NCBI GenBank assembly: GCA_011364905.1
Contig: RDNZ01000025.1
Coordinates: 1 to 42,605 of the forward strand
Length of the DNA: 42,605 nt
DNA from: Candidatus Thorarchaeota archaeon
GTDB taxonomy: Archaea; Asgardarchaeota; Thorarchaeia; Thorarchaeales; Thorarchaeaceae
Direction of reading: 5' to 3'
The number at the start of each line of letters is the position of its first letter. Position 1 is the stretch's first letter. The position numbers and the translations under genes were made by a program. Positions 1-42,605 of this stretch are shown piece after piece. Under the pieces are notes generated by a model. The model searched no databases, was not told where the DNA came from, and was given only the letters and a program-made list of their open reading frames with translations.

Positions 1-425
1 CATAGTTTAGAGGCATCCCTGATTTCGACAACATTGTCATTGATCCATAGATACACAGGGGCATCAGCTTTCCCCTGAAAGACGACCGCAGCAAACCCGG
101 CTCGTCTAAGCTGGGCACCAAAGTATCCTCCTGCGTGCGAGTCAAATATTGTTCCCGTAGCAGGCGACTTCGTGACGACAACAAATCTTCCCGCGGTGGG
201 GACACTTGTTGCTGTTGAAGGGCCAACTGCAAACACAAGCAAGTTGTCTGGTGAAAGAGCATCTGTTCCTGGAGCAAGGTTGTCGAAGAGGAGTTTGACT
301 CCCAGTCCTCTGCCTCCAAGATACTGCTTGTACAGAGCTGGAGGAATGGGCTCTCGGCGAATAGTCCTATCGCTAAGGGAAACGTACAGAATTGGGGCGT
401 TTTCATAGAGTGAAGATTGTGACAG
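1..425 (-). CDS. aor: Tungsten-containing aldehyde:ferredoxin oxidoreductase family protein, N-terminal part (runs off the window)
   Basis: Not in the ORF track. Manual minus-strand translation gives ...YKQYLGGRGLGVKLLFDNLAPGTDALSPDNLLVFAVGP...VTKSPATGTIFDSHAGGYFGAQLRRAGFAAVVFQGKADAPVYLWI, the typical AOR N-terminus. Probable CTG start at 425 with a GGAGG SD overlapping the deoC stop. Confidence 0.9.
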   Translation of the reverse strand, partial: MSQSSLYENAPILYVSLSDRTIRREPIPPALYKQYLGGRGLGVKLLFDNLAPGTDALSPDNLLVFAVGPSTATSVPTAGRFVVVTKSPATGTIFDSHAGGYFGAQLRRAGFAAVVFQGKADAPVYLWINDNVVEIRDASKL

Positions 426-437
426 TTTTTGTGCCTC

Positions 438-1259
438 CTAATCAGTGAATACATTATGGACTTTGTCAGGACAGGTAAGACAACGCTCTTTGTACCACTT
501 GTAGACCTCTTTGGGCTGTTTCGCCATGTTTGCCATTCGACTTGGACATGTCCAACAAGGCTTGTCAGGCGCCATCCATGAGTCACTGTACTGTGCCCAT
601 CTGAAGTCCTCAACTATTGCAACTCCAGAACTAGTTCCAAGACGATCGGCGCCCGCATCTATAAGGCGTATAGCGTCTTTGAACGAACGAATTCCCCCTG
701 CAGCCTTGACTCCCATCTTATCACCAACAGTTTCTCGCATCAGTTTAACATCGTAAGGTGTGGCACCCATTGGTCCAAATCCGGTTGATGTTTTGACATA
801 ATTGGCGCCGGCCTCCATGCAGATGAGACACGCCTTTCGCTTCTGATCGTCTGTGAGAAATCCGGTTTCAAGGATGACCTTGACATGTGCATCTCCAGAG
901 GCCCCAACGACTCCCTCAATATCACGTTTAACAAGATCGTAGTTCTCATCCCTCAACGCTCCAATATTCATGACCATATCAACCTCCTGAGCTCCTGCCT
1001 TTACAACTTCAGCTGCTTCATAGGCTTTTACCTCAGGAATCGTTGCGCCAAGTGGGAATCCCACAACAACACACACTTTCACGTCAGTGTCCTTTAGAAG
1101 CTCTGCCGCATATGCAGTATGAAAAGGATTGATGCAGACCGCTCCAAATTCGTAGATTTCAGCCTCTTCGCACAGCTGTTTGATCTTCGCGGTCTTTGCT
1201 TCTGGTTTAAGGACTGTATGATCAATCATCTTTGCTAGTTTTTCCGCAGTAAGGTCCAT
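438..1259 (-). CDS. deoC: Deoxyribose-phosphate aldolase with Cys-rich C-terminal extension
   Basis: IDHTVLKP, VVGFPLGA, EVDMVMNIG, KVILETG, VKTSTGF (Schiff-base Lys), VKAAGGIR and RLGTSSG motifs. Confidence 0.96.
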   Translation of the reverse strand: MDLTAEKLAKMIDHTVLKPEAKTAKIKQLCEEAEIYEFGAVCINPFHTAYAAELLKDTDVKVCVVVGFPLGATIPEVKAYEAAEVVKAGAQEVDMVMNIGALRDENYDLVKRDIEGVVGASGDAHVKVILETGFLTDDQKRKACLICMEAGANYVKTSTGFGPMGATPYDVKLMRETVGDKMGVKAAGGIRSFKDAIRLIDAGADRLGTSSGVAIVEDFRWAQYSDSWMAPDKPCWTCPSRMANMAKQPKEVYKWYKERCLTCPDKVHNVFTD

Positions 1260-1328
1260 GGGGATGCCTCCGGATATGGAGATGCAACCCCTGACAGAAT
1301 AAACCCTTCGAATGCGTCAGAGAAACGT

Positions 1329-1670
1329 CTATCGTGAGCCTAGATATGACTTGATGTCGTCCAGAACCTCTTTTTGCAGTCTGATGACATCATGTACTTC
1401 GATTTCTTCTGCATCTTTCACGACAGAGTTGAGCTGGACAACTGTGCCAACAGCATCCACCTTTGAGAAATCAACAGGAAACTCCACTTCAGCGCCTTTT
1501 ACGATTAGTTCCGACCGTGTGGGATTGAGTGCTATTCTAATGCTTCTTACAATACCGATTCTTCTGGCTCTGTTGTCCAGAACTTCCTTCCCCAACAGTC
1601 TTCCGGGCATGCTAAGCTCATATAGCTCTGCTTCGACACTGGGCATAGCTTCCTTTGTCGTGGTAGTCAT
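1329..1670 (-). CDS. PRC-barrel domain protein
   Basis: LLGKEVLDNRARRIGIVRSI...FPVDFSKVDAVGTVVQL fits the PRC-barrel pattern; GGAG SD upstream. Confidence 0.8.
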   Translation of the reverse strand: MTTTTKEAMPSVEAELYELSMPGRLLGKEVLDNRARRIGIVRSIRIALNPTRSELIVKGAEVEFPVDFSKVDAVGTVVQLNSVVKDAEEIEVHDVIRLQKEVLDDIKSYLGSR

Positions 1671-1770
1671 TTCAACTTGGCTCCTTGCTCTACTTCTTCT
1701 GTTTGTAGGAGGCTTTTTACAGTGAGTATTATCACAGATAGCTGAAAACTATCTAGTCTATGAGGCTTAA

Positions 1771-4074
1771 TTGATGGCTGAAAGCGAAACCTTCGTGGAA
1801 GAACCAATGATACGCGAGAGAAGCGTGGTGTATAGAGCGTATCAGATCAATCTCTCAGAGATTGCAGCCAAAAAGAGCACAATGGTGGTTCTCAGTACTG
1901 GTCTAGGAAAGACTGTGATCGCAGCACTTGTGGCGGCAAAGCGCTTGGTGCAATATCCAGAATCAAAAATTCTCTTCTTGGCGCCATCAAGACCTCTGGT
2001 AGACCAACAAGCACGTTTCCTGAAAAAAGCGCTAGACCTTGACGAAGGTTTCGTTGTGTGTTTGACTGGACAGGACCCTCCAGATCAAAGACGGAACACA
2101 TGGAGCGAGTCTAAAGTAGTAGTGATGACGCCACAGGCGCTCCAAAATGATCTGATCCAGAGAAGCTATGATTTGAAAGATGTATCATTGATAGTCTTTG
2201 ATGAGGCTCATCGTGGCGTCGGAAATTATGCATATACTTTCATCGCAGAGCTCTATGAAAAACAGGGTATCAACAGAATCAGTCTTGGACTCACAGCCTC
2301 ACCGGGTCATCAGGCTGAACAGATCAGGGTGGTCTGTGAGAACCTCAGACTCTCGCATGTTGAGGTGAGAGATGAAAAGAGTAGGGATGTACGAGACTAT
2401 ATCATTTCAGTGGATACAGAGATGCAGTTCATAACAATACCTCCAGAGATTGAAGTCCTGAGAGATATTCTCTACTCAATAATCGATATCTATAGAGTTC
2501 CAGTGATAAATCAGGGATTCAATCTTCCAGACACAAGACGCATGACACGTAAGGAGATTCTGAGAACTCAAAGTGAGGTTAGGAAAGAGATAGGCTCATA
2601 CACCAAACCACCTCATGGACTCTATGTCGTCATCCGAAATCTTACTGCTTTACTACGACTCATTCACCTATTGGAGTTTGTAGGGACTCAAGGACTGACG
2701 CCAACTCAGAGATACATCCAAGGGGTCTACGAGGAGATACGAAACAAGAAAAGCTCGAAAGGTGTGAAAGACCTAGTGGCTAGGTCAGAGTTCAAGCAGT
2801 TTGAGAGTCTGTTGGGAGCTCTGATTGAAAAGGGACACAGACATCCTAAGGCTGATGCAATTCTAGAAATTGTAAGCGAGCAGCTATCGGTCGACCTTGA
2901 TTCACGCATTTTGATCTTCACTCGGTTTAGAGATACTGCAGCAGAAGTGAGCGAAACTCTAGAGCAACTGGAGGAGGCGCGAGTCAGTCGTTTTGTGGGA
3001 CAGAGTTCTCGTGGGTCTGACAAGGGATTCAGTCAGAAGAGGCAAGTCGAAATCCTTGAGGGTTTTCGAAACAACGAGTTCAATGTCCTAGTTGCAACAC
3101 AGGTGGGGGAGGAAGGTCTAGACATTCCGGAATGTAATCTGGTAGTGTTCTATGACTGCGTCCCTTCCGTTGTACCGTATATTCAACGGCGAGGCAGAAC
3201 CGGACGCCATGCCCCTGGAAGAGTTGTGATTTTTGTGGCCAAAGGAACTCACGATGAGTTCTACCATTGGAGTGTGATTAACAAATTGAAGAAAATGCCC
3301 TCGGCTCTTAAAGAGGCTGAGAAAGAAGAAGATGAGAAACAAACAAGCCTCGAGGAGTTTGCGAGTGAAGAAGAGGAGCAAGAATCTGAGCGGCTGGTTA
3401 GTGTAGCTCCAAAAAAGGAAGATCACATCCGACTCATCGTTGATTCCAGAGAACTTCCAACAGCTGTTGCTCGTGAACTCACAAGACTTGATATTGAGAT
3501 ATCGGGGGAGAGCCTTGAGATTGGTGACTATGTAGCATCGGAAGAAGTTGCTGTTGAACGGAAGGAAACGGGGGACTTCATTCAATCACTCATAGATGGT
3601 CGTCTCTTCGTTCAATTATCCGCTTTACGTTCAGCATACAGACGTCCAGTCCTCATTATCGAAGGTGAACAGATACTCGGACTACGAGCGGTGAATCCAG
3701 CTTCTATCTATGGTGCTCTTGCGTCAATTGCAGTCAGGATTCAGGTTCCAATCCTTTGGACACGTAATGCAGAAGAAACAGCCAATATCCTCTATAGGAT
3801 TGCACGACTCGAGCAAATAGAGTCCAGTAAACCACTACGAACTAGGTCAGGAGAAACAAAGGGAACAGATGCTGAAACTTTGGAGTATATTCTTTCAGGT
3901 TTCCCAGGAGTTGACACTGTGACCTCTAGAGCCATTCTGACAGAGTTTGGTACACTAGAGAAAATCTTCTCAGCTGACCAGAAAGACCTGCAAAAAGTGA
4001 AGGGCGTGGGACCAAAGATTGCTGGTCGTATCAAGCGTTTGTTGACCACAACATATCTCAGTTCTAAGGCTTAG
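1771..4074 (+). CDS. hef: Hef: SF2 DEAH helicase fused to XPF/ERCC4 nuclease and HhH (FANCM-like)
   Basis: STGLGKT, FDEAH, GLTASP, QRRGRTGR helicase motifs; VDSRE, GDY, ERKxxxD nuclease motifs; C-terminal KGVGPK HhH. Confidence 0.95.
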   Translation: MMAESETFVEEPMIRERSVVYRAYQINLSEIAAKKSTMVVLSTGLGKTVIAALVAAKRLVQYPESKILFLAPSRPLVDQQARFLKKALDLDEGFVVCLTGQDPPDQRRNTWSESKVVVMTPQALQNDLIQRSYDLKDVSLIVFDEAHRGVGNYAYTFIAELYEKQGINRISLGLTASPGHQAEQIRVVCENLRLSHVEVRDEKSRDVRDYIISVDTEMQFITIPPEIEVLRDILYSIIDIYRVPVINQGFNLPDTRRMTRKEILRTQSEVRKEIGSYTKPPHGLYVVIRNLTALLRLIHLLEFVGTQGLTPTQRYIQGVYEEIRNKKSSKGVKDLVARSEFKQFESLLGALIEKGHRHPKADAILEIVSEQLSVDLDSRILIFTRFRDTAAEVSETLEQLEEARVSRFVGQSSRGSDKGFSQKRQVEILEGFRNNEFNVLVATQVGEEGLDIPECNLVVFYDCVPSVVPYIQRRGRTGRHAPGRVVIFVAKGTHDEFYHWSVINKLKKMPSALKEAEKEEDEKQTSLEEFASEEEEQESERLVSVAPKKEDHIRLIVDSRELPTAVARELTRLDIEISGESLEIGDYVASEEVAVERKETGDFIQSLIDGRLFVQLSALRSAYRRPVLIIEGEQILGLRAVNPASIYGALASIAVRIQVPILWTRNAEETANILYRIARLEQIESSKPLRTRSGETKGTDAETLEYILSGFPGVDTVTSRAILTEFGTLEKIFSADQKDLQKVKGVGPKIAGRIKRLLTTTYLSSKA

Positions 4075-4760
4075 TAGACTCGGGGATTCCTCTCTTTACC
4101 CCTCGCATATGCTTCGCGGAGTGTGTCTGTAATCTTCTTAGTCAGATCCCAATATTCTTGGTAGTCCTTTTCGTCGAGTCGGACAACACTGAGAATACTA
4201 CGAAATAGCATGTACAATTTAGGGTCGAGCTCGTGAACTTGACAGAGTGTGTTCTTAGCGAATTCAAGCCCCTTGAGGCGGATCCTATCTCGTCTTGTCA
4301 TCTCCTCTGCGACTCTCTTCATCTCTTCCTCATTCTTGAGTACGAAACCCAGCTCTTTCATTATGCCGACGATATCCAATGTTCTGTCAAGGTTTCTGTC
4401 TGCATCCTCCGGAAGCTCGTCCATGTCTCCAGTCGCTATGAACACATTTTCTGCCGTAGCTCGCCAGAGCTTTTGCATGATGTGACTATTGCCGTTTCCA
4501 GCAGGTTCGTAGCCATCCTGCTCCACAAGTCCGCATTTCTCTAACTCTTTGATATGATATCTTACAGTCTGGGGCTTGATCTCCTTTTCTGGCTCCTGCT
4601 TTGAGAGAAAGTCAATGAGTTCGGAGGTGGACATTCTTCGGGCCCTCAGAGCATGTAGGATTTGCCTTCGACTCTCCTCACTAAGGACCTTATAGGCGTC
4701 AACTGCTTCTTCGCCGGTGAGGACCCTGATTGTGTCGATAGTTGTTGCCTCCTGATTCAG
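4071..4760 (-). CDS. ArsR-like winged-helix transcriptional regulator
   Basis: The frame stays open upstream of the track start (4634) through AYKVLSEESRRQILHALRARRMSTSEL to a CTG at 4760; PQTVRYHIKELEKCGLV is the recognition helix. Confidence 0.8.
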   Translation of the reverse strand: MNQEATTIDTIRVLTGEEAVDAYKVLSEESRRQILHALRARRMSTSELIDFLSKQEPEKEIKPQTVRYHIKELEKCGLVEQDGYEPAGNGNSHIMQKLWRATAENVFIATGDMDELPEDADRNLDRTLDIVGIMKELGFVLKNEEEMKRVAEEMTRRDRIRLKGLEFAKNTLCQVHELDPKLYMLFRSILSVVRLDEKDYQEYWDLTKKITDTLREAYARGKERNPRVY

Positions 4761-4816
4761 AACATCACTATCCTAGTACTATAAGCGTTGAGAAATGAAC
4801 AAAGTCATAGGTTGCT

Positions 4817-4850
4817 CGACAACTAATAGCCCTCAGGGCTACTAGTGTCG
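4817..4850. promoter_or_regulatory. Imperfect 34-bp palindrome (operator or terminator hairpin) between two HTH genes
   Basis: CGACA-ACTAA-TAGCCCT-C-AGGGCTA-CTAG-TGTCG. Confidence 0.5.
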
Positions 4851-4863
4851 GAATTTCGGTCGA

Positions 4864-5109
4864 TTATGCAGGCACATAAATCCATTGTCTCATGTCTTGG
4901 AGGCATGGAACGCGCTTGATTAGTTGTTTCTTCAAGAGTTTTCTAAGTGCATATCTGACAGTTCGTGGTGCAAAAGAAACCTTGTCTAGAAGCTGCTTAG
5001 GTGTAACGCCACCTTTGCCGCTGCTTCTAAGAATGTCGAGGACTATCATCTGACTCTTTGTGAGCTTCATAGTCTTGAGCTCTTCTTGAAGTTGTTGATC
5101 GCTCATCAT
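4864..5109 (-). CDS. Small MarR-like winged-helix DNA-binding protein
   Basis: LTKSQMIVLDIL...TPKQLLDKVSFAPRTVRYALRKLLKKQLIKRVPCLQDMRQWIY. Confidence 0.85.
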   Translation of the reverse strand: MMSDQQLQEELKTMKLTKSQMIVLDILRSSGKGGVTPKQLLDKVSFAPRTVRYALRKLLKKQLIKRVPCLQDMRQWIYVPA

Positions 5110-5376
5110 TTTGAATACTTTCCCATTATTGTTTGTTTTTTGATGAGGTTTTTCGTAGAAATTGCCTCATTCAACCAATCATTTGAACGTTAAAGTTACT
5201 TATTAATTTATCGCCGTCTGGAGTTGTATAACGCGGTGAATGGCTGCGAGAACTTAACGGTGTTAATATCTTTTCGATGATGATTTGACCTAAGTATCTC
5301 AACAATCTCAGCTGGGGGTACATTGGATTAACTGCGGGAAAGTCTTTAACTCTGAAGAACATGAGCAAGATGACAT

Positions 5377-6657
5377 ATGATGAAAAAGGCCGTCCTACTT
5401 GCAGCAGGCGATTCCAGGAGGATGCTTCCACTCTCAGCCAACCAGCCTAAACATCTATTACCGATAGCTGGAAAGCCTTTGATTTTTCATACTATAGAAG
5501 CATTGGAGAAGGCAGGGATTACTGAAACACTGATTGTCTATGGGTATCATGCTGAGAAACTTAGTAAAGCAGTTGAAACGCAGTCTTGGAAGATGAAGGT
5601 CTCATTCGTCAATCAAAAAGAACGAAAAGGAACCGCTCATGCTGCGGGCCACGCTAAGAAGTTCGTTGGAGAGGAAGATGCCATTCTGATGAATGGCGAT
5701 GTAATGGTTGGTCCTGGCACATTTGAGGGGCTCATTGAACTACACTTGAAGAAGAAATACGATATGACTCTCTCTGTCAAAAAGATTGAAGACCCAAGTC
5801 CATACGGTGTTGTAAAGGTTCAAAGAGGGAAGGCTAAGGCACTGATCGAAAAACCCGAGCCTGACCAAATGGTGAGTAACCTAGTGAATGCAGGAATATA
5901 TGCAGTAGGCAGCTCGATATGGGATGCGATAGATAAAACAGAGCTATCTCCACGAGGCGAGTATGAAATCACCGACTCGATCTCAATGCTCATAGAGAAA
6001 GGGAATGTTGGAGCGTTTTCCATGCCTTCCTGGTGGCTGGACATTGGCAAGCCTTGGGACCTATTGACCGCCAATGAACTGTATCTTGGCCAAATTAAAA
6101 GGCAAATTGATGGAACTATTGAGGATGGCGCAGTTGTGAAGGGTGATGCTGTCATTAAGGAGGGCACTCATGTGAGAAGCGGAGCCTATATTGAAGGTCC
6201 AGTCTTCATAGATAAGGAGTCTGTAATTGGACCAAACTGCTATATTAGACCATACACATCACTAGGCAAGAATGTCAAGATTGGGAATGCAGTGGAGATC
6301 AAGAATTCCATCATAATGGATGGTACCAATGTAGGTCATTTGTCCTATGTTGGAGACTCCATCATCGGACAGCACTCAAATTTTGGCGCCGGAACCATCA
6401 CTGCCAATCTGCGCCACGATAACCACTCGATATTTGCCACAGTCAAAGGAGAGCGTATAAACTCAGGAAGACGCAAACTCGGAGCGATAATCGGAGATGA
6501 CGTGAAGACTGGAATTGGCACCTCGATTAGTCCCGGCATTGTCCTGCATCAAGGTTCTCAGACTGGTATAGGTGTCATTGTCACACGGGACATTCCGCCC
6601 AACAAACTTGTGATTGCAAAACAAGGGCAATCCATAATGGATGCGGACCACCGATAG
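5377..6657 (+). CDS. glmU: Bifunctional sugar-1-phosphate nucleotidylyltransferase/acetyltransferase (archaeal GlmU type)
   Basis: AVLLAAG..RMLPL...PKHL, GTAHA, EKP, RGEYEITD; C-terminal hexapeptide repeats with HLSYVGDS and GAGTITAN. Confidence 0.92.
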   Translation: MMKKAVLLAAGDSRRMLPLSANQPKHLLPIAGKPLIFHTIEALEKAGITETLIVYGYHAEKLSKAVETQSWKMKVSFVNQKERKGTAHAAGHAKKFVGEEDAILMNGDVMVGPGTFEGLIELHLKKKYDMTLSVKKIEDPSPYGVVKVQRGKAKALIEKPEPDQMVSNLVNAGIYAVGSSIWDAIDKTELSPRGEYEITDSISMLIEKGNVGAFSMPSWWLDIGKPWDLLTANELYLGQIKRQIDGTIEDGAVVKGDAVIKEGTHVRSGAYIEGPVFIDKESVIGPNCYIRPYTSLGKNVKIGNAVEIKNSIIMDGTNVGHLSYVGDSIIGQHSNFGAGTITANLRHDNHSIFATVKGERINSGRRKLGAIIGDDVKTGIGTSISPGIVLHQGSQTGIGVIVTRDIPPNKLVIAKQGQSIMDADHR

Positions 6658-8197
6658 GAAGGAGGAACTTTTGGCACCCGAGAGATTACAGGAGTTCAAC
6701 ACTATTGTAAAAGACTCGAGTAAGGTCGATGTTCTGTTTGGATACTGTTATCCATCGACCTATCGAGCAGGGATGACAGGGCTAGTGTTACATATCCTTT
6801 ACGGGATTCTGAACTCTCGAGCTGATACCTCTTGTGAGAGATATTTTCGATACGATACAAAATCCCCCGCCCTCTCCGTAGAAAGCCAGAGACCATTGAG
6901 GGAAAACCATGTCTTAGGATTTTCTCTAACGTACGAAGAGGACATAATCAATCTAGTGCAGATGCTTGACTTTGGAGGTGTGCCAGTTCTCGCTGAGGAG
7001 AGAACTGAGAATGACCCACTAGTTGTAGTGGGGGGACCAGTTGTCACAGCAAATCCAGAGCCGTTTGTCGATTTCGTTGACTCCTTCGTCATCGGGGAAG
7101 GAGACTTAGTCATAAACGAGTTAGTGGATGCCGTTGCAACGGGACCCTCACGGAGAGAGGTCTTAGCGCGGTTTTCTGAGATTTCTGGATTCTATGTTCC
7201 AGCAATCCCAAAAACAAGTGTGAAACGAAACATCATCCTCGACCTAGACTCACTCGACTATCCACTTTCTCAAATTGTTCCGGATGTTGCAGAGGGCTCT
7301 CAGTTTGACCCCGTGTTCGGTAAGTCATTCCTTCTTGAGGTGACAAGGGGATGTGGTCACTCTTGTCGATTTTGTTTAATTGGACATGTTTGTCAACCAA
7401 GACGGACCAGAAGTCTATCAAAACTGAAAGAACTTGTTCAAAACGGAATAGGCAACACTCCTGTCAGTAAGGTCTCGATGATTGGCTCGTCACTGGGAGA
7501 CCTCGATGGACTTGAGGAACTCGTGTGCTGGACCGGAAACCAAGGGTTGGGCGTGTCTGTTCCGTCTCTGCGAGCCGACTCTGTGACTGAACCACTCCTC
7601 AATTGTCTGGTTAAGAGTGGTCAACGAACTCTTACAATCGCACCAGAAACAGGATCTACGGATTTGAGAAGACATATTGGCAAAGGCTTGAGCGACACTG
7701 ATATTGAGAGCGCAGTCGAGATGGCAGCACGCTGCGGTTACAACTCCCTGAAGCTATATTTCATCATTGGACTTCCTGGGGAAACTGATGATGATATCAC
7801 TGCCACTGTTGATATGATAGTGAAACTAGCAAAGACATCTGGTATGAAAGTCACTGCCAGTGTTAATCCCTTCATTCCAAAAGCCCAAACCAGGTGGGAG
7901 AGAGAACCTCAACCGTCAATCGGAGAGATTCGTAGAAGACTGAAAATTGTAGAGAGAGGAGTGAAAAAGGACTCAAGGGTCACAGTTGAGTCACTTGACC
8001 CGAGAAGTGCAAGAATACAAGCTGCACTTTCAATAGGGGATAGATCCTTGGGCAAAGTGATTCGAGCTGCTGCTAGATATGGTGGATATGGTGGGTGGCG
8101 TCGTGCAGAGAAAGAAACTGGGATTTCATTCCTAGATTTGGCTAGTGACACCGAGAGACTGCAAGAAGATTTGCCTTGGTCTTATTTACGAAACTGA
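6641..8197 (+). CDS. Radical SAM protein with N-terminal B12-binding-like domain
   Basis: EVTRGCGHSCRFC (CxxxCxxC), GGPVVTANPEP, IGEG, SLRAD, APETGS, YFIIGLPGET; overlaps the glmU stop. Confidence 0.88.
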   Translation: MRTTDRKEELLAPERLQEFNTIVKDSSKVDVLFGYCYPSTYRAGMTGLVLHILYGILNSRADTSCERYFRYDTKSPALSVESQRPLRENHVLGFSLTYEEDIINLVQMLDFGGVPVLAEERTENDPLVVVGGPVVTANPEPFVDFVDSFVIGEGDLVINELVDAVATGPSRREVLARFSEISGFYVPAIPKTSVKRNIILDLDSLDYPLSQIVPDVAEGSQFDPVFGKSFLLEVTRGCGHSCRFCLIGHVCQPRRTRSLSKLKELVQNGIGNTPVSKVSMIGSSLGDLDGLEELVCWTGNQGLGVSVPSLRADSVTEPLLNCLVKSGQRTLTIAPETGSTDLRRHIGKGLSDTDIESAVEMAARCGYNSLKLYFIIGLPGETDDDITATVDMIVKLAKTSGMKVTASVNPFIPKAQTRWEREPQPSIGEIRRRLKIVERGVKKDSRVTVESLDPRSARIQAALSIGDRSLGKVIRAAARYGGYGGWRRAEKETGISFLDLASDTERLQEDLPWSYLRN

Positions 8198-8305
8198 AAA
8201 TCGTGAAACAAGCGCCATCTTGACAAAGCTCTTAAGTCAATTCTGGGAAGTCACTCTTGAGATACGCTGTGGCCAACATTGGTCATGGTTGTCTGGTGAC
8301 GAAAA

Positions 8306-8650
8306 ATGTCTGAAGATGGTGACTTTCGGGAGGTATTTCCCTCGCTCAGTAAGGAACTTGAAGAGCGAACCACAAAGACATTGAAGATAGATGGTGTCCG
8401 GACAATGGCGGAGGAAACAGGTTCTACCAGAAACAAAGAAACATTCACACCGGATGTCGTGGACTACATTCGACGATGTGATACAGTGTCACAGGCCCTT
8501 GAGATAGTTGACTTTCTTGTGAAACAGAATGAGATTAGTCCATCACAAGCCAGAGAGATAAAAGGTCAACTAAAGGCCGATGGTCTCAGAAGCTTCGGGT
8601 CGAAGAAGGAAAAGGACCACTACCTCCATCATGGCATCGGCGAAGAGTAA
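8306..8650 (+). CDS. Conserved archaeal protein, DUF2095-like
   Basis: PDVVDYIRRCDT...ALEIVDFL...EIS...LRSFGSKKE..HY pattern. Confidence 0.75.
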   Translation: MSEDGDFREVFPSLSKELEERTTKTLKIDGVRTMAEETGSTRNKETFTPDVVDYIRRCDTVSQALEIVDFLVKQNEISPSQAREIKGQLKADGLRSFGSKKEKDHYLHHGIGEE

Positions 8651-8703
8651 TTTCCAGGTGTCCTAACAAGGGACATCGAGATGAACAAGTTTCACAACAT
8701 GGA

Positions 8704-10104
8704 TTAGTTGGGTTTGTAGACTCCTTTGTTACGAGCCCATGAAATTGTTTCTGGATCACATCGCTTGAGTTCACGTTCAGGGAAGTCACTGAGAAGGTTC
8801 CAGCCGATGTCAAGTGTTTGCTCAAATGACCGGTCTTCATACTCACCTTGGTTGATGAACTCAGCTTCAAACCGATCTGCGAACTTGAGATATTTCTGGT
8901 CTCGATCAGTAAGGGCTTCCGACCCTACCACTGCAACAAGGTCTCTGAGGTCACGACCTTCAGAGTAAGCATAATAGAGCTGTGCCTGGATTTCTTTGTG
9001 ATCAAACCGAGTCATACCCTCACCGATTCCTTCCTTCATCAGTCGACTAAGGGATGGTCCAGGGTCAATGGGTGGGAAGATACCTCGTCGGTGAAGCCCT
9101 CTTCCAACTATCATCTGGCCTTCAGTGATATATCCTGTGAGGTCAGGAATTGGATGTGTCATGTCATCCTGAGGCATGGATAAAATGGGCATCTGTGTGA
9201 TTGTCCCATTCCGACCATGGATACGACCAGCTCGTTCATAGATCAAGCTGAGATCGGTGTAAAGGTAGCCAGGATAACCACGACGACCCGGTACTTCTGA
9301 TCTTGCTGCACTAATCTCACGAAGAGCCTCTGCATAGTTTGTCATATCTGTAAGAAGAACGAGCACATGCATGTCAGCAGTATATGCTAAATACTCAGCA
9401 GCTGTTAAGGCAGCCCGTGGTGTGATGATGCGCTCAATGGCGGGGTCATCCGCAAGGTTCAGAAAGAGGGTTGTGTGTTCAAGAGCGCCTGTTTCCTCGA
9501 ACGACTGCATGAAGTATTGAGCTTCTGTGGCTGTGATACCCATGGCACCGAATACTATGGCAAAGTCGCTCTCCTCTCCAGGAATTTTTGCCTGTCTCAC
9601 AATCTGCGCCGCAAGCCTGTTGTGAGGAAGACCAGAACCCGAAAAGAGTGGGAGTTTCTGACCACGGACCAGTGTGTTGAGTCCATCGATAGCTGATACA
9701 CCAGTCTGTATCGGCTGCCGAGGATACTGCCTGGCATACGGATTGATTGGTGAACCATAGATGTCCCAATGGTCCTCCGCAGTTAGCGGTGGACCCTTAT
9801 CCAATGGATTGCCTGCTCCATCAAGAACTCTACCAAGAATCTCTGAGGATACTGGCAGCTTGAGTGTTTCACCTGTAAAGCGCACAGCAGTGACATCTGT
9901 ATCAAGGCCACTTGTTCCTTCGAAGACTTGGATAACTGCGCGTCCTTTGCCAGTCTCCAGAACGGTGCCTGTCAGCAATTCTCCTGACGGTGACCTGATC
10001 TTTACGACTTCGTTATATGCCACATCATGCGTGTTCTCAGCCACTAAGAGTGGGCCACTTACATCTGATACTGTTCTGTAGACGATTGAGGATGCTTTGC
10101 TCAT
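8704..10104 (-). CDS. atpB: A/V-type ATP synthase subunit B
   Basis: [46 protein letters not shown]; probable true start MSKASS at 10104. Confidence 0.97.
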
Positions 10105-10180
10105 GGGGAAACCGCCAAAGTATGTCTGTTGGTGCTTCGATGTCGTAAAATTGCCGAGTTTTAAGAGTTGCGAAGGACAT

Positions 10181-10696
10181 CTACAGCCATGCAGCCACAT
10201 GAAAGAACGCGAGGAGAGGAGCCAACATCAAAGCTCTGACCATTAGAGACCTTCCTCTACCAGTTAATTCGTTTGCAGTGGGTGTGAAGTATAGAATCGA
10301 TCCTACGAGCAGGCAAATCGCTGCTACTGCGTCACCGAACCAGACTAGTAAAGTTACGAACTCTGCATCGGTCATTCCAAGCAGGTGTAACCAAGCGCTC
10401 GTAGCGCTTTCAAGCGTAATAGGCTCGACTCCGCTGATATAGCCAAACAAATTGGTGATAATCGGGCCTCCAAAAAAGAGAGCAACGCCCAATATTACCA
10501 AGGACTTTGCCAGACCATCGCTAAGCCCAGTAGCATAGACCATCATACCAATCAGGATGAAGATGAAATATCCACGGATTGCCAATGCAAAGAGAACATT
10601 GAGTATCTCTCCCAGTGTATTCAGCCAATCCAGAGGTATCTGAAAATCAAACGGTGATTGAAGCAGAAAGAGCACTTGACTTGGCAATCGACTCAT
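10181..10696 (-). CDS. Four-TM membrane protein with an internal duplication (tandem VirB2/T4SS-pilin-like hairpins?)
   Basis: Two similar hydrophobic hairpins: [23 protein letters not shown] and [26 protein letters not shown]. Confidence 0.6.
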
Positions 10697-10731
10697 AGAA
10701 GAGTGTGCGCATCACTGAATATAACGACCAC

Positions 10732-11283
10732 TCAAACAAGTTCTCGTTTCAAAGTTTGAAAGTCTTCTCTCATTACAGTGTTAACCTTTGGAAATCTTAG
10801 AGCTGCGGCTGGATGGTAGGTCATGAAGTAAGTTTGGCCTCCGCTTTCATAGAACCGCCCATGTGCTTCAGAAACTTTCCAAGGGCCAACAAGAGAAGAT
10901 ATGGCAACGCCACCTAGTAGGACAATGATTTGGGGTTTTATTATCTCGATCTGCCTCTCAAGATATGGTAGACAGGCCTTAATCTCATGCTGTGTGGGAG
11001 ATTGATTATTTGGGGGTCTTGATTTTAGAATTGAGGTGATGAAGACCTTCTTTCTTGAGAGTCCAATTTCTTCTAGCATAGACATGAGAAGTTCTCCAGA
11101 TCTCCCAACAAATGGACGACCGGACTCATCCTCTTTTGCTCCGGGAGCCTCGCCGATGAACATCACACGTGATGAAACAGATCCTTCACCAGGAACAGCA
11201 TTCTTGCGTGTTTCATATAGATGACAGAGTCTGCAGTTCCGTATCACTTTGTGAAGCTCTGCAAGCTGTTCTTCGCGTGTCAT
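10732..11283 (-). CDS. udg: Uracil-DNA glycosylase family 4
   Basis: CRLCHL, VPGEG, IGEAPG..ED..GRPFVG, TYHPAA; one usual cluster Cys appears replaced (LKSRPP in place of KCRPP). Confidence 0.93.
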   Translation of the reverse strand: MTREEQLAELHKVIRNCRLCHLYETRKNAVPGEGSVSSRVMFIGEAPGAKEDESGRPFVGRSGELLMSMLEEIGLSRKKVFITSILKSRPPNNQSPTQHEIKACLPYLERQIEIIKPQIIVLLGGVAISSLVGPWKVSEAHGRFYESGGQTYFMTYHPAAALRFPKVNTVMREDFQTLKRELV

Positions 11284-11347
11284 TTCTAATCACTAAATCT
11301 CATTCTTAGCGATAAAGACCACGCATCCTGGGTTTTCAGCCCATATA

Positions 11348-13171
11348 CTATTGTGCGGATTCGTGATGTAAGAGACCTGATTCTGAGAGTTCTTGCAGCA
11401 ATGATTGAAACTCACCATCTATCTTTCGCTCAATTGTGTCCATTGTTTCATTGTAGGAATCCCACGGAGATATCTTCATTCTCGCAATGTTGTCAAGAAC
11501 ACTGAGTTCCAGGATTCTACGGACTTGGACACCCAACTGGACAGCCTCGGTCATCTTCTTGGAGAATTTTATGATTATCCTCAACATACGATAGGTCTTG
11601 CCTATAGGAGAGTATGTGTCAATCTCGTGGAGCGCACTCTGAGTCAGAAAATCCTCCTTTATCATTCGTGCTGCCTCCAGAATCGCTCGTTCAGACTCGG
11701 GAAGCGCATCAGGTCCTACTAGCTGGACAATCTCTCGCAGTTCCTGATCCTTTTGCAGAAGGGCCAAGGCCTCCTTGACCAAATCTGGCCAGTCTTTACC
11801 CATATTGTCCTCTTGCCATTTCTGAAGCGTCCCAAAATACAATGAATAGCTTGTGAGGGTGTTAATTGCTGGGAAGAATCTTCGGGCAGCAAGGTCTTTG
11901 TCGAGAGCCCAGAAGACCTTCACGATTCTGAGGGTTGCTTGGGTGACTGGTTCCGAGAAGTCACCACCAGGTGGTGAAACCGCACCACACACAGTAACTG
12001 AGCCCATTCTATCACCTGAGCCTAGGGTCTTCACTCTTCCACCACGTTCATAGAACTGAGCTAGCCGCGAACCAAGATAAGCAGGATAACCCTCCTCTGA
12101 TGGGAGCTGGCCAAGACGACCTGAAATCTCACGAAGTGCCTCAGCCCAACGGGAGGTCGAGTCAGCCATCAGAGCTACGTCGAATCCCTGATCCCTGAAG
12201 TACTCAGCAATTGTGACCGCTACATAGATTGACGCCTCTCTTGCTGCTACGGGCATGTTGGAGGTGTTGGCAATTAAGACCGTTCGCTCCATGAGGGGGC
12301 GACCACTTTTCGGGTCCTTTAGATGTGGCCATTCTTCAAGAGCTTCAGTCATCTCATTTCCTCGTTCTCCACACCCAACATAGACAACCACTTGAGCATC
12401 AGCCCATTTGGCAAATTGGTGAAGAGTCACAGTTTTTCCAGTTCCGAAACCACCAGGGATAGCACCTGTTCCTCCTTTTGCCTGAGGCATGAAAGTATCG
12501 ATGACTCGCTGTCCTGTTATTAGTGGAGTATGCATTCCAACACGTTCTTTGAATGGGCGACCTACTCTTACAGGAGTTCTCTGCATCATCATGACCGAAT
12601 GGACATCACCCTGGGCATCCTTTACTTTACAGATCGTTTCATTGACTGTATATTCGCCTTTCTTGGCAATCTCAATTATTTCCCCTTTGACGCCGAGGGG
12701 GATGAGAATTTTGGATGTGATGATACCGGTTTCTGGAACATCACCTATGAAGTCTCCAGGTTCAACTGAGTCGCCAACTTTCAACGAGGGCGTGAATTGC
12801 CACTTCTTTTCCTTGTTGAGACCCTCAACACTGAGCCCTCTTGTAATGAAATCGCCGGACATCTCTCGAAGGTCGGGGAGAGGTCTCTGAATACCATCAT
12901 ATATTGACCCCAGAAGACCAGGACCTAGTTCTACTGAGAGCGAATCCCCAGTGGCGTGAACTGGTTCTCCAGGAGCAATGCCTGACGTTTCTTCGTAGAC
13001 TTGGGCTGTGAACTCCTCTTCTCCAACCTCAATCACTTCACCAATCAGCTGTTGGTTTCCTACTCTAACAACTTCATACATACGAACTGCAGGGATGCCT
13101 GAGCACTCGACAACAGGTCCCGCAATGTTTTCAATACGCCCGGTTTCTTCAGTCAAAGTTTGCATCTCCAT
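11348..13171 (-). CDS. atpA: A/V-type ATP synthase subunit A
   Basis: P-loop PGGFGTGKTV, GCGERGNEM, ANTSNMPVAAREAS, DSTSRWAEALRE, GYPAYL. Confidence 0.97.
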   Translation of the reverse strand: MEMQTLTEETGRIENIAGPVVECSGIPAVRMYEVVRVGNQQLIGEVIEVGEEEFTAQVYEETSGIAPGEPVHATGDSLSVELGPGLLGSIYDGIQRPLPDLREMSGDFITRGLSVEGLNKEKKWQFTPSLKVGDSVEPGDFIGDVPETGIITSKILIPLGVKGEIIEIAKKGEYTVNETICKVKDAQGDVHSVMMMQRTPVRVGRPFKERVGMHTPLITGQRVIDTFMPQAKGGTGAIPGGFGTGKTVTLHQFAKWADAQVVVYVGCGERGNEMTEALEEWPHLKDPKSGRPLMERTVLIANTSNMPVAAREASIYVAVTIAEYFRDQGFDVALMADSTSRWAEALREISGRLGQLPSEEGYPAYLGSRLAQFYERGGRVKTLGSGDRMGSVTVCGAVSPPGGDFSEPVTQATLRIVKVFWALDKDLAARRFFPAINTLTSYSLYFGTLQKWQEDNMGKDWPDLVKEALALLQKDQELREIVQLVGPDALPESERAILEAARMIKEDFLTQSALHEIDTYSPIGKTYRMLRIIIKFSKKMTEAVQLGVQVRRILELSVLDNIARMKISPWDSYNETMDTIERKIDGEFQSLLQELSESGLLHHESAQ

Positions 13172-13182
13172 TCTATTATGGG

Positions 13183-13506
13183 TTAGATGTTTATCTCGAT
13201 TCCAACAGCTCTGCGAATCAGCTCTTTTAGCACTGTTTCATAGGCGCCAGTGGTTCCATTTCTGTCAGGCACCAGCAATATAACTGGTACGGGTGACTGC
13301 GAGAGTTCAACAATCGTGTCTTCTACTTCTGCAGCCAAAGGTTCAGTGATTAGGATAAGACCCATGGTGGGATCCCTGAAGAATTGATAGAGTAGATCAC
13401 GAGTTTCCTCAGGGGTCTTGGGAATGGCACATTCGCTCACACCAACTAAACGAAACCCGGTGACTGTATCTCTATCACCAATCACTGCGATCTTATCACT
13501 TGACAT
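13183..13506 (-). CDS. atpF: A/V-type ATP synthase subunit F
   Basis: KIAVIGDRDTVTGFRLVGV...LIRRAVGIEI; start MSSDK at 13506. Confidence 0.94.
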   Translation of the reverse strand: MSSDKIAVIGDRDTVTGFRLVGVSECAIPKTPEETRDLLYQFFRDPTMGLILITEPLAAEVEDTIVELSQSPVPVILLVPDRNGTTGAYETVLKELIRRAVGIEINI

Positions 13507-13589
13507 GGGTATTACCACTGCAGTCGGACTTAGATTTTTGCTTAGCTGTCCACTAAAAAGCATTTGGAATTGTAGTAAGGCATGCGGCT

Positions 13590-14081
13590 CTATCTTGCAA
13601 ACTGCTTGAAGATGTCTTGTTCTTCAACAATAGTCCAGCAATACAGGCATTTCAACTGCATAGGATTCTTGGAAATGACCTCATACTTGCTACGGATTGG
13701 TTCGCGTTCTTTGTTGGTGACACATCGTTGGTTCGGACATGGGAAGATATCTGAAATCACATCAGGAAGTTCTACACGGATCTTCTTAATGATCTTGTAG
13801 TCCTCTACGTGGTTAATTGTAGCCTCCGGTGCAACTACTGCGATTCGAGCAACCTCCTGTTCCTTGAGGAAACGATGTTCAACCTTCACAATGTCTTTTT
13901 TCCCAATCTTTGAACTACTTATGTTCATGGCCAATGAAACGACATTGCCATCTTTACCGGTGATGCCCAGAATCTCAAGGACCTCCAGTGCCTTGCCAGC
14001 TCTGATATGATCAATAACTGTCCCATCATGTATCTTGACAATCCGGATTTTTTCATCACCGACTTTCTCTGCCATGTCCAA
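13590..14081 (-). CDS. pyrI: Aspartate carbamoyltransferase regulatory subunit
   Basis: GTVIDHI, KKDIVKVE, APEATIN, CPNQRC...CLYC zinc site. Confidence 0.95.
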   Translation of the reverse strand: MDMAEKVGDEKIRIVKIHDGTVIDHIRAGKALEVLEILGITGKDGNVVSLAMNISSSKIGKKDIVKVEHRFLKEQEVARIAVVAPEATINHVEDYKIIKKIRVELPDVISDIFPCPNQRCVTNKEREPIRSKYEVISKNPMQLKCLYCWTIVEEQDIFKQFAR

Positions 14082-14213
14082 TCACTCGCATGTTCGTTCT
14101 AGTAGACATCTTGTTTTAGAACTTGTCCCTCGAAGTGCAAGTCCCTTTGCCATCAAAGGCGAAGGTTGATATGGACAGCAGAAGGAGCACTCCCAGAAGA
14201 CGGTGATACGATC

Positions 14214-15557
14214 TTGGTTCTAGAAGGTCTTGGGAAATCGCTACACTCAGCTCTAAAGAAACTCTTCGGAGCAAGTGTCATAGATGAAGAACTAGTGAAA
14301 GAGCTAGTGAAAGATATCCAACGAGCATTGCTGGTCGCTGACGTTGATGTCAATCTTGTGATGGCAATAACGAAACGTGTTGAAGAGCAAGCTCTCGATG
14401 AGTCGCTACCAAGAGGCGTATCACGTCGTGAGCACATTGTCAGAGTGGTTTGGGACACTCTTGCATTCTTTCTTGGAGAGAAAGCTGTCCCTCTCACAAT
14501 CAACCCAGGAAAACCGAACCTCATCATGATGGTAGGCATTCAAGGCTCTGGAAAGACAACCACTATTGGAAAACTCGCGCGATACTATCAAAAAAGAGGT
14601 ATCAAGACAGGAGTGATATGTGCGGACAACTTTAGGCCTGGTGCCTATAGCCAACTAAAACAGCTAGCTGAGAGATCGAATGTTCCATTTTGGGGAGATG
14701 AGGGAGAGAAAGACGCCACTAAACTTGCAAAGAAAGGTTTCAAGGAGATGCAAAAGAGAGGGATAGAGCTCATCCTCTTGGACACATCAGGCAGACATAG
14801 AGAGGAAACCGGGCTCATCAAAGAGATGCGCGATATCTCAAAAAGCGTGAAACCTCAAGAGATTGTCCTGGTGATAGATGGTACCCTTGGCCAGCAAGCA
14901 GGAGTCCAGGCTGCTGCCTTTAAGAAAGCAACAGACATCGGGTCGATTATAGTCACCAAGCTTGATGGCGGCGCAAAGGGTGGTGGAGCACTATCAGCCG
15001 TGGCTGCAACTCAAGCGCCTATCAAGTTCATAGGAGTCGGAGAAGGGATGGATGCCATTGAGCCATTCAATCCAACCAAGTTTGCCGGGCGACTCCTCGG
15101 AATGTCAGATATACGAGGACTGATTGACAAGGTACGAGAGGCTCAGATTGAGGTAGAAGAAGATGCAGCAAGACGCATCATGAAAGGACAGTTCTCATTG
15201 AAAGACATGATGGCTCAGATGAAGCAGCTTAAGAAGATGGGACCTATAGGAAAGGTGATGGAGATGTTGGGACTCCAATACAAGCTTCCGGAGGGCATGG
15301 CTGAGATTCAGGAAGAGAATATGAAACGCTGGGAGGTCATCATGAATTCAATGACCAAGGAGGAGCTCGAGGAGCCCAAACTGATTAAGTCGTCACGAAT
15401 TAAGCGAATTGCAAAGGGTTCTGGAACAAGTCAAAAGGATGTTAGAGACCTTCTCAAGCAACATGACCAGATGAAGAAGATGATGAAGCAGATGGGCAAG
15501 CAACGGAGAGGGCGAAAAGGCGGGATTCCTGGTTTTCCAGGTCTGCAGGGAATGTGA
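14214..15557 (+). CDS. srp54: Signal recognition particle protein SRP54
   Basis: GIQGSGKTTT, DNFRPGA, DTSGR, TKLDG, Met-rich M domain with SRIKRIAKGSG; TTG start at 14214 after GGTGA. Confidence 0.97.
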   Translation: MVLEGLGKSLHSALKKLFGASVIDEELVKELVKDIQRALLVADVDVNLVMAITKRVEEQALDESLPRGVSRREHIVRVVWDTLAFFLGEKAVPLTINPGKPNLIMMVGIQGSGKTTTIGKLARYYQKRGIKTGVICADNFRPGAYSQLKQLAERSNVPFWGDEGEKDATKLAKKGFKEMQKRGIELILLDTSGRHREETGLIKEMRDISKSVKPQEIVLVIDGTLGQQAGVQAAAFKKATDIGSIIVTKLDGGAKGGGALSAVAATQAPIKFIGVGEGMDAIEPFNPTKFAGRLLGMSDIRGLIDKVREAQIEVEEDAARRIMKGQFSLKDMMAQMKQLKKMGPIGKVMEMLGLQYKLPEGMAEIQEENMKRWEVIMNSMTKEELEEPKLIKSSRIKRIAKGSGTSQKDVRDLLKQHDQMKKMMKQMGKQRRGRKGGIPGFPGLQGM

Positions 15558-15583
15558 TAACTTCTTGTTAGAAGGTGATGTCC

Positions 15584-16036
15584 GTGCGTCACTTTCTCGT
15601 GGTATTCAAAGACCTACCAATTGACCGGGGCTCTGTCAAATCTGGACACAACAGTCGTGAGGTGATTAGTGCGTGCAGATGTGTAAATGTGGGACTGTTC
15701 GTTTCTGGAGACCTTCGTAGAGATGTGACGGTGTCTTTCGGAATAGGTAATGAAGACGACCTGAAAGTAATATCATTTCCCGGTGTTTCTCTAAGAAGAG
15801 TGTCACCAGATGAGCGGTCGATATCGTTTTTCCTGTTAAAAGCGGTAGAAAAGGTCGAAACCATGACGCAGGGGGATCGTTTCGTAATGGATAACGGAAT
15901 TGAGTTAATCTGCTCGTCTCTTAGTGGATTGATTGAGTCATGGAAGTCTGACCTAATCCTAGTTCCACCATCCAACCCTGAGAGGTTCATTCTTGACACC
16001 AATCTAACGGCGGACAGGATGGAAAGCAATGCCTGA
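15584..16036 (+). CDS. trmY: TrmY-like tRNA (pseudouridine54-N1)-methyltransferase, C-terminally truncated or divergent
   Basis: ACRCVNVGLFVSGDLRRDV...LRRVSPDERSI matches the TrmY N-terminal half; lies directly after srp54; no SPOUT knot (LGDH..) visible. Confidence 0.7.
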   Translation: MRHFLVVFKDLPIDRGSVKSGHNSREVISACRCVNVGLFVSGDLRRDVTVSFGIGNEDDLKVISFPGVSLRRVSPDERSISFFLLKAVEKVETMTQGDRFVMDNGIELICSSLSGLIESWKSDLILVPPSNPERFILDTNLTADRMESNA

Positions 16037-16098
16037 AGAAAGCTTCATAATAACAGACTTTCTGTGTTTTAGTGAAACAAGAACTAGAGTGTGATTCT

Positions 16099-17277
16099 TT
16101 GCCTACCAATGTTACTCCCGAATTTGATAAGCAGAGGATAATTTACGAGGAAACTGAAGACCTAGCTCAGCGGATAGAGGAGCTAGAGAAACTCCTCTCT
16201 CTTGCACCCAGACACAAGGGTGCAGAGAGGATGGTGGGAGACTATAGGAAGAAATTAGCAACTCTCAAGGCACAATTAGAGAAGAAACGGGAACAAGAAA
16301 AAGCGCGTCGCGGCGGCGGCGGAGCGGAAGAAGGAGTCGTCCGAAAAGAGGGGGCTGGACAAATCTGCCTAATTGGAATCACAAACAGTGGCAAGTCCTC
16401 CGTCATTAATTCAGTTACGAATGCTCAATTGGATGTAGGCAGCTATCCATTCACAACACCAATCCCTACTCCTGCTATGTTGACCTTGGAAGACATCAAT
16501 ATTCAGCTAGTGGAAATTCCGGGTCTGTTCAAAGGGAGTCATGAAACAGGCATTGGACGCCAAGCCTTGGCTGTAGCCCGAAACACTGACTGTATTGCAC
16601 TAGTCATTGATCTCTCTCAGGATATTGATGCGCAGATGCAAACTATTCTTGGTGAGCTTGACGCGGCAAGGATTCGCCTCAACAAGGAAAAGTCAGCCGT
16701 CAGAGTTGAGAGAGTGGGACTTGGAGGACATATGATTTATGGCGCCCAAAACTTCGAAGGCGACATTGAAGAAGTCAAAGAATATCTCAAAGCACGTAGA
16801 ATCACGAACATCATAGTACGGTTTCAAAAGCCAGCAACATTCGAGCAGTTGGTGGATGCCATGGACTCAAGTGTTGCATATGTGCGAGCTATGATAGTAG
16901 CTACGAAAGGTGATGCGGAAGGATCACAGGGCAGGTTCAAGGAACTGGAGAAAAAATACAGCGATCGATTTGATATCATCCCAATCTCTGTTGAGAGGAA
17001 AGAGAACCTTGATGGCATGAGTTGGGCGTTCTATCATCATCTAGACATCTTGCGAGTCTACACAAAGATCCCGGGAAAAAAGAGGGAGAAAAAGCCAATT
17101 GTGCTCCCTGAAGGTTCAGTAGTGGAGGATGCAGCGCGGAAAGTCCACAAGGAGCTGTTTGTGGAGAGGTTCCGTTCTGCAGTAATACTTCGGGATAATG
17201 ACAAAATCAAGAGAAGAACTGTCGGTCTTAACTACCCACTGCAGGATGGAGATATACTACAGCTGGCCAGCAGGTAG
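16099..17277 (+). CDS. DRG/OBG-family GTP-binding protein with TGS domain
   Basis: MPTNVTPE start (TTG), PRHKGAE, GITNSGKSS, YPFTT, TKGD, RVYTK and C-terminal TGS (LQDGDI). Confidence 0.92.
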   Translation: MPTNVTPEFDKQRIIYEETEDLAQRIEELEKLLSLAPRHKGAERMVGDYRKKLATLKAQLEKKREQEKARRGGGGAEEGVVRKEGAGQICLIGITNSGKSSVINSVTNAQLDVGSYPFTTPIPTPAMLTLEDINIQLVEIPGLFKGSHETGIGRQALAVARNTDCIALVIDLSQDIDAQMQTILGELDAARIRLNKEKSAVRVERVGLGGHMIYGAQNFEGDIEEVKEYLKARRITNIIVRFQKPATFEQLVDAMDSSVAYVRAMIVATKGDAEGSQGRFKELEKKYSDRFDIIPISVERKENLDGMSWAFYHHLDILRVYTKIPGKKREKKPIVLPEGSVVEDAARKVHKELFVERFRSAVILRDNDKIKRRTVGLNYPLQDGDILQLASR

Positions 17278-17285
17278 GGATTAGA

Positions 17286-18023
17286 GTGGCAGAGTTTCCA
17301 AACCTAGTAGTTGTTCTTGTGGGTCCAGAGAATCCAGGAAATGTTGGATTTGTAGCCAGAGCAATGGCCAACTTCGGATTACATGAGCTAAGACTGGTTG
17401 GGGAAGACAATCGACAAGACCAGTTCGCTCAGATGTTCTCAGTGCATGCCCACAAAATAGTAGATGATGCTGGTGTCTATGAGGATCTCGGCTCCGCTCT
17501 TGTCGGTATTGACCTGGCGTGGGCTGCGACTGCTAGAGCGGGAAGAAATCATAGTGTCACTCGAGCCTTGGTTCCTCTATCTGAGCTACCAGATCCGAAC
17601 TCGCTTGACGGTCGAATCGCACTTGTCTTTGGAAGAGAGAGTACAGGGTTGTTCAATGAGGAGATAGCTCTATGTGATTTGGCGTTCACGATACCTGCAT
17701 CAAAGGAATATCCAAGCCTCAATCTCAGTCATGCCGTGTCCATCGTACTCTATCATCTGTTCTCAAAGTATGCTCCTGTGGAACCCAGACAGCCCTTTGA
17801 AACGAGAGCTGCAACATATCGTGAACGAGAACAGGTGTACAAGTTCTTTGATAATATCGTGGATCAGTTAAACCTGAAAGAGCATAGAGTACCAATTGCC
17901 AAGCAGGTCTTCAGAAATCTTCTGGGTCGAGCTTACATGACTGGAAGAGAGGTGGCTACGCTCACAGGTGTTATACGACGAATAAGTGAGCAAATCAACG
18001 ACAGCAAAAAGCTGGATGATTAG
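17286..18023 (+). CDS. trmJ: TrmJ-family SPOUT tRNA 2'-O-methyltransferase
   Basis: PENPGNVGFVARAMANFG, LVFGRESTGL, YPSLNLSHAV. Confidence 0.92.
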   Translation: MAEFPNLVVVLVGPENPGNVGFVARAMANFGLHELRLVGEDNRQDQFAQMFSVHAHKIVDDAGVYEDLGSALVGIDLAWAATARAGRNHSVTRALVPLSELPDPNSLDGRIALVFGRESTGLFNEEIALCDLAFTIPASKEYPSLNLSHAVSIVLYHLFSKYAPVEPRQPFETRAATYREREQVYKFFDNIVDQLNLKEHRVPIAKQVFRNLLGRAYMTGREVATLTGVIRRISEQINDSKKLDD

Positions 18024-18559
18024 TTTCCATACCCCATCTTTCGCTTCAAATCTGGGTCTATCTTATCAAAGACGATCTTACAGGGTGTCGGGAACTTTGG
18101 AGCTGCCTTCTTCAGTGCTATCATTGCTGGCTTTACATGTCGAGCGTTCACACGGATTGTGATCAGTGGCTGACCAGGCGTGATTCGTGCGGCAATTCCT
18201 ATCACTTTACCCCATGCCCTTCGCATACCATCCTGCACACGGTCAGCACCCGCCCCGGAGATCATCTTGTTCTCACGGAGATAGTGGTACGGTTTCACGC
18301 GGATTCTCAGGTGGTAGTTCAGTCTACCCACTTTCTTTGTCATATCCCTGTTAGAAGCAACACGTGCGGCCTCAAGGGCTTGGTGACGAATCTGGCATCT
18401 CTCTAGGCCAATCAGTGACAGTTCTACGTCAAAGTTTCCACTCGTATTGCCCATGTCAAAGCTCGTTATTCGGCTTGCGGGCTGTCGATGTATGTACCGC
18501 TTACGGACAAAAACTTGACGATCTGCTTCCCGGTAACAGTGGCCTGGACGCTTTCCCAT
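18020..18559 (-). CDS. rpl10e: 50S ribosomal protein uL16 (L10e)
   Basis: MGKRPGHCYR, ALEAARV, RENKMISGAGADRVQDGMRRAWGK. Confidence 0.97.
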   Translation of the reverse strand: MGKRPGHCYREADRQVFVRKRYIHRQPASRITSFDMGNTSGNFDVELSLIGLERCQIRHQALEAARVASNRDMTKKVGRLNYHLRIRVKPYHYLRENKMISGAGADRVQDGMRRAWGKVIGIAARITPGQPLITIRVNARHVKPAMIALKKAAPKFPTPCKIVFDKIDPDLKRKMGYGN

Positions 18560-18630
18560 TATTATTCACCTAGTATGTTTTTTAGCCTAGTAGCTGGCCA
18601 GAACTAGTCGAAACCGCGGGGATTCCAATA

Positions 18631-18646
18631 AAAGGATTATGGACTG
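18631..18646 (+). repeat. Repeat A, copy 1 (AAAGGATTATGGACTG), inside a 28-bp dif-like imperfect palindrome (18620-18647)
   Basis: The same 14-mer occurs at 18989 and 26801, all intergenic and co-oriented. Confidence 0.8.
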
Positions 18647-18647
18647 C

Positions 18648-18830
18648 TCATACCTTCTTTCGTCTTCGAAATTCAATTGCAGCAAAGACCAAAGCTACGA
18701 CTCCACCGGCTAAAAGGCCGTAATCTAGATAATCTAACCCTGTTGGCACACCAGTAGAGAAACCAGCAAGAACAATGAAGACTATACCTATAGCTGCCAA
18801 AACAGCCCAGTCGTTCCCCGTCTTCTGCAT
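18648..18830 (-). CDS. Small 2-TM membrane protein (about 60 aa)
   Basis: ATG at 18830 after GGTGG; two hydrophobic segments and a basic RRRKK tail; lies between repeat A copies 1 and 2. Confidence 0.6.
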   Translation of the reverse strand: MQKTGNDWAVLAAIGIVFIVLAGFSTGVPTGLDYLDYGLLAGGVVALVFAAIEFRRRKKV

Positions 18831-18939
18831 CGCGACCACCAACAAGAGTATGGCTGACGCCGAGATAAGTCCTTAGTTTTCTTGTTTGTTATGTCCTCAG
18901 TTTTTAGAGCGAGTTCAAAACTGTTCTAATCCTGCATGG

Positions 18940-18987
18940 ATGTGTGGGTTCTCGATTATTGGTATCTCAAACAACCGGAGCGCAGGT
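18940..18987 (+). repeat. Repeat B, copy 1 (48 bp), abutting repeat A copy 2
   Basis: 38/48 identical to 24357-24404 by manual alignment, including an exact GTATCTCAAACAACC. Confidence 0.8.
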
Positions 18988-18988
18988 C

Positions 18989-19004
18989 AAAGGATTATGG
19001 ACTG
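18989..19004 (+). repeat. Repeat A, copy 2 (AAAGGATTATGGACTG)
   Basis: 16/16 identical to 18631-18646. Confidence 0.8.
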
Positions 19005-19335
19005 TGCTCTGGAAACGAAGTCAAGAGTGATTTTCTGCGAGAATATAATGTCCTAATCTGTGGTTATTCTGGGAGAGAGTCACACTAGAGGGACCGGCAG
19101 ACTGAACTCTAGAAACACTGAAGATCATCTATATAGAGGAGAGAGATAGCACAAAAACTCGTATGTAAGACGCAATTCAAAAGATATTTTTCTTGATGTA
19201 AAATGATGATAGGCTTTCAAAAAAGGAATGAGTTTGATTTTTTCTTTATTCATGGAGAGGGATAATACTGTGTTTTCTTTCACTTTGTTGCAAAATAGGC
19301 TCTATTTATAGACTTCAATCATTAAGGGTAATAGT

Positions 19336-19902
19336 ATGAGAAAACTGATTGCAGCAATCAATATGACACTTGACGGATTTTGCGACCATACTGCTGGTAT
19401 ACCCGATGAGGAACTACATCAACATTATACGGAACTATTAAGTCAGGGAGACGCAATTCTATATGGCAGGATTACGTATCAACTTATGGAATTTTGGCGA
19501 ACCCTATTGGAGAATCCTTCCGAAGAAAAATCAATGAATGACTTTGCTATTGCTATAGACAAAATTCCGAAAATAGTTTTTTCCCGCACGCTAAAAAATG
19601 TAGATTGGAAGACTGCGAGGGTGGCAAAGCGAGGCATTAAAGAAGAGGTTTTAGAACTCAAGCAACAGCCAGGTAGAGACATTTTAGTTGGCAGTCCGAG
19701 TTTAATTGTCCAGTGCACGAAACTGAAATTAATTGATGAATATCAAATTGTCATTCATCCAATTGTTTTAGGAAACGGATTACCGTTGTTTAAAAACATC
19801 GTGGATAGAGTCGATCTTAAACTCTTAAAGACAAAAACATTTGGTTCTGGTGCAGTAGCTCTTTATTATGAGCCAACAAAGCGGAAAAAATCAAATTTCT
19901 AA
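19336..19902 (+). CDS. Dihydrofolate reductase / RibD C-terminal family protein (bacterial type)
   Basis: MRKLIAAINMTLDGF, ILYGRITY, PKIVFSRTL, VGSPSL, LIDEY..IHPIVLG.G.PLF; visibly AT-rich. Confidence 0.92.
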   Translation: MRKLIAAINMTLDGFCDHTAGIPDEELHQHYTELLSQGDAILYGRITYQLMEFWRTLLENPSEEKSMNDFAIAIDKIPKIVFSRTLKNVDWKTARVAKRGIKEEVLELKQQPGRDILVGSPSLIVQCTKLKLIDEYQIVIHPIVLGNGLPLFKNIVDRVDLKLLKTKTFGSGAVALYYEPTKRKKSNF

Positions 19903-20113
19903 AAATTAGAGAAACATTGGTGCTGCACAGAGATTCGAGATTCTAGAACTGTCAGATAACAAGATGGTATTAGACATAGGAGAGATTTTGATAGAGTCTG
20001 TGGAGGATTTATGGCTAAACATCGACGTATGTCTAGTAAGATGAAAATCTCTAAATCCACTGATATTCTAAGGAATGCATCGATTGAAAGGTCTGACTAG
20101 AGGCTGCGCAGAG

Positions 20114-21064
20114 ATGACGACTTTTACGCAACATGTGGTGTCAAGGAAAGGGAGCAAATTAACTGGTTTGACTCATAGGACACTTCAGGTGAATGTGGGC
20201 AATCGATGTAACCATCTATGTACCCACTGTCATGTTCAAGCCACACCAACAAGCACTGATATAATGCAATGGAGGATAATGGAACACATCCTAGAAGTTG
20301 CTGAGTCGGTCCAACCTGATCTCATTGACATCACAGGAGGGGCACCTGAACTAAATCCCTCCCTTCCGCGCTTTCTCAAAGCATTAGTTACCAAGAAGCA
20401 CAAAGTGCAGGTTCGTACAAATCTCACGGTCCTATTGGAACCGAATCTTAGAAATCTGATGGAAATTTACAGAGACCTTCAGATTCGACTGGTCGGATCA
20501 CTGCCATGCTACATTGAGGCGGATGTGGATCATGTACGGGGAGCTGGTGTATTCAAGAAGAGTCTTCAGGTCTTAAAAGAACTCAACGAACTCGGTTATG
20601 GTATGAGCCCTGATTTAGAACTAGACTTGGTCTTCAATCCAGAGGGCGCTTTTTTACCTCCTGACCAGTCAGAGTTAGAAGCCATTTACAAGGAGAAGCT
20701 GTCATCAGAGTGGGGAGTCTGTTTCAACCATTTGTTAACCATCACGAATATGCCAGTTGGACGATTCAAACAACTATTGGAGAAGGAACTACAGGCCGAA
20801 CAATATCAGGAACTCCTTGAAGGTTCATTCAACCCTGACACATTGAACAGTTTGATGTGTAGACATCAGATATGTGTTGGATGGGACGGACTGATTTATG
20901 ATTGCGACTTCAACTTCGCCCTCAAACTTCCTGTAAGGGGTACACCACAGCACATCGATCAGTTCGATGTGGATTCTCACAAGTCTCGCAATATCGTGAC
21001 TGGATCTCATTGTTTTGGTTGTACTGCCGGGAGAGGGTCCTCTTGCTCAGGAGCCCTTGAGTAG
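20114..21064 (+). CDS. arsS: ArsS-family (arsenosugar biosynthesis) radical SAM protein, DUF3641
   Basis: TLQVNVGNRCNHLCTHCHV, DITGGAPELNP, SLPCY, TNMPVGRF, LMCR, YDCDFN, HCFGCTAGRGSSCSGAL. Confidence 0.9.
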   Translation: MTTFTQHVVSRKGSKLTGLTHRTLQVNVGNRCNHLCTHCHVQATPTSTDIMQWRIMEHILEVAESVQPDLIDITGGAPELNPSLPRFLKALVTKKHKVQVRTNLTVLLEPNLRNLMEIYRDLQIRLVGSLPCYIEADVDHVRGAGVFKKSLQVLKELNELGYGMSPDLELDLVFNPEGAFLPPDQSELEAIYKEKLSSEWGVCFNHLLTITNMPVGRFKQLLEKELQAEQYQELLEGSFNPDTLNSLMCRHQICVGWDGLIYDCDFNFALKLPVRGTPQHIDQFDVDSHKSRNIVTGSHCFGCTAGRGSSCSGALE

Positions 21065-21091
21065 AGATTAAGAGTAAAAGAGGGTGAGTAC

Positions 21092-21796
21092 ATGGCGAGC
21101 GGCACGAATGCATTCAGTCCTGGGATATTCATAATGATGAAACATCCTGAGGTGGGTAAGGTCAAGATGCGTCTCGCAAAATCATTGGGGGAAAAAGATG
21201 GGACTGGCCTATACCGGGCGTTTATTCAGGATACCATCACAAAGGTACAATCTCTAGATGTTCCCTATCGCATTGCGGTATATCCACCAGAATCGCAAGA
21301 GATGATTATTCAATGGCTTGGACAAGTATCTCAAGTATTCCCCCAACTGGGTATGAATCTCGGAGAACGTCTGCAGAATGGGTTCGGAATGATGTTTGAA
21401 AAGGGATATCAACAGGTAATCGCTCTCGCAAGTGATAGTCCGGATTTACCAAATGAAATTCTGATGGAGGCTGTTTCTGGTCTCCAGACACACAATGCGG
21501 TGATTGGACCAGCATCTGATGGTGGATATTACTTGATTGGATTTTCGCGTGATTTTTTCATCCCTGAGGCATTCGAGGGAGTATCCTGGAGTACAGAAAC
21601 TGTGTTTAAAGAAACCATGTCACGTATCGGATCAAGAACAAGTCAGGTATATGTGTTACCAGAATGGGCTGACATCGACACCAATGAGGATCTTCGAGAG
21701 TTCTACAAGAGAAATCGAGTACAACCATCAAGGGCTCTACACACAATGAACTATCTCAATAGTCATCCTAAGCTTCTGCAGAGCCTCTTATCATGA
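21092..21796 (+). CDS. TIGR04282/DUF2064-family (CofC-like) glycosyltransferase
   Basis: KHPEVGKVKMRL, Q..NLGERL, SDSPDL, IGPASDGGYYLIG, WST..V, DIDT..DL. Confidence 0.9.
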   Translation: MASGTNAFSPGIFIMMKHPEVGKVKMRLAKSLGEKDGTGLYRAFIQDTITKVQSLDVPYRIAVYPPESQEMIIQWLGQVSQVFPQLGMNLGERLQNGFGMMFEKGYQQVIALASDSPDLPNEILMEAVSGLQTHNAVIGPASDGGYYLIGFSRDFFIPEAFEGVSWSTETVFKETMSRIGSRTSQVYVLPEWADIDTNEDLREFYKRNRVQPSRALHTMNYLNSHPKLLQSLLS

Positions 21797-21827
21797 TTGG
21801 TTTCAGGCCACCAATCTATTGATTGAT

Positions 21828-22585
21828 CTAAGGGATAATACCATGAAGAGTGATTGGGAGGAGTACAAAGCCTAGAACAATTGTAATCCAAAGATACCGA
21901 AAACTGAGTTTTGGCCAAGGTCTATTCCGTAGGTTATACCCAAGCTTGAATTGTTCGTAACCAAAAAGAACCGCTAGAATGGTCAGGTTGATGTCGAAAA
22001 CATAAGTCACAAGATCATAACGCTCGATTGGGAGATTGATCAGGAAACCAATACTCTCTCCTAGACTTGTACCGATAGTATCAAGCTGGGATTCAAAAGG
22101 CAACCGACCCACGAAAAATACGAGCCCCATGTGCGCAACAAGTATCCAACAGACAATAAGTGAGTGCAGGACCACCCAATTCTGAGCGCGTTTCGACAGT
22201 CGTTTGTGAAGAAGGGAGGAATTAGTTCTACGCTCAAATAATACGACAAGTGTCCACAAGATAAGAATAGACAGTGCAACCAGTGTCATTATAGTGGTGT
22301 TAAACGCTCCACACTCGCTGTGAGAGGCATCAATGTCGCCTGGACCAGTGCAATGACTCTGCTGACCACAGTCTTCTGATAGAACGCAGCGCCTATTGTT
22401 ATGAATATCAAGGAATAGACCCAATTATGAGACCATCTTGGATCTTCGATGAAGACCTCAATAGTATAAGGCATTACCCAAAAAATGAGATACATGATAC
22501 CCATCAACAGGAGACCAAGGCCCGGACCAACTTGATATTTGTTGGGGCTTGTAGAGTCAGTGATTGGTTTAGATTCATCTGTCAA
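21828..22585 (-). pseudogene. Multi-pass membrane protein (about 251 aa if repaired) split by a 2-bp frameshift near 22311
   Basis: Track ORFs 22289..22585 and 21828..22424 join as ...LMPLTAS|GAFNTTIMTLVAL... when the extra GT in AGT-GT-GGA is removed. Confidence 0.75.
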
Positions 22586-22685
22586 ATCACAATCCTCCCA
22601 CTAATATGGACGAAGCTTACCCAACGATAAAGAAGCAATATGTCTATCTATTCATGGTTCTCAAGTTCTGTAGAAATAATGCAGT

Positions 22686-23399
22686 GTGGTGTACGTATTG
22701 ACTAGCCCCCCCATAATCTCAGTGGTCACCCCTGTGCATTCAACAAATCACAAGCTCCCAGAAATCAGGAGGGCGTTATACTCGGCAAAAAGACCAGTAC
22801 AGTTGATTGTGGTACTCAATAACCCAAATCTTGTAGACCAGATTAGTCCTCAGAAATCCAGCGAGTCAGTTGTTATATGTTCTCGAAAAGGACGTGGATT
22901 TGCATTCCTTAGAGGAATCGAGTGTGTTACAGGTGCAATCACCGTATTACTACATTCTGATACAATTCCACCTCTTGGATGGGATGATGCAATTCTTACT
23001 GCTTTAAGAAACCCACAGATAGTCGGGGGAGGGTTTTCACCCACTTATGACACGCCTAAACCATACTTTAATCCGTTTACTTGGGTGGTAAAGCTTTGGT
23101 TTCGAATCTCAGGAGAACTATACGGTGATGGCGCCATGTTCATTCGCTCCAATATTCTAAGACGCTGTCGCTCAGTGCTTGAGGTTCCACTTTTCGAAGA
23201 CTTGCGATTGGCACAGTGTATGCACAAGTATGGTCAAGTCGTATTACTCGAGAAGAAGGTCAAGACAAGTGCTGAAAGTTTTCAGAGGCAGGGTGTCGTG
23301 CAGCATATTGGCAAGATATTGCTTTGTAGAGTGTGGTATGCTTTGGGAGGGTCTCCATTTCAGATTTACAATGTCTATTATTCTACCTTGCACCGCTGA
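22686..23399 (+). CDS. GT2-family glycosyltransferase, TIGR04283-like
   Basis: ISVVTP, GRG, LLHSDT (canonical FLHADT), GGGF, YGDGAMF, PLFED, TSA..F. Confidence 0.82.
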   Translation: MVYVLTSPPIISVVTPVHSTNHKLPEIRRALYSAKRPVQLIVVLNNPNLVDQISPQKSSESVVICSRKGRGFAFLRGIECVTGAITVLLHSDTIPPLGWDDAILTALRNPQIVGGGFSPTYDTPKPYFNPFTWVVKLWFRISGELYGDGAMFIRSNILRRCRSVLEVPLFEDLRLAQCMHKYGQVVLLEKKVKTSAESFQRQGVVQHIGKILLCRVWYALGGSPFQIYNVYYSTLHR

Positions 23400-23498
23400 A
23401 CACAGATTCTGTAGGCTTCCCAATCTATATCCTCATCTTCTCGCTCAACATCTAGATACTCATTTCCGTTGAGTAGCCATGCAACTGCCCCTACGAGA

Positions 23499-23514
23499 AT
23501 GTGTGGCTTCTCAA
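23499..23514 (+). repeat. Repeat B, partial copy
   Basis: ATGTGTGGCTTCTC is 13/14 identical to 18940-18953; intergenic, same orientation. Confidence 0.5.
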
Positions 23515-23534
23515 ATAGTCATTCTCTATCGTGG

Positions 23535-24266
23535 TTATTTGACTCTAGGTTTCCTAGAGAAGTACACTCCCACTAAAACGATGAGAATTATGGAGCTATA
23601 TGCTACTAATAAGATGCTATTGATAGGCAAAGGTGCATTGATTCTATCAATATGAGTGCCACTACCGGTTGTTGGATTTACAAAAGTGGTTCTTTCCAAC
23701 TGGAGTGACAACAAAACTCCATCAGTCTTTGAGAAGACATATCTTCGAAACTCTTCCAACTCAGTGGAATTCCTACTAGTCTGAAAACCCCACTTAGTTT
23801 CCTCATCAATTATGCTAATCTCGTCATAGTATATAGAGTATAGTGAAATGAAAACCGTTTCTAGCAAGTCCCAGTTTCCAATTGGAACCGCAAATCCAAA
23901 ATAGCCAGGACCGGGTGGTGGTACTAGACTCCCATTATAGAAATAGGCCTTTTCTTTAGCGAGGGGGAACAGTGTCAAAGGGTCTGTGATGGTATAGTTG
24001 TCATTTGTAACGATATAATACCTGAAGCTTAGCGATCCAACAATGCTTTCATTCCTATACCGAGTGTCTGTTTCTTGGAAGTAGAATTTCTTCCCGGTAT
24101 CAAATCCCCATGTGAGCCCTTGATTTTGTGAATCGGCCAAGATTGGTATTGAAAGTATGAATAGGAACCACAGAGCGACTAACTGCTTGTTTCTAGAAGC
24201 CTGAGAATCAAACTTTCTACCAAATACTAGGTTTTGGCTGATTTTGATCAACTCCTTCTCCTTCAA
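23535..24266 (-). CDS. Hypothetical secreted protein with C-terminal membrane anchor
   Basis: N-terminal hydrophobic signal, beta-rich middle, C-terminal TM followed by RKPRVK. Confidence 0.7.
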   Translation of the reverse strand: MKEKELIKISQNLVFGRKFDSQASRNKQLVALWFLFILSIPILADSQNQGLTWGFDTGKKFYFQETDTRYRNESIVGSLSFRYYIVTNDNYTITDPLTLFPLAKEKAYFYNGSLVPPPGPGYFGFAVPIGNWDLLETVFISLYSIYYDEISIIDEETKWGFQTSRNSTELEEFRRYVFSKTDGVLLSLQLERTTFVNPTTGSGTHIDRINAPLPINSILLVAYSSIILIVLVGVYFSRKPRVK

Positions 24267-24356
24267 ACCACGCTTGCCCTATCTTTGTACAATGAGATTG
24301 TTGCTTTCGATGACTAAAAACTTAATCCTTCTTAGAATCTTTTCATTCCCATGCGA

Positions 24357-24404
24357 ATGTGTGACATCTCAATGATTAGTATCTCAAACAACCTGAGTAC
24401 TGGT
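24357..24404 (+). repeat. Repeat B, copy 2
   Basis: 38/48 identical to 18940-18987. Confidence 0.8.
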
Positions 24405-24514
24405 TCACCCTGCCTCCGCCGCTGAGTGTTCAATATGAAGACGAAGATCAATCCTTCGCAGTACAGCGACTCGACACTAGTATGTATTCCGTCAGAGTGT
24501 CTTCTATTCTTGCT

Positions 24515-25204
24515 CTAGTCTATCACTCTCGGTTTGTCTATCACGTAGAATCCTATTGTCACGACAGTTCCAACGATACATTCTCCTTTGAAAATGATAG
24601 GGAATAGAGCTGGATTCACTTGCGTTTGCGTCTCATTAAAACGAATCCGGAAATCCAATTCCAAATTGAATCTCGTGTCGTTACCTCTCTCTTCGACCAG
24701 AGTCAGAGAGCAGTTCCATATAATCCGTAATGAATATTCAATTGGGTAAGTCCTGTTTTGCTGAAAGGTTTCATTCAAACCAGGGGTGCCCCATCCCCTA
24801 AAAGGGGGAGGTTGATTCAGTGTGACATTCCAATCCTTACTAGAAGATTTAGAGGACAAAGAGGCTCTTTCGTTTTCTGATACGCTATACAAAGACTGAG
24901 AAACGATATAGGTTGAATATGTTCCAAAATTGAGCAGTCCTTTATTCAAAATCAGTTCTGTTCTTATCTCTACATAGATTCTAGTAGTATTGTGAGGCTC
25001 ATCTACATCAACGTCATGTGAGATATTGAAACTCGTGGGGATTTCTATACTGAACATGGTATCAATATATGAAACATTGCCACTCATTTCCCAAGATACA
25101 GGTGGTGGAGGATTGTTTGCCCATATTGAGACCAGTGCGGTTGTGAGTACGATCAGGAGTGTAAGTGCTAAAGCTCTGCTTGCTCGGCGTAACCGCACAT
25201 CCAT
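24515..25204 (-). CDS. Hypothetical membrane protein with extracellular domain rich in N-x-S/T sequons
   Basis: N- and C-terminal hydrophobic helices; start uncertain (25204-25270). Confidence 0.65.
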   Translation of the reverse strand: MDVRLRRASRALALTLLIVLTTALVSIWANNPPPPVSWEMSGNVSYIDTMFSIEIPTSFNISHDVDVDEPHNTTRIYVEIRTELILNKGLLNFGTYSTYIVSQSLYSVSENERASLSSKSSSKDWNVTLNQPPPFRGWGTPGLNETFQQNRTYPIEYSLRIIWNCSLTLVEERGNDTRFNLELDFRIRFNETQTQVNPALFPIIFKGECIVGTVVTIGFYVIDKPRVID

Positions 25205-25309
25205 GTTAACACCATTCTTGCTGAACGGTTTGTCTATGTCCATTGCACTTACGCATTTCGTAACCGTCACATTTCATAAGGAATGGTGCTCTGACATAAC
25301 TGTGGTTGC

Positions 25310-25492
25310 ATGACGCAGGTGAGGTTGGGATCAGTCGTACTTCTGATTCTTGGTCTGATGGTTATTGTAGCCTCTGTCACGTACATCCCAGGTCCTGCAC
25401 CAGCACTACCTCTTGGAATGTTTGGGACAGGAGTGATACTGATTGTTATAGCTTTATCCACAATCCGATTCAGAGATCAAAACGGTGTATAG
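25310..25492 (+). CDS. Small 2-TM membrane protein
   Basis: Two hydrophobic helices; fills the gap between larger genes. Confidence 0.55.
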   Translation: MTQVRLGSVVLLILGLMVIVASVTYIPGPAPALPLGMFGTGVILIVIALSTIRFRDQNGV

Positions 25493-25504
25493 CTAGTGAG
25501 CAAA

Positions 25505-26722
25505 TCAGTCTGTCTTTGGTACTCGCAAAGCATCATTCTTTGAAAATTTAGCAGTGAGCATAAAGAGAAGAACACCTAGCAAGTTCATTATTGCCTTTAC
25601 GTAGAAGGGCACATTCTCTCCAAGAAGCAGAGCAAATGAGATCAAGGCAGGCCCAACCATGCTAGCGAGAGAAACAGACATTGAGTAGACCCCCATTATT
25701 GATGCGCGTCTTTCTTTTGGATACCTCTCAGCAACAGCGAGAGGTGGCACTGATATGTCTACCATGTCTAGACCAGCCCAGATTGAGTAGAGGACCAGTA
25801 TTCCCAGGGATGTTGTGCCAAAGGGGAAAAGAACGACCGTGACTGCAAGCAATGTCCAACCTCCAAAGATTGCGCTTTGAGTACCAATACGATCCACCAA
25901 ACCACCTGATGCTAGTGCAGAAACTGCAATCACCAAAGTTGACACAGAGATCATTACTCCATAGAGGTCAATATTAGAACGACCAACAAAGATTGGTACA
26001 TACCAAGAGAGACCGCTACTTGATATTCCATCAAGCGCAAAGGCCGCTATTAAGAGAAGAAGAAACCAATCATTACGAAGCTGAGGTGGCGGAGATATAT
26101 CATCAGATATGTTGACAGAATCAGAGTGGGTTTCTTGGAGTCCGACGCTAAACAAGACAAGCACAGAAACGAGACCAAACAGTCCGAGAGTAATTCCTAG
26201 CCAGAATTGGTTGTTGAGATAAAGCGAGGTGCCGATCAGCACCAAAACTGCAGGAGGGATTGATGGAAGGACCCTTGTACTGACCATATAGGAGAGACCT
26301 CTTCGTTTTTCTGGACTGCTCTCAACAAGCAACATCGATGATGCTGGTCTTAAGATGCCACTACCAGCCGCCATCCACATATAGCCGGCGGAGGAAAGGA
26401 CCCCTGCTAGAAATAGGGAGGTGGGGACAAAGACTAGTGAAGAAAGGATTACGAAAATGCCACTTGTGTACATCACATAGCCAATTCCAATGATTGGTTT
26501 TCTTCCGAATCTGTCAGCAGCTCGTCCACCAAATAGTGATGCGATTGCTCGAGAAACCGCTATCGCAGTGAAGATAATCCCAATGAAAAATGAGGAAATT
26601 CCAACATCAACAAAGTAGTAAGGCATGAACATAATCCACAAGGAGTTAGCAGATGTTGTCACAGTGTTTCCTATGGACATAACAAAGACATTTCTTCGAA
26701 TGTCTCTGTGTTCCAGTTCCAA
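25505..26722 (-). CDS. MFS transporter
   Basis: GGRAADRFGRK (motif A), GGLVDRIG, PKERRASIMG; about 12 TM segments. Confidence 0.92.
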   Translation of the reverse strand: MELEHRDIRRNVFVMSIGNTVTTSANSLWIMFMPYYFVDVGISSFFIGIIFTAIAVSRAIASLFGGRAADRFGRKPIIGIGYVMYTSGIFVILSSLVFVPTSLFLAGVLSSAGYMWMAAGSGILRPASSMLLVESSPEKRRGLSYMVSTRVLPSIPPAVLVLIGTSLYLNNQFWLGITLGLFGLVSVLVLFSVGLQETHSDSVNISDDISPPPQLRNDWFLLLLIAAFALDGISSSGLSWYVPIFVGRSNIDLYGVMISVSTLVIAVSALASGGLVDRIGTQSAIFGGWTLLAVTVVLFPFGTTSLGILVLYSIWAGLDMVDISVPPLAVAERYPKERRASIMGVYSMSVSLASMVGPALISFALLLGENVPFYVKAIMNLLGVLLFMLTAKFSKNDALRVPKTD

Positions 26723-26800
26723 ATGTATCGCTCCCTCTACACGATGTGAGAAAAGAACAGGCTTTTCCGATATATGTTTCTGATGAGCTTTAAGCAGTTG

Positions 26801-26814
26801 AAAGGATTATGGAC
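26801..26814 (+). repeat. Repeat A, copy 3 (AAAGGATTATGGAC, followed by CGGC)
   Basis: 14/14 identical to copies 1 and 2. Confidence 0.75.
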
Positions 26815-26905
26815 CGGCTATTTGCAATCGCTGAAATCCTTGTAGAAAGAGAATCAGTATGGGACTGGAAGAACTTATCATGCTACTTTTCGAATAAGAA
26901 ACAAG

Positions 26906-27490
26906 ATGAAGAGGATAAAGGTAGGGCTATTGATTATCGTTGGTCTCATTATCACTTCTATGACAGTATATGATATGCTTCCATATCGGGAGAGGAATTA
27001 TATTACACACAGTGGGTCTGCCACGCGGTCTTATGACTTGGTCTTCAACTCGACGACACAGTACATAAGTATCGATGAAGAGTCATTTATCGACATTCAG
27101 GATCCCTTCCCGAACTCAATAAACAATCTCACACTATCATCAAGCATCGATGTGTCTTATGCCATATCCAGTCATAACTGGACTGCCACATTGTATTCCC
27201 CCCAATTCCTTGGATATGTCAATGCCAATACAACACATGTCAACCATTACACGGACTATCGGGAGCGCGAATGGTTCATGTTTTACACTATGAACATGAC
27301 TGACTTCTCCTGTGTCTTCTCGTATACCGCCAACTACACAGTGGAAATGATCTACAGCCGCCCACCAAAGACCTATGCATGGGCAACTCTCTTTTCATTC
27401 CTTGATGCGGAAGGAGTCGTGCTAGTGGGAGTAGTCATCTTTGCATCAGTGTTAATCTATGTAGGCACTAGGTTGTTGACTGATTCGTAA
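26906..27490 (+). CDS. Hypothetical membrane-anchored protein
   Basis: N-terminal signal/TM, several N-glycosylation sequons, C-terminal TM. Confidence 0.7.
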   Translation: MKRIKVGLLIIVGLIITSMTVYDMLPYRERNYITHSGSATRSYDLVFNSTTQYISIDEESFIDIQDPFPNSINNLTLSSSIDVSYAISSHNWTATLYSPQFLGYVNANTTHVNHYTDYREREWFMFYTMNMTDFSCVFSYTANYTVEMIYSRPPKTYAWATLFSFLDAEGVVLVGVVIFASVLIYVGTRLLTDS

Positions 27491-27517
27491 ACAATGCATT
27501 ACGAAGTTTCCACTTGT

Positions 27518-28744
27518 TCACCAATTGTACGGCGATTGCCCCTGGCTTGTTGGTCCTCTTGCCCTGCAGACTAGTACTAACGCAATGATGATGACAGCTC
27601 CACCGCCTATTGTCAGAATCAGGACAATGTCAAATGTGGGCGGTGGTCCAGTTGTCGTGGTATTGGTCGGCAAAGTTGTGGTCGGTGGAGAAGTCTGGGT
27701 TGTAGATTCCATAGATCCCCAGACACCATGACTTGGTTCGGAGGGTATCCACTTGCGAATATACACATTATCCAAAGCTAGATGTCGTGTGTTCTGAGTC
27801 CCTCCTCCGGGTCGAAAAGCGGTTACGTTTGTAGGTGTTTCACCGGAGGCTTGTGACACAAAATTAACCTCTCCCATGTAGAGTCCATCCTTCCAACCTC
27901 TGAGTTTACCACTACTCATATCAAAACCAATCTGAATTGTGTACCATGTGTTGTAAGCGAGTGCGCTATTCTGAGGCCAATTATGGTAGGACCCATCATA
28001 GTACAGTACATTCGTCGACCCGAAGGTGCATGGATAACAGGACCCTGTATCAGCACTAATACCTATCGGAAATGTGTTAAAATTATCAAATGTGCGAGCG
28101 TCGAGGCTAATCAGAAAACTATCAGGTTGGTTCATTCCATGACCCAAATCACGCGAGCTCTGAACTGTACTGCCAGCATTGTAAGCACCATATGCTACCT
28201 CGGTTTTATGAGTAGTGCTAATCTCCCAATCACCTGAATAATCCCAATTATCAAACGTACCGCTCTCGAAGTCGTCAAAGAATAGAAATGTCGTAGCACC
28301 ATCACTAGCACTAGTTGCTTCTGAATTTCCGTAATAGACATAGATATCCTGGTTTGTGTTTAGGTTATCTGCAATCTCAACCCAAAAGACTGCGTTATCA
28401 GAAGACACGCTTGATTCCATCCAATAACCAAGCATGGTTGTGCCATCATCATCTGTAAAGCGAATATCCCCAAAATCTGATCTACAGAGAGTATCACAGT
28501 ACATGTCAGATTCACTATCAGTTCCGGATCCAAAGTGAACTGTCAATTTGATTGGATAGTTAATTCCTGCGCCAGCATAGCCCTCTATGGTATGTGATTT
28601 CCGTACTTCCCAGTCACTTAGCCAGCCTTGAACTGAACTAAGTGTAGTTTCTTCAGTTGGTACAATTGTAGGAACCGTACTATGGCTAAGAAGAATTGGC
28701 GATACAAATAGCAAGAAAATAACAATCTTCGTAGGAAATCTCAT
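27518..28744 (-). CDS. DUF2341-domain cell-surface protein with ConA/LamG-like region, Thr/Pro linker and C-terminal TM
   Basis: WLSDWEVRKSHTI, DFGDIRFTDDDGTT.L.YW.E, FWV, IYVYYGN, TFLFFDDFE; TTQTSPPTTTLPTNTTTT linker. Confidence 0.85.
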   Translation of the reverse strand: MRFPTKIVIFLLFVSPILLSHSTVPTIVPTEETTLSSVQGWLSDWEVRKSHTIEGYAGAGINYPIKLTVHFGSGTDSESDMYCDTLCRSDFGDIRFTDDDGTTMLGYWMESSVSSDNAVFWVEIADNLNTNQDIYVYYGNSEATSASDGATTFLFFDDFESGTFDNWDYSGDWEISTTHKTEVAYGAYNAGSTVQSSRDLGHGMNQPDSFLISLDARTFDNFNTFPIGISADTGSCYPCTFGSTNVLYYDGSYHNWPQNSALAYNTWYTIQIGFDMSSGKLRGWKDGLYMGEVNFVSQASGETPTNVTAFRPGGGTQNTRHLALDNVYIRKWIPSEPSHGVWGSMESTTQTSPPTTTLPTNTTTTGPPPTFDIVLILTIGGGAVIIIALVLVCRARGPTSQGQSPYNW

Positions 28745-28910
28745 ACAAAACCCCCAACGGTCACATTTGTATCGAACATGATATAAACAACTTATGGAAA
28801 ATTCTCAGTTGCACAGTTTGTATCAGTCCAATAAAGGATGCATTGATAACCTCTCAAGTATTGTTATCAGAGTAGGGATGTAGCAAGACAAAAAAAAGGA
28901 GTATAGTATA

Positions 28911-29129
28911 ATGGGAAAGAAAGGAGTTGCAGCTGGTGTTCTGACCTTCTTAGTGGGTCTGCTTCTTGTCATCGATGACCTTCACGACTTCGTGGCGGTT
29001 CCAGATTTTCTTCATTTCCTACCGGACTTTGATCCCTATTTTGTATTCGGATTCCAGTTGCATCATCTCTACATAGGTGCCATAATCCTCCTGATTGGAC
29101 TGGCAATCGCCATCAAGTATGATGAGTAA
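28911..29129 (+). CDS. Small 2-TM membrane protein with LHHLY motif
   Basis: AGGAG SD, ATG start, two hydrophobic helices. Confidence 0.7.
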   Translation: MGKKGVAAGVLTFLVGLLLVIDDLHDFVAVPDFLHFLPDFDPYFVFGFQLHHLYIGAIILLIGLAIAIKYDE

Positions 29130-29140
29130 GAGGTCTGATC

Positions 29141-29545
29141 CTACTCTTTACTCTTGACTCGAGGCTCGGCTACCACCTGTATCGGGTTGCCCTCAGGGTC
29201 CTTCAGATTAAAGTAGGAGACCATGTCAGGTACGTCATTTATGTCTGATGTGTCGACTCCCTTTCTCTCAAGGTACGTCTTGCATGCATCGAGATCCTCG
29301 ACATCCAGTGTAAGGGTTCCCGAACCCTGCCGGTGTTCACCCTCGCGTATCAGGTTGATGCCCAGTCTGGCACCTTCGGCTGGAAGCGCAAACTCAGCCC
29401 ATCCTACCTCTGCTCCACCATCCCACATGATCTCAAAACCCAGTGTTTCTGAATAGAACTTCTTGGCACGGTCAAAGTCCTTCACCTGGTACTGAAAGTA
29501 GACAGATCCTTTCTTGTAAGGCATTGGCCATTTCTTATCGCCCAT
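29141..29545 (-). CDS. VOC/glyoxalase family protein
   Basis: VKDFDRAKKFYSETLGF, VEDLDA...L..KGV, FNLKDPEGNPIQV. Confidence 0.9.
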   Translation of the reverse strand: MGDKKWPMPYKKGSVYFQYQVKDFDRAKKFYSETLGFEIMWDGGAEVGWAEFALPAEGARLGINLIREGEHRQGSGTLTLDVEDLDACKTYLERKGVDTSDINDVPDMVSYFNLKDPEGNPIQVVAEPRVKSKE

Positions 29546-29653
29546 GACAATCACAATTCTCCATTGCTGAAGGTTATATTTAACTATTGTGAACTCAGAT
29601 TCATTGGTCAGAGTATCTTTATGAGCGTTCTTGTATATATGTGTGTGAGTTTG

Positions 29654-32326
29654 ATGGGAGCTCTCGTTGAGGTGTTAAATCGCAGAAGGCTAGCAATAGC
29701 TCTTGTGGTAGCTATATTCCTAACAGCAGCTGTTCCTATAGATTCTCCAAAGGTTTCCAATCGCATGAATACAGTCGCAGAACCAAAAAGTCTGCAACCC
29801 ATGCAAATAGCAGAGTATGACTCACTTCTCAATTTCTCATCATTTTTTGGAGGAAGCGGAGATGAGTACTACATCTCATCCGACTCTGATGCAGCAGGAA
29901 ACATCTATGTTGCTGGAACAACGGACTCGAGAGACTTTGTGCTTGTCAATCCATTGGATGATGCATTTGAAGGCCGCGGTCCCGAGGGATTTCTGACAAA
30001 GATCAGTCCAAATGGGACAATAGTATACTCGACATATATTGGCGGTACAGGATATGACGAGGTCAAAGACATCTTCGTGGATGATGCTGGGTTTGTATAT
30101 CTAACAGGAGGCACGGATTCAGCTGACTTTCCAACAGTAAATGCTGCAGACGACACCTTGAATGAAGGAGACTGCTTTGTCTGCAAGATCAACCAGGCAG
30201 GTGATGCGTTCATCTATTCCACATTCATTGGGGGCTCCTCAGGTGAAAGCGGTAACGCAATCTGGGTCAACGAGAATGGTGAGGCATATGTAGTTGGAGA
30301 AACAAGCTCGACTAACTTTCCAACGAGAAATCCTTTCGATGGCACTCTAGGTGGGTATAGAGATGGGTTTGTGTCAAAACTGAGTAGGACCGGGAATAAA
30401 CTTCTATACTCAACATTGGTTGGAGGGGGACAGGAGGAGGAAGTGGCGGACATAACGGTCGATGCGGAGGGGGCTATGTATGTGACAGGTACCACATGGT
30501 CAATGGACTTTCCAACAGTGAATGCTAACGACGAGATTAAGGATGGGGCGTATGACTGCTTTGTGCTCAAGATTAATCCCTCTGGCACTACGCTGAATTA
30601 TTCGACCTTCCTTGGCGGCGATGATGTGGAATTCGCACAAGCTATCGGCGTGGACTCTCTAGGACGAGCATATGTACTCGGACATACTACATCGTTTGAC
30701 TTTCCAACTAGACGACCACTACAGCGCAGCTATTCGGGGGGTGTAGATGGTTTCTTGACAGTGTTCAATCCAGAGGGTAGTTCGCTGAACTACTCGACAT
30801 TTTTCGGAAACTCCGGTTCTGAGTGGCCACAAGACATGGTTGTCAACGGTATAGGTAGTGTATATGTATGCGGTTCCAGTAACAGCCTATCGGCTATGAT
30901 TAGAAACTCATACGATTCAAGCTTTAACGGCGGAGCAGATGCATTTGTGTTTCGAATGGACATTGACCGAGGAATTGTACTCCTAGGTTCGTACCTGGGA
31001 GGTTCCTTGCTAGATGAGGCCACGTCAATATCGGTCGGTTACGATGGCACCATGAACGTTGTTGGTTGGACTTGGTCGAACAATTTCCCACTGAGAAATC
31101 CAGTTGACTCCACCTACAATCCCGGTGGTGCCGATGGATATGATATCTTCATTTCTGTAATACTTGACACAACTGATTATGACCTGGATGGAATCCGAGA
31201 CTCTGAAGAGGTTCTACTTGGAACTGACAAGTTCAACCCAGACACTGATTTCGATCTCTTGAGTGACTATCTTGAGGTCTACCAGTTGGGCACCAATCCT
31301 CTTACAAACTGCACCTATGGAAATGGCACCCTGGATGGAGACCTCGATCATGATGGTGATAAACTGACAAATGTCGAGGAACTCTATCAGTATGGCACGA
31401 ATCTTCTGGCCAAGGACACTGACTTAGACCTCTTAGATGACGGGTTTGAAGTCCATACGGTGGGCTCATTGCCAACAGAGTATGACAGTGATTCTGATAC
31501 CCTGTCGGACTGGGAGGAGTACATGGTTTATCATACTGATTGCATGTCGGAGGACACCGATCAGGATCTGATGACTGACAACTATGAGGTCTACTGTGGG
31601 CTGAATCCGCTTATTGACGATGCGAGTGGCGACCTTGACGGAGATTCGTTAAGCAACCTTGAGGAGTTTGAGCTAGGTACTCTTGCAAACAGTACAGACT
31701 CCGATTCAGACCAAATGCCCGACTTCTGGGAGGTCTCCTACTCCCTCAATCCTGTGGTCGATGACTCCAATTTGGACAAGGATCATGACGATCTGCCCAA
31801 TCTGTTGGAGTATGAACTGGGATGCAGTCCGATAGACAGCGACTGCGATAATGACACATTAACTGACGGTTTTGAGGCGCTTGTTCTTGGTACAGATCCA
31901 CTGAATCCGGATTCAGACATGGACACTATGCCAGATCAATGGGAGGTCTATTATGGATTGAATCCATTGCAGGACGACTCGCGTTTTGATGCCGACCTTG
32001 ATGGATTATCAAACCTGAGAGAATATGAGCTGGGTACCAGACCAGACATGACTGATACTGACTTGGACTCGTATAGTGATGCGTGGGAGGTGCTAAATGG
32101 CTTTGACCCAATCAACCCCTATGTCTCATTTTACCAATCTATCTACTCGAAGATTCCGGCTATCCTCACAATAATAGCGATGCCATTGACCATTCCCGGC
32201 TTTTACCTCATTGGCAAACATATGAGAAGAAGAAACGAGCTGGAGAGGAAGAAAGAGAGCTCTAGGGAGATAGACGACCTCCTGAGATCTATGCATGAAC
32301 TGTCTGAGTCTAAAGACGAGGATTAA
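29654..32326 (+). CDS. Cell-surface protein: SBBP beta-propeller repeats, tandem Ca-binding DxDxD (TSP3-like) repeats and C-terminal TM
   Basis: About 7 repeats of YSTxxGG..D.....VD..G..YV.G.T.S.DFP, then many D.D.D.L.D..E...GT.P units, a TM and a charged cytoplasmic tail. Confidence 0.88.
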   Translation: MGALVEVLNRRRLAIALVVAIFLTAAVPIDSPKVSNRMNTVAEPKSLQPMQIAEYDSLLNFSSFFGGSGDEYYISSDSDAAGNIYVAGTTDSRDFVLVNPLDDAFEGRGPEGFLTKISPNGTIVYSTYIGGTGYDEVKDIFVDDAGFVYLTGGTDSADFPTVNAADDTLNEGDCFVCKINQAGDAFIYSTFIGGSSGESGNAIWVNENGEAYVVGETSSTNFPTRNPFDGTLGGYRDGFVSKLSRTGNKLLYSTLVGGGQEEEVADITVDAEGAMYVTGTTWSMDFPTVNANDEIKDGAYDCFVLKINPSGTTLNYSTFLGGDDVEFAQAIGVDSLGRAYVLGHTTSFDFPTRRPLQRSYSGGVDGFLTVFNPEGSSLNYSTFFGNSGSEWPQDMVVNGIGSVYVCGSSNSLSAMIRNSYDSSFNGGADAFVFRMDIDRGIVLLGSYLGGSLLDEATSISVGYDGTMNVVGWTWSNNFPLRNPVDSTYNPGGADGYDIFISVILDTTDYDLDGIRDSEEVLLGTDKFNPDTDFDLLSDYLEVYQLGTNPLTNCTYGNGTLDGDLDHDGDKLTNVEELYQYGTNLLAKDTDLDLLDDGFEVHTVGSLPTEYDSDSDTLSDWEEYMVYHTDCMSEDTDQDLMTDNYEVYCGLNPLIDDASGDLDGDSLSNLEEFELGTLANSTDSDSDQMPDFWEVSYSLNPVVDDSNLDKDHDDLPNLLEYELGCSPIDSDCDNDTLTDGFEALVLGTDPLNPDSDMDTMPDQWEVYYGLNPLQDDSRFDADLDGLSNLREYELGTRPDMTDTDLDSYSDAWEVLNGFDPINPYVSFYQSIYSKIPAILTIIAMPLTIPGFYLIGKHMRRRNELERKKESSREIDDLLRSMHELSESKDED

Positions 32327-33255
32327 CTCTGAAGTGCAGCCAGGATAATCAACGGGAACAGTACTGTTGCATCACCAATGACCGTTTCGAAATTTGCGTC
32401 AGTCTGTACTTTCTGCCATGATACACCCTCAACAAGGGGTGCACCACTCAGACTTCCACCCTCAGGTCGATCAAGTGTTATCTGTATCGCCATATCAAGG
32501 CCACCACGTAGAATAGTGGATCCCATTGTGAAATGCTTTGAGAGACCTCCACCAAGCATAATTGCACCGGTCTTCTTCTGTTCGGTGACAATCGCCCCCA
32601 AAATCCGAAGGTCTTTGACAAAGTCAAGTGCAAGCTTCTTGGTCGTGCTGTAGGTGTAGAGGTGGAACCCTAGCATAGAGTCCATTAGGCCAGGGGAAAA
32701 GATCGGGACATTGTGAGAGGCGGCCTGCTTGACTATAGAGCTCCTGTCTTCAAGGGTGTTTCCGAGTTCTGTAAGGAACTCGCTTGGAGCAAGAGTTGTG
32801 AGTTTCTCTTCTGGAAGACCATCAAGGAAGTCGTAGATGCCCTTCTCGAAGCGTGCAAAGTCCTTCTCGTAAACAAAAATGTCCCCGATTCTGCCCATTC
32901 CAGCAGCCCGGAGTTCAACATCGTCCTTTGAGGAGGGAACCCTGAAGTGGTTGCCCCCATACGCTTCAACCAAGTCATGAACAATGTTTGCTCCACTGGT
33001 GACAATGGCTTGGATGGCTTTCTTCTCCACTAGATGGCGGACAATGCCCCTCAATCCTCCTGGAACCATTGGTCCAGACATGGAGAGATATGTAAAGCAG
33101 TCAGGGTCACCAAACATACGCTTCACAATAGTTGTGGCTCTTCCTAGTCGTCCTGCGCCAAGAACGCCCACATTGTCTAGGGCATTGACATACTCAACGA
33201 TGCTCTTGATTTGAGTCGGCTCGATATGGTTGACCTTGTCCAAAACAGTCACCAT
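32323..33255 (-). CDS. dhs: Deoxyhypusine synthase
   Basis: SGPMVPGG, TSGANIVHD, RIGDI, GGGLSKH, GSLSGA..EGVSWQK (catalytic Lys retained), GDAT. Confidence 0.93.
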   Translation of the reverse strand: MVTVLDKVNHIEPTQIKSIVEYVNALDNVGVLGAGRLGRATTIVKRMFGDPDCFTYLSMSGPMVPGGLRGIVRHLVEKKAIQAIVTSGANIVHDLVEAYGGNHFRVPSSKDDVELRAAGMGRIGDIFVYEKDFARFEKGIYDFLDGLPEEKLTTLAPSEFLTELGNTLEDRSSIVKQAASHNVPIFSPGLMDSMLGFHLYTYSTTKKLALDFVKDLRILGAIVTEQKKTGAIMLGGGLSKHFTMGSTILRGGLDMAIQITLDRPEGGSLSGAPLVEGVSWQKVQTDANFETVIGDATVLFPLIILAALQS

Positions 33256-33299
33256 CAGCGAACGCTCTGCGAATCGTGATAAGTCATTCTGTCAAGACG

Positions 33300-33475
33300 C
33301 ATTGAAAGAACGAGTCCAGGTCCTAATCCGGGAGGGTATGACCTGAACCCGTAAATCCGGAACGAATTCATGGTGACTTATGTTGCAAGGCGTGTTCAGC
33401 CTTTCCACCTCTTTGTGTACAATCAAATGCATGCGTGAGTGGTGGAGAGGGCTCCGAAAGTAATAGGATGACGCA
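33300..33475 (-). ncRNA. Candidate structured RNA (two hairpins) upstream of dhs
   Basis: Stem 33398-33453; 13-bp stem 33310-33322/33340-33352 that needs G-U pairs on the minus strand; ACATAA between the hairpins. Confidence 0.4.
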
Positions 33476-33516
33476 TAGTTCCATACGTTTAAACGCCCAG
33501 ACCTGTGGGATGGCGT

Positions 33517-34152
33517 ATGCAGCTTACTCCCTTCGTCAATCTCGCCTTTGTGATTGTCATTCAGGTCCTTTTCATGCAAATGATCTGGCTTTTCTTGAGT
33601 CGTCGCGCAGAGGGCTCGTATCTCGGGGACATCATGCACTTTAGAAAGCCTTCATCATCCTTGTCGAGATTCTACGACTGGCGTATCTCTAGGTTTACCA
33701 ACGCATTGATTGAGGCGATTGTCTATTTGATCATTTTACTGGCTTCGTTGATACTGGTCTCTGTCGTGTTGGTTGACTTTGCAGCATTCATGGATGCAAT
33801 CCTGTATGTTGCATTTATGGTGTTCTTGTCAGCTATCACTGCCGTGCAGATGGTTTGGCGTGTCAGAGGAATCAATGAACGTGAGGGTAGAATCCTCTCC
33901 TTGGTAAGTACAGCAACAGACAAGGTGGGTCTAGCAAGACAAATGGTGGAAGATCTCATAAGTCAGGGGCGAATGGGCGATGGACGTGTGTGGTTTGCGC
34001 TTTACAGGCTTGCTCAAAGACAGAACAGAGTCGGATGGGCCATTAGAGATGTATTGATTGAGAAGCGCAGTGATCTTAAGGAGCTGCAAAGATATTCTGA
34101 AAGCCAAGAAACTCCTACGTCGCGCGACAAGGGACCCGGGATTGAAACCTAG
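33517..34152 (+). CDS. Hypothetical 3-TM membrane protein with helical cytoplasmic C-terminus
   Basis: Three hydrophobic segments; TTTAAA about 24 nt upstream of the ATG, so probably leaderless. Confidence 0.75.
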   Translation: MQLTPFVNLAFVIVIQVLFMQMIWLFLSRRAEGSYLGDIMHFRKPSSSLSRFYDWRISRFTNALIEAIVYLIILLASLILVSVVLVDFAAFMDAILYVAFMVFLSAITAVQMVWRVRGINEREGRILSLVSTATDKVGLARQMVEDLISQGRMGDGRVWFALYRLAQRQNRVGWAIRDVLIEKRSDLKELQRYSESQETPTSRDKGPGIET

Positions 34153-34229
34153 ACTTGCTAGAGCTATTCAGTAAGTCTTATATCCAATTCCTAAGGCATT
34201 CACGAGAATCCCACTGGGAGGAACTCCGT

Positions 34230-34514
34230 ATGTCAAAGAGTGACGTTCTGAAAGGCCGCAGGGGCGTAGTCACAAGTTACCGTAGGGGAAAGCACCTACA
34301 ACATCCAAATCAAGTGATACTGATATTTGATGATGTGAAGACTAGATCTCAGGCTTCAACACTTGTCGGTAGAAAGGTGAAGTGGACATCCCCTGAAGAG
34401 AGCGAATTCCTTGGCAAAGTACTTGGCCCTCATGGTAACAGTGGTGCTGTTCGTGCAAAGTTCAGGACTAACCTTCCAGGCCAGGCCATTGGAACCCCAG
34501 TGGTTCTGATGTAG
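34230..34514 (+). CDS. rpl35ae: 50S ribosomal protein eL33 (L35Ae)
   Basis: GVVTSYRRGKHLQHPNQ...HGNSGAVRAKF..NLPGQAIG; GGAGG SD. Confidence 0.95.
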   Translation: MSKSDVLKGRRGVVTSYRRGKHLQHPNQVILIFDDVKTRSQASTLVGRKVKWTSPEESEFLGKVLGPHGNSGAVRAKFRTNLPGQAIGTPVVLM

Positions 34515-34556
34515 ACCATCACGAAGTTTTATCAGTTCATCAAACGATGCCTACTA

Positions 34557-34628
34557 GGCTCCGATGATGCAATTGGCTATCTGAGGGCAGAAATGCCCAG
34601 CGACGAGTCATAGTTAGACTGAGGAGCC
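34557..34628 (+). ncRNA. Box C/D 2'-O-methylation guide sRNA, dual guide, targeting LSU rRNA H69 and the adjacent segment
   Basis: GGCTCC/GGAGCC terminal stem; C box ATGATGC at 34564; D' CTGA at 34581; GGGCA-GAAA-TGCCC hairpin; C' GCGACGA; D CTGA at 34619; guides complementary to UAACUAUGAC(UC) and UAGCCAA. Confidence 0.85.
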
Positions 34629-34670
34629 ACTTGCCAAAAGAATCAGTCTGTTTGTGGATGGAGAAAAGAA

Positions 34671-35237
34671 GTGGTTCAGTGGTTGTTGTATTTCTCAGCA
34701 TACTTTCTCGCAGGGCTCTCGCTCAAGCTTGGTGACGACCTACTGGATGAACTTGACAGACCTCAAGCAGCATGGCTACCACTCTCTCTTGCTGGCCTGC
34801 TATTTGGTCTACTCATGACAGTGTCAGAATGGGACCTAGTTCTTCTGACCAGTATTGTGATAGGTGTCTTGGTTTCAGGAAAAGTCAATCACCTGCAGTT
34901 CGTTGTAGGGTTTGCAATGATTATTGGTACTCTGCTGATTATTGGCCTTCCAGCCATTACAAGTTGGCTGGACTGGAGTACCGTGCTCATTATTCTCTTC
35001 TTGGCAGCCGTTCTAGATGAGAAAGGGAATGACTGGGCAGATAAGGACCAATCACCGTTAGCATTCAAGATATTCAAGTACAGATTTGTACTGAAGATTG
35101 TTGTTCTCGGACTGATTATACCATGGCCAATGTTCTTTTCGACTGCAATTGGACTGTGGGTCTTTGATATTGGGTACGAGTCTGCAGGTTGGCTAATCAG
35201 ACACGGTCTTGTAGGCAAGGCTACAACAGACATCTAG
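34671..35237 (+). CDS. Hypothetical multi-pass membrane protein with Asp-rich motifs
   Basis: About 6 TM segments; KLGDDLLDE and LDEKGND motifs; 3' end overlaps the convergent radical SAM gene. Confidence 0.75.
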   Translation: MVQWLLYFSAYFLAGLSLKLGDDLLDELDRPQAAWLPLSLAGLLFGLLMTVSEWDLVLLTSIVIGVLVSGKVNHLQFVVGFAMIIGTLLIIGLPAITSWLDWSTVLIILFLAAVLDEKGNDWADKDQSPLAFKIFKYRFVLKIVVLGLIIPWPMFFSTAIGLWVFDIGYESAGWLIRHGLVGKATTDI

Positions 35238-36203
35238 AAAAACGGGATTCAGACCGCTCTCTCTCGCGAAATCGACTCCCTCCTGACTTATCAGAGCAAT
35301 CCCGTTGACGCCACTCTGGACTGCAAACCGGTCAGTCTCAATCTTGTGCTTGCCCATTGGTCGGGCACATCCTAGGAGAATTGGAACCTCCTTCATCCCG
35401 AGTCTTGCCACTGTAATTACCCGTCCAATCTCCTCAGGCGTTGGTGGAGTAACATTCTCCATCAATGTCTTTCTGATGGGGCTTAATGCGATAATCACAA
35501 CTGCAGCGGGATTTCCCTGAGCAATCAAATCCAGAGCTTGAATCTCGCCAGCAAGTCTTCCGTAATCGAGTCCTACAAGGACATGAGGCACGGTTGGTAC
35601 GCCAAGTTCCTCCAAGATATCAAGTGAGTGTCGTGTTTTTCTCGGTCCGTCTTCGAGGTGGTAGACATTCTTAGAGACACGTTCGTCTCCAATGACATCA
35701 AGCATGGCAGCATCAATCTGTGCCTGTGCTAGACCCTGGGCGGTTTTTTCACTAATCAGACCAGTATGAACCACCACCTCTAGGTCTAGCTCGGTCTTCA
35801 CCCTTTGAATCGAGTCGACGAATCTCTCCAGTGGTACATAGCCCTCTGAGTCAGATCCCCCGCTAATGAGCACACCATCCCCGCCAAGTGCTTTGATTTC
35901 CTTACATCGATCAAACAGACTCTCGGGAGTGATTGTGGATTCCATTCCTTTCAGGAGTCTTCCTTCGCAGTGCTCACACATCAGCGAACACGATGTGCCT
36001 GTTACACTGAGTGAAACGAAGTTTTGTGGGTCTACCTGAGCGTGATCCCTGATTTCGTAAGGGTATGCCGTGGGACTATAGCAGAGAAGGTCATTGCCAT
36101 AGATGGTGAGACGCTGATTCAGTCCCTCTGCCATCAACTCCCGAAAGTCTTCAGATGATACCTTCAGAACCGCAGGACCATCGTTGAGTATTTCAAAGAC
36201 CAT
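35193..36203 (-). CDS. lipS1: Radical SAM protein, archaeal lipoyl synthase LipS1 type
   Basis: SVTGTSCSLMCEHC, LISGG, plus GCAR and C-terminal CC motifs described for LipS1. Confidence 0.78.
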   Translation of the reverse strand: MVFEILNDGPAVLKVSSEDFRELMAEGLNQRLTIYGNDLLCYSPTAYPYEIRDHAQVDPQNFVSLSVTGTSCSLMCEHCEGRLLKGMESTITPESLFDRCKEIKALGGDGVLISGGSDSEGYVPLERFVDSIQRVKTELDLEVVVHTGLISEKTAQGLAQAQIDAAMLDVIGDERVSKNVYHLEDGPRKTRHSLDILEELGVPTVPHVLVGLDYGRLAGEIQALDLIAQGNPAAVVIIALSPIRKTLMENVTPPTPEEIGRVITVARLGMKEVPILLGCARPMGKHKIETDRFAVQSGVNGIALISQEGVDFARESGLNPVFLDVCCSLAYKTVSD

Positions 36204-36330
36204 AGGACCGCCTCAAATCTAATCCAAGATTTTCGGTTTTTAGAGTTGTCATCTATACCAGAGGACAACAAACAAGTACATCTTGAGTTTCTCAAAAACT
36301 CAGCCCCAGTCTAACTGTAGGTGGGATACA

Positions 36331-37761
36331 ATGACTCCTGTGGACATAGATTCAATTGATCTGTTCTTCAATGCGAAGAGTGTAGCAATTTATGGTGCTT
36401 CAGCAAGTCAGAACAGTGTCGGCCAAGCAATTGTTCAGAATTTCATCAAACCACAGTATACTGGAAAAGTCTACGGGGTCAACCCAAAGTATACTCAGGT
36501 TCTGGGGATTCCCTGTTTTCCATCACTTCAGGAGATAGAGGACTCTGTAGATTTAGTAGTGGTGGCAGTACCAGCTAGATTGACACCACGGGTGTTCGAG
36601 GATATCGCAAGAAAGGGGTCTAAAGCAGTCATTGTGATATCTGGAGGGTTCTCTGAAACAGGTCCTAGAGGAGCTGAGATTGAGGATGAGATCGTTGCTA
36701 TTGCTAAGAAGGGCAATGTACGCATAATTGGTCCAAATTGTGTGGGTGTAGTGGATACCCATAGTCACATTGACACCTTTTTCCTACCTGAGTATCGATG
36801 CGGTCGCCCGAAACCAAGCAATGTAGCAAACATATCACTTGTTTCTCAATCAGGAGCATTCGCTGCAGCAATATCAGATTGGACTGCGGAACTGGGTCTT
36901 GGAATAAGCAAGCTCATTAGTCTAGGGAACAAATGCGATGTTGACGATGATGACCTTCTATGCTACTTGGGGGATGATTCTACTACGCAGGTCATCTGTT
37001 ACTATACTGAGGGTTATGACGAAGAAAAGGGTCGATCGTTCTTCGACACAGCAAAGACTGTGACACCGTATAAACCGGTTCTTGTTGTGAAGTCAGGTAG
37101 GGGACAAAGAGCAAAGGCAGCATCCATGTCACATACTGGGTCTCTTGCCGGATCGGACAATGTTGCTGATGCAGCATATAAGCAGGCAGGAATAATCAGA
37201 CCAGGTAACTTCGAACAGATGTTTGATATGGCAAAAGCACTTGCCATGCAACCTCCAGCTAGGGGTGACAGGGTTCTCATGATCACAAATGGAGGCGGCC
37301 TAGGGGTGATGACGACTGACGCTCTTGAGTTACTAGGACTCAACATTCCCACCCCCTCCTCAGAACTTGAAAAGAGGTTCAACGAGAGATTGCCAGCTTA
37401 TTGTGCTGTGGGTAATCCAATTGATGTTGTCGGAGATGCAAACTCAAGTAGGTACGATGTTGTTCTTGAGGAAGCGATTGTAAGTGGAGAATATGATATC
37501 TTCGTGGTAGGTATGCTACTGCAGACACCTAGCCTTGAAATGGATGTGACCAATGTAATTGCAAACCATCAAAGGTCTTCAGGGCTTCCATTTGTGGTGG
37601 TTTCCATGGGAGGAGGCTTCACAACAAAGGCTGGCGAAATAATGGCACTCATGGGCGTACCCACATATGCCACTGGGGAGAAGGCTGCTCTTGCTGTAAA
37701 AGCCCTTGCACAATATGGTGAGATCAAATATGGAGACAAGTTCAATAAGACTGCCACGTGA
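36331..37761 (+). CDS. acdA: ADP-forming acyl-CoA synthetase, alpha subunit
   Basis: SVAIYGAS, IIGPNCVG, SQSGA, SHTGSLAG (phospho-His), TNGGG, NPIDVVGDA. Confidence 0.93.
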   Translation: MTPVDIDSIDLFFNAKSVAIYGASASQNSVGQAIVQNFIKPQYTGKVYGVNPKYTQVLGIPCFPSLQEIEDSVDLVVVAVPARLTPRVFEDIARKGSKAVIVISGGFSETGPRGAEIEDEIVAIAKKGNVRIIGPNCVGVVDTHSHIDTFFLPEYRCGRPKPSNVANISLVSQSGAFAAAISDWTAELGLGISKLISLGNKCDVDDDDLLCYLGDDSTTQVICYYTEGYDEEKGRSFFDTAKTVTPYKPVLVVKSGRGQRAKAASMSHTGSLAGSDNVADAAYKQAGIIRPGNFEQMFDMAKALAMQPPARGDRVLMITNGGGLGVMTTDALELLGLNIPTPSSELEKRFNERLPAYCAVGNPIDVVGDANSSRYDVVLEEAIVSGEYDIFVVGMLLQTPSLEMDVTNVIANHQRSSGLPFVVVSMGGGFTTKAGEIMALMGVPTYATGEKAALAVKALAQYGEIKYGDKFNKTAT

Positions 37762-37882
37762 GAACGGACCTGTGAAACCCAATAGTAAGCGATTTTCTCT
37801 CGTTCACCCATAACAAAAGTGAGAAATAGATGATGATAAAAGGACAAACAAGTCAGCATCATGAGAGAGGCCTGAATCATAG

Positions 37883-38623
37883 ATGAAAGAAGCCAAGAAA
37901 ATCTTCAAGACTGCTCTGGAGGAGGGACGAACCTTCGTCCTTGAGAATGAGGCAAAGGACATTATGGAAGGATATGGAATTCCGATACCTCCCTATGCAA
38001 CTGCAACAACTGCAGATGAGGCTGTTGAGAAATCGAAAAGTATAGGTTTCCCAGTTGTGCTCAAGATTCTCTCAAAGGACATTCTTCACAAGTCGGATGC
38101 GGGAGGCGTCAAGGTCAACCTCAAAGACGAAGATGCTGTAAGAAGAGCCTTTGATGAGATTATGAAGAATGTAAAGAGCTTCGGGAAGGAAAAGGGAATA
38201 GATGTCGATCTGAGCCGTGGCGTGTTCGTTTCCGCTTTTGCAGACATGGGAATCGAGATGATCGTAGGAGTAACGAAGGACCCTCAGTTTGGCCACGCGC
38301 TCATGGTAGGACTCGGTGGTATATTTGTTGAAGTTCTCAAGGATGTATCATTCAGACTGATCCCATTCACAGAGAGTGATGCTAGGGAGATGTTGGGTGA
38401 ACTCAAAGCATACAAAATCCTTGAGGGAGTACGAGGAGAGGGGCCACGTGATGTGGATGCTCTAATCAAAATCATGTTAGCCATTTCCAAAATGGTTGAT
38501 GAGAATCCAGAGATCATCGAACTTGACTGCAATCCTGCTTTTGTTTATGCAAAGGGGAAGGGAGCTGTTGTTGTTGATGCCAGGATTTTGATTGATGGAT
38601 CTGGTAAGCCTGCTAGCCATTAA
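37883..38623 (+). CDS. acdB: ADP-forming acyl-CoA synthetase, beta subunit (ATP-grasp)
   Basis: GFPVVLK, HKSDAGGV, DPQFG, GLGGIFVEVLKD, ELDCNP, VDAR. Confidence 0.93.
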   Translation: MKEAKKIFKTALEEGRTFVLENEAKDIMEGYGIPIPPYATATTADEAVEKSKSIGFPVVLKILSKDILHKSDAGGVKVNLKDEDAVRRAFDEIMKNVKSFGKEKGIDVDLSRGVFVSAFADMGIEMIVGVTKDPQFGHALMVGLGGIFVEVLKDVSFRLIPFTESDAREMLGELKAYKILEGVRGEGPRDVDALIKIMLAISKMVDENPEIIELDCNPAFVYAKGKGAVVVDARILIDGSGKPASH

Positions 38624-39809
38624 TCAAATCATTAAGAAGAATTAGACCTCTCTTGAGATCAATGTCCTCAAGTGGAGTTTCTGATGAGTTCTTCGTGGAG
38701 GTTGCTAGTAGTAACAAGAGGGCAATTAATCGGGGCACCAGACGAGCATACTGGAGCAGAAAATCCTTGTTTCCGGTTGAGTCCACAATCAATCCTTCGA
38801 AACGCCTGGTCAAGAGCTGGATTCTCTCCTCAACATCGGAGTTCAACTTTAGCTTCTGAAAGAGTTCCATCGCTCCGGACTCGCTCTGAAGGAATTTGGG
38901 TGATACACCAATCTGCTCAAACATCTGCAAGGACTCAACTATGGTCTGGTCATAATGGTCATCCTCAAGTCGTTCAATCCCTTGTCTTACTGCCTGCAGC
39001 TGACCCAGAAAGCGAAGAGAGTTTGTCAATATAGTCCGCGAGGCTCCGGAAGTGGCTGCAGCCATCTCCGCGAGATGCTCTCCATGAGTCTTCTCAAGCT
39101 TGGCGGCAAGAGAGGAGTTCAGTTTTCTTTCAAAGCCTGGAGAGAATCCAACATTGGCTGTTTTAGGTAAGACTGAGTTTGATCCAAGACTTCTAATCAC
39201 TGTGAGGGCTCTGAAGTCTTCACGTGGAACATGGAATACGAGTATTCTAAGTACGTCATAGGCTGATTCAAAGTCAGACTCCGCTATTACATTGCGGCCT
39301 TGTCCTTTACAGGCAAAAGCACAAAGAATCGACCAAGAGGAAACAAATGATTCGCGAAGGTCAGCCCTTAGAGTTTCATCTGCCAATTCGTGTTCCTCTA
39401 GGAATCTGGTCAACTTTTCTGCGGCACCTGAGATTCTCGAAAGCGTGTTGGTACCAAATTGAAGGTCCGTAATTGATTTGATGAATCCCCGGGGCTCTCT
39501 AGAGGGCGGACGTAGAATCAAGCCAGGATCATTTCGTGTCATTGACCACCATTTTGAAGTCGAAGTCACATAGTCAAGCACATCTATCGCTTCAGTAACA
39601 TCTGCAAGAGTTGCTCTGTTCCGGGAATCGAGATATGCCACGAGTTTCGTGAAGAGGCTGAGAAAACGTGTCAGGTGGAGAGAGACCTTAGAACCCAGAA
39701 ACTGAAAATCCGTAAATCGCGTGGCTACACTATCGAGTTGGTCACGTAGATTATACTCTAGGTTTGTCCCGAGCAAACCCCGATAGACATCAACCGGATT
39801 CCTCGCCAA
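38613..39809 (-). CDS. Hypothetical all-helical protein with about 4 AAA+-lid-like repeats
   Basis: Repeated long helix, short loop, then 'D...A...L' unit (ATLADVTEAIDVL, VIAESDFESAYDVL, RLEDDHYDQTIV, PLEDIDLKRGLILL); no P-loop. Confidence 0.7.
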   Translation of the reverse strand: MARNPVDVYRGLLGTNLEYNLRDQLDSVATRFTDFQFLGSKVSLHLTRFLSLFTKLVAYLDSRNRATLADVTEAIDVLDYVTSTSKWWSMTRNDPGLILRPPSREPRGFIKSITDLQFGTNTLSRISGAAEKLTRFLEEHELADETLRADLRESFVSSWSILCAFACKGQGRNVIAESDFESAYDVLRILVFHVPREDFRALTVIRSLGSNSVLPKTANVGFSPGFERKLNSSLAAKLEKTHGEHLAEMAAATSGASRTILTNSLRFLGQLQAVRQGIERLEDDHYDQTIVESLQMFEQIGVSPKFLQSESGAMELFQKLKLNSDVEERIQLLTRRFEGLIVDSTGNKDFLLQYARLVPRLIALLLLLATSTKNSSETPLEDIDLKRGLILLNDLING

Positions 39810-39871
39810 GGCCCTATTATCTCCTGTTATGTCACATCAGAAACACTTGGCATATAAAAGCTGACAAGACG

Positions 39872-40648
39872 CTACGTACCATATCTTCTAGACCGGTCTC
39901 CGTAGGAGCGCAAAGCGCGCCATATGTCGATTCGTCGAACAGCAGGCCAATAAATCTGTGCAAAGTAGAGTTCCGAATAGGCAGATTGCCACAGTAGGAA
40001 GCCTGAGAGACGCTCCTCACCGGACGTGCGTATTATGAGGTCTGGATCAGGAACGCCATTAGTGTAAAGGTGGCTCTCTATGATGTCTTCTGTAATATCG
40101 CTTGGTTCTATTTCTCCAGACTCTATTTTTTCTCCAATGGCCTTTACTGCATCGACAAGTTCAGCCCGTCCAGAGTAGCCAATTGCAACGTTAAGGATGT
40201 GATCACTATAGTCCTTTGTTTCCTCCTCAGCCTGATGGATCGCCATCTGGACCCTTTCAGGCAGGAGGTCGACTCTTCCAATGGCTTGGATCCGGACCCG
40301 ATGTCGATGCACATCTGGATTGCCAACCACCTCACTAAACTTCTCCTCTGCAAGAGCCATTATCTCTTCGACTTCACTCTTGCTTCTCTGGAAGTTCTCG
40401 ATTGAAAAGGCATACAACGTACAGACTTTGACATTGGCCTCCCAGAGAATACGGAGGACCTCCATCACCTTTGCTGCACCTCGATGGTGTCCAAACCAGG
40501 GTACCTCAAGTCCATGCTTTCGTGCGTATCTGCGATTTCCATCCAGAATGATTCCAACATGCCGTGGAGCCCTATCCTTGTCTAGCTGTCTGAACAGATA
40601 ATATTCGTACAGTCTGTACACAGGACCGGATAGGTTCAATTCTGACAC
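39872..40648 (-). CDS. uppS: cis-prenyltransferase (polyprenyl diphosphate synthase)
   Basis: HVGIILDGNRR, YAFSIENF, YSGR, PDLIIRTSGEERLSGFLLWQ, C-terminal RRYG. Confidence 0.95.
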   Translation of the reverse strand: MSELNLSGPVYRLYEYYLFRQLDKDRAPRHVGIILDGNRRYARKHGLEVPWFGHHRGAAKVMEVLRILWEANVKVCTLYAFSIENFQRSKSEVEEIMALAEEKFSEVVGNPDVHRHRVRIQAIGRVDLLPERVQMAIHQAEEETKDYSDHILNVAIGYSGRAELVDAVKAIGEKIESGEIEPSDITEDIIESHLYTNGVPDPDLIIRTSGEERLSGFLLWQSAYSELYFAQIYWPAVRRIDIWRALRSYGDRSRRYGT

Positions 40649-40711
40649 ACTCTGATTAAGCCGATAGCGGATTCTACGCTTAATAGAGTTGATGTTATGC
40701 CGATGGTTGTA

Positions 40712-41083
40712 CTAAATCATTGCAGCAACTTTTTCGGCTGCACGCTTCATATCCAGGAAAATCAGACCAAGTTTTGCGTTTGCCGTTGTTGACACTGTGA
40801 GACAGGCATTCATTCCAGCTTGAACAACCAACAGCCAACCATCCACACCCTTAATGTTGACCTGTTCCAGGCTTCCCTTGCCAAGTTCTATAGCTGCTTT
40901 TTCACCAAGAGTTAACATGGCAGCTGTCATGGCCGCGACTTTTGCCTCGTCTACATCTGTTGGGAGAGCTGACACAATTGGCAATCCTTCCACACTGACG
41001 ATGGCGCAGGCCTCTATCTCAGGTATACTCCCCTGCAGTTCGTTCAGAACGCCTTCGAGTGTATTTTCGCGGGATTCTCCCAT
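40712..41083 (-). CDS. Roadblock/LC7 domain protein (MglB-like)
   Basis: IEACAIVSVEGLPI, VAAMTAAML.LG, LEQV.IKG, AKLGLIFLDMKR. Confidence 0.92.
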   Translation of the reverse strand: MGESRENTLEGVLNELQGSIPEIEACAIVSVEGLPIVSALPTDVDEAKVAAMTAAMLTLGEKAAIELGKGSLEQVNIKGVDGWLLVVQAGMNACLTVSTTANAKLGLIFLDMKRAAEKVAAMI

Positions 41084-41096
41084 TTGGTTTCACCTG

Positions 41097-41669
41097 TCAT
41101 TTGTACATTCTTTTGAGAATAACTTCTCTTGCTATAGCTTGAAATGCCCTCTTAACTCCTACGCCTTGTACAGCAATGGTTTCATAGATAGGCACATTTC
41201 CTCCGAGACCTAGCAGGTCAAGCATTTCATCTCGTGACATCCTGTTTGGCAGGTCTCGTTTGTTCAGCATGACCACTATTGGAACCTCACGACCAAGAGA
41301 GTCACCCAGGAACAACTTCAGCTCCTCAAAGCTCTCTGTGTTCTCATCACGTTGATCTGGTGACGAGTCAGCAACAAATAGAATCCCATCAGTGCCCTGC
41401 AGCACCACTTTCCTCTGGTGTCTATGTCTCTTCTGTCCAGCTACTGTGAAGACGTCAAAAAGAACTCGGCCGCCAGCACTCATCGGGACGTAGTCAAAGA
41501 ACAATGTACGATTAGTTTCATCCTCAATCGCAGTGAACTCGCCTTTCTGTAGCCCTTCTACCTTGCCGTAGAGCCAACGGAGTGCTGTTGTCTTGCCTCC
41601 TAGGGACGGGCCGTAGAATACCAGTTTGAGATGAATTCGTCCCTTGTCGTCTTTTCGAATTGTAAACAC
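41097..41669 (-). CDS. MglA-like small GTPase
   Basis: KLVFYGPSLGGKTT, RTLFFDY, TVAGQ, GILFVADS, NKRD, G.GV...F. Confidence 0.92.
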   Translation of the reverse strand: MFTIRKDDKGRIHLKLVFYGPSLGGKTTALRWLYGKVEGLQKGEFTAIEDETNRTLFFDYVPMSAGGRVLFDVFTVAGQKRHRHQRKVVLQGTDGILFVADSSPDQRDENTESFEELKLFLGDSLGREVPIVVMLNKRDLPNRMSRDEMLDLLGLGGNVPIYETIAVQGVGVKRAFQAIAREVILKRMYK

Positions 41670-41926
41670 CTCATTGTGTCACTGCAGAGGTCCCTGTATC
41701 GGGATTGTGGTTGAGTAAAAGTTCAGTCAAATAAAAGCCTTTGTGGCATAATACGGACTCCAAGAAGGCGTTTCTACTTGACTGAACAACTTCACTCCAA
41801 TATGCACTGAGAATTAGGCTCTAAACAAGGATACAATTGTGTGTGTTATGTCCGAACTATTGGGCATCACGAATGTGCAAATCATTATCAGTCCATATGA
41901 ATAAGTGATACTCAGAGTGATAGGAT

Positions 41927-42265
41927 TTGGCAGAGACTGAACGAGAAAATCATTCCTGCCCATCATGCAGAAAAGAGATGGAGAGAGGGTATCTTATCAG
42001 TCATAGGGGTGTGTACTGGAGTGATCATGTCCCAAGATTATTTGTATCAAAGGCCTCTCTCTTAAATCCCAATACAACAGAGATGCTCAAGATGGCCTAC
42101 GTGCCCTCATTCAGATGTCGATCCTGTAAGCTCATTCAGTATGGAGAACCCAAAGATATTCTGCTACTTGACTGTCCTCATTGTGGTGCTAGATACGAAT
42201 ATGAAATAGATAAAGACTCAAGTCAAATTATTTGTCAGAACTGCAACAAACCATTCAATAGATGA
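41927..42265 (+). CDS. Double zinc-ribbon protein (DUF6487-like N-terminal part)
   Basis: CPSCRKEMERGYL...CRSC, then CPHC...CQNC. Confidence 0.75.
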   Translation: MAETERENHSCPSCRKEMERGYLISHRGVYWSDHVPRLFVSKASLLNPNTTEMLKMAYVPSFRCRSCKLIQYGEPKDILLLDCPHCGARYEYEIDKDSSQIICQNCNKPFNR

Positions 42266-42337
42266 AAAGAACCTGACTCACTCTAGTCTTTCTCACTCAA
42301 GCACTAGTACGTCCTAAAATGCAATTCTAACAGACCT

Positions 42338-42604
42338 CTAATTGAACGCTCTTAGTGTTTCTTTCATCCTTTCGAGAGTCGCTATTGCCATGCTAGAACC
42401 ATTCTTCCAATCCCAAGAACCAAGCCCGCATTCAGGTCCAGCGAAAGGAACTCGCTCAGCACCATAAAGTTCGATATTGGTCCGTAGATACTTCTCCATT
42501 TCTTTGGCGGGTTGCAAGTATTTCATATGAGTTCCAGAAACGATCTCTTGCCAAGCAGTCTTTATGTCGGTACTCTGGTCTATGGTGGGCCCATCAGTTC
42601 TAAC
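42338..42604 (-). CDS. C-terminal part of a cobalamin-independent methionine synthase / UROD-MetE-like protein (starts outside the window)
   Basis: Frame is open to the window edge; FAGPECGLGSW resembles the MetE PDCG zinc-ligand motif. Confidence 0.6.
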   Translation of the reverse strand, partial: VRTDGPTIDQSTDIKTAWQEIVSGTHMKYLQPAKEMEKYLRTNIELYGAERVPFAGPECGLGSWDWKNGSSMAIATLERMKETLRAFN

Positions 42605-42605
42605 A

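Follow-up and report, generated by a model that had tools for sequence, protein, structure and literature searches.

In a genus of Thorarchaeota (Asgard archaea), a 17-base sequence at the edge of the inferred rpl10e promoter recurs, always in one orientation, at joints between swappable accessory-gene modules. Hence, it looks like the junction site of a gene-cassette array. Its identification as a XerA/dif site is not supported, and no recombinase could be found. A preliminary description of this 42,605-nt stretch of a Candidatus Thorarchaeota archaeon (the window) had noted a triplicated 14-mer and read it as a dif-like site. We found that the observation holds. However, its interpretation is only partly supported: the motif does mark joints of an accessory region in which unrelated gene modules have accumulated and been reshuffled, but neither XerA nor a tRNA origin, the two sources proposed, withstood analysis.

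The repeated core beside rpl10e

The sequence AAAGGATTATGGAC occurs three times on the plus strand of the window, at 18631-18644, 18989-19002 and 26801-26814, and all three copies are intergenic. None of 100 dinucleotide shuffles gave three matches, even when two mismatches were allowed. The whole 3.08-Mb assembly of this genome (G000) has no further exact copy and a single 1-mismatch copy elsewhere. In the genus, exact copies lie almost only on the contigs carrying rpl10e. The motif clusters in one variable locus and is not scattered upstream of core genes, an outcome that had been set beforehand as a test of the preliminary reading.

Copy 1 lies between the start of rpl10e (18559) and the stop of a 65-aa ORF (18648). 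It reads GGATTCCAATA-AAAGGA-TTATGGACTGC, that is, an 11-6-11 layout with ATAA...TTAT and 7/11 complementarity between the arms, as previously described. This copy overlaps an inferred rpl10e promoter (18620-18647, minus strand), with a TATA-like CTTTTATT at 18627-18634 preceded by CCATAATCC. Promoter function is inferred from conservation: GAATAAAAGGATTATGG lies 65-75 nt upstream of the rpl10e ATG in all Thorarchaeota lineages examined, including those in which the deoxyhypusine synthase gene (DHS) abuts rpl10e with nothing inserted. On the other hand, only AATAAAAGGATTATGG is conserved across lineages. The left arm varies among relatives (for example ...GTTTGAATA), its complementarity falls to about 3/11 in some genus members, and it is absent from internal copies. 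Conservation of internal copies drops sharply outside 17 nt, the core followed by TGT. The last two bases of internal cores match the rpl10e copy of the same lineage (AC, CC or AG).

Layout of the variable island

Comparison with 27 genomes of the same genus revealed a hypervariable island of 1.5 to 10 kb. In 26 of the 27, left-flank homology ends at 18642-18650, exactly at copy 1, and right-flank homology starts at 28817-28911, in most genomes at 28825-28839. Across 27 island pieces, all 36 cores are co-oriented. A second island-specific, non-coding repeat of about 139 nt, which we call U, also marks junctions, contains a covarying hairpin, and is co-oriented in 34 of 34 copies. U is restricted to this island in G000 and lies mostly on rpl10e-island contigs in the genus. 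Many MAG contigs end within about 100 nt of the core, which fits population-level polymorphism at the site.

The left anchor is rpl10e itself (ribosomal protein L10e/L16; 18020-18559, minus strand; Pfam Ribosomal_L16, E 2e-29), which is syntenic in all genus members. Core copy 1, followed by TGC (18631-18647), is the anchor-side, attB/attL-like junction. Next comes a 65-aa two-helix membrane ORF (18648-18845, minus strand) whose stop lies 3 nt from the core. The same ORF abuts a core in four other genus genomes (G018, G039, G033 and G038) with different left neighbours. The 3' half of a U repeat (U positions 83-139; 18930-18988, plus strand; nhmmer E 9e-17) is directly followed by tc and core copy 2, an internal junction with TGT (18989-19005). 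The same U-tc-core arrangement occurs in G039, and U-11 nt-core in G002. A 5' half of U (positions 2-77) follows at 19032-19107 (plus strand; nhmmer E 4e-13). In many relatives, the full U follows the first core by 17-60 nt.

The cargo at 19336-23399 (plus strand) comprises, according to Pfam, a RibD_C reductase (19336-19902), an arsenosugar-type ArsS radical-SAM protein (20075-21064), a DUF2064 protein (21092-21796), a 198-aa membrane ORF (21828-22424, minus strand) and a GT2 (22686-23399). The arsS block is present in the island of G004 in a different order, and elsewhere in G017 and G013. At 23535-25270 (minus strand) lie two orphan secreted or membrane-anchored proteins of 243 and 251 aa without a Pfam hit, with a U 3' half between them (24344-24403, plus strand; nhmmer E 1e-13). 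The MFS transporter module (25505-26800, minus strand; Pfam MFS_1; gene start at 26722) ends at core copy 3 (26801-26814), which is followed by CGG. This module is 81-83% identical in G018, G004 and G038, always ends at a core, and has three different right neighbours. Beyond it, at 26906-28744, are a 194-aa membrane ORF (plus strand), with a weak homologue in the island of G013, and a 408-aa DUF2341 protein (minus strand).

The right boundary of the genus-level variable region lies at 28824-28851. Here the window carries CAGTCCAATAAAGGAT (28824-28839), taken in the preliminary description for a lone left arm. An alignment of seven right boundaries showed that the window-specific CAGTCCAATAAAG is followed by a conserved block, GATGCATTGATAACC (28837-28851), and that the former is not conserved there in relatives, so it is not a shared arm. 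This boundary has no core. Further right is older or separately inserted material (28911-32326): a 72-aa membrane gene (28911-29129, plus strand), a glyoxalase (29141-29554, minus strand) and a 920-aa SBBP/TSP3 surface protein unique to this genome (29564-32326, plus strand). None of these lies between DHS and rpl10e in other Thorarchaeota lineages. DHS (32323-33255, minus strand; Pfam DS, E 2e-90) is the probable original upstream neighbour of rpl10e, as its stop lies 94-165 nt from the rpl10e start in L068, L074, L075, L080, L089, L113, L126 and L131, loci from such lineages.

Modules are joined to different neighbours exactly at the core, as expected for a site-specific junction. The small membrane ORF follows a core preceded by the rpl10e flank (G000), by U (G039) or by the end of an ABC permease (G018, G038). 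The ABC cassette follows a core preceded by three different left flanks (G039, G005, G008), and the MFS-upstream flank precedes a core followed by three different right flanks (G000, G018, G004). Module order also differs, being MFS-core-arsS in G004 and arsS...MFS-core in G000. However, not every joint has a core, as some have only U and some have neither. In addition, shared cassettes are about as diverged (70-83%) as the flanking core genes (75-82%), so that there is no sign of recent transfer between these species.

Interpretation and rival explanations

We favor, with only slightly better than even confidence, an integrase-less, polar gene-cassette array, or additive genomic island, built at a single chromosomal hot spot, the distal edge of the rpl10e promoter. 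In this view, the original arrangement was probably DHS, a spacer of about 100-160 nt and rpl10e, and modules of one to several accessory genes have been inserted, lost and reordered between the two genes. Every exchange that can be traced has its breakpoint inside the 17-base core, which corresponds to half of the TATA box, the BRE-like segment and five further bases of the rpl10e promoter. Each incoming module would therefore have to carry, or regenerate, the same bases so that the essential gene keeps its promoter, and a second, co-oriented core would be left at the far end of the module. Internal cores would not be promoters themselves, because the AT-rich TATA half is missing. U, which often lies directly before or after a core, probably belongs to the junction apparatus or to module punctuation. 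Our data demonstrate the anatomy, the polarity, the locus specificity and the combinatorial joining at the core, whereas the action in trans of a dedicated site-specific recombinase is inferred, and that enzyme was not identified.

The searches for this enzyme were negative. PF00589 was not found in G000, in 20 of 28 genus genomes (including genomes 92-97% complete) or in the complete Thorarchaeota chromosome CP070761, although the control search detected it in all 14 reference genomes, four archaea among them. PF16795 was found in none of the 28 genomes, and PF00239, PF01548, PF01797 and PF01867 were absent from G000. None of 113 island ORFs falls in a recombinase family among the 25 most common Pfam families, and no integrase, transposase or Cas1 was found in the islands. 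A phmmer search with the sporadic integrases of the genus found no relative among 3953 ORFs of island-bearing loci. Likewise, no free or viral attP-bearing element was found in IMG/VR or in a metagenome scan.

These negative results leave room for a possible, though less likely, scenario without a dedicated recombinase, in which ordinary homologous or microhomology-mediated recombination and repair between U repeats and cores, and through the conserved flanks, builds and shuffles the array, perhaps following breaks near the rpl10e promoter. The repeats would then be by-products that act as recombination substrates. U copies are similar enough for homologous recombination (about 75-90% over 60-139 nt), many are truncated at various points, the cassettes are as old as the species splits, and longer copies of the rpl10e upstream region (70-110 nt) occur inside the G005 and G004 arrays. 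However, 17 nt is very short for homologous recombination, yet breakpoints are exact at the core in many independent combinations. Internal cores are nearly perfect although they have no obvious function of their own, the strict co-orientation of cores and U copies is expected for a polar site-specific process, and homologous recombination alone does not create the first internal copy. It is unlikely that the internal copies are regulatory duplicates of the BRE/TATA edge, acting as promoter or transcription-factor sites for cassette genes, in a merely hypervariable region. Copy 1 does overlap a promoter-like element conserved across Thorarchaeota, and on the minus strand each window copy lies 72-145 nt upstream of a minus-strand gene. 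Nevertheless, internal copies lack the AT-rich TATA half (on the minus strand the bases after CCTTT are GACCTG, CAACTG, GTGGG and so on), neighbouring genes have either orientation, the motif is absent from promoters elsewhere in the genome, and it coincides with homology breakpoints rather than gene starts.

The two readings of the preliminary description are very unlikely. Accretion of modules by XerA acting in trans at a dif-like site, as in IMEX or pdif systems, drew on the dyad of copy 1 and on co-oriented repeats of which only the anchor copy is complete. This reading is largely refuted by the missing recombinase, by the loss of the dyad in the genus, and by the fixed, promoter-like distance of the sequence from rpl10e in all lineages, even at empty sites. 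A dif site is a conserved 28-bp sequence, with two inverted 11-bp arms around a 6-bp spacer, present once per chromosome in the replication terminus region, where the skew inverts. No GC-skew inversion was seen across the 42.6-kb window, in a genome assembled in 95 contigs, which leaves its position relative to an origin unresolved. The alternative of tRNA-derived att scars rested on the minus strand of copy 3, which reads GCCGGTCCA. ARAGORN found no tRNA or tRNA fragment in the window, and none of the 23 tRNA genes in the assembly, which is 81% complete, ends with or is followed by anything like the core. Moreover, the source of the repeat is identified as the rpl10e promoter edge.

A more speculative possibility, which we regard as tentative, is that Thorarchaeota possess a gene-capture system of their own. 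A so-far unrecognised recombinase, or an enzyme co-opted from another role, would join modules at copies of an anchor's terminal sequence, here a promoter edge, and the structured, strand-specific U would serve as the cassette-side recognition element, an analogue of attC that is unrelated to it. If similar arrays hold at other anchors, this would be a lineage-wide mechanism of accessory-genome assembly in the archaeal relatives of eukaryotes.

Comparison with known systems

As in Xer/dif-exploiting elements (IMEX, pdif modules) and archaeal XerA/dif, a complete site lies at the anchor, partial co-oriented copies flank the added modules, and recombination would act in trans. However, no conserved Xer-type recombinase was found in the genus, the dyad symmetry is not conserved, and the site is an inferred promoter element. 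Casposon-type insertion involves a Cas1 casposase and terminal inverted repeats inside 14-15 bp target-site duplications, but PF01867 was not found in G000 and the sequences inside the cores show no inverted repeats. Integrated Asgard mobile elements such as Yucahu-i of Atabeyarchaeia, with an 11-bp att (PMC11529989), are also bounded by a short direct repeat in an Asgard chromosome. Those elements encode their own tyrosine integrase and exist as circles, whereas here we found only cargo modules, in arrays, with no integrase and no circular form detected.

The resemblance to integrons, including archaeal integrons and clusters of attC sites lacking an integrase (CALINs) (Ghaly et al., 2022, PMC9668308), lies in a polar array of promoter-proximal cassettes, a fixed, attI-like proximal site combined with repeated, co-oriented, partly hairpin-forming junction elements, and cassettes reordered between relatives. 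Like CALINs, the array can stand without an adjacent integrase. No IntI gene lies next to the proximal site, whose neighbours are rpl10e, a SpoU methylase and a GTPase on the left, and the 72-aa membrane gene and glyoxalase on the right. The junction repeats lack the R''/R' (RYYYAAC...GTTRRRY) signature of canonical attC sites: a regular-expression test on the island found one palindromic hit, not at a joint, against a mean of 0.5 and a maximum of 6 in shuffles, and U has no such boxes. In addition, the shared core is 17 nt and identical to the proximal site, and many modules carry several genes in both orientations.

Finally, additive flexible genomic islands, with tandem accretion of integrative elements at one att site, include tRNA-anchored islands and the tycheposon islands of Prochlorococcus (bioRxiv 10.1101/2020.12.28.424599). 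In common with these, the Thorarchaeota array has one conserved anchor, content that varies between relatives, co-oriented direct repeats of the anchor's end at module joints, and a cargo of transporters, surface proteins and small metabolic operons. It differs in that no integrase lies in any of about 115 island-bearing loci examined, the anchor is a promoter edge of a ribosomal-protein gene instead of a tRNA 3' end, and a second structured repeat, U, punctuates the array.

A junction core at the edge of the inferred rpl10e promoter

The 14-mer AAAGGATTATGGAC occurs exactly three times in the window, at 18631, 18989 and 26801, always on the + strand and always in intergenic DNA. In a set of 100 dinucleotide-preserving shuffles, none gave three matches even when two mismatches were allowed. 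Hence, the observation of the preliminary description, three co-oriented intergenic copies of one motif, is confirmed. The window is a complete contig (C21) of a 3.08-Mb, 81%-complete assembly, which contains no other exact copy of the motif and one copy with a single mismatch on another contig. Shorter sub-words of the core do not belong to any wider family and are not enriched in a common context elsewhere, and the possibility of a genome-wide regulatory motif was therefore rejected. No tRNA was found in the window.

The surrounding genes are archaeal and code for SRP54, a DRG-type GTPase, a SpoU methylase, L10e and deoxyhypusine synthase (DHS). Between rpl10e (18020-18559, minus strand) and a conserved 72-aa membrane gene (28911-29129) lie unrelated accessory genes, comprising a 65-aa membrane ORF, a RibD_C reductase, an arsenosugar-type ArsS/DUF2064/GT2 cluster, orphan secreted proteins, an MFS transporter and a DUF2341 protein. 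The arsenosugar-type cluster (20075-23399) includes an ArsS radical SAM protein with DUF3641, a DUF2064/TIGR04282-like protein and GT2. In the relatives (G numbers denote genomes, G000 being the genome under study, and L numbers denote loci), the same block lies at another position in the island of G004, and on other contigs in G017 and G013.

BLAST comparison of the region with 27 other species of the genus revealed that homology on the rpl10e side ends at window positions 18642-18650 in 26 of them, which is exactly the end of copy 1. Homology resumes at 28817-28911, most often at 28835-28839, and the DNA in between is 1.5 to about 10 kb long and differs from species to species. The element at 28824, which the preliminary description took for a lone left arm of the site, sits at this right boundary. 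However, the bases to the left of the conserved block GATGCATTGATAACC differ in every relative, so it is not a shared site, and no conserved core was found at the right boundary. Extra copies of the 72-aa membrane gene that marks this boundary occur inside some islands (L020:4601-4810 in G011, and the island pieces of G034 and G038_C12), and the right flank may therefore itself be a duplicated module. Beyond it, a gene coding for a 920-aa SBBP beta-propeller/TSP3-repeat surface protein (29564-32326, + strand) lies between the glyoxalase gene and DHS. This gene is absent from every relative compared, and in G005 the glyoxalase gene is followed directly by DHS. No direct repeats were found at its borders.

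To examine the junctions, we collected 27 island pieces from the genus, oriented them alike and listed every core with at most 2 mismatches. All 36 copies are in the same orientation, and clustering of the 40 nt on each side shows combinatorial joining. The small membrane ORF always begins 3 nt after a core, which is preceded by the rpl10e flank in this genome, by a second repeat (U) in G039, and by the end of an ABC permease gene in G018 and G038. Likewise, the ABC-transporter cassette (259 + 548 aa) follows a core that is preceded by three different sequences (G039, G005, G008), whereas the upstream region of the MFS gene precedes a core that is followed by three different sequences (G000, G018, G004). 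Module order also differs, being MFS-core-arsS in G004 and arsS...MFS-core here. In the internal copies, information content is high only over AAAGGATTATGGAC+TGT and falls to background on both sides. Nevertheless, some junctions carry much more of the anchor than 17 nt, as longer internal copies of the rpl10e upstream region, core included (70-110 nt, 73-79% identical), lie inside the arrays of two relatives (L017:10933-11001 in G005 and L024:1416-1524 on contig C18 of G004). Outside the genus, other Thorarchaeota lineages have two-copy arrays whose internal copy carries that lineage's own version of the last two bases, CC or AG instead of AC. Many MAG contigs end within about 100 nt of the core, which is what strain-level polymorphism at the site would cause.

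In several other Thorarchaeota lineages, including the complete chromosome CP070761, DHS lies directly upstream of rpl10e with a spacer of 94-165 nt and nothing inserted. These empty sites still contain GAATAAAAGGATTATGGC at 65-75 nt before the rpl10e start codon. Read on the rpl10e strand this is CCATAATCC-TTTTATTC, that is, an AT-rich TATA-like box with a BRE-like segment upstream, at a sensible distance from a leader with a GGTGA Shine-Dalgarno. Copy 1 is therefore best read as the distal edge of the rpl10e promoter, an inference that rests on conservation and position alone, and in which transcription would be expected to start about 25 nt downstream of CTTTTATT. In this view, all DNA from 18646 to 32322 in the window has probably been inserted into an originally short DHS-rpl10e spacer. 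Moreover, any exchange within the core would have to restore the promoter of an essential gene, which would explain why the anchor copy is invariant. The internal copies lack the AT-rich half of the box and are therefore not promoters. Several Thorarchaeota MAGs contain two rpl10e loci (L059 and L114 in SMTZ1-45, L057 and L116 in Yap200.bin7.15), about 87-89% and 74-75% identical to the query, which are either true paralogous loci or two populations binned together. The second type has no core within 2 mismatches.

A second, non-coding repeat at module joints

The stretch just left of copy 2 (18930-18988) recurs at 24344-24403, and in relatives it is part of a unit of about 139 nt that we call U (for example L027:772-910). 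We found 34 full or partial copies in the 27 island pieces, all co-oriented with the core. In G000, U occurs only in this island, and in the genus it lies mostly on rpl10e-island contigs, with a few copies on small unplaced contigs. U is non-coding, a reading as a small protein gene being rejected since no frame is open across copies, and no Rfam family matched at E <= 1 in the island or in the islands of four relatives. In an alignment of U copies (A2), a 24-pair imperfect hairpin (columns 40-116) is paired in 84.8% of cells, against 35-48% when partners are slid. Twelve pairs show compensatory changes, and G-U pairs favour the + strand. However, the structure was derived from these same sequences, which biases the test, and single-sequence folding energies are no better than those of shuffles, with z-scores from -1.6 to +0.5. 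The hairpin is thus plausible but not proven, and it is supported by the covariation evidence only.

U sits at module joints whatever the orientation of the neighbouring genes. It is followed by + ORF starts in about 12 cases and by the stop ends of minus-strand ORFs in about 11, a lack of consistent relation that argues against a fixed-distance promoter or leader. U directly precedes a core in G000, G039 and G002, and follows the first core by 17-60 nt in at least ten genomes. In the window, the two halves of U are permuted around copy 2, in the order 3' half, core, 5' half. On the metagenome contig VAPA010480422.1 (L144:839-2066), the most conserved 35 nt of U overlaps the last codons and stop (TGA within GATGATCGG) of a gene coding for a 401-aa membrane-anchored protein. 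This segment is followed by the same promoter-like segment (CCTTCCAAYATTTTATCA) and 147-aa ORF seen after U in G005 and G033. U may have originated from the 3' end of a gene.

Searches for a recombinase or a mobile source

No candidate enzyme for the joining of modules was found. Tyrosine recombinases (PF00589) were not found in G000 or in 20 of 28 genus genomes, several of them 92-97% complete, and the hits in the other eight lie mostly on short contigs. The complete chromosome CP070761 has none and CP070658 has one. SSV-type integrases (PF16795) are absent from all 28 genomes. Casposon, serine recombinase, IS110 and IS200/605 readings were rejected, as Cas1, serine recombinase, IS110 and IS200/605 TnpA are absent from G000. 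Among 113 island ORFs of at least 100 aa, the 25 most common Pfam families are all cargo, including LVIVD and beta-propeller surface proteins, ABC and MFS transporters, ICMT, adenosine deaminase, OYE and ArsS. The integrase contigs of the genus (L044-L055) carry no core or U, and a phmmer search with their ORFs found no relative among 3953 ORFs of about 115 island-bearing loci. One of these contigs, of 2.7 kb, carries three tyrosine recombinase genes in tandem (G035:C116:394-2727; L044, L052), an arrangement that resembles a recombinase-in-trio and is unconnected to the island. The genome also encodes a eukaryote-type topoisomerase IB (PF01028, E 1e-62, 713-aa frame; contig C67, 3521-4249, L155). 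The left edge of identity of the internal cores (window 18631-18635) is AAGG, which reads ...TCCTT| on the minus strand, the cleavage pentamer of poxvirus-type TopIB, although this is probably a coincidence.

A viral or plasmid attP was also sought. The single IMG/VR hit to a 20-mer of U (L133) has no U and no core, and the nine 17-mer hits are consistent with chance. A scan of metagenome contigs returned mainly the same island in related populations. Two loci, L144 and L145, carry a U-like segment without the anchor genes in the stretch retrieved, but no free element carrying U plus core was detected in either scan.

Interpretation and relation to described systems

The interpretation offered in the preliminary description is partly supported. 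Its general idea, a recombination-driven accretion of unrelated genes at a repeated site, fits our data well, but its specific mechanism, a dif-like site used by XerA in trans, does not. Without a conserved Xer-type recombinase, without a conserved dyad, and with the site explained as a promoter, the dif analogy is a coincidence of ATAA...TTAT. Its alternative, that the copies are tRNA-derived att scars, is excluded as far as an 81%-complete assembly allows. Canonical attC sites are absent.

Two mechanisms can be weighed against each other. We favour, with moderate confidence, an unidentified recombinase acting in trans, because of the exact 17-nt breakpoints, the perfect polarity and the preservation of the internal cores. 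Repair or homologous recombination between the repeats is a possible but less likely alternative, favoured by the missing enzyme, the ragged U copies and the age of the cassettes, which are as diverged as the core genes. The comparisons establish that the feature is real, specific and unusual, whereas the promoter function of copy 1 is inferred from conservation and position, and a dedicated recombinase is inferred from the pattern of the junctions.

Asgard archaea are studied for how their gene repertoires grew, yet little is known about how they acquire and organise accessory genes. The locus behaves like an integron or an additive island. If a dedicated enzyme exists, it is probably of an undescribed kind and could be found by following this site. 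If none exists, the locus shows how ordinary repair can build integron-like arrays. In practice, the core is a breakpoint for MAG assembly and a marker for strain-level variation in Thorarchaeota populations.

We found no published description of such arrays in Thorarchaeota in the literature searched. Additive and integron-like cassette arrays are already known; what distinguishes this one is its anchor on the promoter edge of an essential ribosomal-protein gene, its own pair of junction repeats, and the absence of a recognisable recombinase in genomes that largely lack tyrosine recombinases altogether. The closest published systems are archaeal integrons and CALINs (PMC9668308), tycheposon-type additive islands (10.1101/2020.12.28.424599) and integrase-bearing Asgard elements with short att sites (PMC11529989).

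Follow-up and report, generated by a model that had tools for sequence, protein, structure and literature searches.

A 72-nt element lying just downstream of the ribosomal protein gene rpl35ae in a Candidatus Thorarchaeota archaeon very probably encodes an independently transcribed, dual-guide box C/D small RNA (sRNA) that would direct the methylation of helix 69 (H69) and, most likely, of helix 71 (H71) of the large-subunit rRNA. The element occupies positions 34557–34628 on the forward strand of the window, i.e., the whole 42,605-nt stretch of DNA analyzed here, and comparative sequence data confirm it as a real and strongly conserved member of its class. It adds a well-supported and previously unannotated family of C/D sRNAs to the Asgard archaea, a group for which a shallow literature search found no papers on such RNAs, and it predicts that A1913, a position of functional importance in the intersubunit bridge helix H69, is ribose-methylated in Thorarchaeia and Heimdallarchaeia, as in yeast and human. 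In practical terms, the annotation of sRNAs in Asgard metagenome-assembled genomes (MAGs) gains a covariance model and a clear-cut example, together with a prediction that RiboMeth-seq can test. A crude scan for C and D boxes across the whole window found no second candidate C/D sRNA.

Anatomy of the Element

Read directly, the 72 nt are GGCUCC-G-AUGAUGC-AAUUGGCUAU-CUGA-GGGCAGAAAUGCCC-A-GCGACGA-GUCAUAGUUAGA-CUGA-GGAGCC, a complete box C/D sRNA to which the covariance model R1 gives 102 bits (E 8.6e-23). The terminal stem of 6 bp joins GGCUCC (34557–34562) to GGAGCC (34623–34628); it is 100% paired in 18 sequences, with one U-A/U·G change, and double changes are many in a wider alignment (A2: UGUU/AACA, GACU/GGUC, UACU/GGUA). 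The C box AUGAUGC (34564–34570) departs from RUGAUGA in its last base, C for A; in homologs UGAUG is near-invariant and position 1 is A or G. Its sixth base, G, pairs with the first C of the D box CUGA (34619–34622), and this pair has covaried to U-A in two genomes (G006 and G017). The UGA of the D box is invariant in the genus alignment, and a few D-box variants (CGGA, CCGA, CAGA) occur in the family as a whole.

The inner half of the element begins with the D′ guide AAUUGGCUAU (34571–34580), of 10 nt, or 11 nt when C34570 is counted, followed by the D′ box CUGA (34581–34584). The majority of homologs have CUGA or CCGA at this place, and one divergent subclade has the degenerate CGUA. An internal hairpin of 5 bp, GGGCA-GAAA-UGCCC with a GAAA loop (34585–34598), separates it from the C′ box GCGACGA (34600–34606), which is degenerate and retains both GA dinucleotides. 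Since farther homologs bear a canonical C′ box (AUGAUGA or AUGACGA), the form found in the window would be a derived variant. The D guide GUCAUAGUUAGA (34607–34618) measures 12 nt, and its position 5, counted from box D, lies opposite the A1913 equivalent. The D′ spacer of 10–11 nt compares with 11–12 nt in relatives and with about 12 nt expected for the class.

Kink-turns (k-turns) of known geometry are formed by C/D motifs and by U4 RNA, and this geometry served as the template for reading both box pairs. The terminal motif shows the 6-bp canonical stem, a 3-nt bulge (GAU), the G·A and A·G pairs, a U·U pair and the G6-C1 pair, and the internal motif shows the D′ box CUGA, the stem GGGCA/UGCCC, a bulge (AGC), the G·A and A·G pairs, a C·U pair and a G-C pair. 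As the hairpin closes the C′/D′ geometry completely, the internal motif can be read as a true, full k-turn, as opposed to the k-loop that is common in archaeal sRNAs.

Conservation, Covariation, and Distribution

BLAST against 40 relatives recovered full-length copies with 72–100% identity; of the 24 genomes belonging to the same genus, at least 21 have one. The guide cores are invariant or nearly so. Within an 18-sequence genus alignment (A1), the proposed pairs are paired in 99.6% of cases, vs. 21–50% when the partners are slid against each other. Compensatory changes occur there at four pairs, three of them in the internal hairpin and one in the k-turn, where C-box G6/D-box C1 becomes U/A. 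In the hairpin, three of the five pairs vary on both sides (G-C/A-U/G·U, C-G/U-A and A-U/U-A/C-G), and 98.9% of the alignment cells remain paired.

Of 70 syntenic Thorarchaeota loci retrieved via the neighboring deoxyhypusine synthase gene, 63 contain the element according to model R1. The relatives with this gene go by the name Candidatus Thorarchaeota, apart from a few labeled Promethearchaeota or Hermodarchaeota, and the assignment of the host to the Asgard archaea is correct. R1 also matched 25 of 26 sampled genomes of the family and the one sister-family genome sampled (1/1), and gave weak matches in 7 of 13 genomes of family f5. One genome (G022) carries a copy that is 100% identical to the sRNA between flanks of about 76% identity, which argues for purifying selection on the sRNA. 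When 185,579 species genomes were scanned with a structured pattern, 63 stretches matched, mostly from Thorarchaeota and from records of related Asgard or uncultured archaea. The others came from two complete Heimdallarchaeum genomes, one Methanogenium MAG, one Woesearchaeota MAG and about 20 bacterial genomes. The bacterial matches are taken as chance background, and the Methanogenium and Woesearchaeota matches were rejected because they do not resemble C/D sRNAs.

These data bear on the reading of the element as a chance resemblance with no RNA gene behind it. No Rfam family reached its gathering score anywhere in the window, a permissive scan yielded only sub-threshold matches, to SNORD83 at 19.7 bits and to SNORD46 at 15.9 bits (E 1.1), for which gathering requires 40, and the minimum free energy z-score of the isolated sequence is just −2.4. 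Against chance stand the deep conservation, the compensatory changes, the invariant guides and the conservation of the sRNA beyond that of its flanks; comparative data in practice refute this reading, which is left with a next to negligible probability.

Genomic Context and Transcription

The element begins 42 nt past the stop codon of rpl35ae (34227–34514, forward strand), which codes for ribosomal protein L35Ae of 95 aa (Pfam PF01247, E 1.3e-20); farther upstream, on the opposite strand, the window has the deoxyhypusine synthase gene. The arrangement recurs in other Asgard genomes, where the preliminary description had suggested looking for it: about 90 of 100 homolog loci have the L35Ae gene upstream on the same strand, mostly at a distance of 40–60 nt. 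Between rpl35ae and the sRNA stands a putative archaeal promoter (34521–34534, forward strand), composed of a BRE-like, purine-rich ACGAAG and of the TATA-like UUUUAUCA (34527–34534). The center of the latter falls about 26 nt before G34557, and about 26 nt is the usual distance from TATA box to transcription start in archaea. Among 72 distinct homolog sequences, 49 have a motif of the TTTAT[C/G/T] type that starts exactly 29 nt before the stem, and in 59 it lies 26–32 nt upstream. In G022, an ORF for a 142-aa membrane protein is inserted between rpl35ae and the sRNA; an intact unit of promoter and sRNA follows the insertion, and a degenerate remnant of the promoter and of the 5′ end of the sRNA is still found beside rpl35ae.

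Judged from the position-conserved TATA-like box and from the G022 unit, the sRNA very likely has its own promoter and forms an independent transcription unit, as opposed to being obligatorily co-transcribed with rpl35ae. The preliminary description had favored co-transcription with rpl35ae, a view that does not fit well with a BRE/TATA-like box fixed at −29 and kept also in copies that are apart from rpl35ae. It is unlikely that the sRNA is mainly processed from a read-through transcript of rpl35ae, in the manner of eukaryotic snoRNAs housed in ribosomal protein genes. The shared strand, the 42-nt distance, the synteny in about 90 of 100 loci and the lack of an obvious strong terminator between the two genes are what such processing would lead one to expect. 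However, the motif at −29 in 49 of 72 homologs would make transcription start with the first base of the stem, the promoter-plus-sRNA unit of G022 is intact beyond the inserted gene, and the Heimdallarchaeum copies do not adjoin rpl35ae.

The D Guide and Helix 69

The host genome is an MAG, 81% complete and in 95 contigs. A whole-genome Rfam search for LSU rRNA did not find its 23S rRNA, of which a DNA search later located a 3′ fragment of 569 nt where contig C51 ends; this fragment covers the H88 region, without H69 and H71. Five same-genus genomes with a full 23S rRNA served as reference for the pairing of the D guide. Their H69 reads GGGA-CUAACUAUGAG-UCUC, in which the loop-closing pair (E. 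coli G1910-C1920) is C-G, the reverse of its orientation in the usual GAGUAACUAUGACUC. On this rRNA, D-guide positions 2–11 form 10 contiguous Watson-Crick pairs with CUAACUAUGA, and position 5 faces the second A of UAAC, precisely the nucleotide that the preliminary description had proposed. When the guide of each genome is set against its own H69, 9–10 bp are formed in all 12 genomes having both the sRNA and 23S rRNA. As 20 of 21 23S sequences of the family share CUAACUAUGAG, the case for this assignment in the host, if indirect, is a strong one.

The guide itself is under comparable constraint. Its core UCAUAGUUA does not vary among the 18 sequences of the genus alignment, and the single exception in the family, an A-to-G change in G163, is still G·U-paired. 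In a shuffle test restricted to Watson-Crick pairs, 9 of 1500 shuffled D guides (0.6%) reached 10 such pairs running through position 5 anywhere in 16S and 23S rRNA; a first shuffle test with G·U freely allowed was uninformative (225/2000 for D, 1838/2000 for D′). A scan of the 23 tRNAs detected in the incomplete MAG gave no credible tRNA target. Position 2 of the guide is G, opposite the lineage-specific C of CUAAC in the clade of the window. The notion that this G tracks the lineage-specific C1910 everywhere was rejected, since it holds in 7 of 12 genomes and the other 5 have A there and pair over 9 bp.

The predicted target of the D guide is thus well supported, by rRNA complementarity in relatives, as the A1913 equivalent (yeast A2256, human A3739) at the tip of H69. 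The known pseudouridines of E. coli H69, at positions 1911, 1915 and 1917, place the target at A1913. To anchor the numbering, the Thor 23S region was compared with E. coli genomes by BLAST, which gave no match, and the numbering was for this reason drawn from the E. coli row of the alignment of Dennis et al. (2015) together with those pseudouridines. In yeast, Am2256 is guided by snR63 and lies 2 nt before pseudouridine 2258, the counterpart of 1915 (PMC2794176).

The layout of the preliminary description stands, every element being found where it had been placed, but its duplex with UAACUAUGACUC, reaching into the C′ box, does not. The 23S rRNA of the genus reads CUAACUAUGAGUC, not GUAACUAUGACUC, and so the duplex would be that with CUAACUAUGA (positions 2–11) instead of UAACUAUGACUC, the target nucleotide being unchanged. 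The UAACUAUGACUC pairing corresponds to the eukaryotic form of the rRNA.

The D′ Guide and Helix 71

On comparative sequence grounds, the target of the D′ guide is probably the C1934 equivalent in H71, 21 nt downstream of the A1913 equivalent, an assignment that is ambiguous in the host genome. With the H71 strand GUAGCCAA, the guide forms 8 contiguous bp, including one G·U, with the C1934 equivalent at position 5, and then meets an A×A mismatch at position 9. The match extends to 10 bp in G088, in G163 and in variants with an extra U; the variants with a single-U insertion pair with GUAGCCAAAU. Across the family, the core UGGCUA of the guide is invariant or near so and its 5′ part is variable, and this core is complementary to the invariant UAGCCA of H71.

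An unbiased scan pointed to a second site. In the 23S rRNA of G017, the D′ guide of the window pairs with AUAGCCAAUUGU at 12 of 12 positions (11 Watson-Crick and one G·U), in the loop that caps a variable hairpin, presumably H88, located just 5′ of GACAGAAAAGUUACCCC (the 3′ strand of H74). This hairpin sits opposite E. coli ~2395–2424 in the alignment of Dennis et al. (2015). The corresponding loop of the host, AUUGCCAAUUGU, pairs at 11 of 12 positions (10 Watson-Crick and one G·U), with 8 contiguous Watson-Crick pairs at positions 4–11 and a U×U mismatch at position 3, and GCCAAUUG is widespread in the H88-type loops of the family. The H71 and H88-type sites are near-identical octamers, GCCAAAUG vs. 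GCCAAUUG, which differ by one base, so cross-matching is expected. The D′ guide of the window is a hybrid in this regard, its positions 1–3 fitting H71 only and its position 9 fitting H88 only. Scored against the rRNA of their own genomes, the guides make runs of 6–10 bp with H71 and, in the 10 genomes scored for H88, of 4–10 bp with H88; the longer run is with H71 in 5 of these 10 genomes and with H88 in 2 (G153, 10 vs. 8 bp; G071, 9 vs. 7 bp), and the two tie in 3 (G000, G009 and G017). Several other rRNA matches of 7–8 bp exist for the D′ guide of the window. The C1934 equivalent, originally put forward as the D′ target, accordingly keeps its plausibility with 8 bp (one G·U) and loses its uniqueness, the H88-type loop of the host being matched equally well.

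Two other readings of the D′ guide have to be weighed against the H71 assignment. In this subclade the guide may target the H88-type loop, instead of or besides H71, and methylate the first C of GCCAAUUG, in which case the sRNA would bridge domains IV and V of the rRNA. The pairing with the G017 loop at all 12 positions and with the host loop at 11 of them, the better match of the own loop in G153 and G071, the spread of GCCAAUUG through the family and an A at position 9 that suits H88 and not H71 make this possible, if on the unlikely side. In the host, however, the U×U mismatch falls two nucleotides from the target; guide positions 1–3 (UAU) are conserved where the loop bases vary (AUA, AUU, AAC, UUU, CUG, UCG); the run drops to 4–6 bp in 5 of 10 genomes, when that with H71 is never below 6; the two sites differ by a single base, so that cross-matching is expected; and positions 11–12 are part of the C box. 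It is rather unlikely, too, that the D′ guide is decaying or is a mere pairing (chaperone) arm in the host, with D as the sole active methylation guide. A best conserved site of just 7 Watson-Crick pairs and one G·U, the 7–8-bp matches elsewhere in rRNA, a spacer of 10–11 nt instead of 12, the degenerate C′ box and the CGUA box of the divergent subclade would suit decay, and archaeal second guides are often orphaned or decayed, with 28% of guides in Pyrobaculum (PMC6009581). Yet the family-wide invariance of UGGCUA argues for continued selection, and close relatives with one extra U make 10 bp at H71.

H71 is favored as the conserved target of the family because guide positions 1–6 are conserved and the matching bases of the H88 loop are variable, because the variants with one inserted U attain 10 bp with GUAGCCAAAU, and because the D′ guides of the Heimdallarchaeum relatives are aimed at AAUGCCUUG on the same H71 strand. 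Neighboring dual targets are moreover a common archaeal pattern, about 45% of Pyrobaculum sRNAs having two targets at most 100 nt apart (PMC6009581), which also speaks for H71. There is a smaller possibility that the D′ guide of the window serves both look-alike sites, H71 and the H88 loop.

Machinery and Predicted Mechanism

The host genome codes for the proteins of the archaeal box C/D machinery, i.e., Nop5 (G000:C55:5571-6248; PF01798 Nop, E 3.7e-64), fibrillarin, whose gene adjoins that of Nop5 (C55:6379-7047; PF01269, E 1.5e-85), and L7Ae (C64:9955-10233; PF01248, E 1e-26). The features by which an archaeal box C/D sRNA is recognized are found together: a C/D k-turn with its stem, a C′/D′ k-turn, spacers of about 12 nt, and L7Ae, Nop5 and fibrillarin in the host. 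An rRNA complementarity of at least 9–10 bp with a Watson-Crick pair at N+5 is found for the D guide on the 23S rRNA of relatives; the D′ guide makes 8 bp at H71 and has H88 as an alternative.

From this anatomy, the covariation, the rRNA complementarity in relatives and the host machinery, we infer the course of transcription, RNP assembly and methylation. Once transcribed, the sRNA would be bound by L7Ae at its terminal C/D k-turn and at its internal C′/D′ k-turn, and a Nop5 dimer and two copies of fibrillarin would then assemble on it. Positions 2–11 of the 12-nt D guide would pair with the H69 loop 5′-CUAACUAUGA-3′, and fibrillarin would 2′-O-methylate the nucleotide opposite position 5, the A1913 equivalent. 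The D′ guide would most likely pair with the neighboring H71 strand GUAGCCAA and select the C1934 equivalent. Held at both sites, the sRNA would clamp the H69-H71 region during assembly of the 50S subunit.

Comparison with Known Guide RNAs

Related copies are found in other Asgard archaea. The same type of sRNA is present in Ca. Heimdallarchaeum endolithica (CP084167.1) and Ca. H. aukensis (CP084166.1), and also in family f5. The Heimdallarchaeum copies resemble that of the window in the register of the D guide (AUCAUAGUUAGG followed by CUGA), in the internal hairpin between D′ and C′, and in a D′ guide aimed at H71. Their own 23S rRNA has CUAACUAUGAG in H69, with which the D guide forms the same duplex of 10 bp; their C box is canonical and their C′ box reads AAUGACGA. 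Unlike in the window, the nucleotide singled out by their D′ guide GCAAGGCAUUG is the G of AAAUGCC (E. coli 1940), which follows the Thor site by 6 nt and lies in the target AAUGCCUUG of the H71 strand; their terminal stem is weak or absent, and rpl35ae is not adjacent. The exact pattern AAGGTAGCCAAATGCC was not found in Heimdallarchaeum, since H71 reads GGUAGGCAAAUGCC there.

Guides for the same site have been published from the Thermoproteota. Dennis et al. (2015, BMC Genomics 16:632; PMC4644070) cataloged 489 archaeal C/D sRNAs and predicted H68, H69 and H71 to be methylation hotspots in archaea, with a high density around A1912; Sac-sR113 of Sulfolobus acidocaldarius and IHOsR91 of Ignicoccus hospitalis were detected by RNA-seq (PMC4644070, Additional file 1). 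Both are dual-guide sRNAs like that of the window, with D guides CUCAGAGUUACU and AUCAGAGUUACG, respectively, each followed by CUGA, and, as read here from the published sequences, position 5 of each faces the second A of (G)UAAC, in the register of the window. On the other hand, their guides follow an H69 loop that reads CUCUGA vs. CUAUGA, Sac-sR113 is shorter and has a short D′-C′ linker in place of the 5-bp hairpin k-turn, and the D′ guides of both differ from that of the window, with no detectable sequence homology beyond the boxes and the guide. Because the likeness is confined to a guide constrained by its target, it is compatible with common descent and with convergence alike. The element is well established but unexceptional within a class of RNA already known, the archaeal box C/D sRNAs, given that Sulfolobus and Ignicoccus already have published guides for the site.

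In eukaryotes, SNORD46 (RF00218) and yeast snR63 select the same rRNA nucleotide in the same register as the D guide of the window, namely Am3739 of human 28S rRNA (printed Am3749) and Am2256 of yeast 25S rRNA (PMC2794176). The consensus D guide of SNORD46, GUCAUAGUUACA followed by CUGA, differs at position 2 from GUCAUAGUUAGA, likewise followed by CUGA; this position faces the base preceding UAAC, which is G in eukaryotes, where the SNORD46 consensus guide has C, and C in Thor and Heimdall. The match rests on the boxes and on a stretch of 10 identical guide nucleotides, and the selection of the A1913 equivalent, which follows from the register, is a functional likeness only, the SNORD46 covariance model giving the element 15.9 bits where 40 are needed for membership. 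Unlike the sRNA of the window, the eukaryotic RNAs are longer (~100 nt and ~255 nt), intronic or independently expressed, and nucleolar. SNORD46 and snR63 are not known to have an assigned second target.

The preliminary description had gone further and seen in the element a link to eukaryotes, as a possible snoRNA precursor. Neither the SNORD46 score nor the occurrence of the same guide register in Sac-sR113 and IHOsR91 upholds this view: with guides at the same position in Sulfolobus and Ignicoccus, the likeness does not establish a special link between Asgard archaea and eukaryotes. That the Thor and Heimdall H69 guide is a direct vertical ancestor-type (ortholog) of SNORD46 and snR63, and not a convergent RNA, is very doubtful. 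Were it true, the eukaryotic Am1913 guide would go back to the Asgard ancestor of eukaryotes, and the hairpin-closed internal k-turn and the linkage to a ribosomal protein gene would prefigure the organization of snoRNAs. As predicted from the guide sequences, the A1913-equivalent site is common to Thermoproteota, Asgard archaea and eukaryotes, and its guide would be either ancient or recurrently evolved in archaea.

Organization of the sRNA locus

In the window, the pair formed by rpl35ae and the box C/D guide RNA (sRNA) is flanked by two hydrophobic ORFs on the forward strand, one of 215 aa (33505-34152) and the other of 188 aa (34671-35237), for neither of which a Pfam family was found at E values up to 0.001. 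In the related genome G022, about 550 extra nt separate rpl35ae from the sRNA (locus L007:860-1500, contig G022:C3) and carry a hydrophobic ORF of 142 aa. There, rpl35ae is adjoined by degenerate remains of the promoter and of the 5′ part of the sRNA, and an intact copy of promoter plus sRNA is located further on. The additional ORF-bearing stretch, together with the coexistence of a degenerate remnant and an intact copy, suggests that this locus has undergone a duplication or an insertion. Another relative, G024, bears an intact sRNA copy that does not adjoin rpl35ae, as well as a truncated 5′ copy about 1.6 kb away from it (L072:1650-1682 and G024:C203:20287-20318), in which the C box, D′ guide and D′ box are fused directly to the 3′ stem.

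The homolog found in G025, a member of the sister family (L136), is 63 nt long and has a D′-C′ linker of only 3 nt, i.e., of the k-loop type; not every member of the order therefore has an internal k-turn closed by a hairpin. Its G6-C1 k-turn pair, formed between the C box (AAUGAUU) and the D box (AUGA), is replaced by U-A.

23S rRNA of the host and its relatives

A 569-nt 3′ fragment of the host 23S rRNA is encoded on the minus strand at a contig end (G000:C51:16295-16863; L173:496-1064). The excerpt containing this fragment scored 455 bits by cmscan, and the fragment was not reported by the Rfam LSU search of the whole host genome. The loop-closing pair of H69 (G1910-C1920 in E. coli) was compared among 23S loci that included L042-L046, from the same genus, and L237-L239, from Heimdallarchaeum and G028. 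In Thorarchaeota the pair is inverted to C-G (in 20 of the 21 23S sequences of the family), and Heimdallarchaeum likewise has C-G; in six further genomes of the same phylum, from different families (L036-L041), G...C is retained or replaced by other forms, and G100 has A-U. The 23S rRNA of G009 (L046, G009:C21:17991-21852) reaches about 3.86 kb, compared with about 3.1 kb in relatives, and its divergence begins directly 3′ of CCCCAGGGGUAA, at about position 2150 of the locus, near the peptidyl-transferase-centre strand. This extra length and the site at which divergence starts suggest an intron or another insertion in the rRNA gene.

Comparison with a known archaeal sRNA

The Ignicoccus sRNA IHOsR418 (Dennis et al., 2015, PMC4644070, Additional file 1) includes UGAUGCAAUUGGCUAC, which is near-identical to the C box and D′ guide of the window, UGAUGCAAUUGGCUAU. 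The alignment of that study places IHOsR418 near H71, but the register implied by its box spacing differs.
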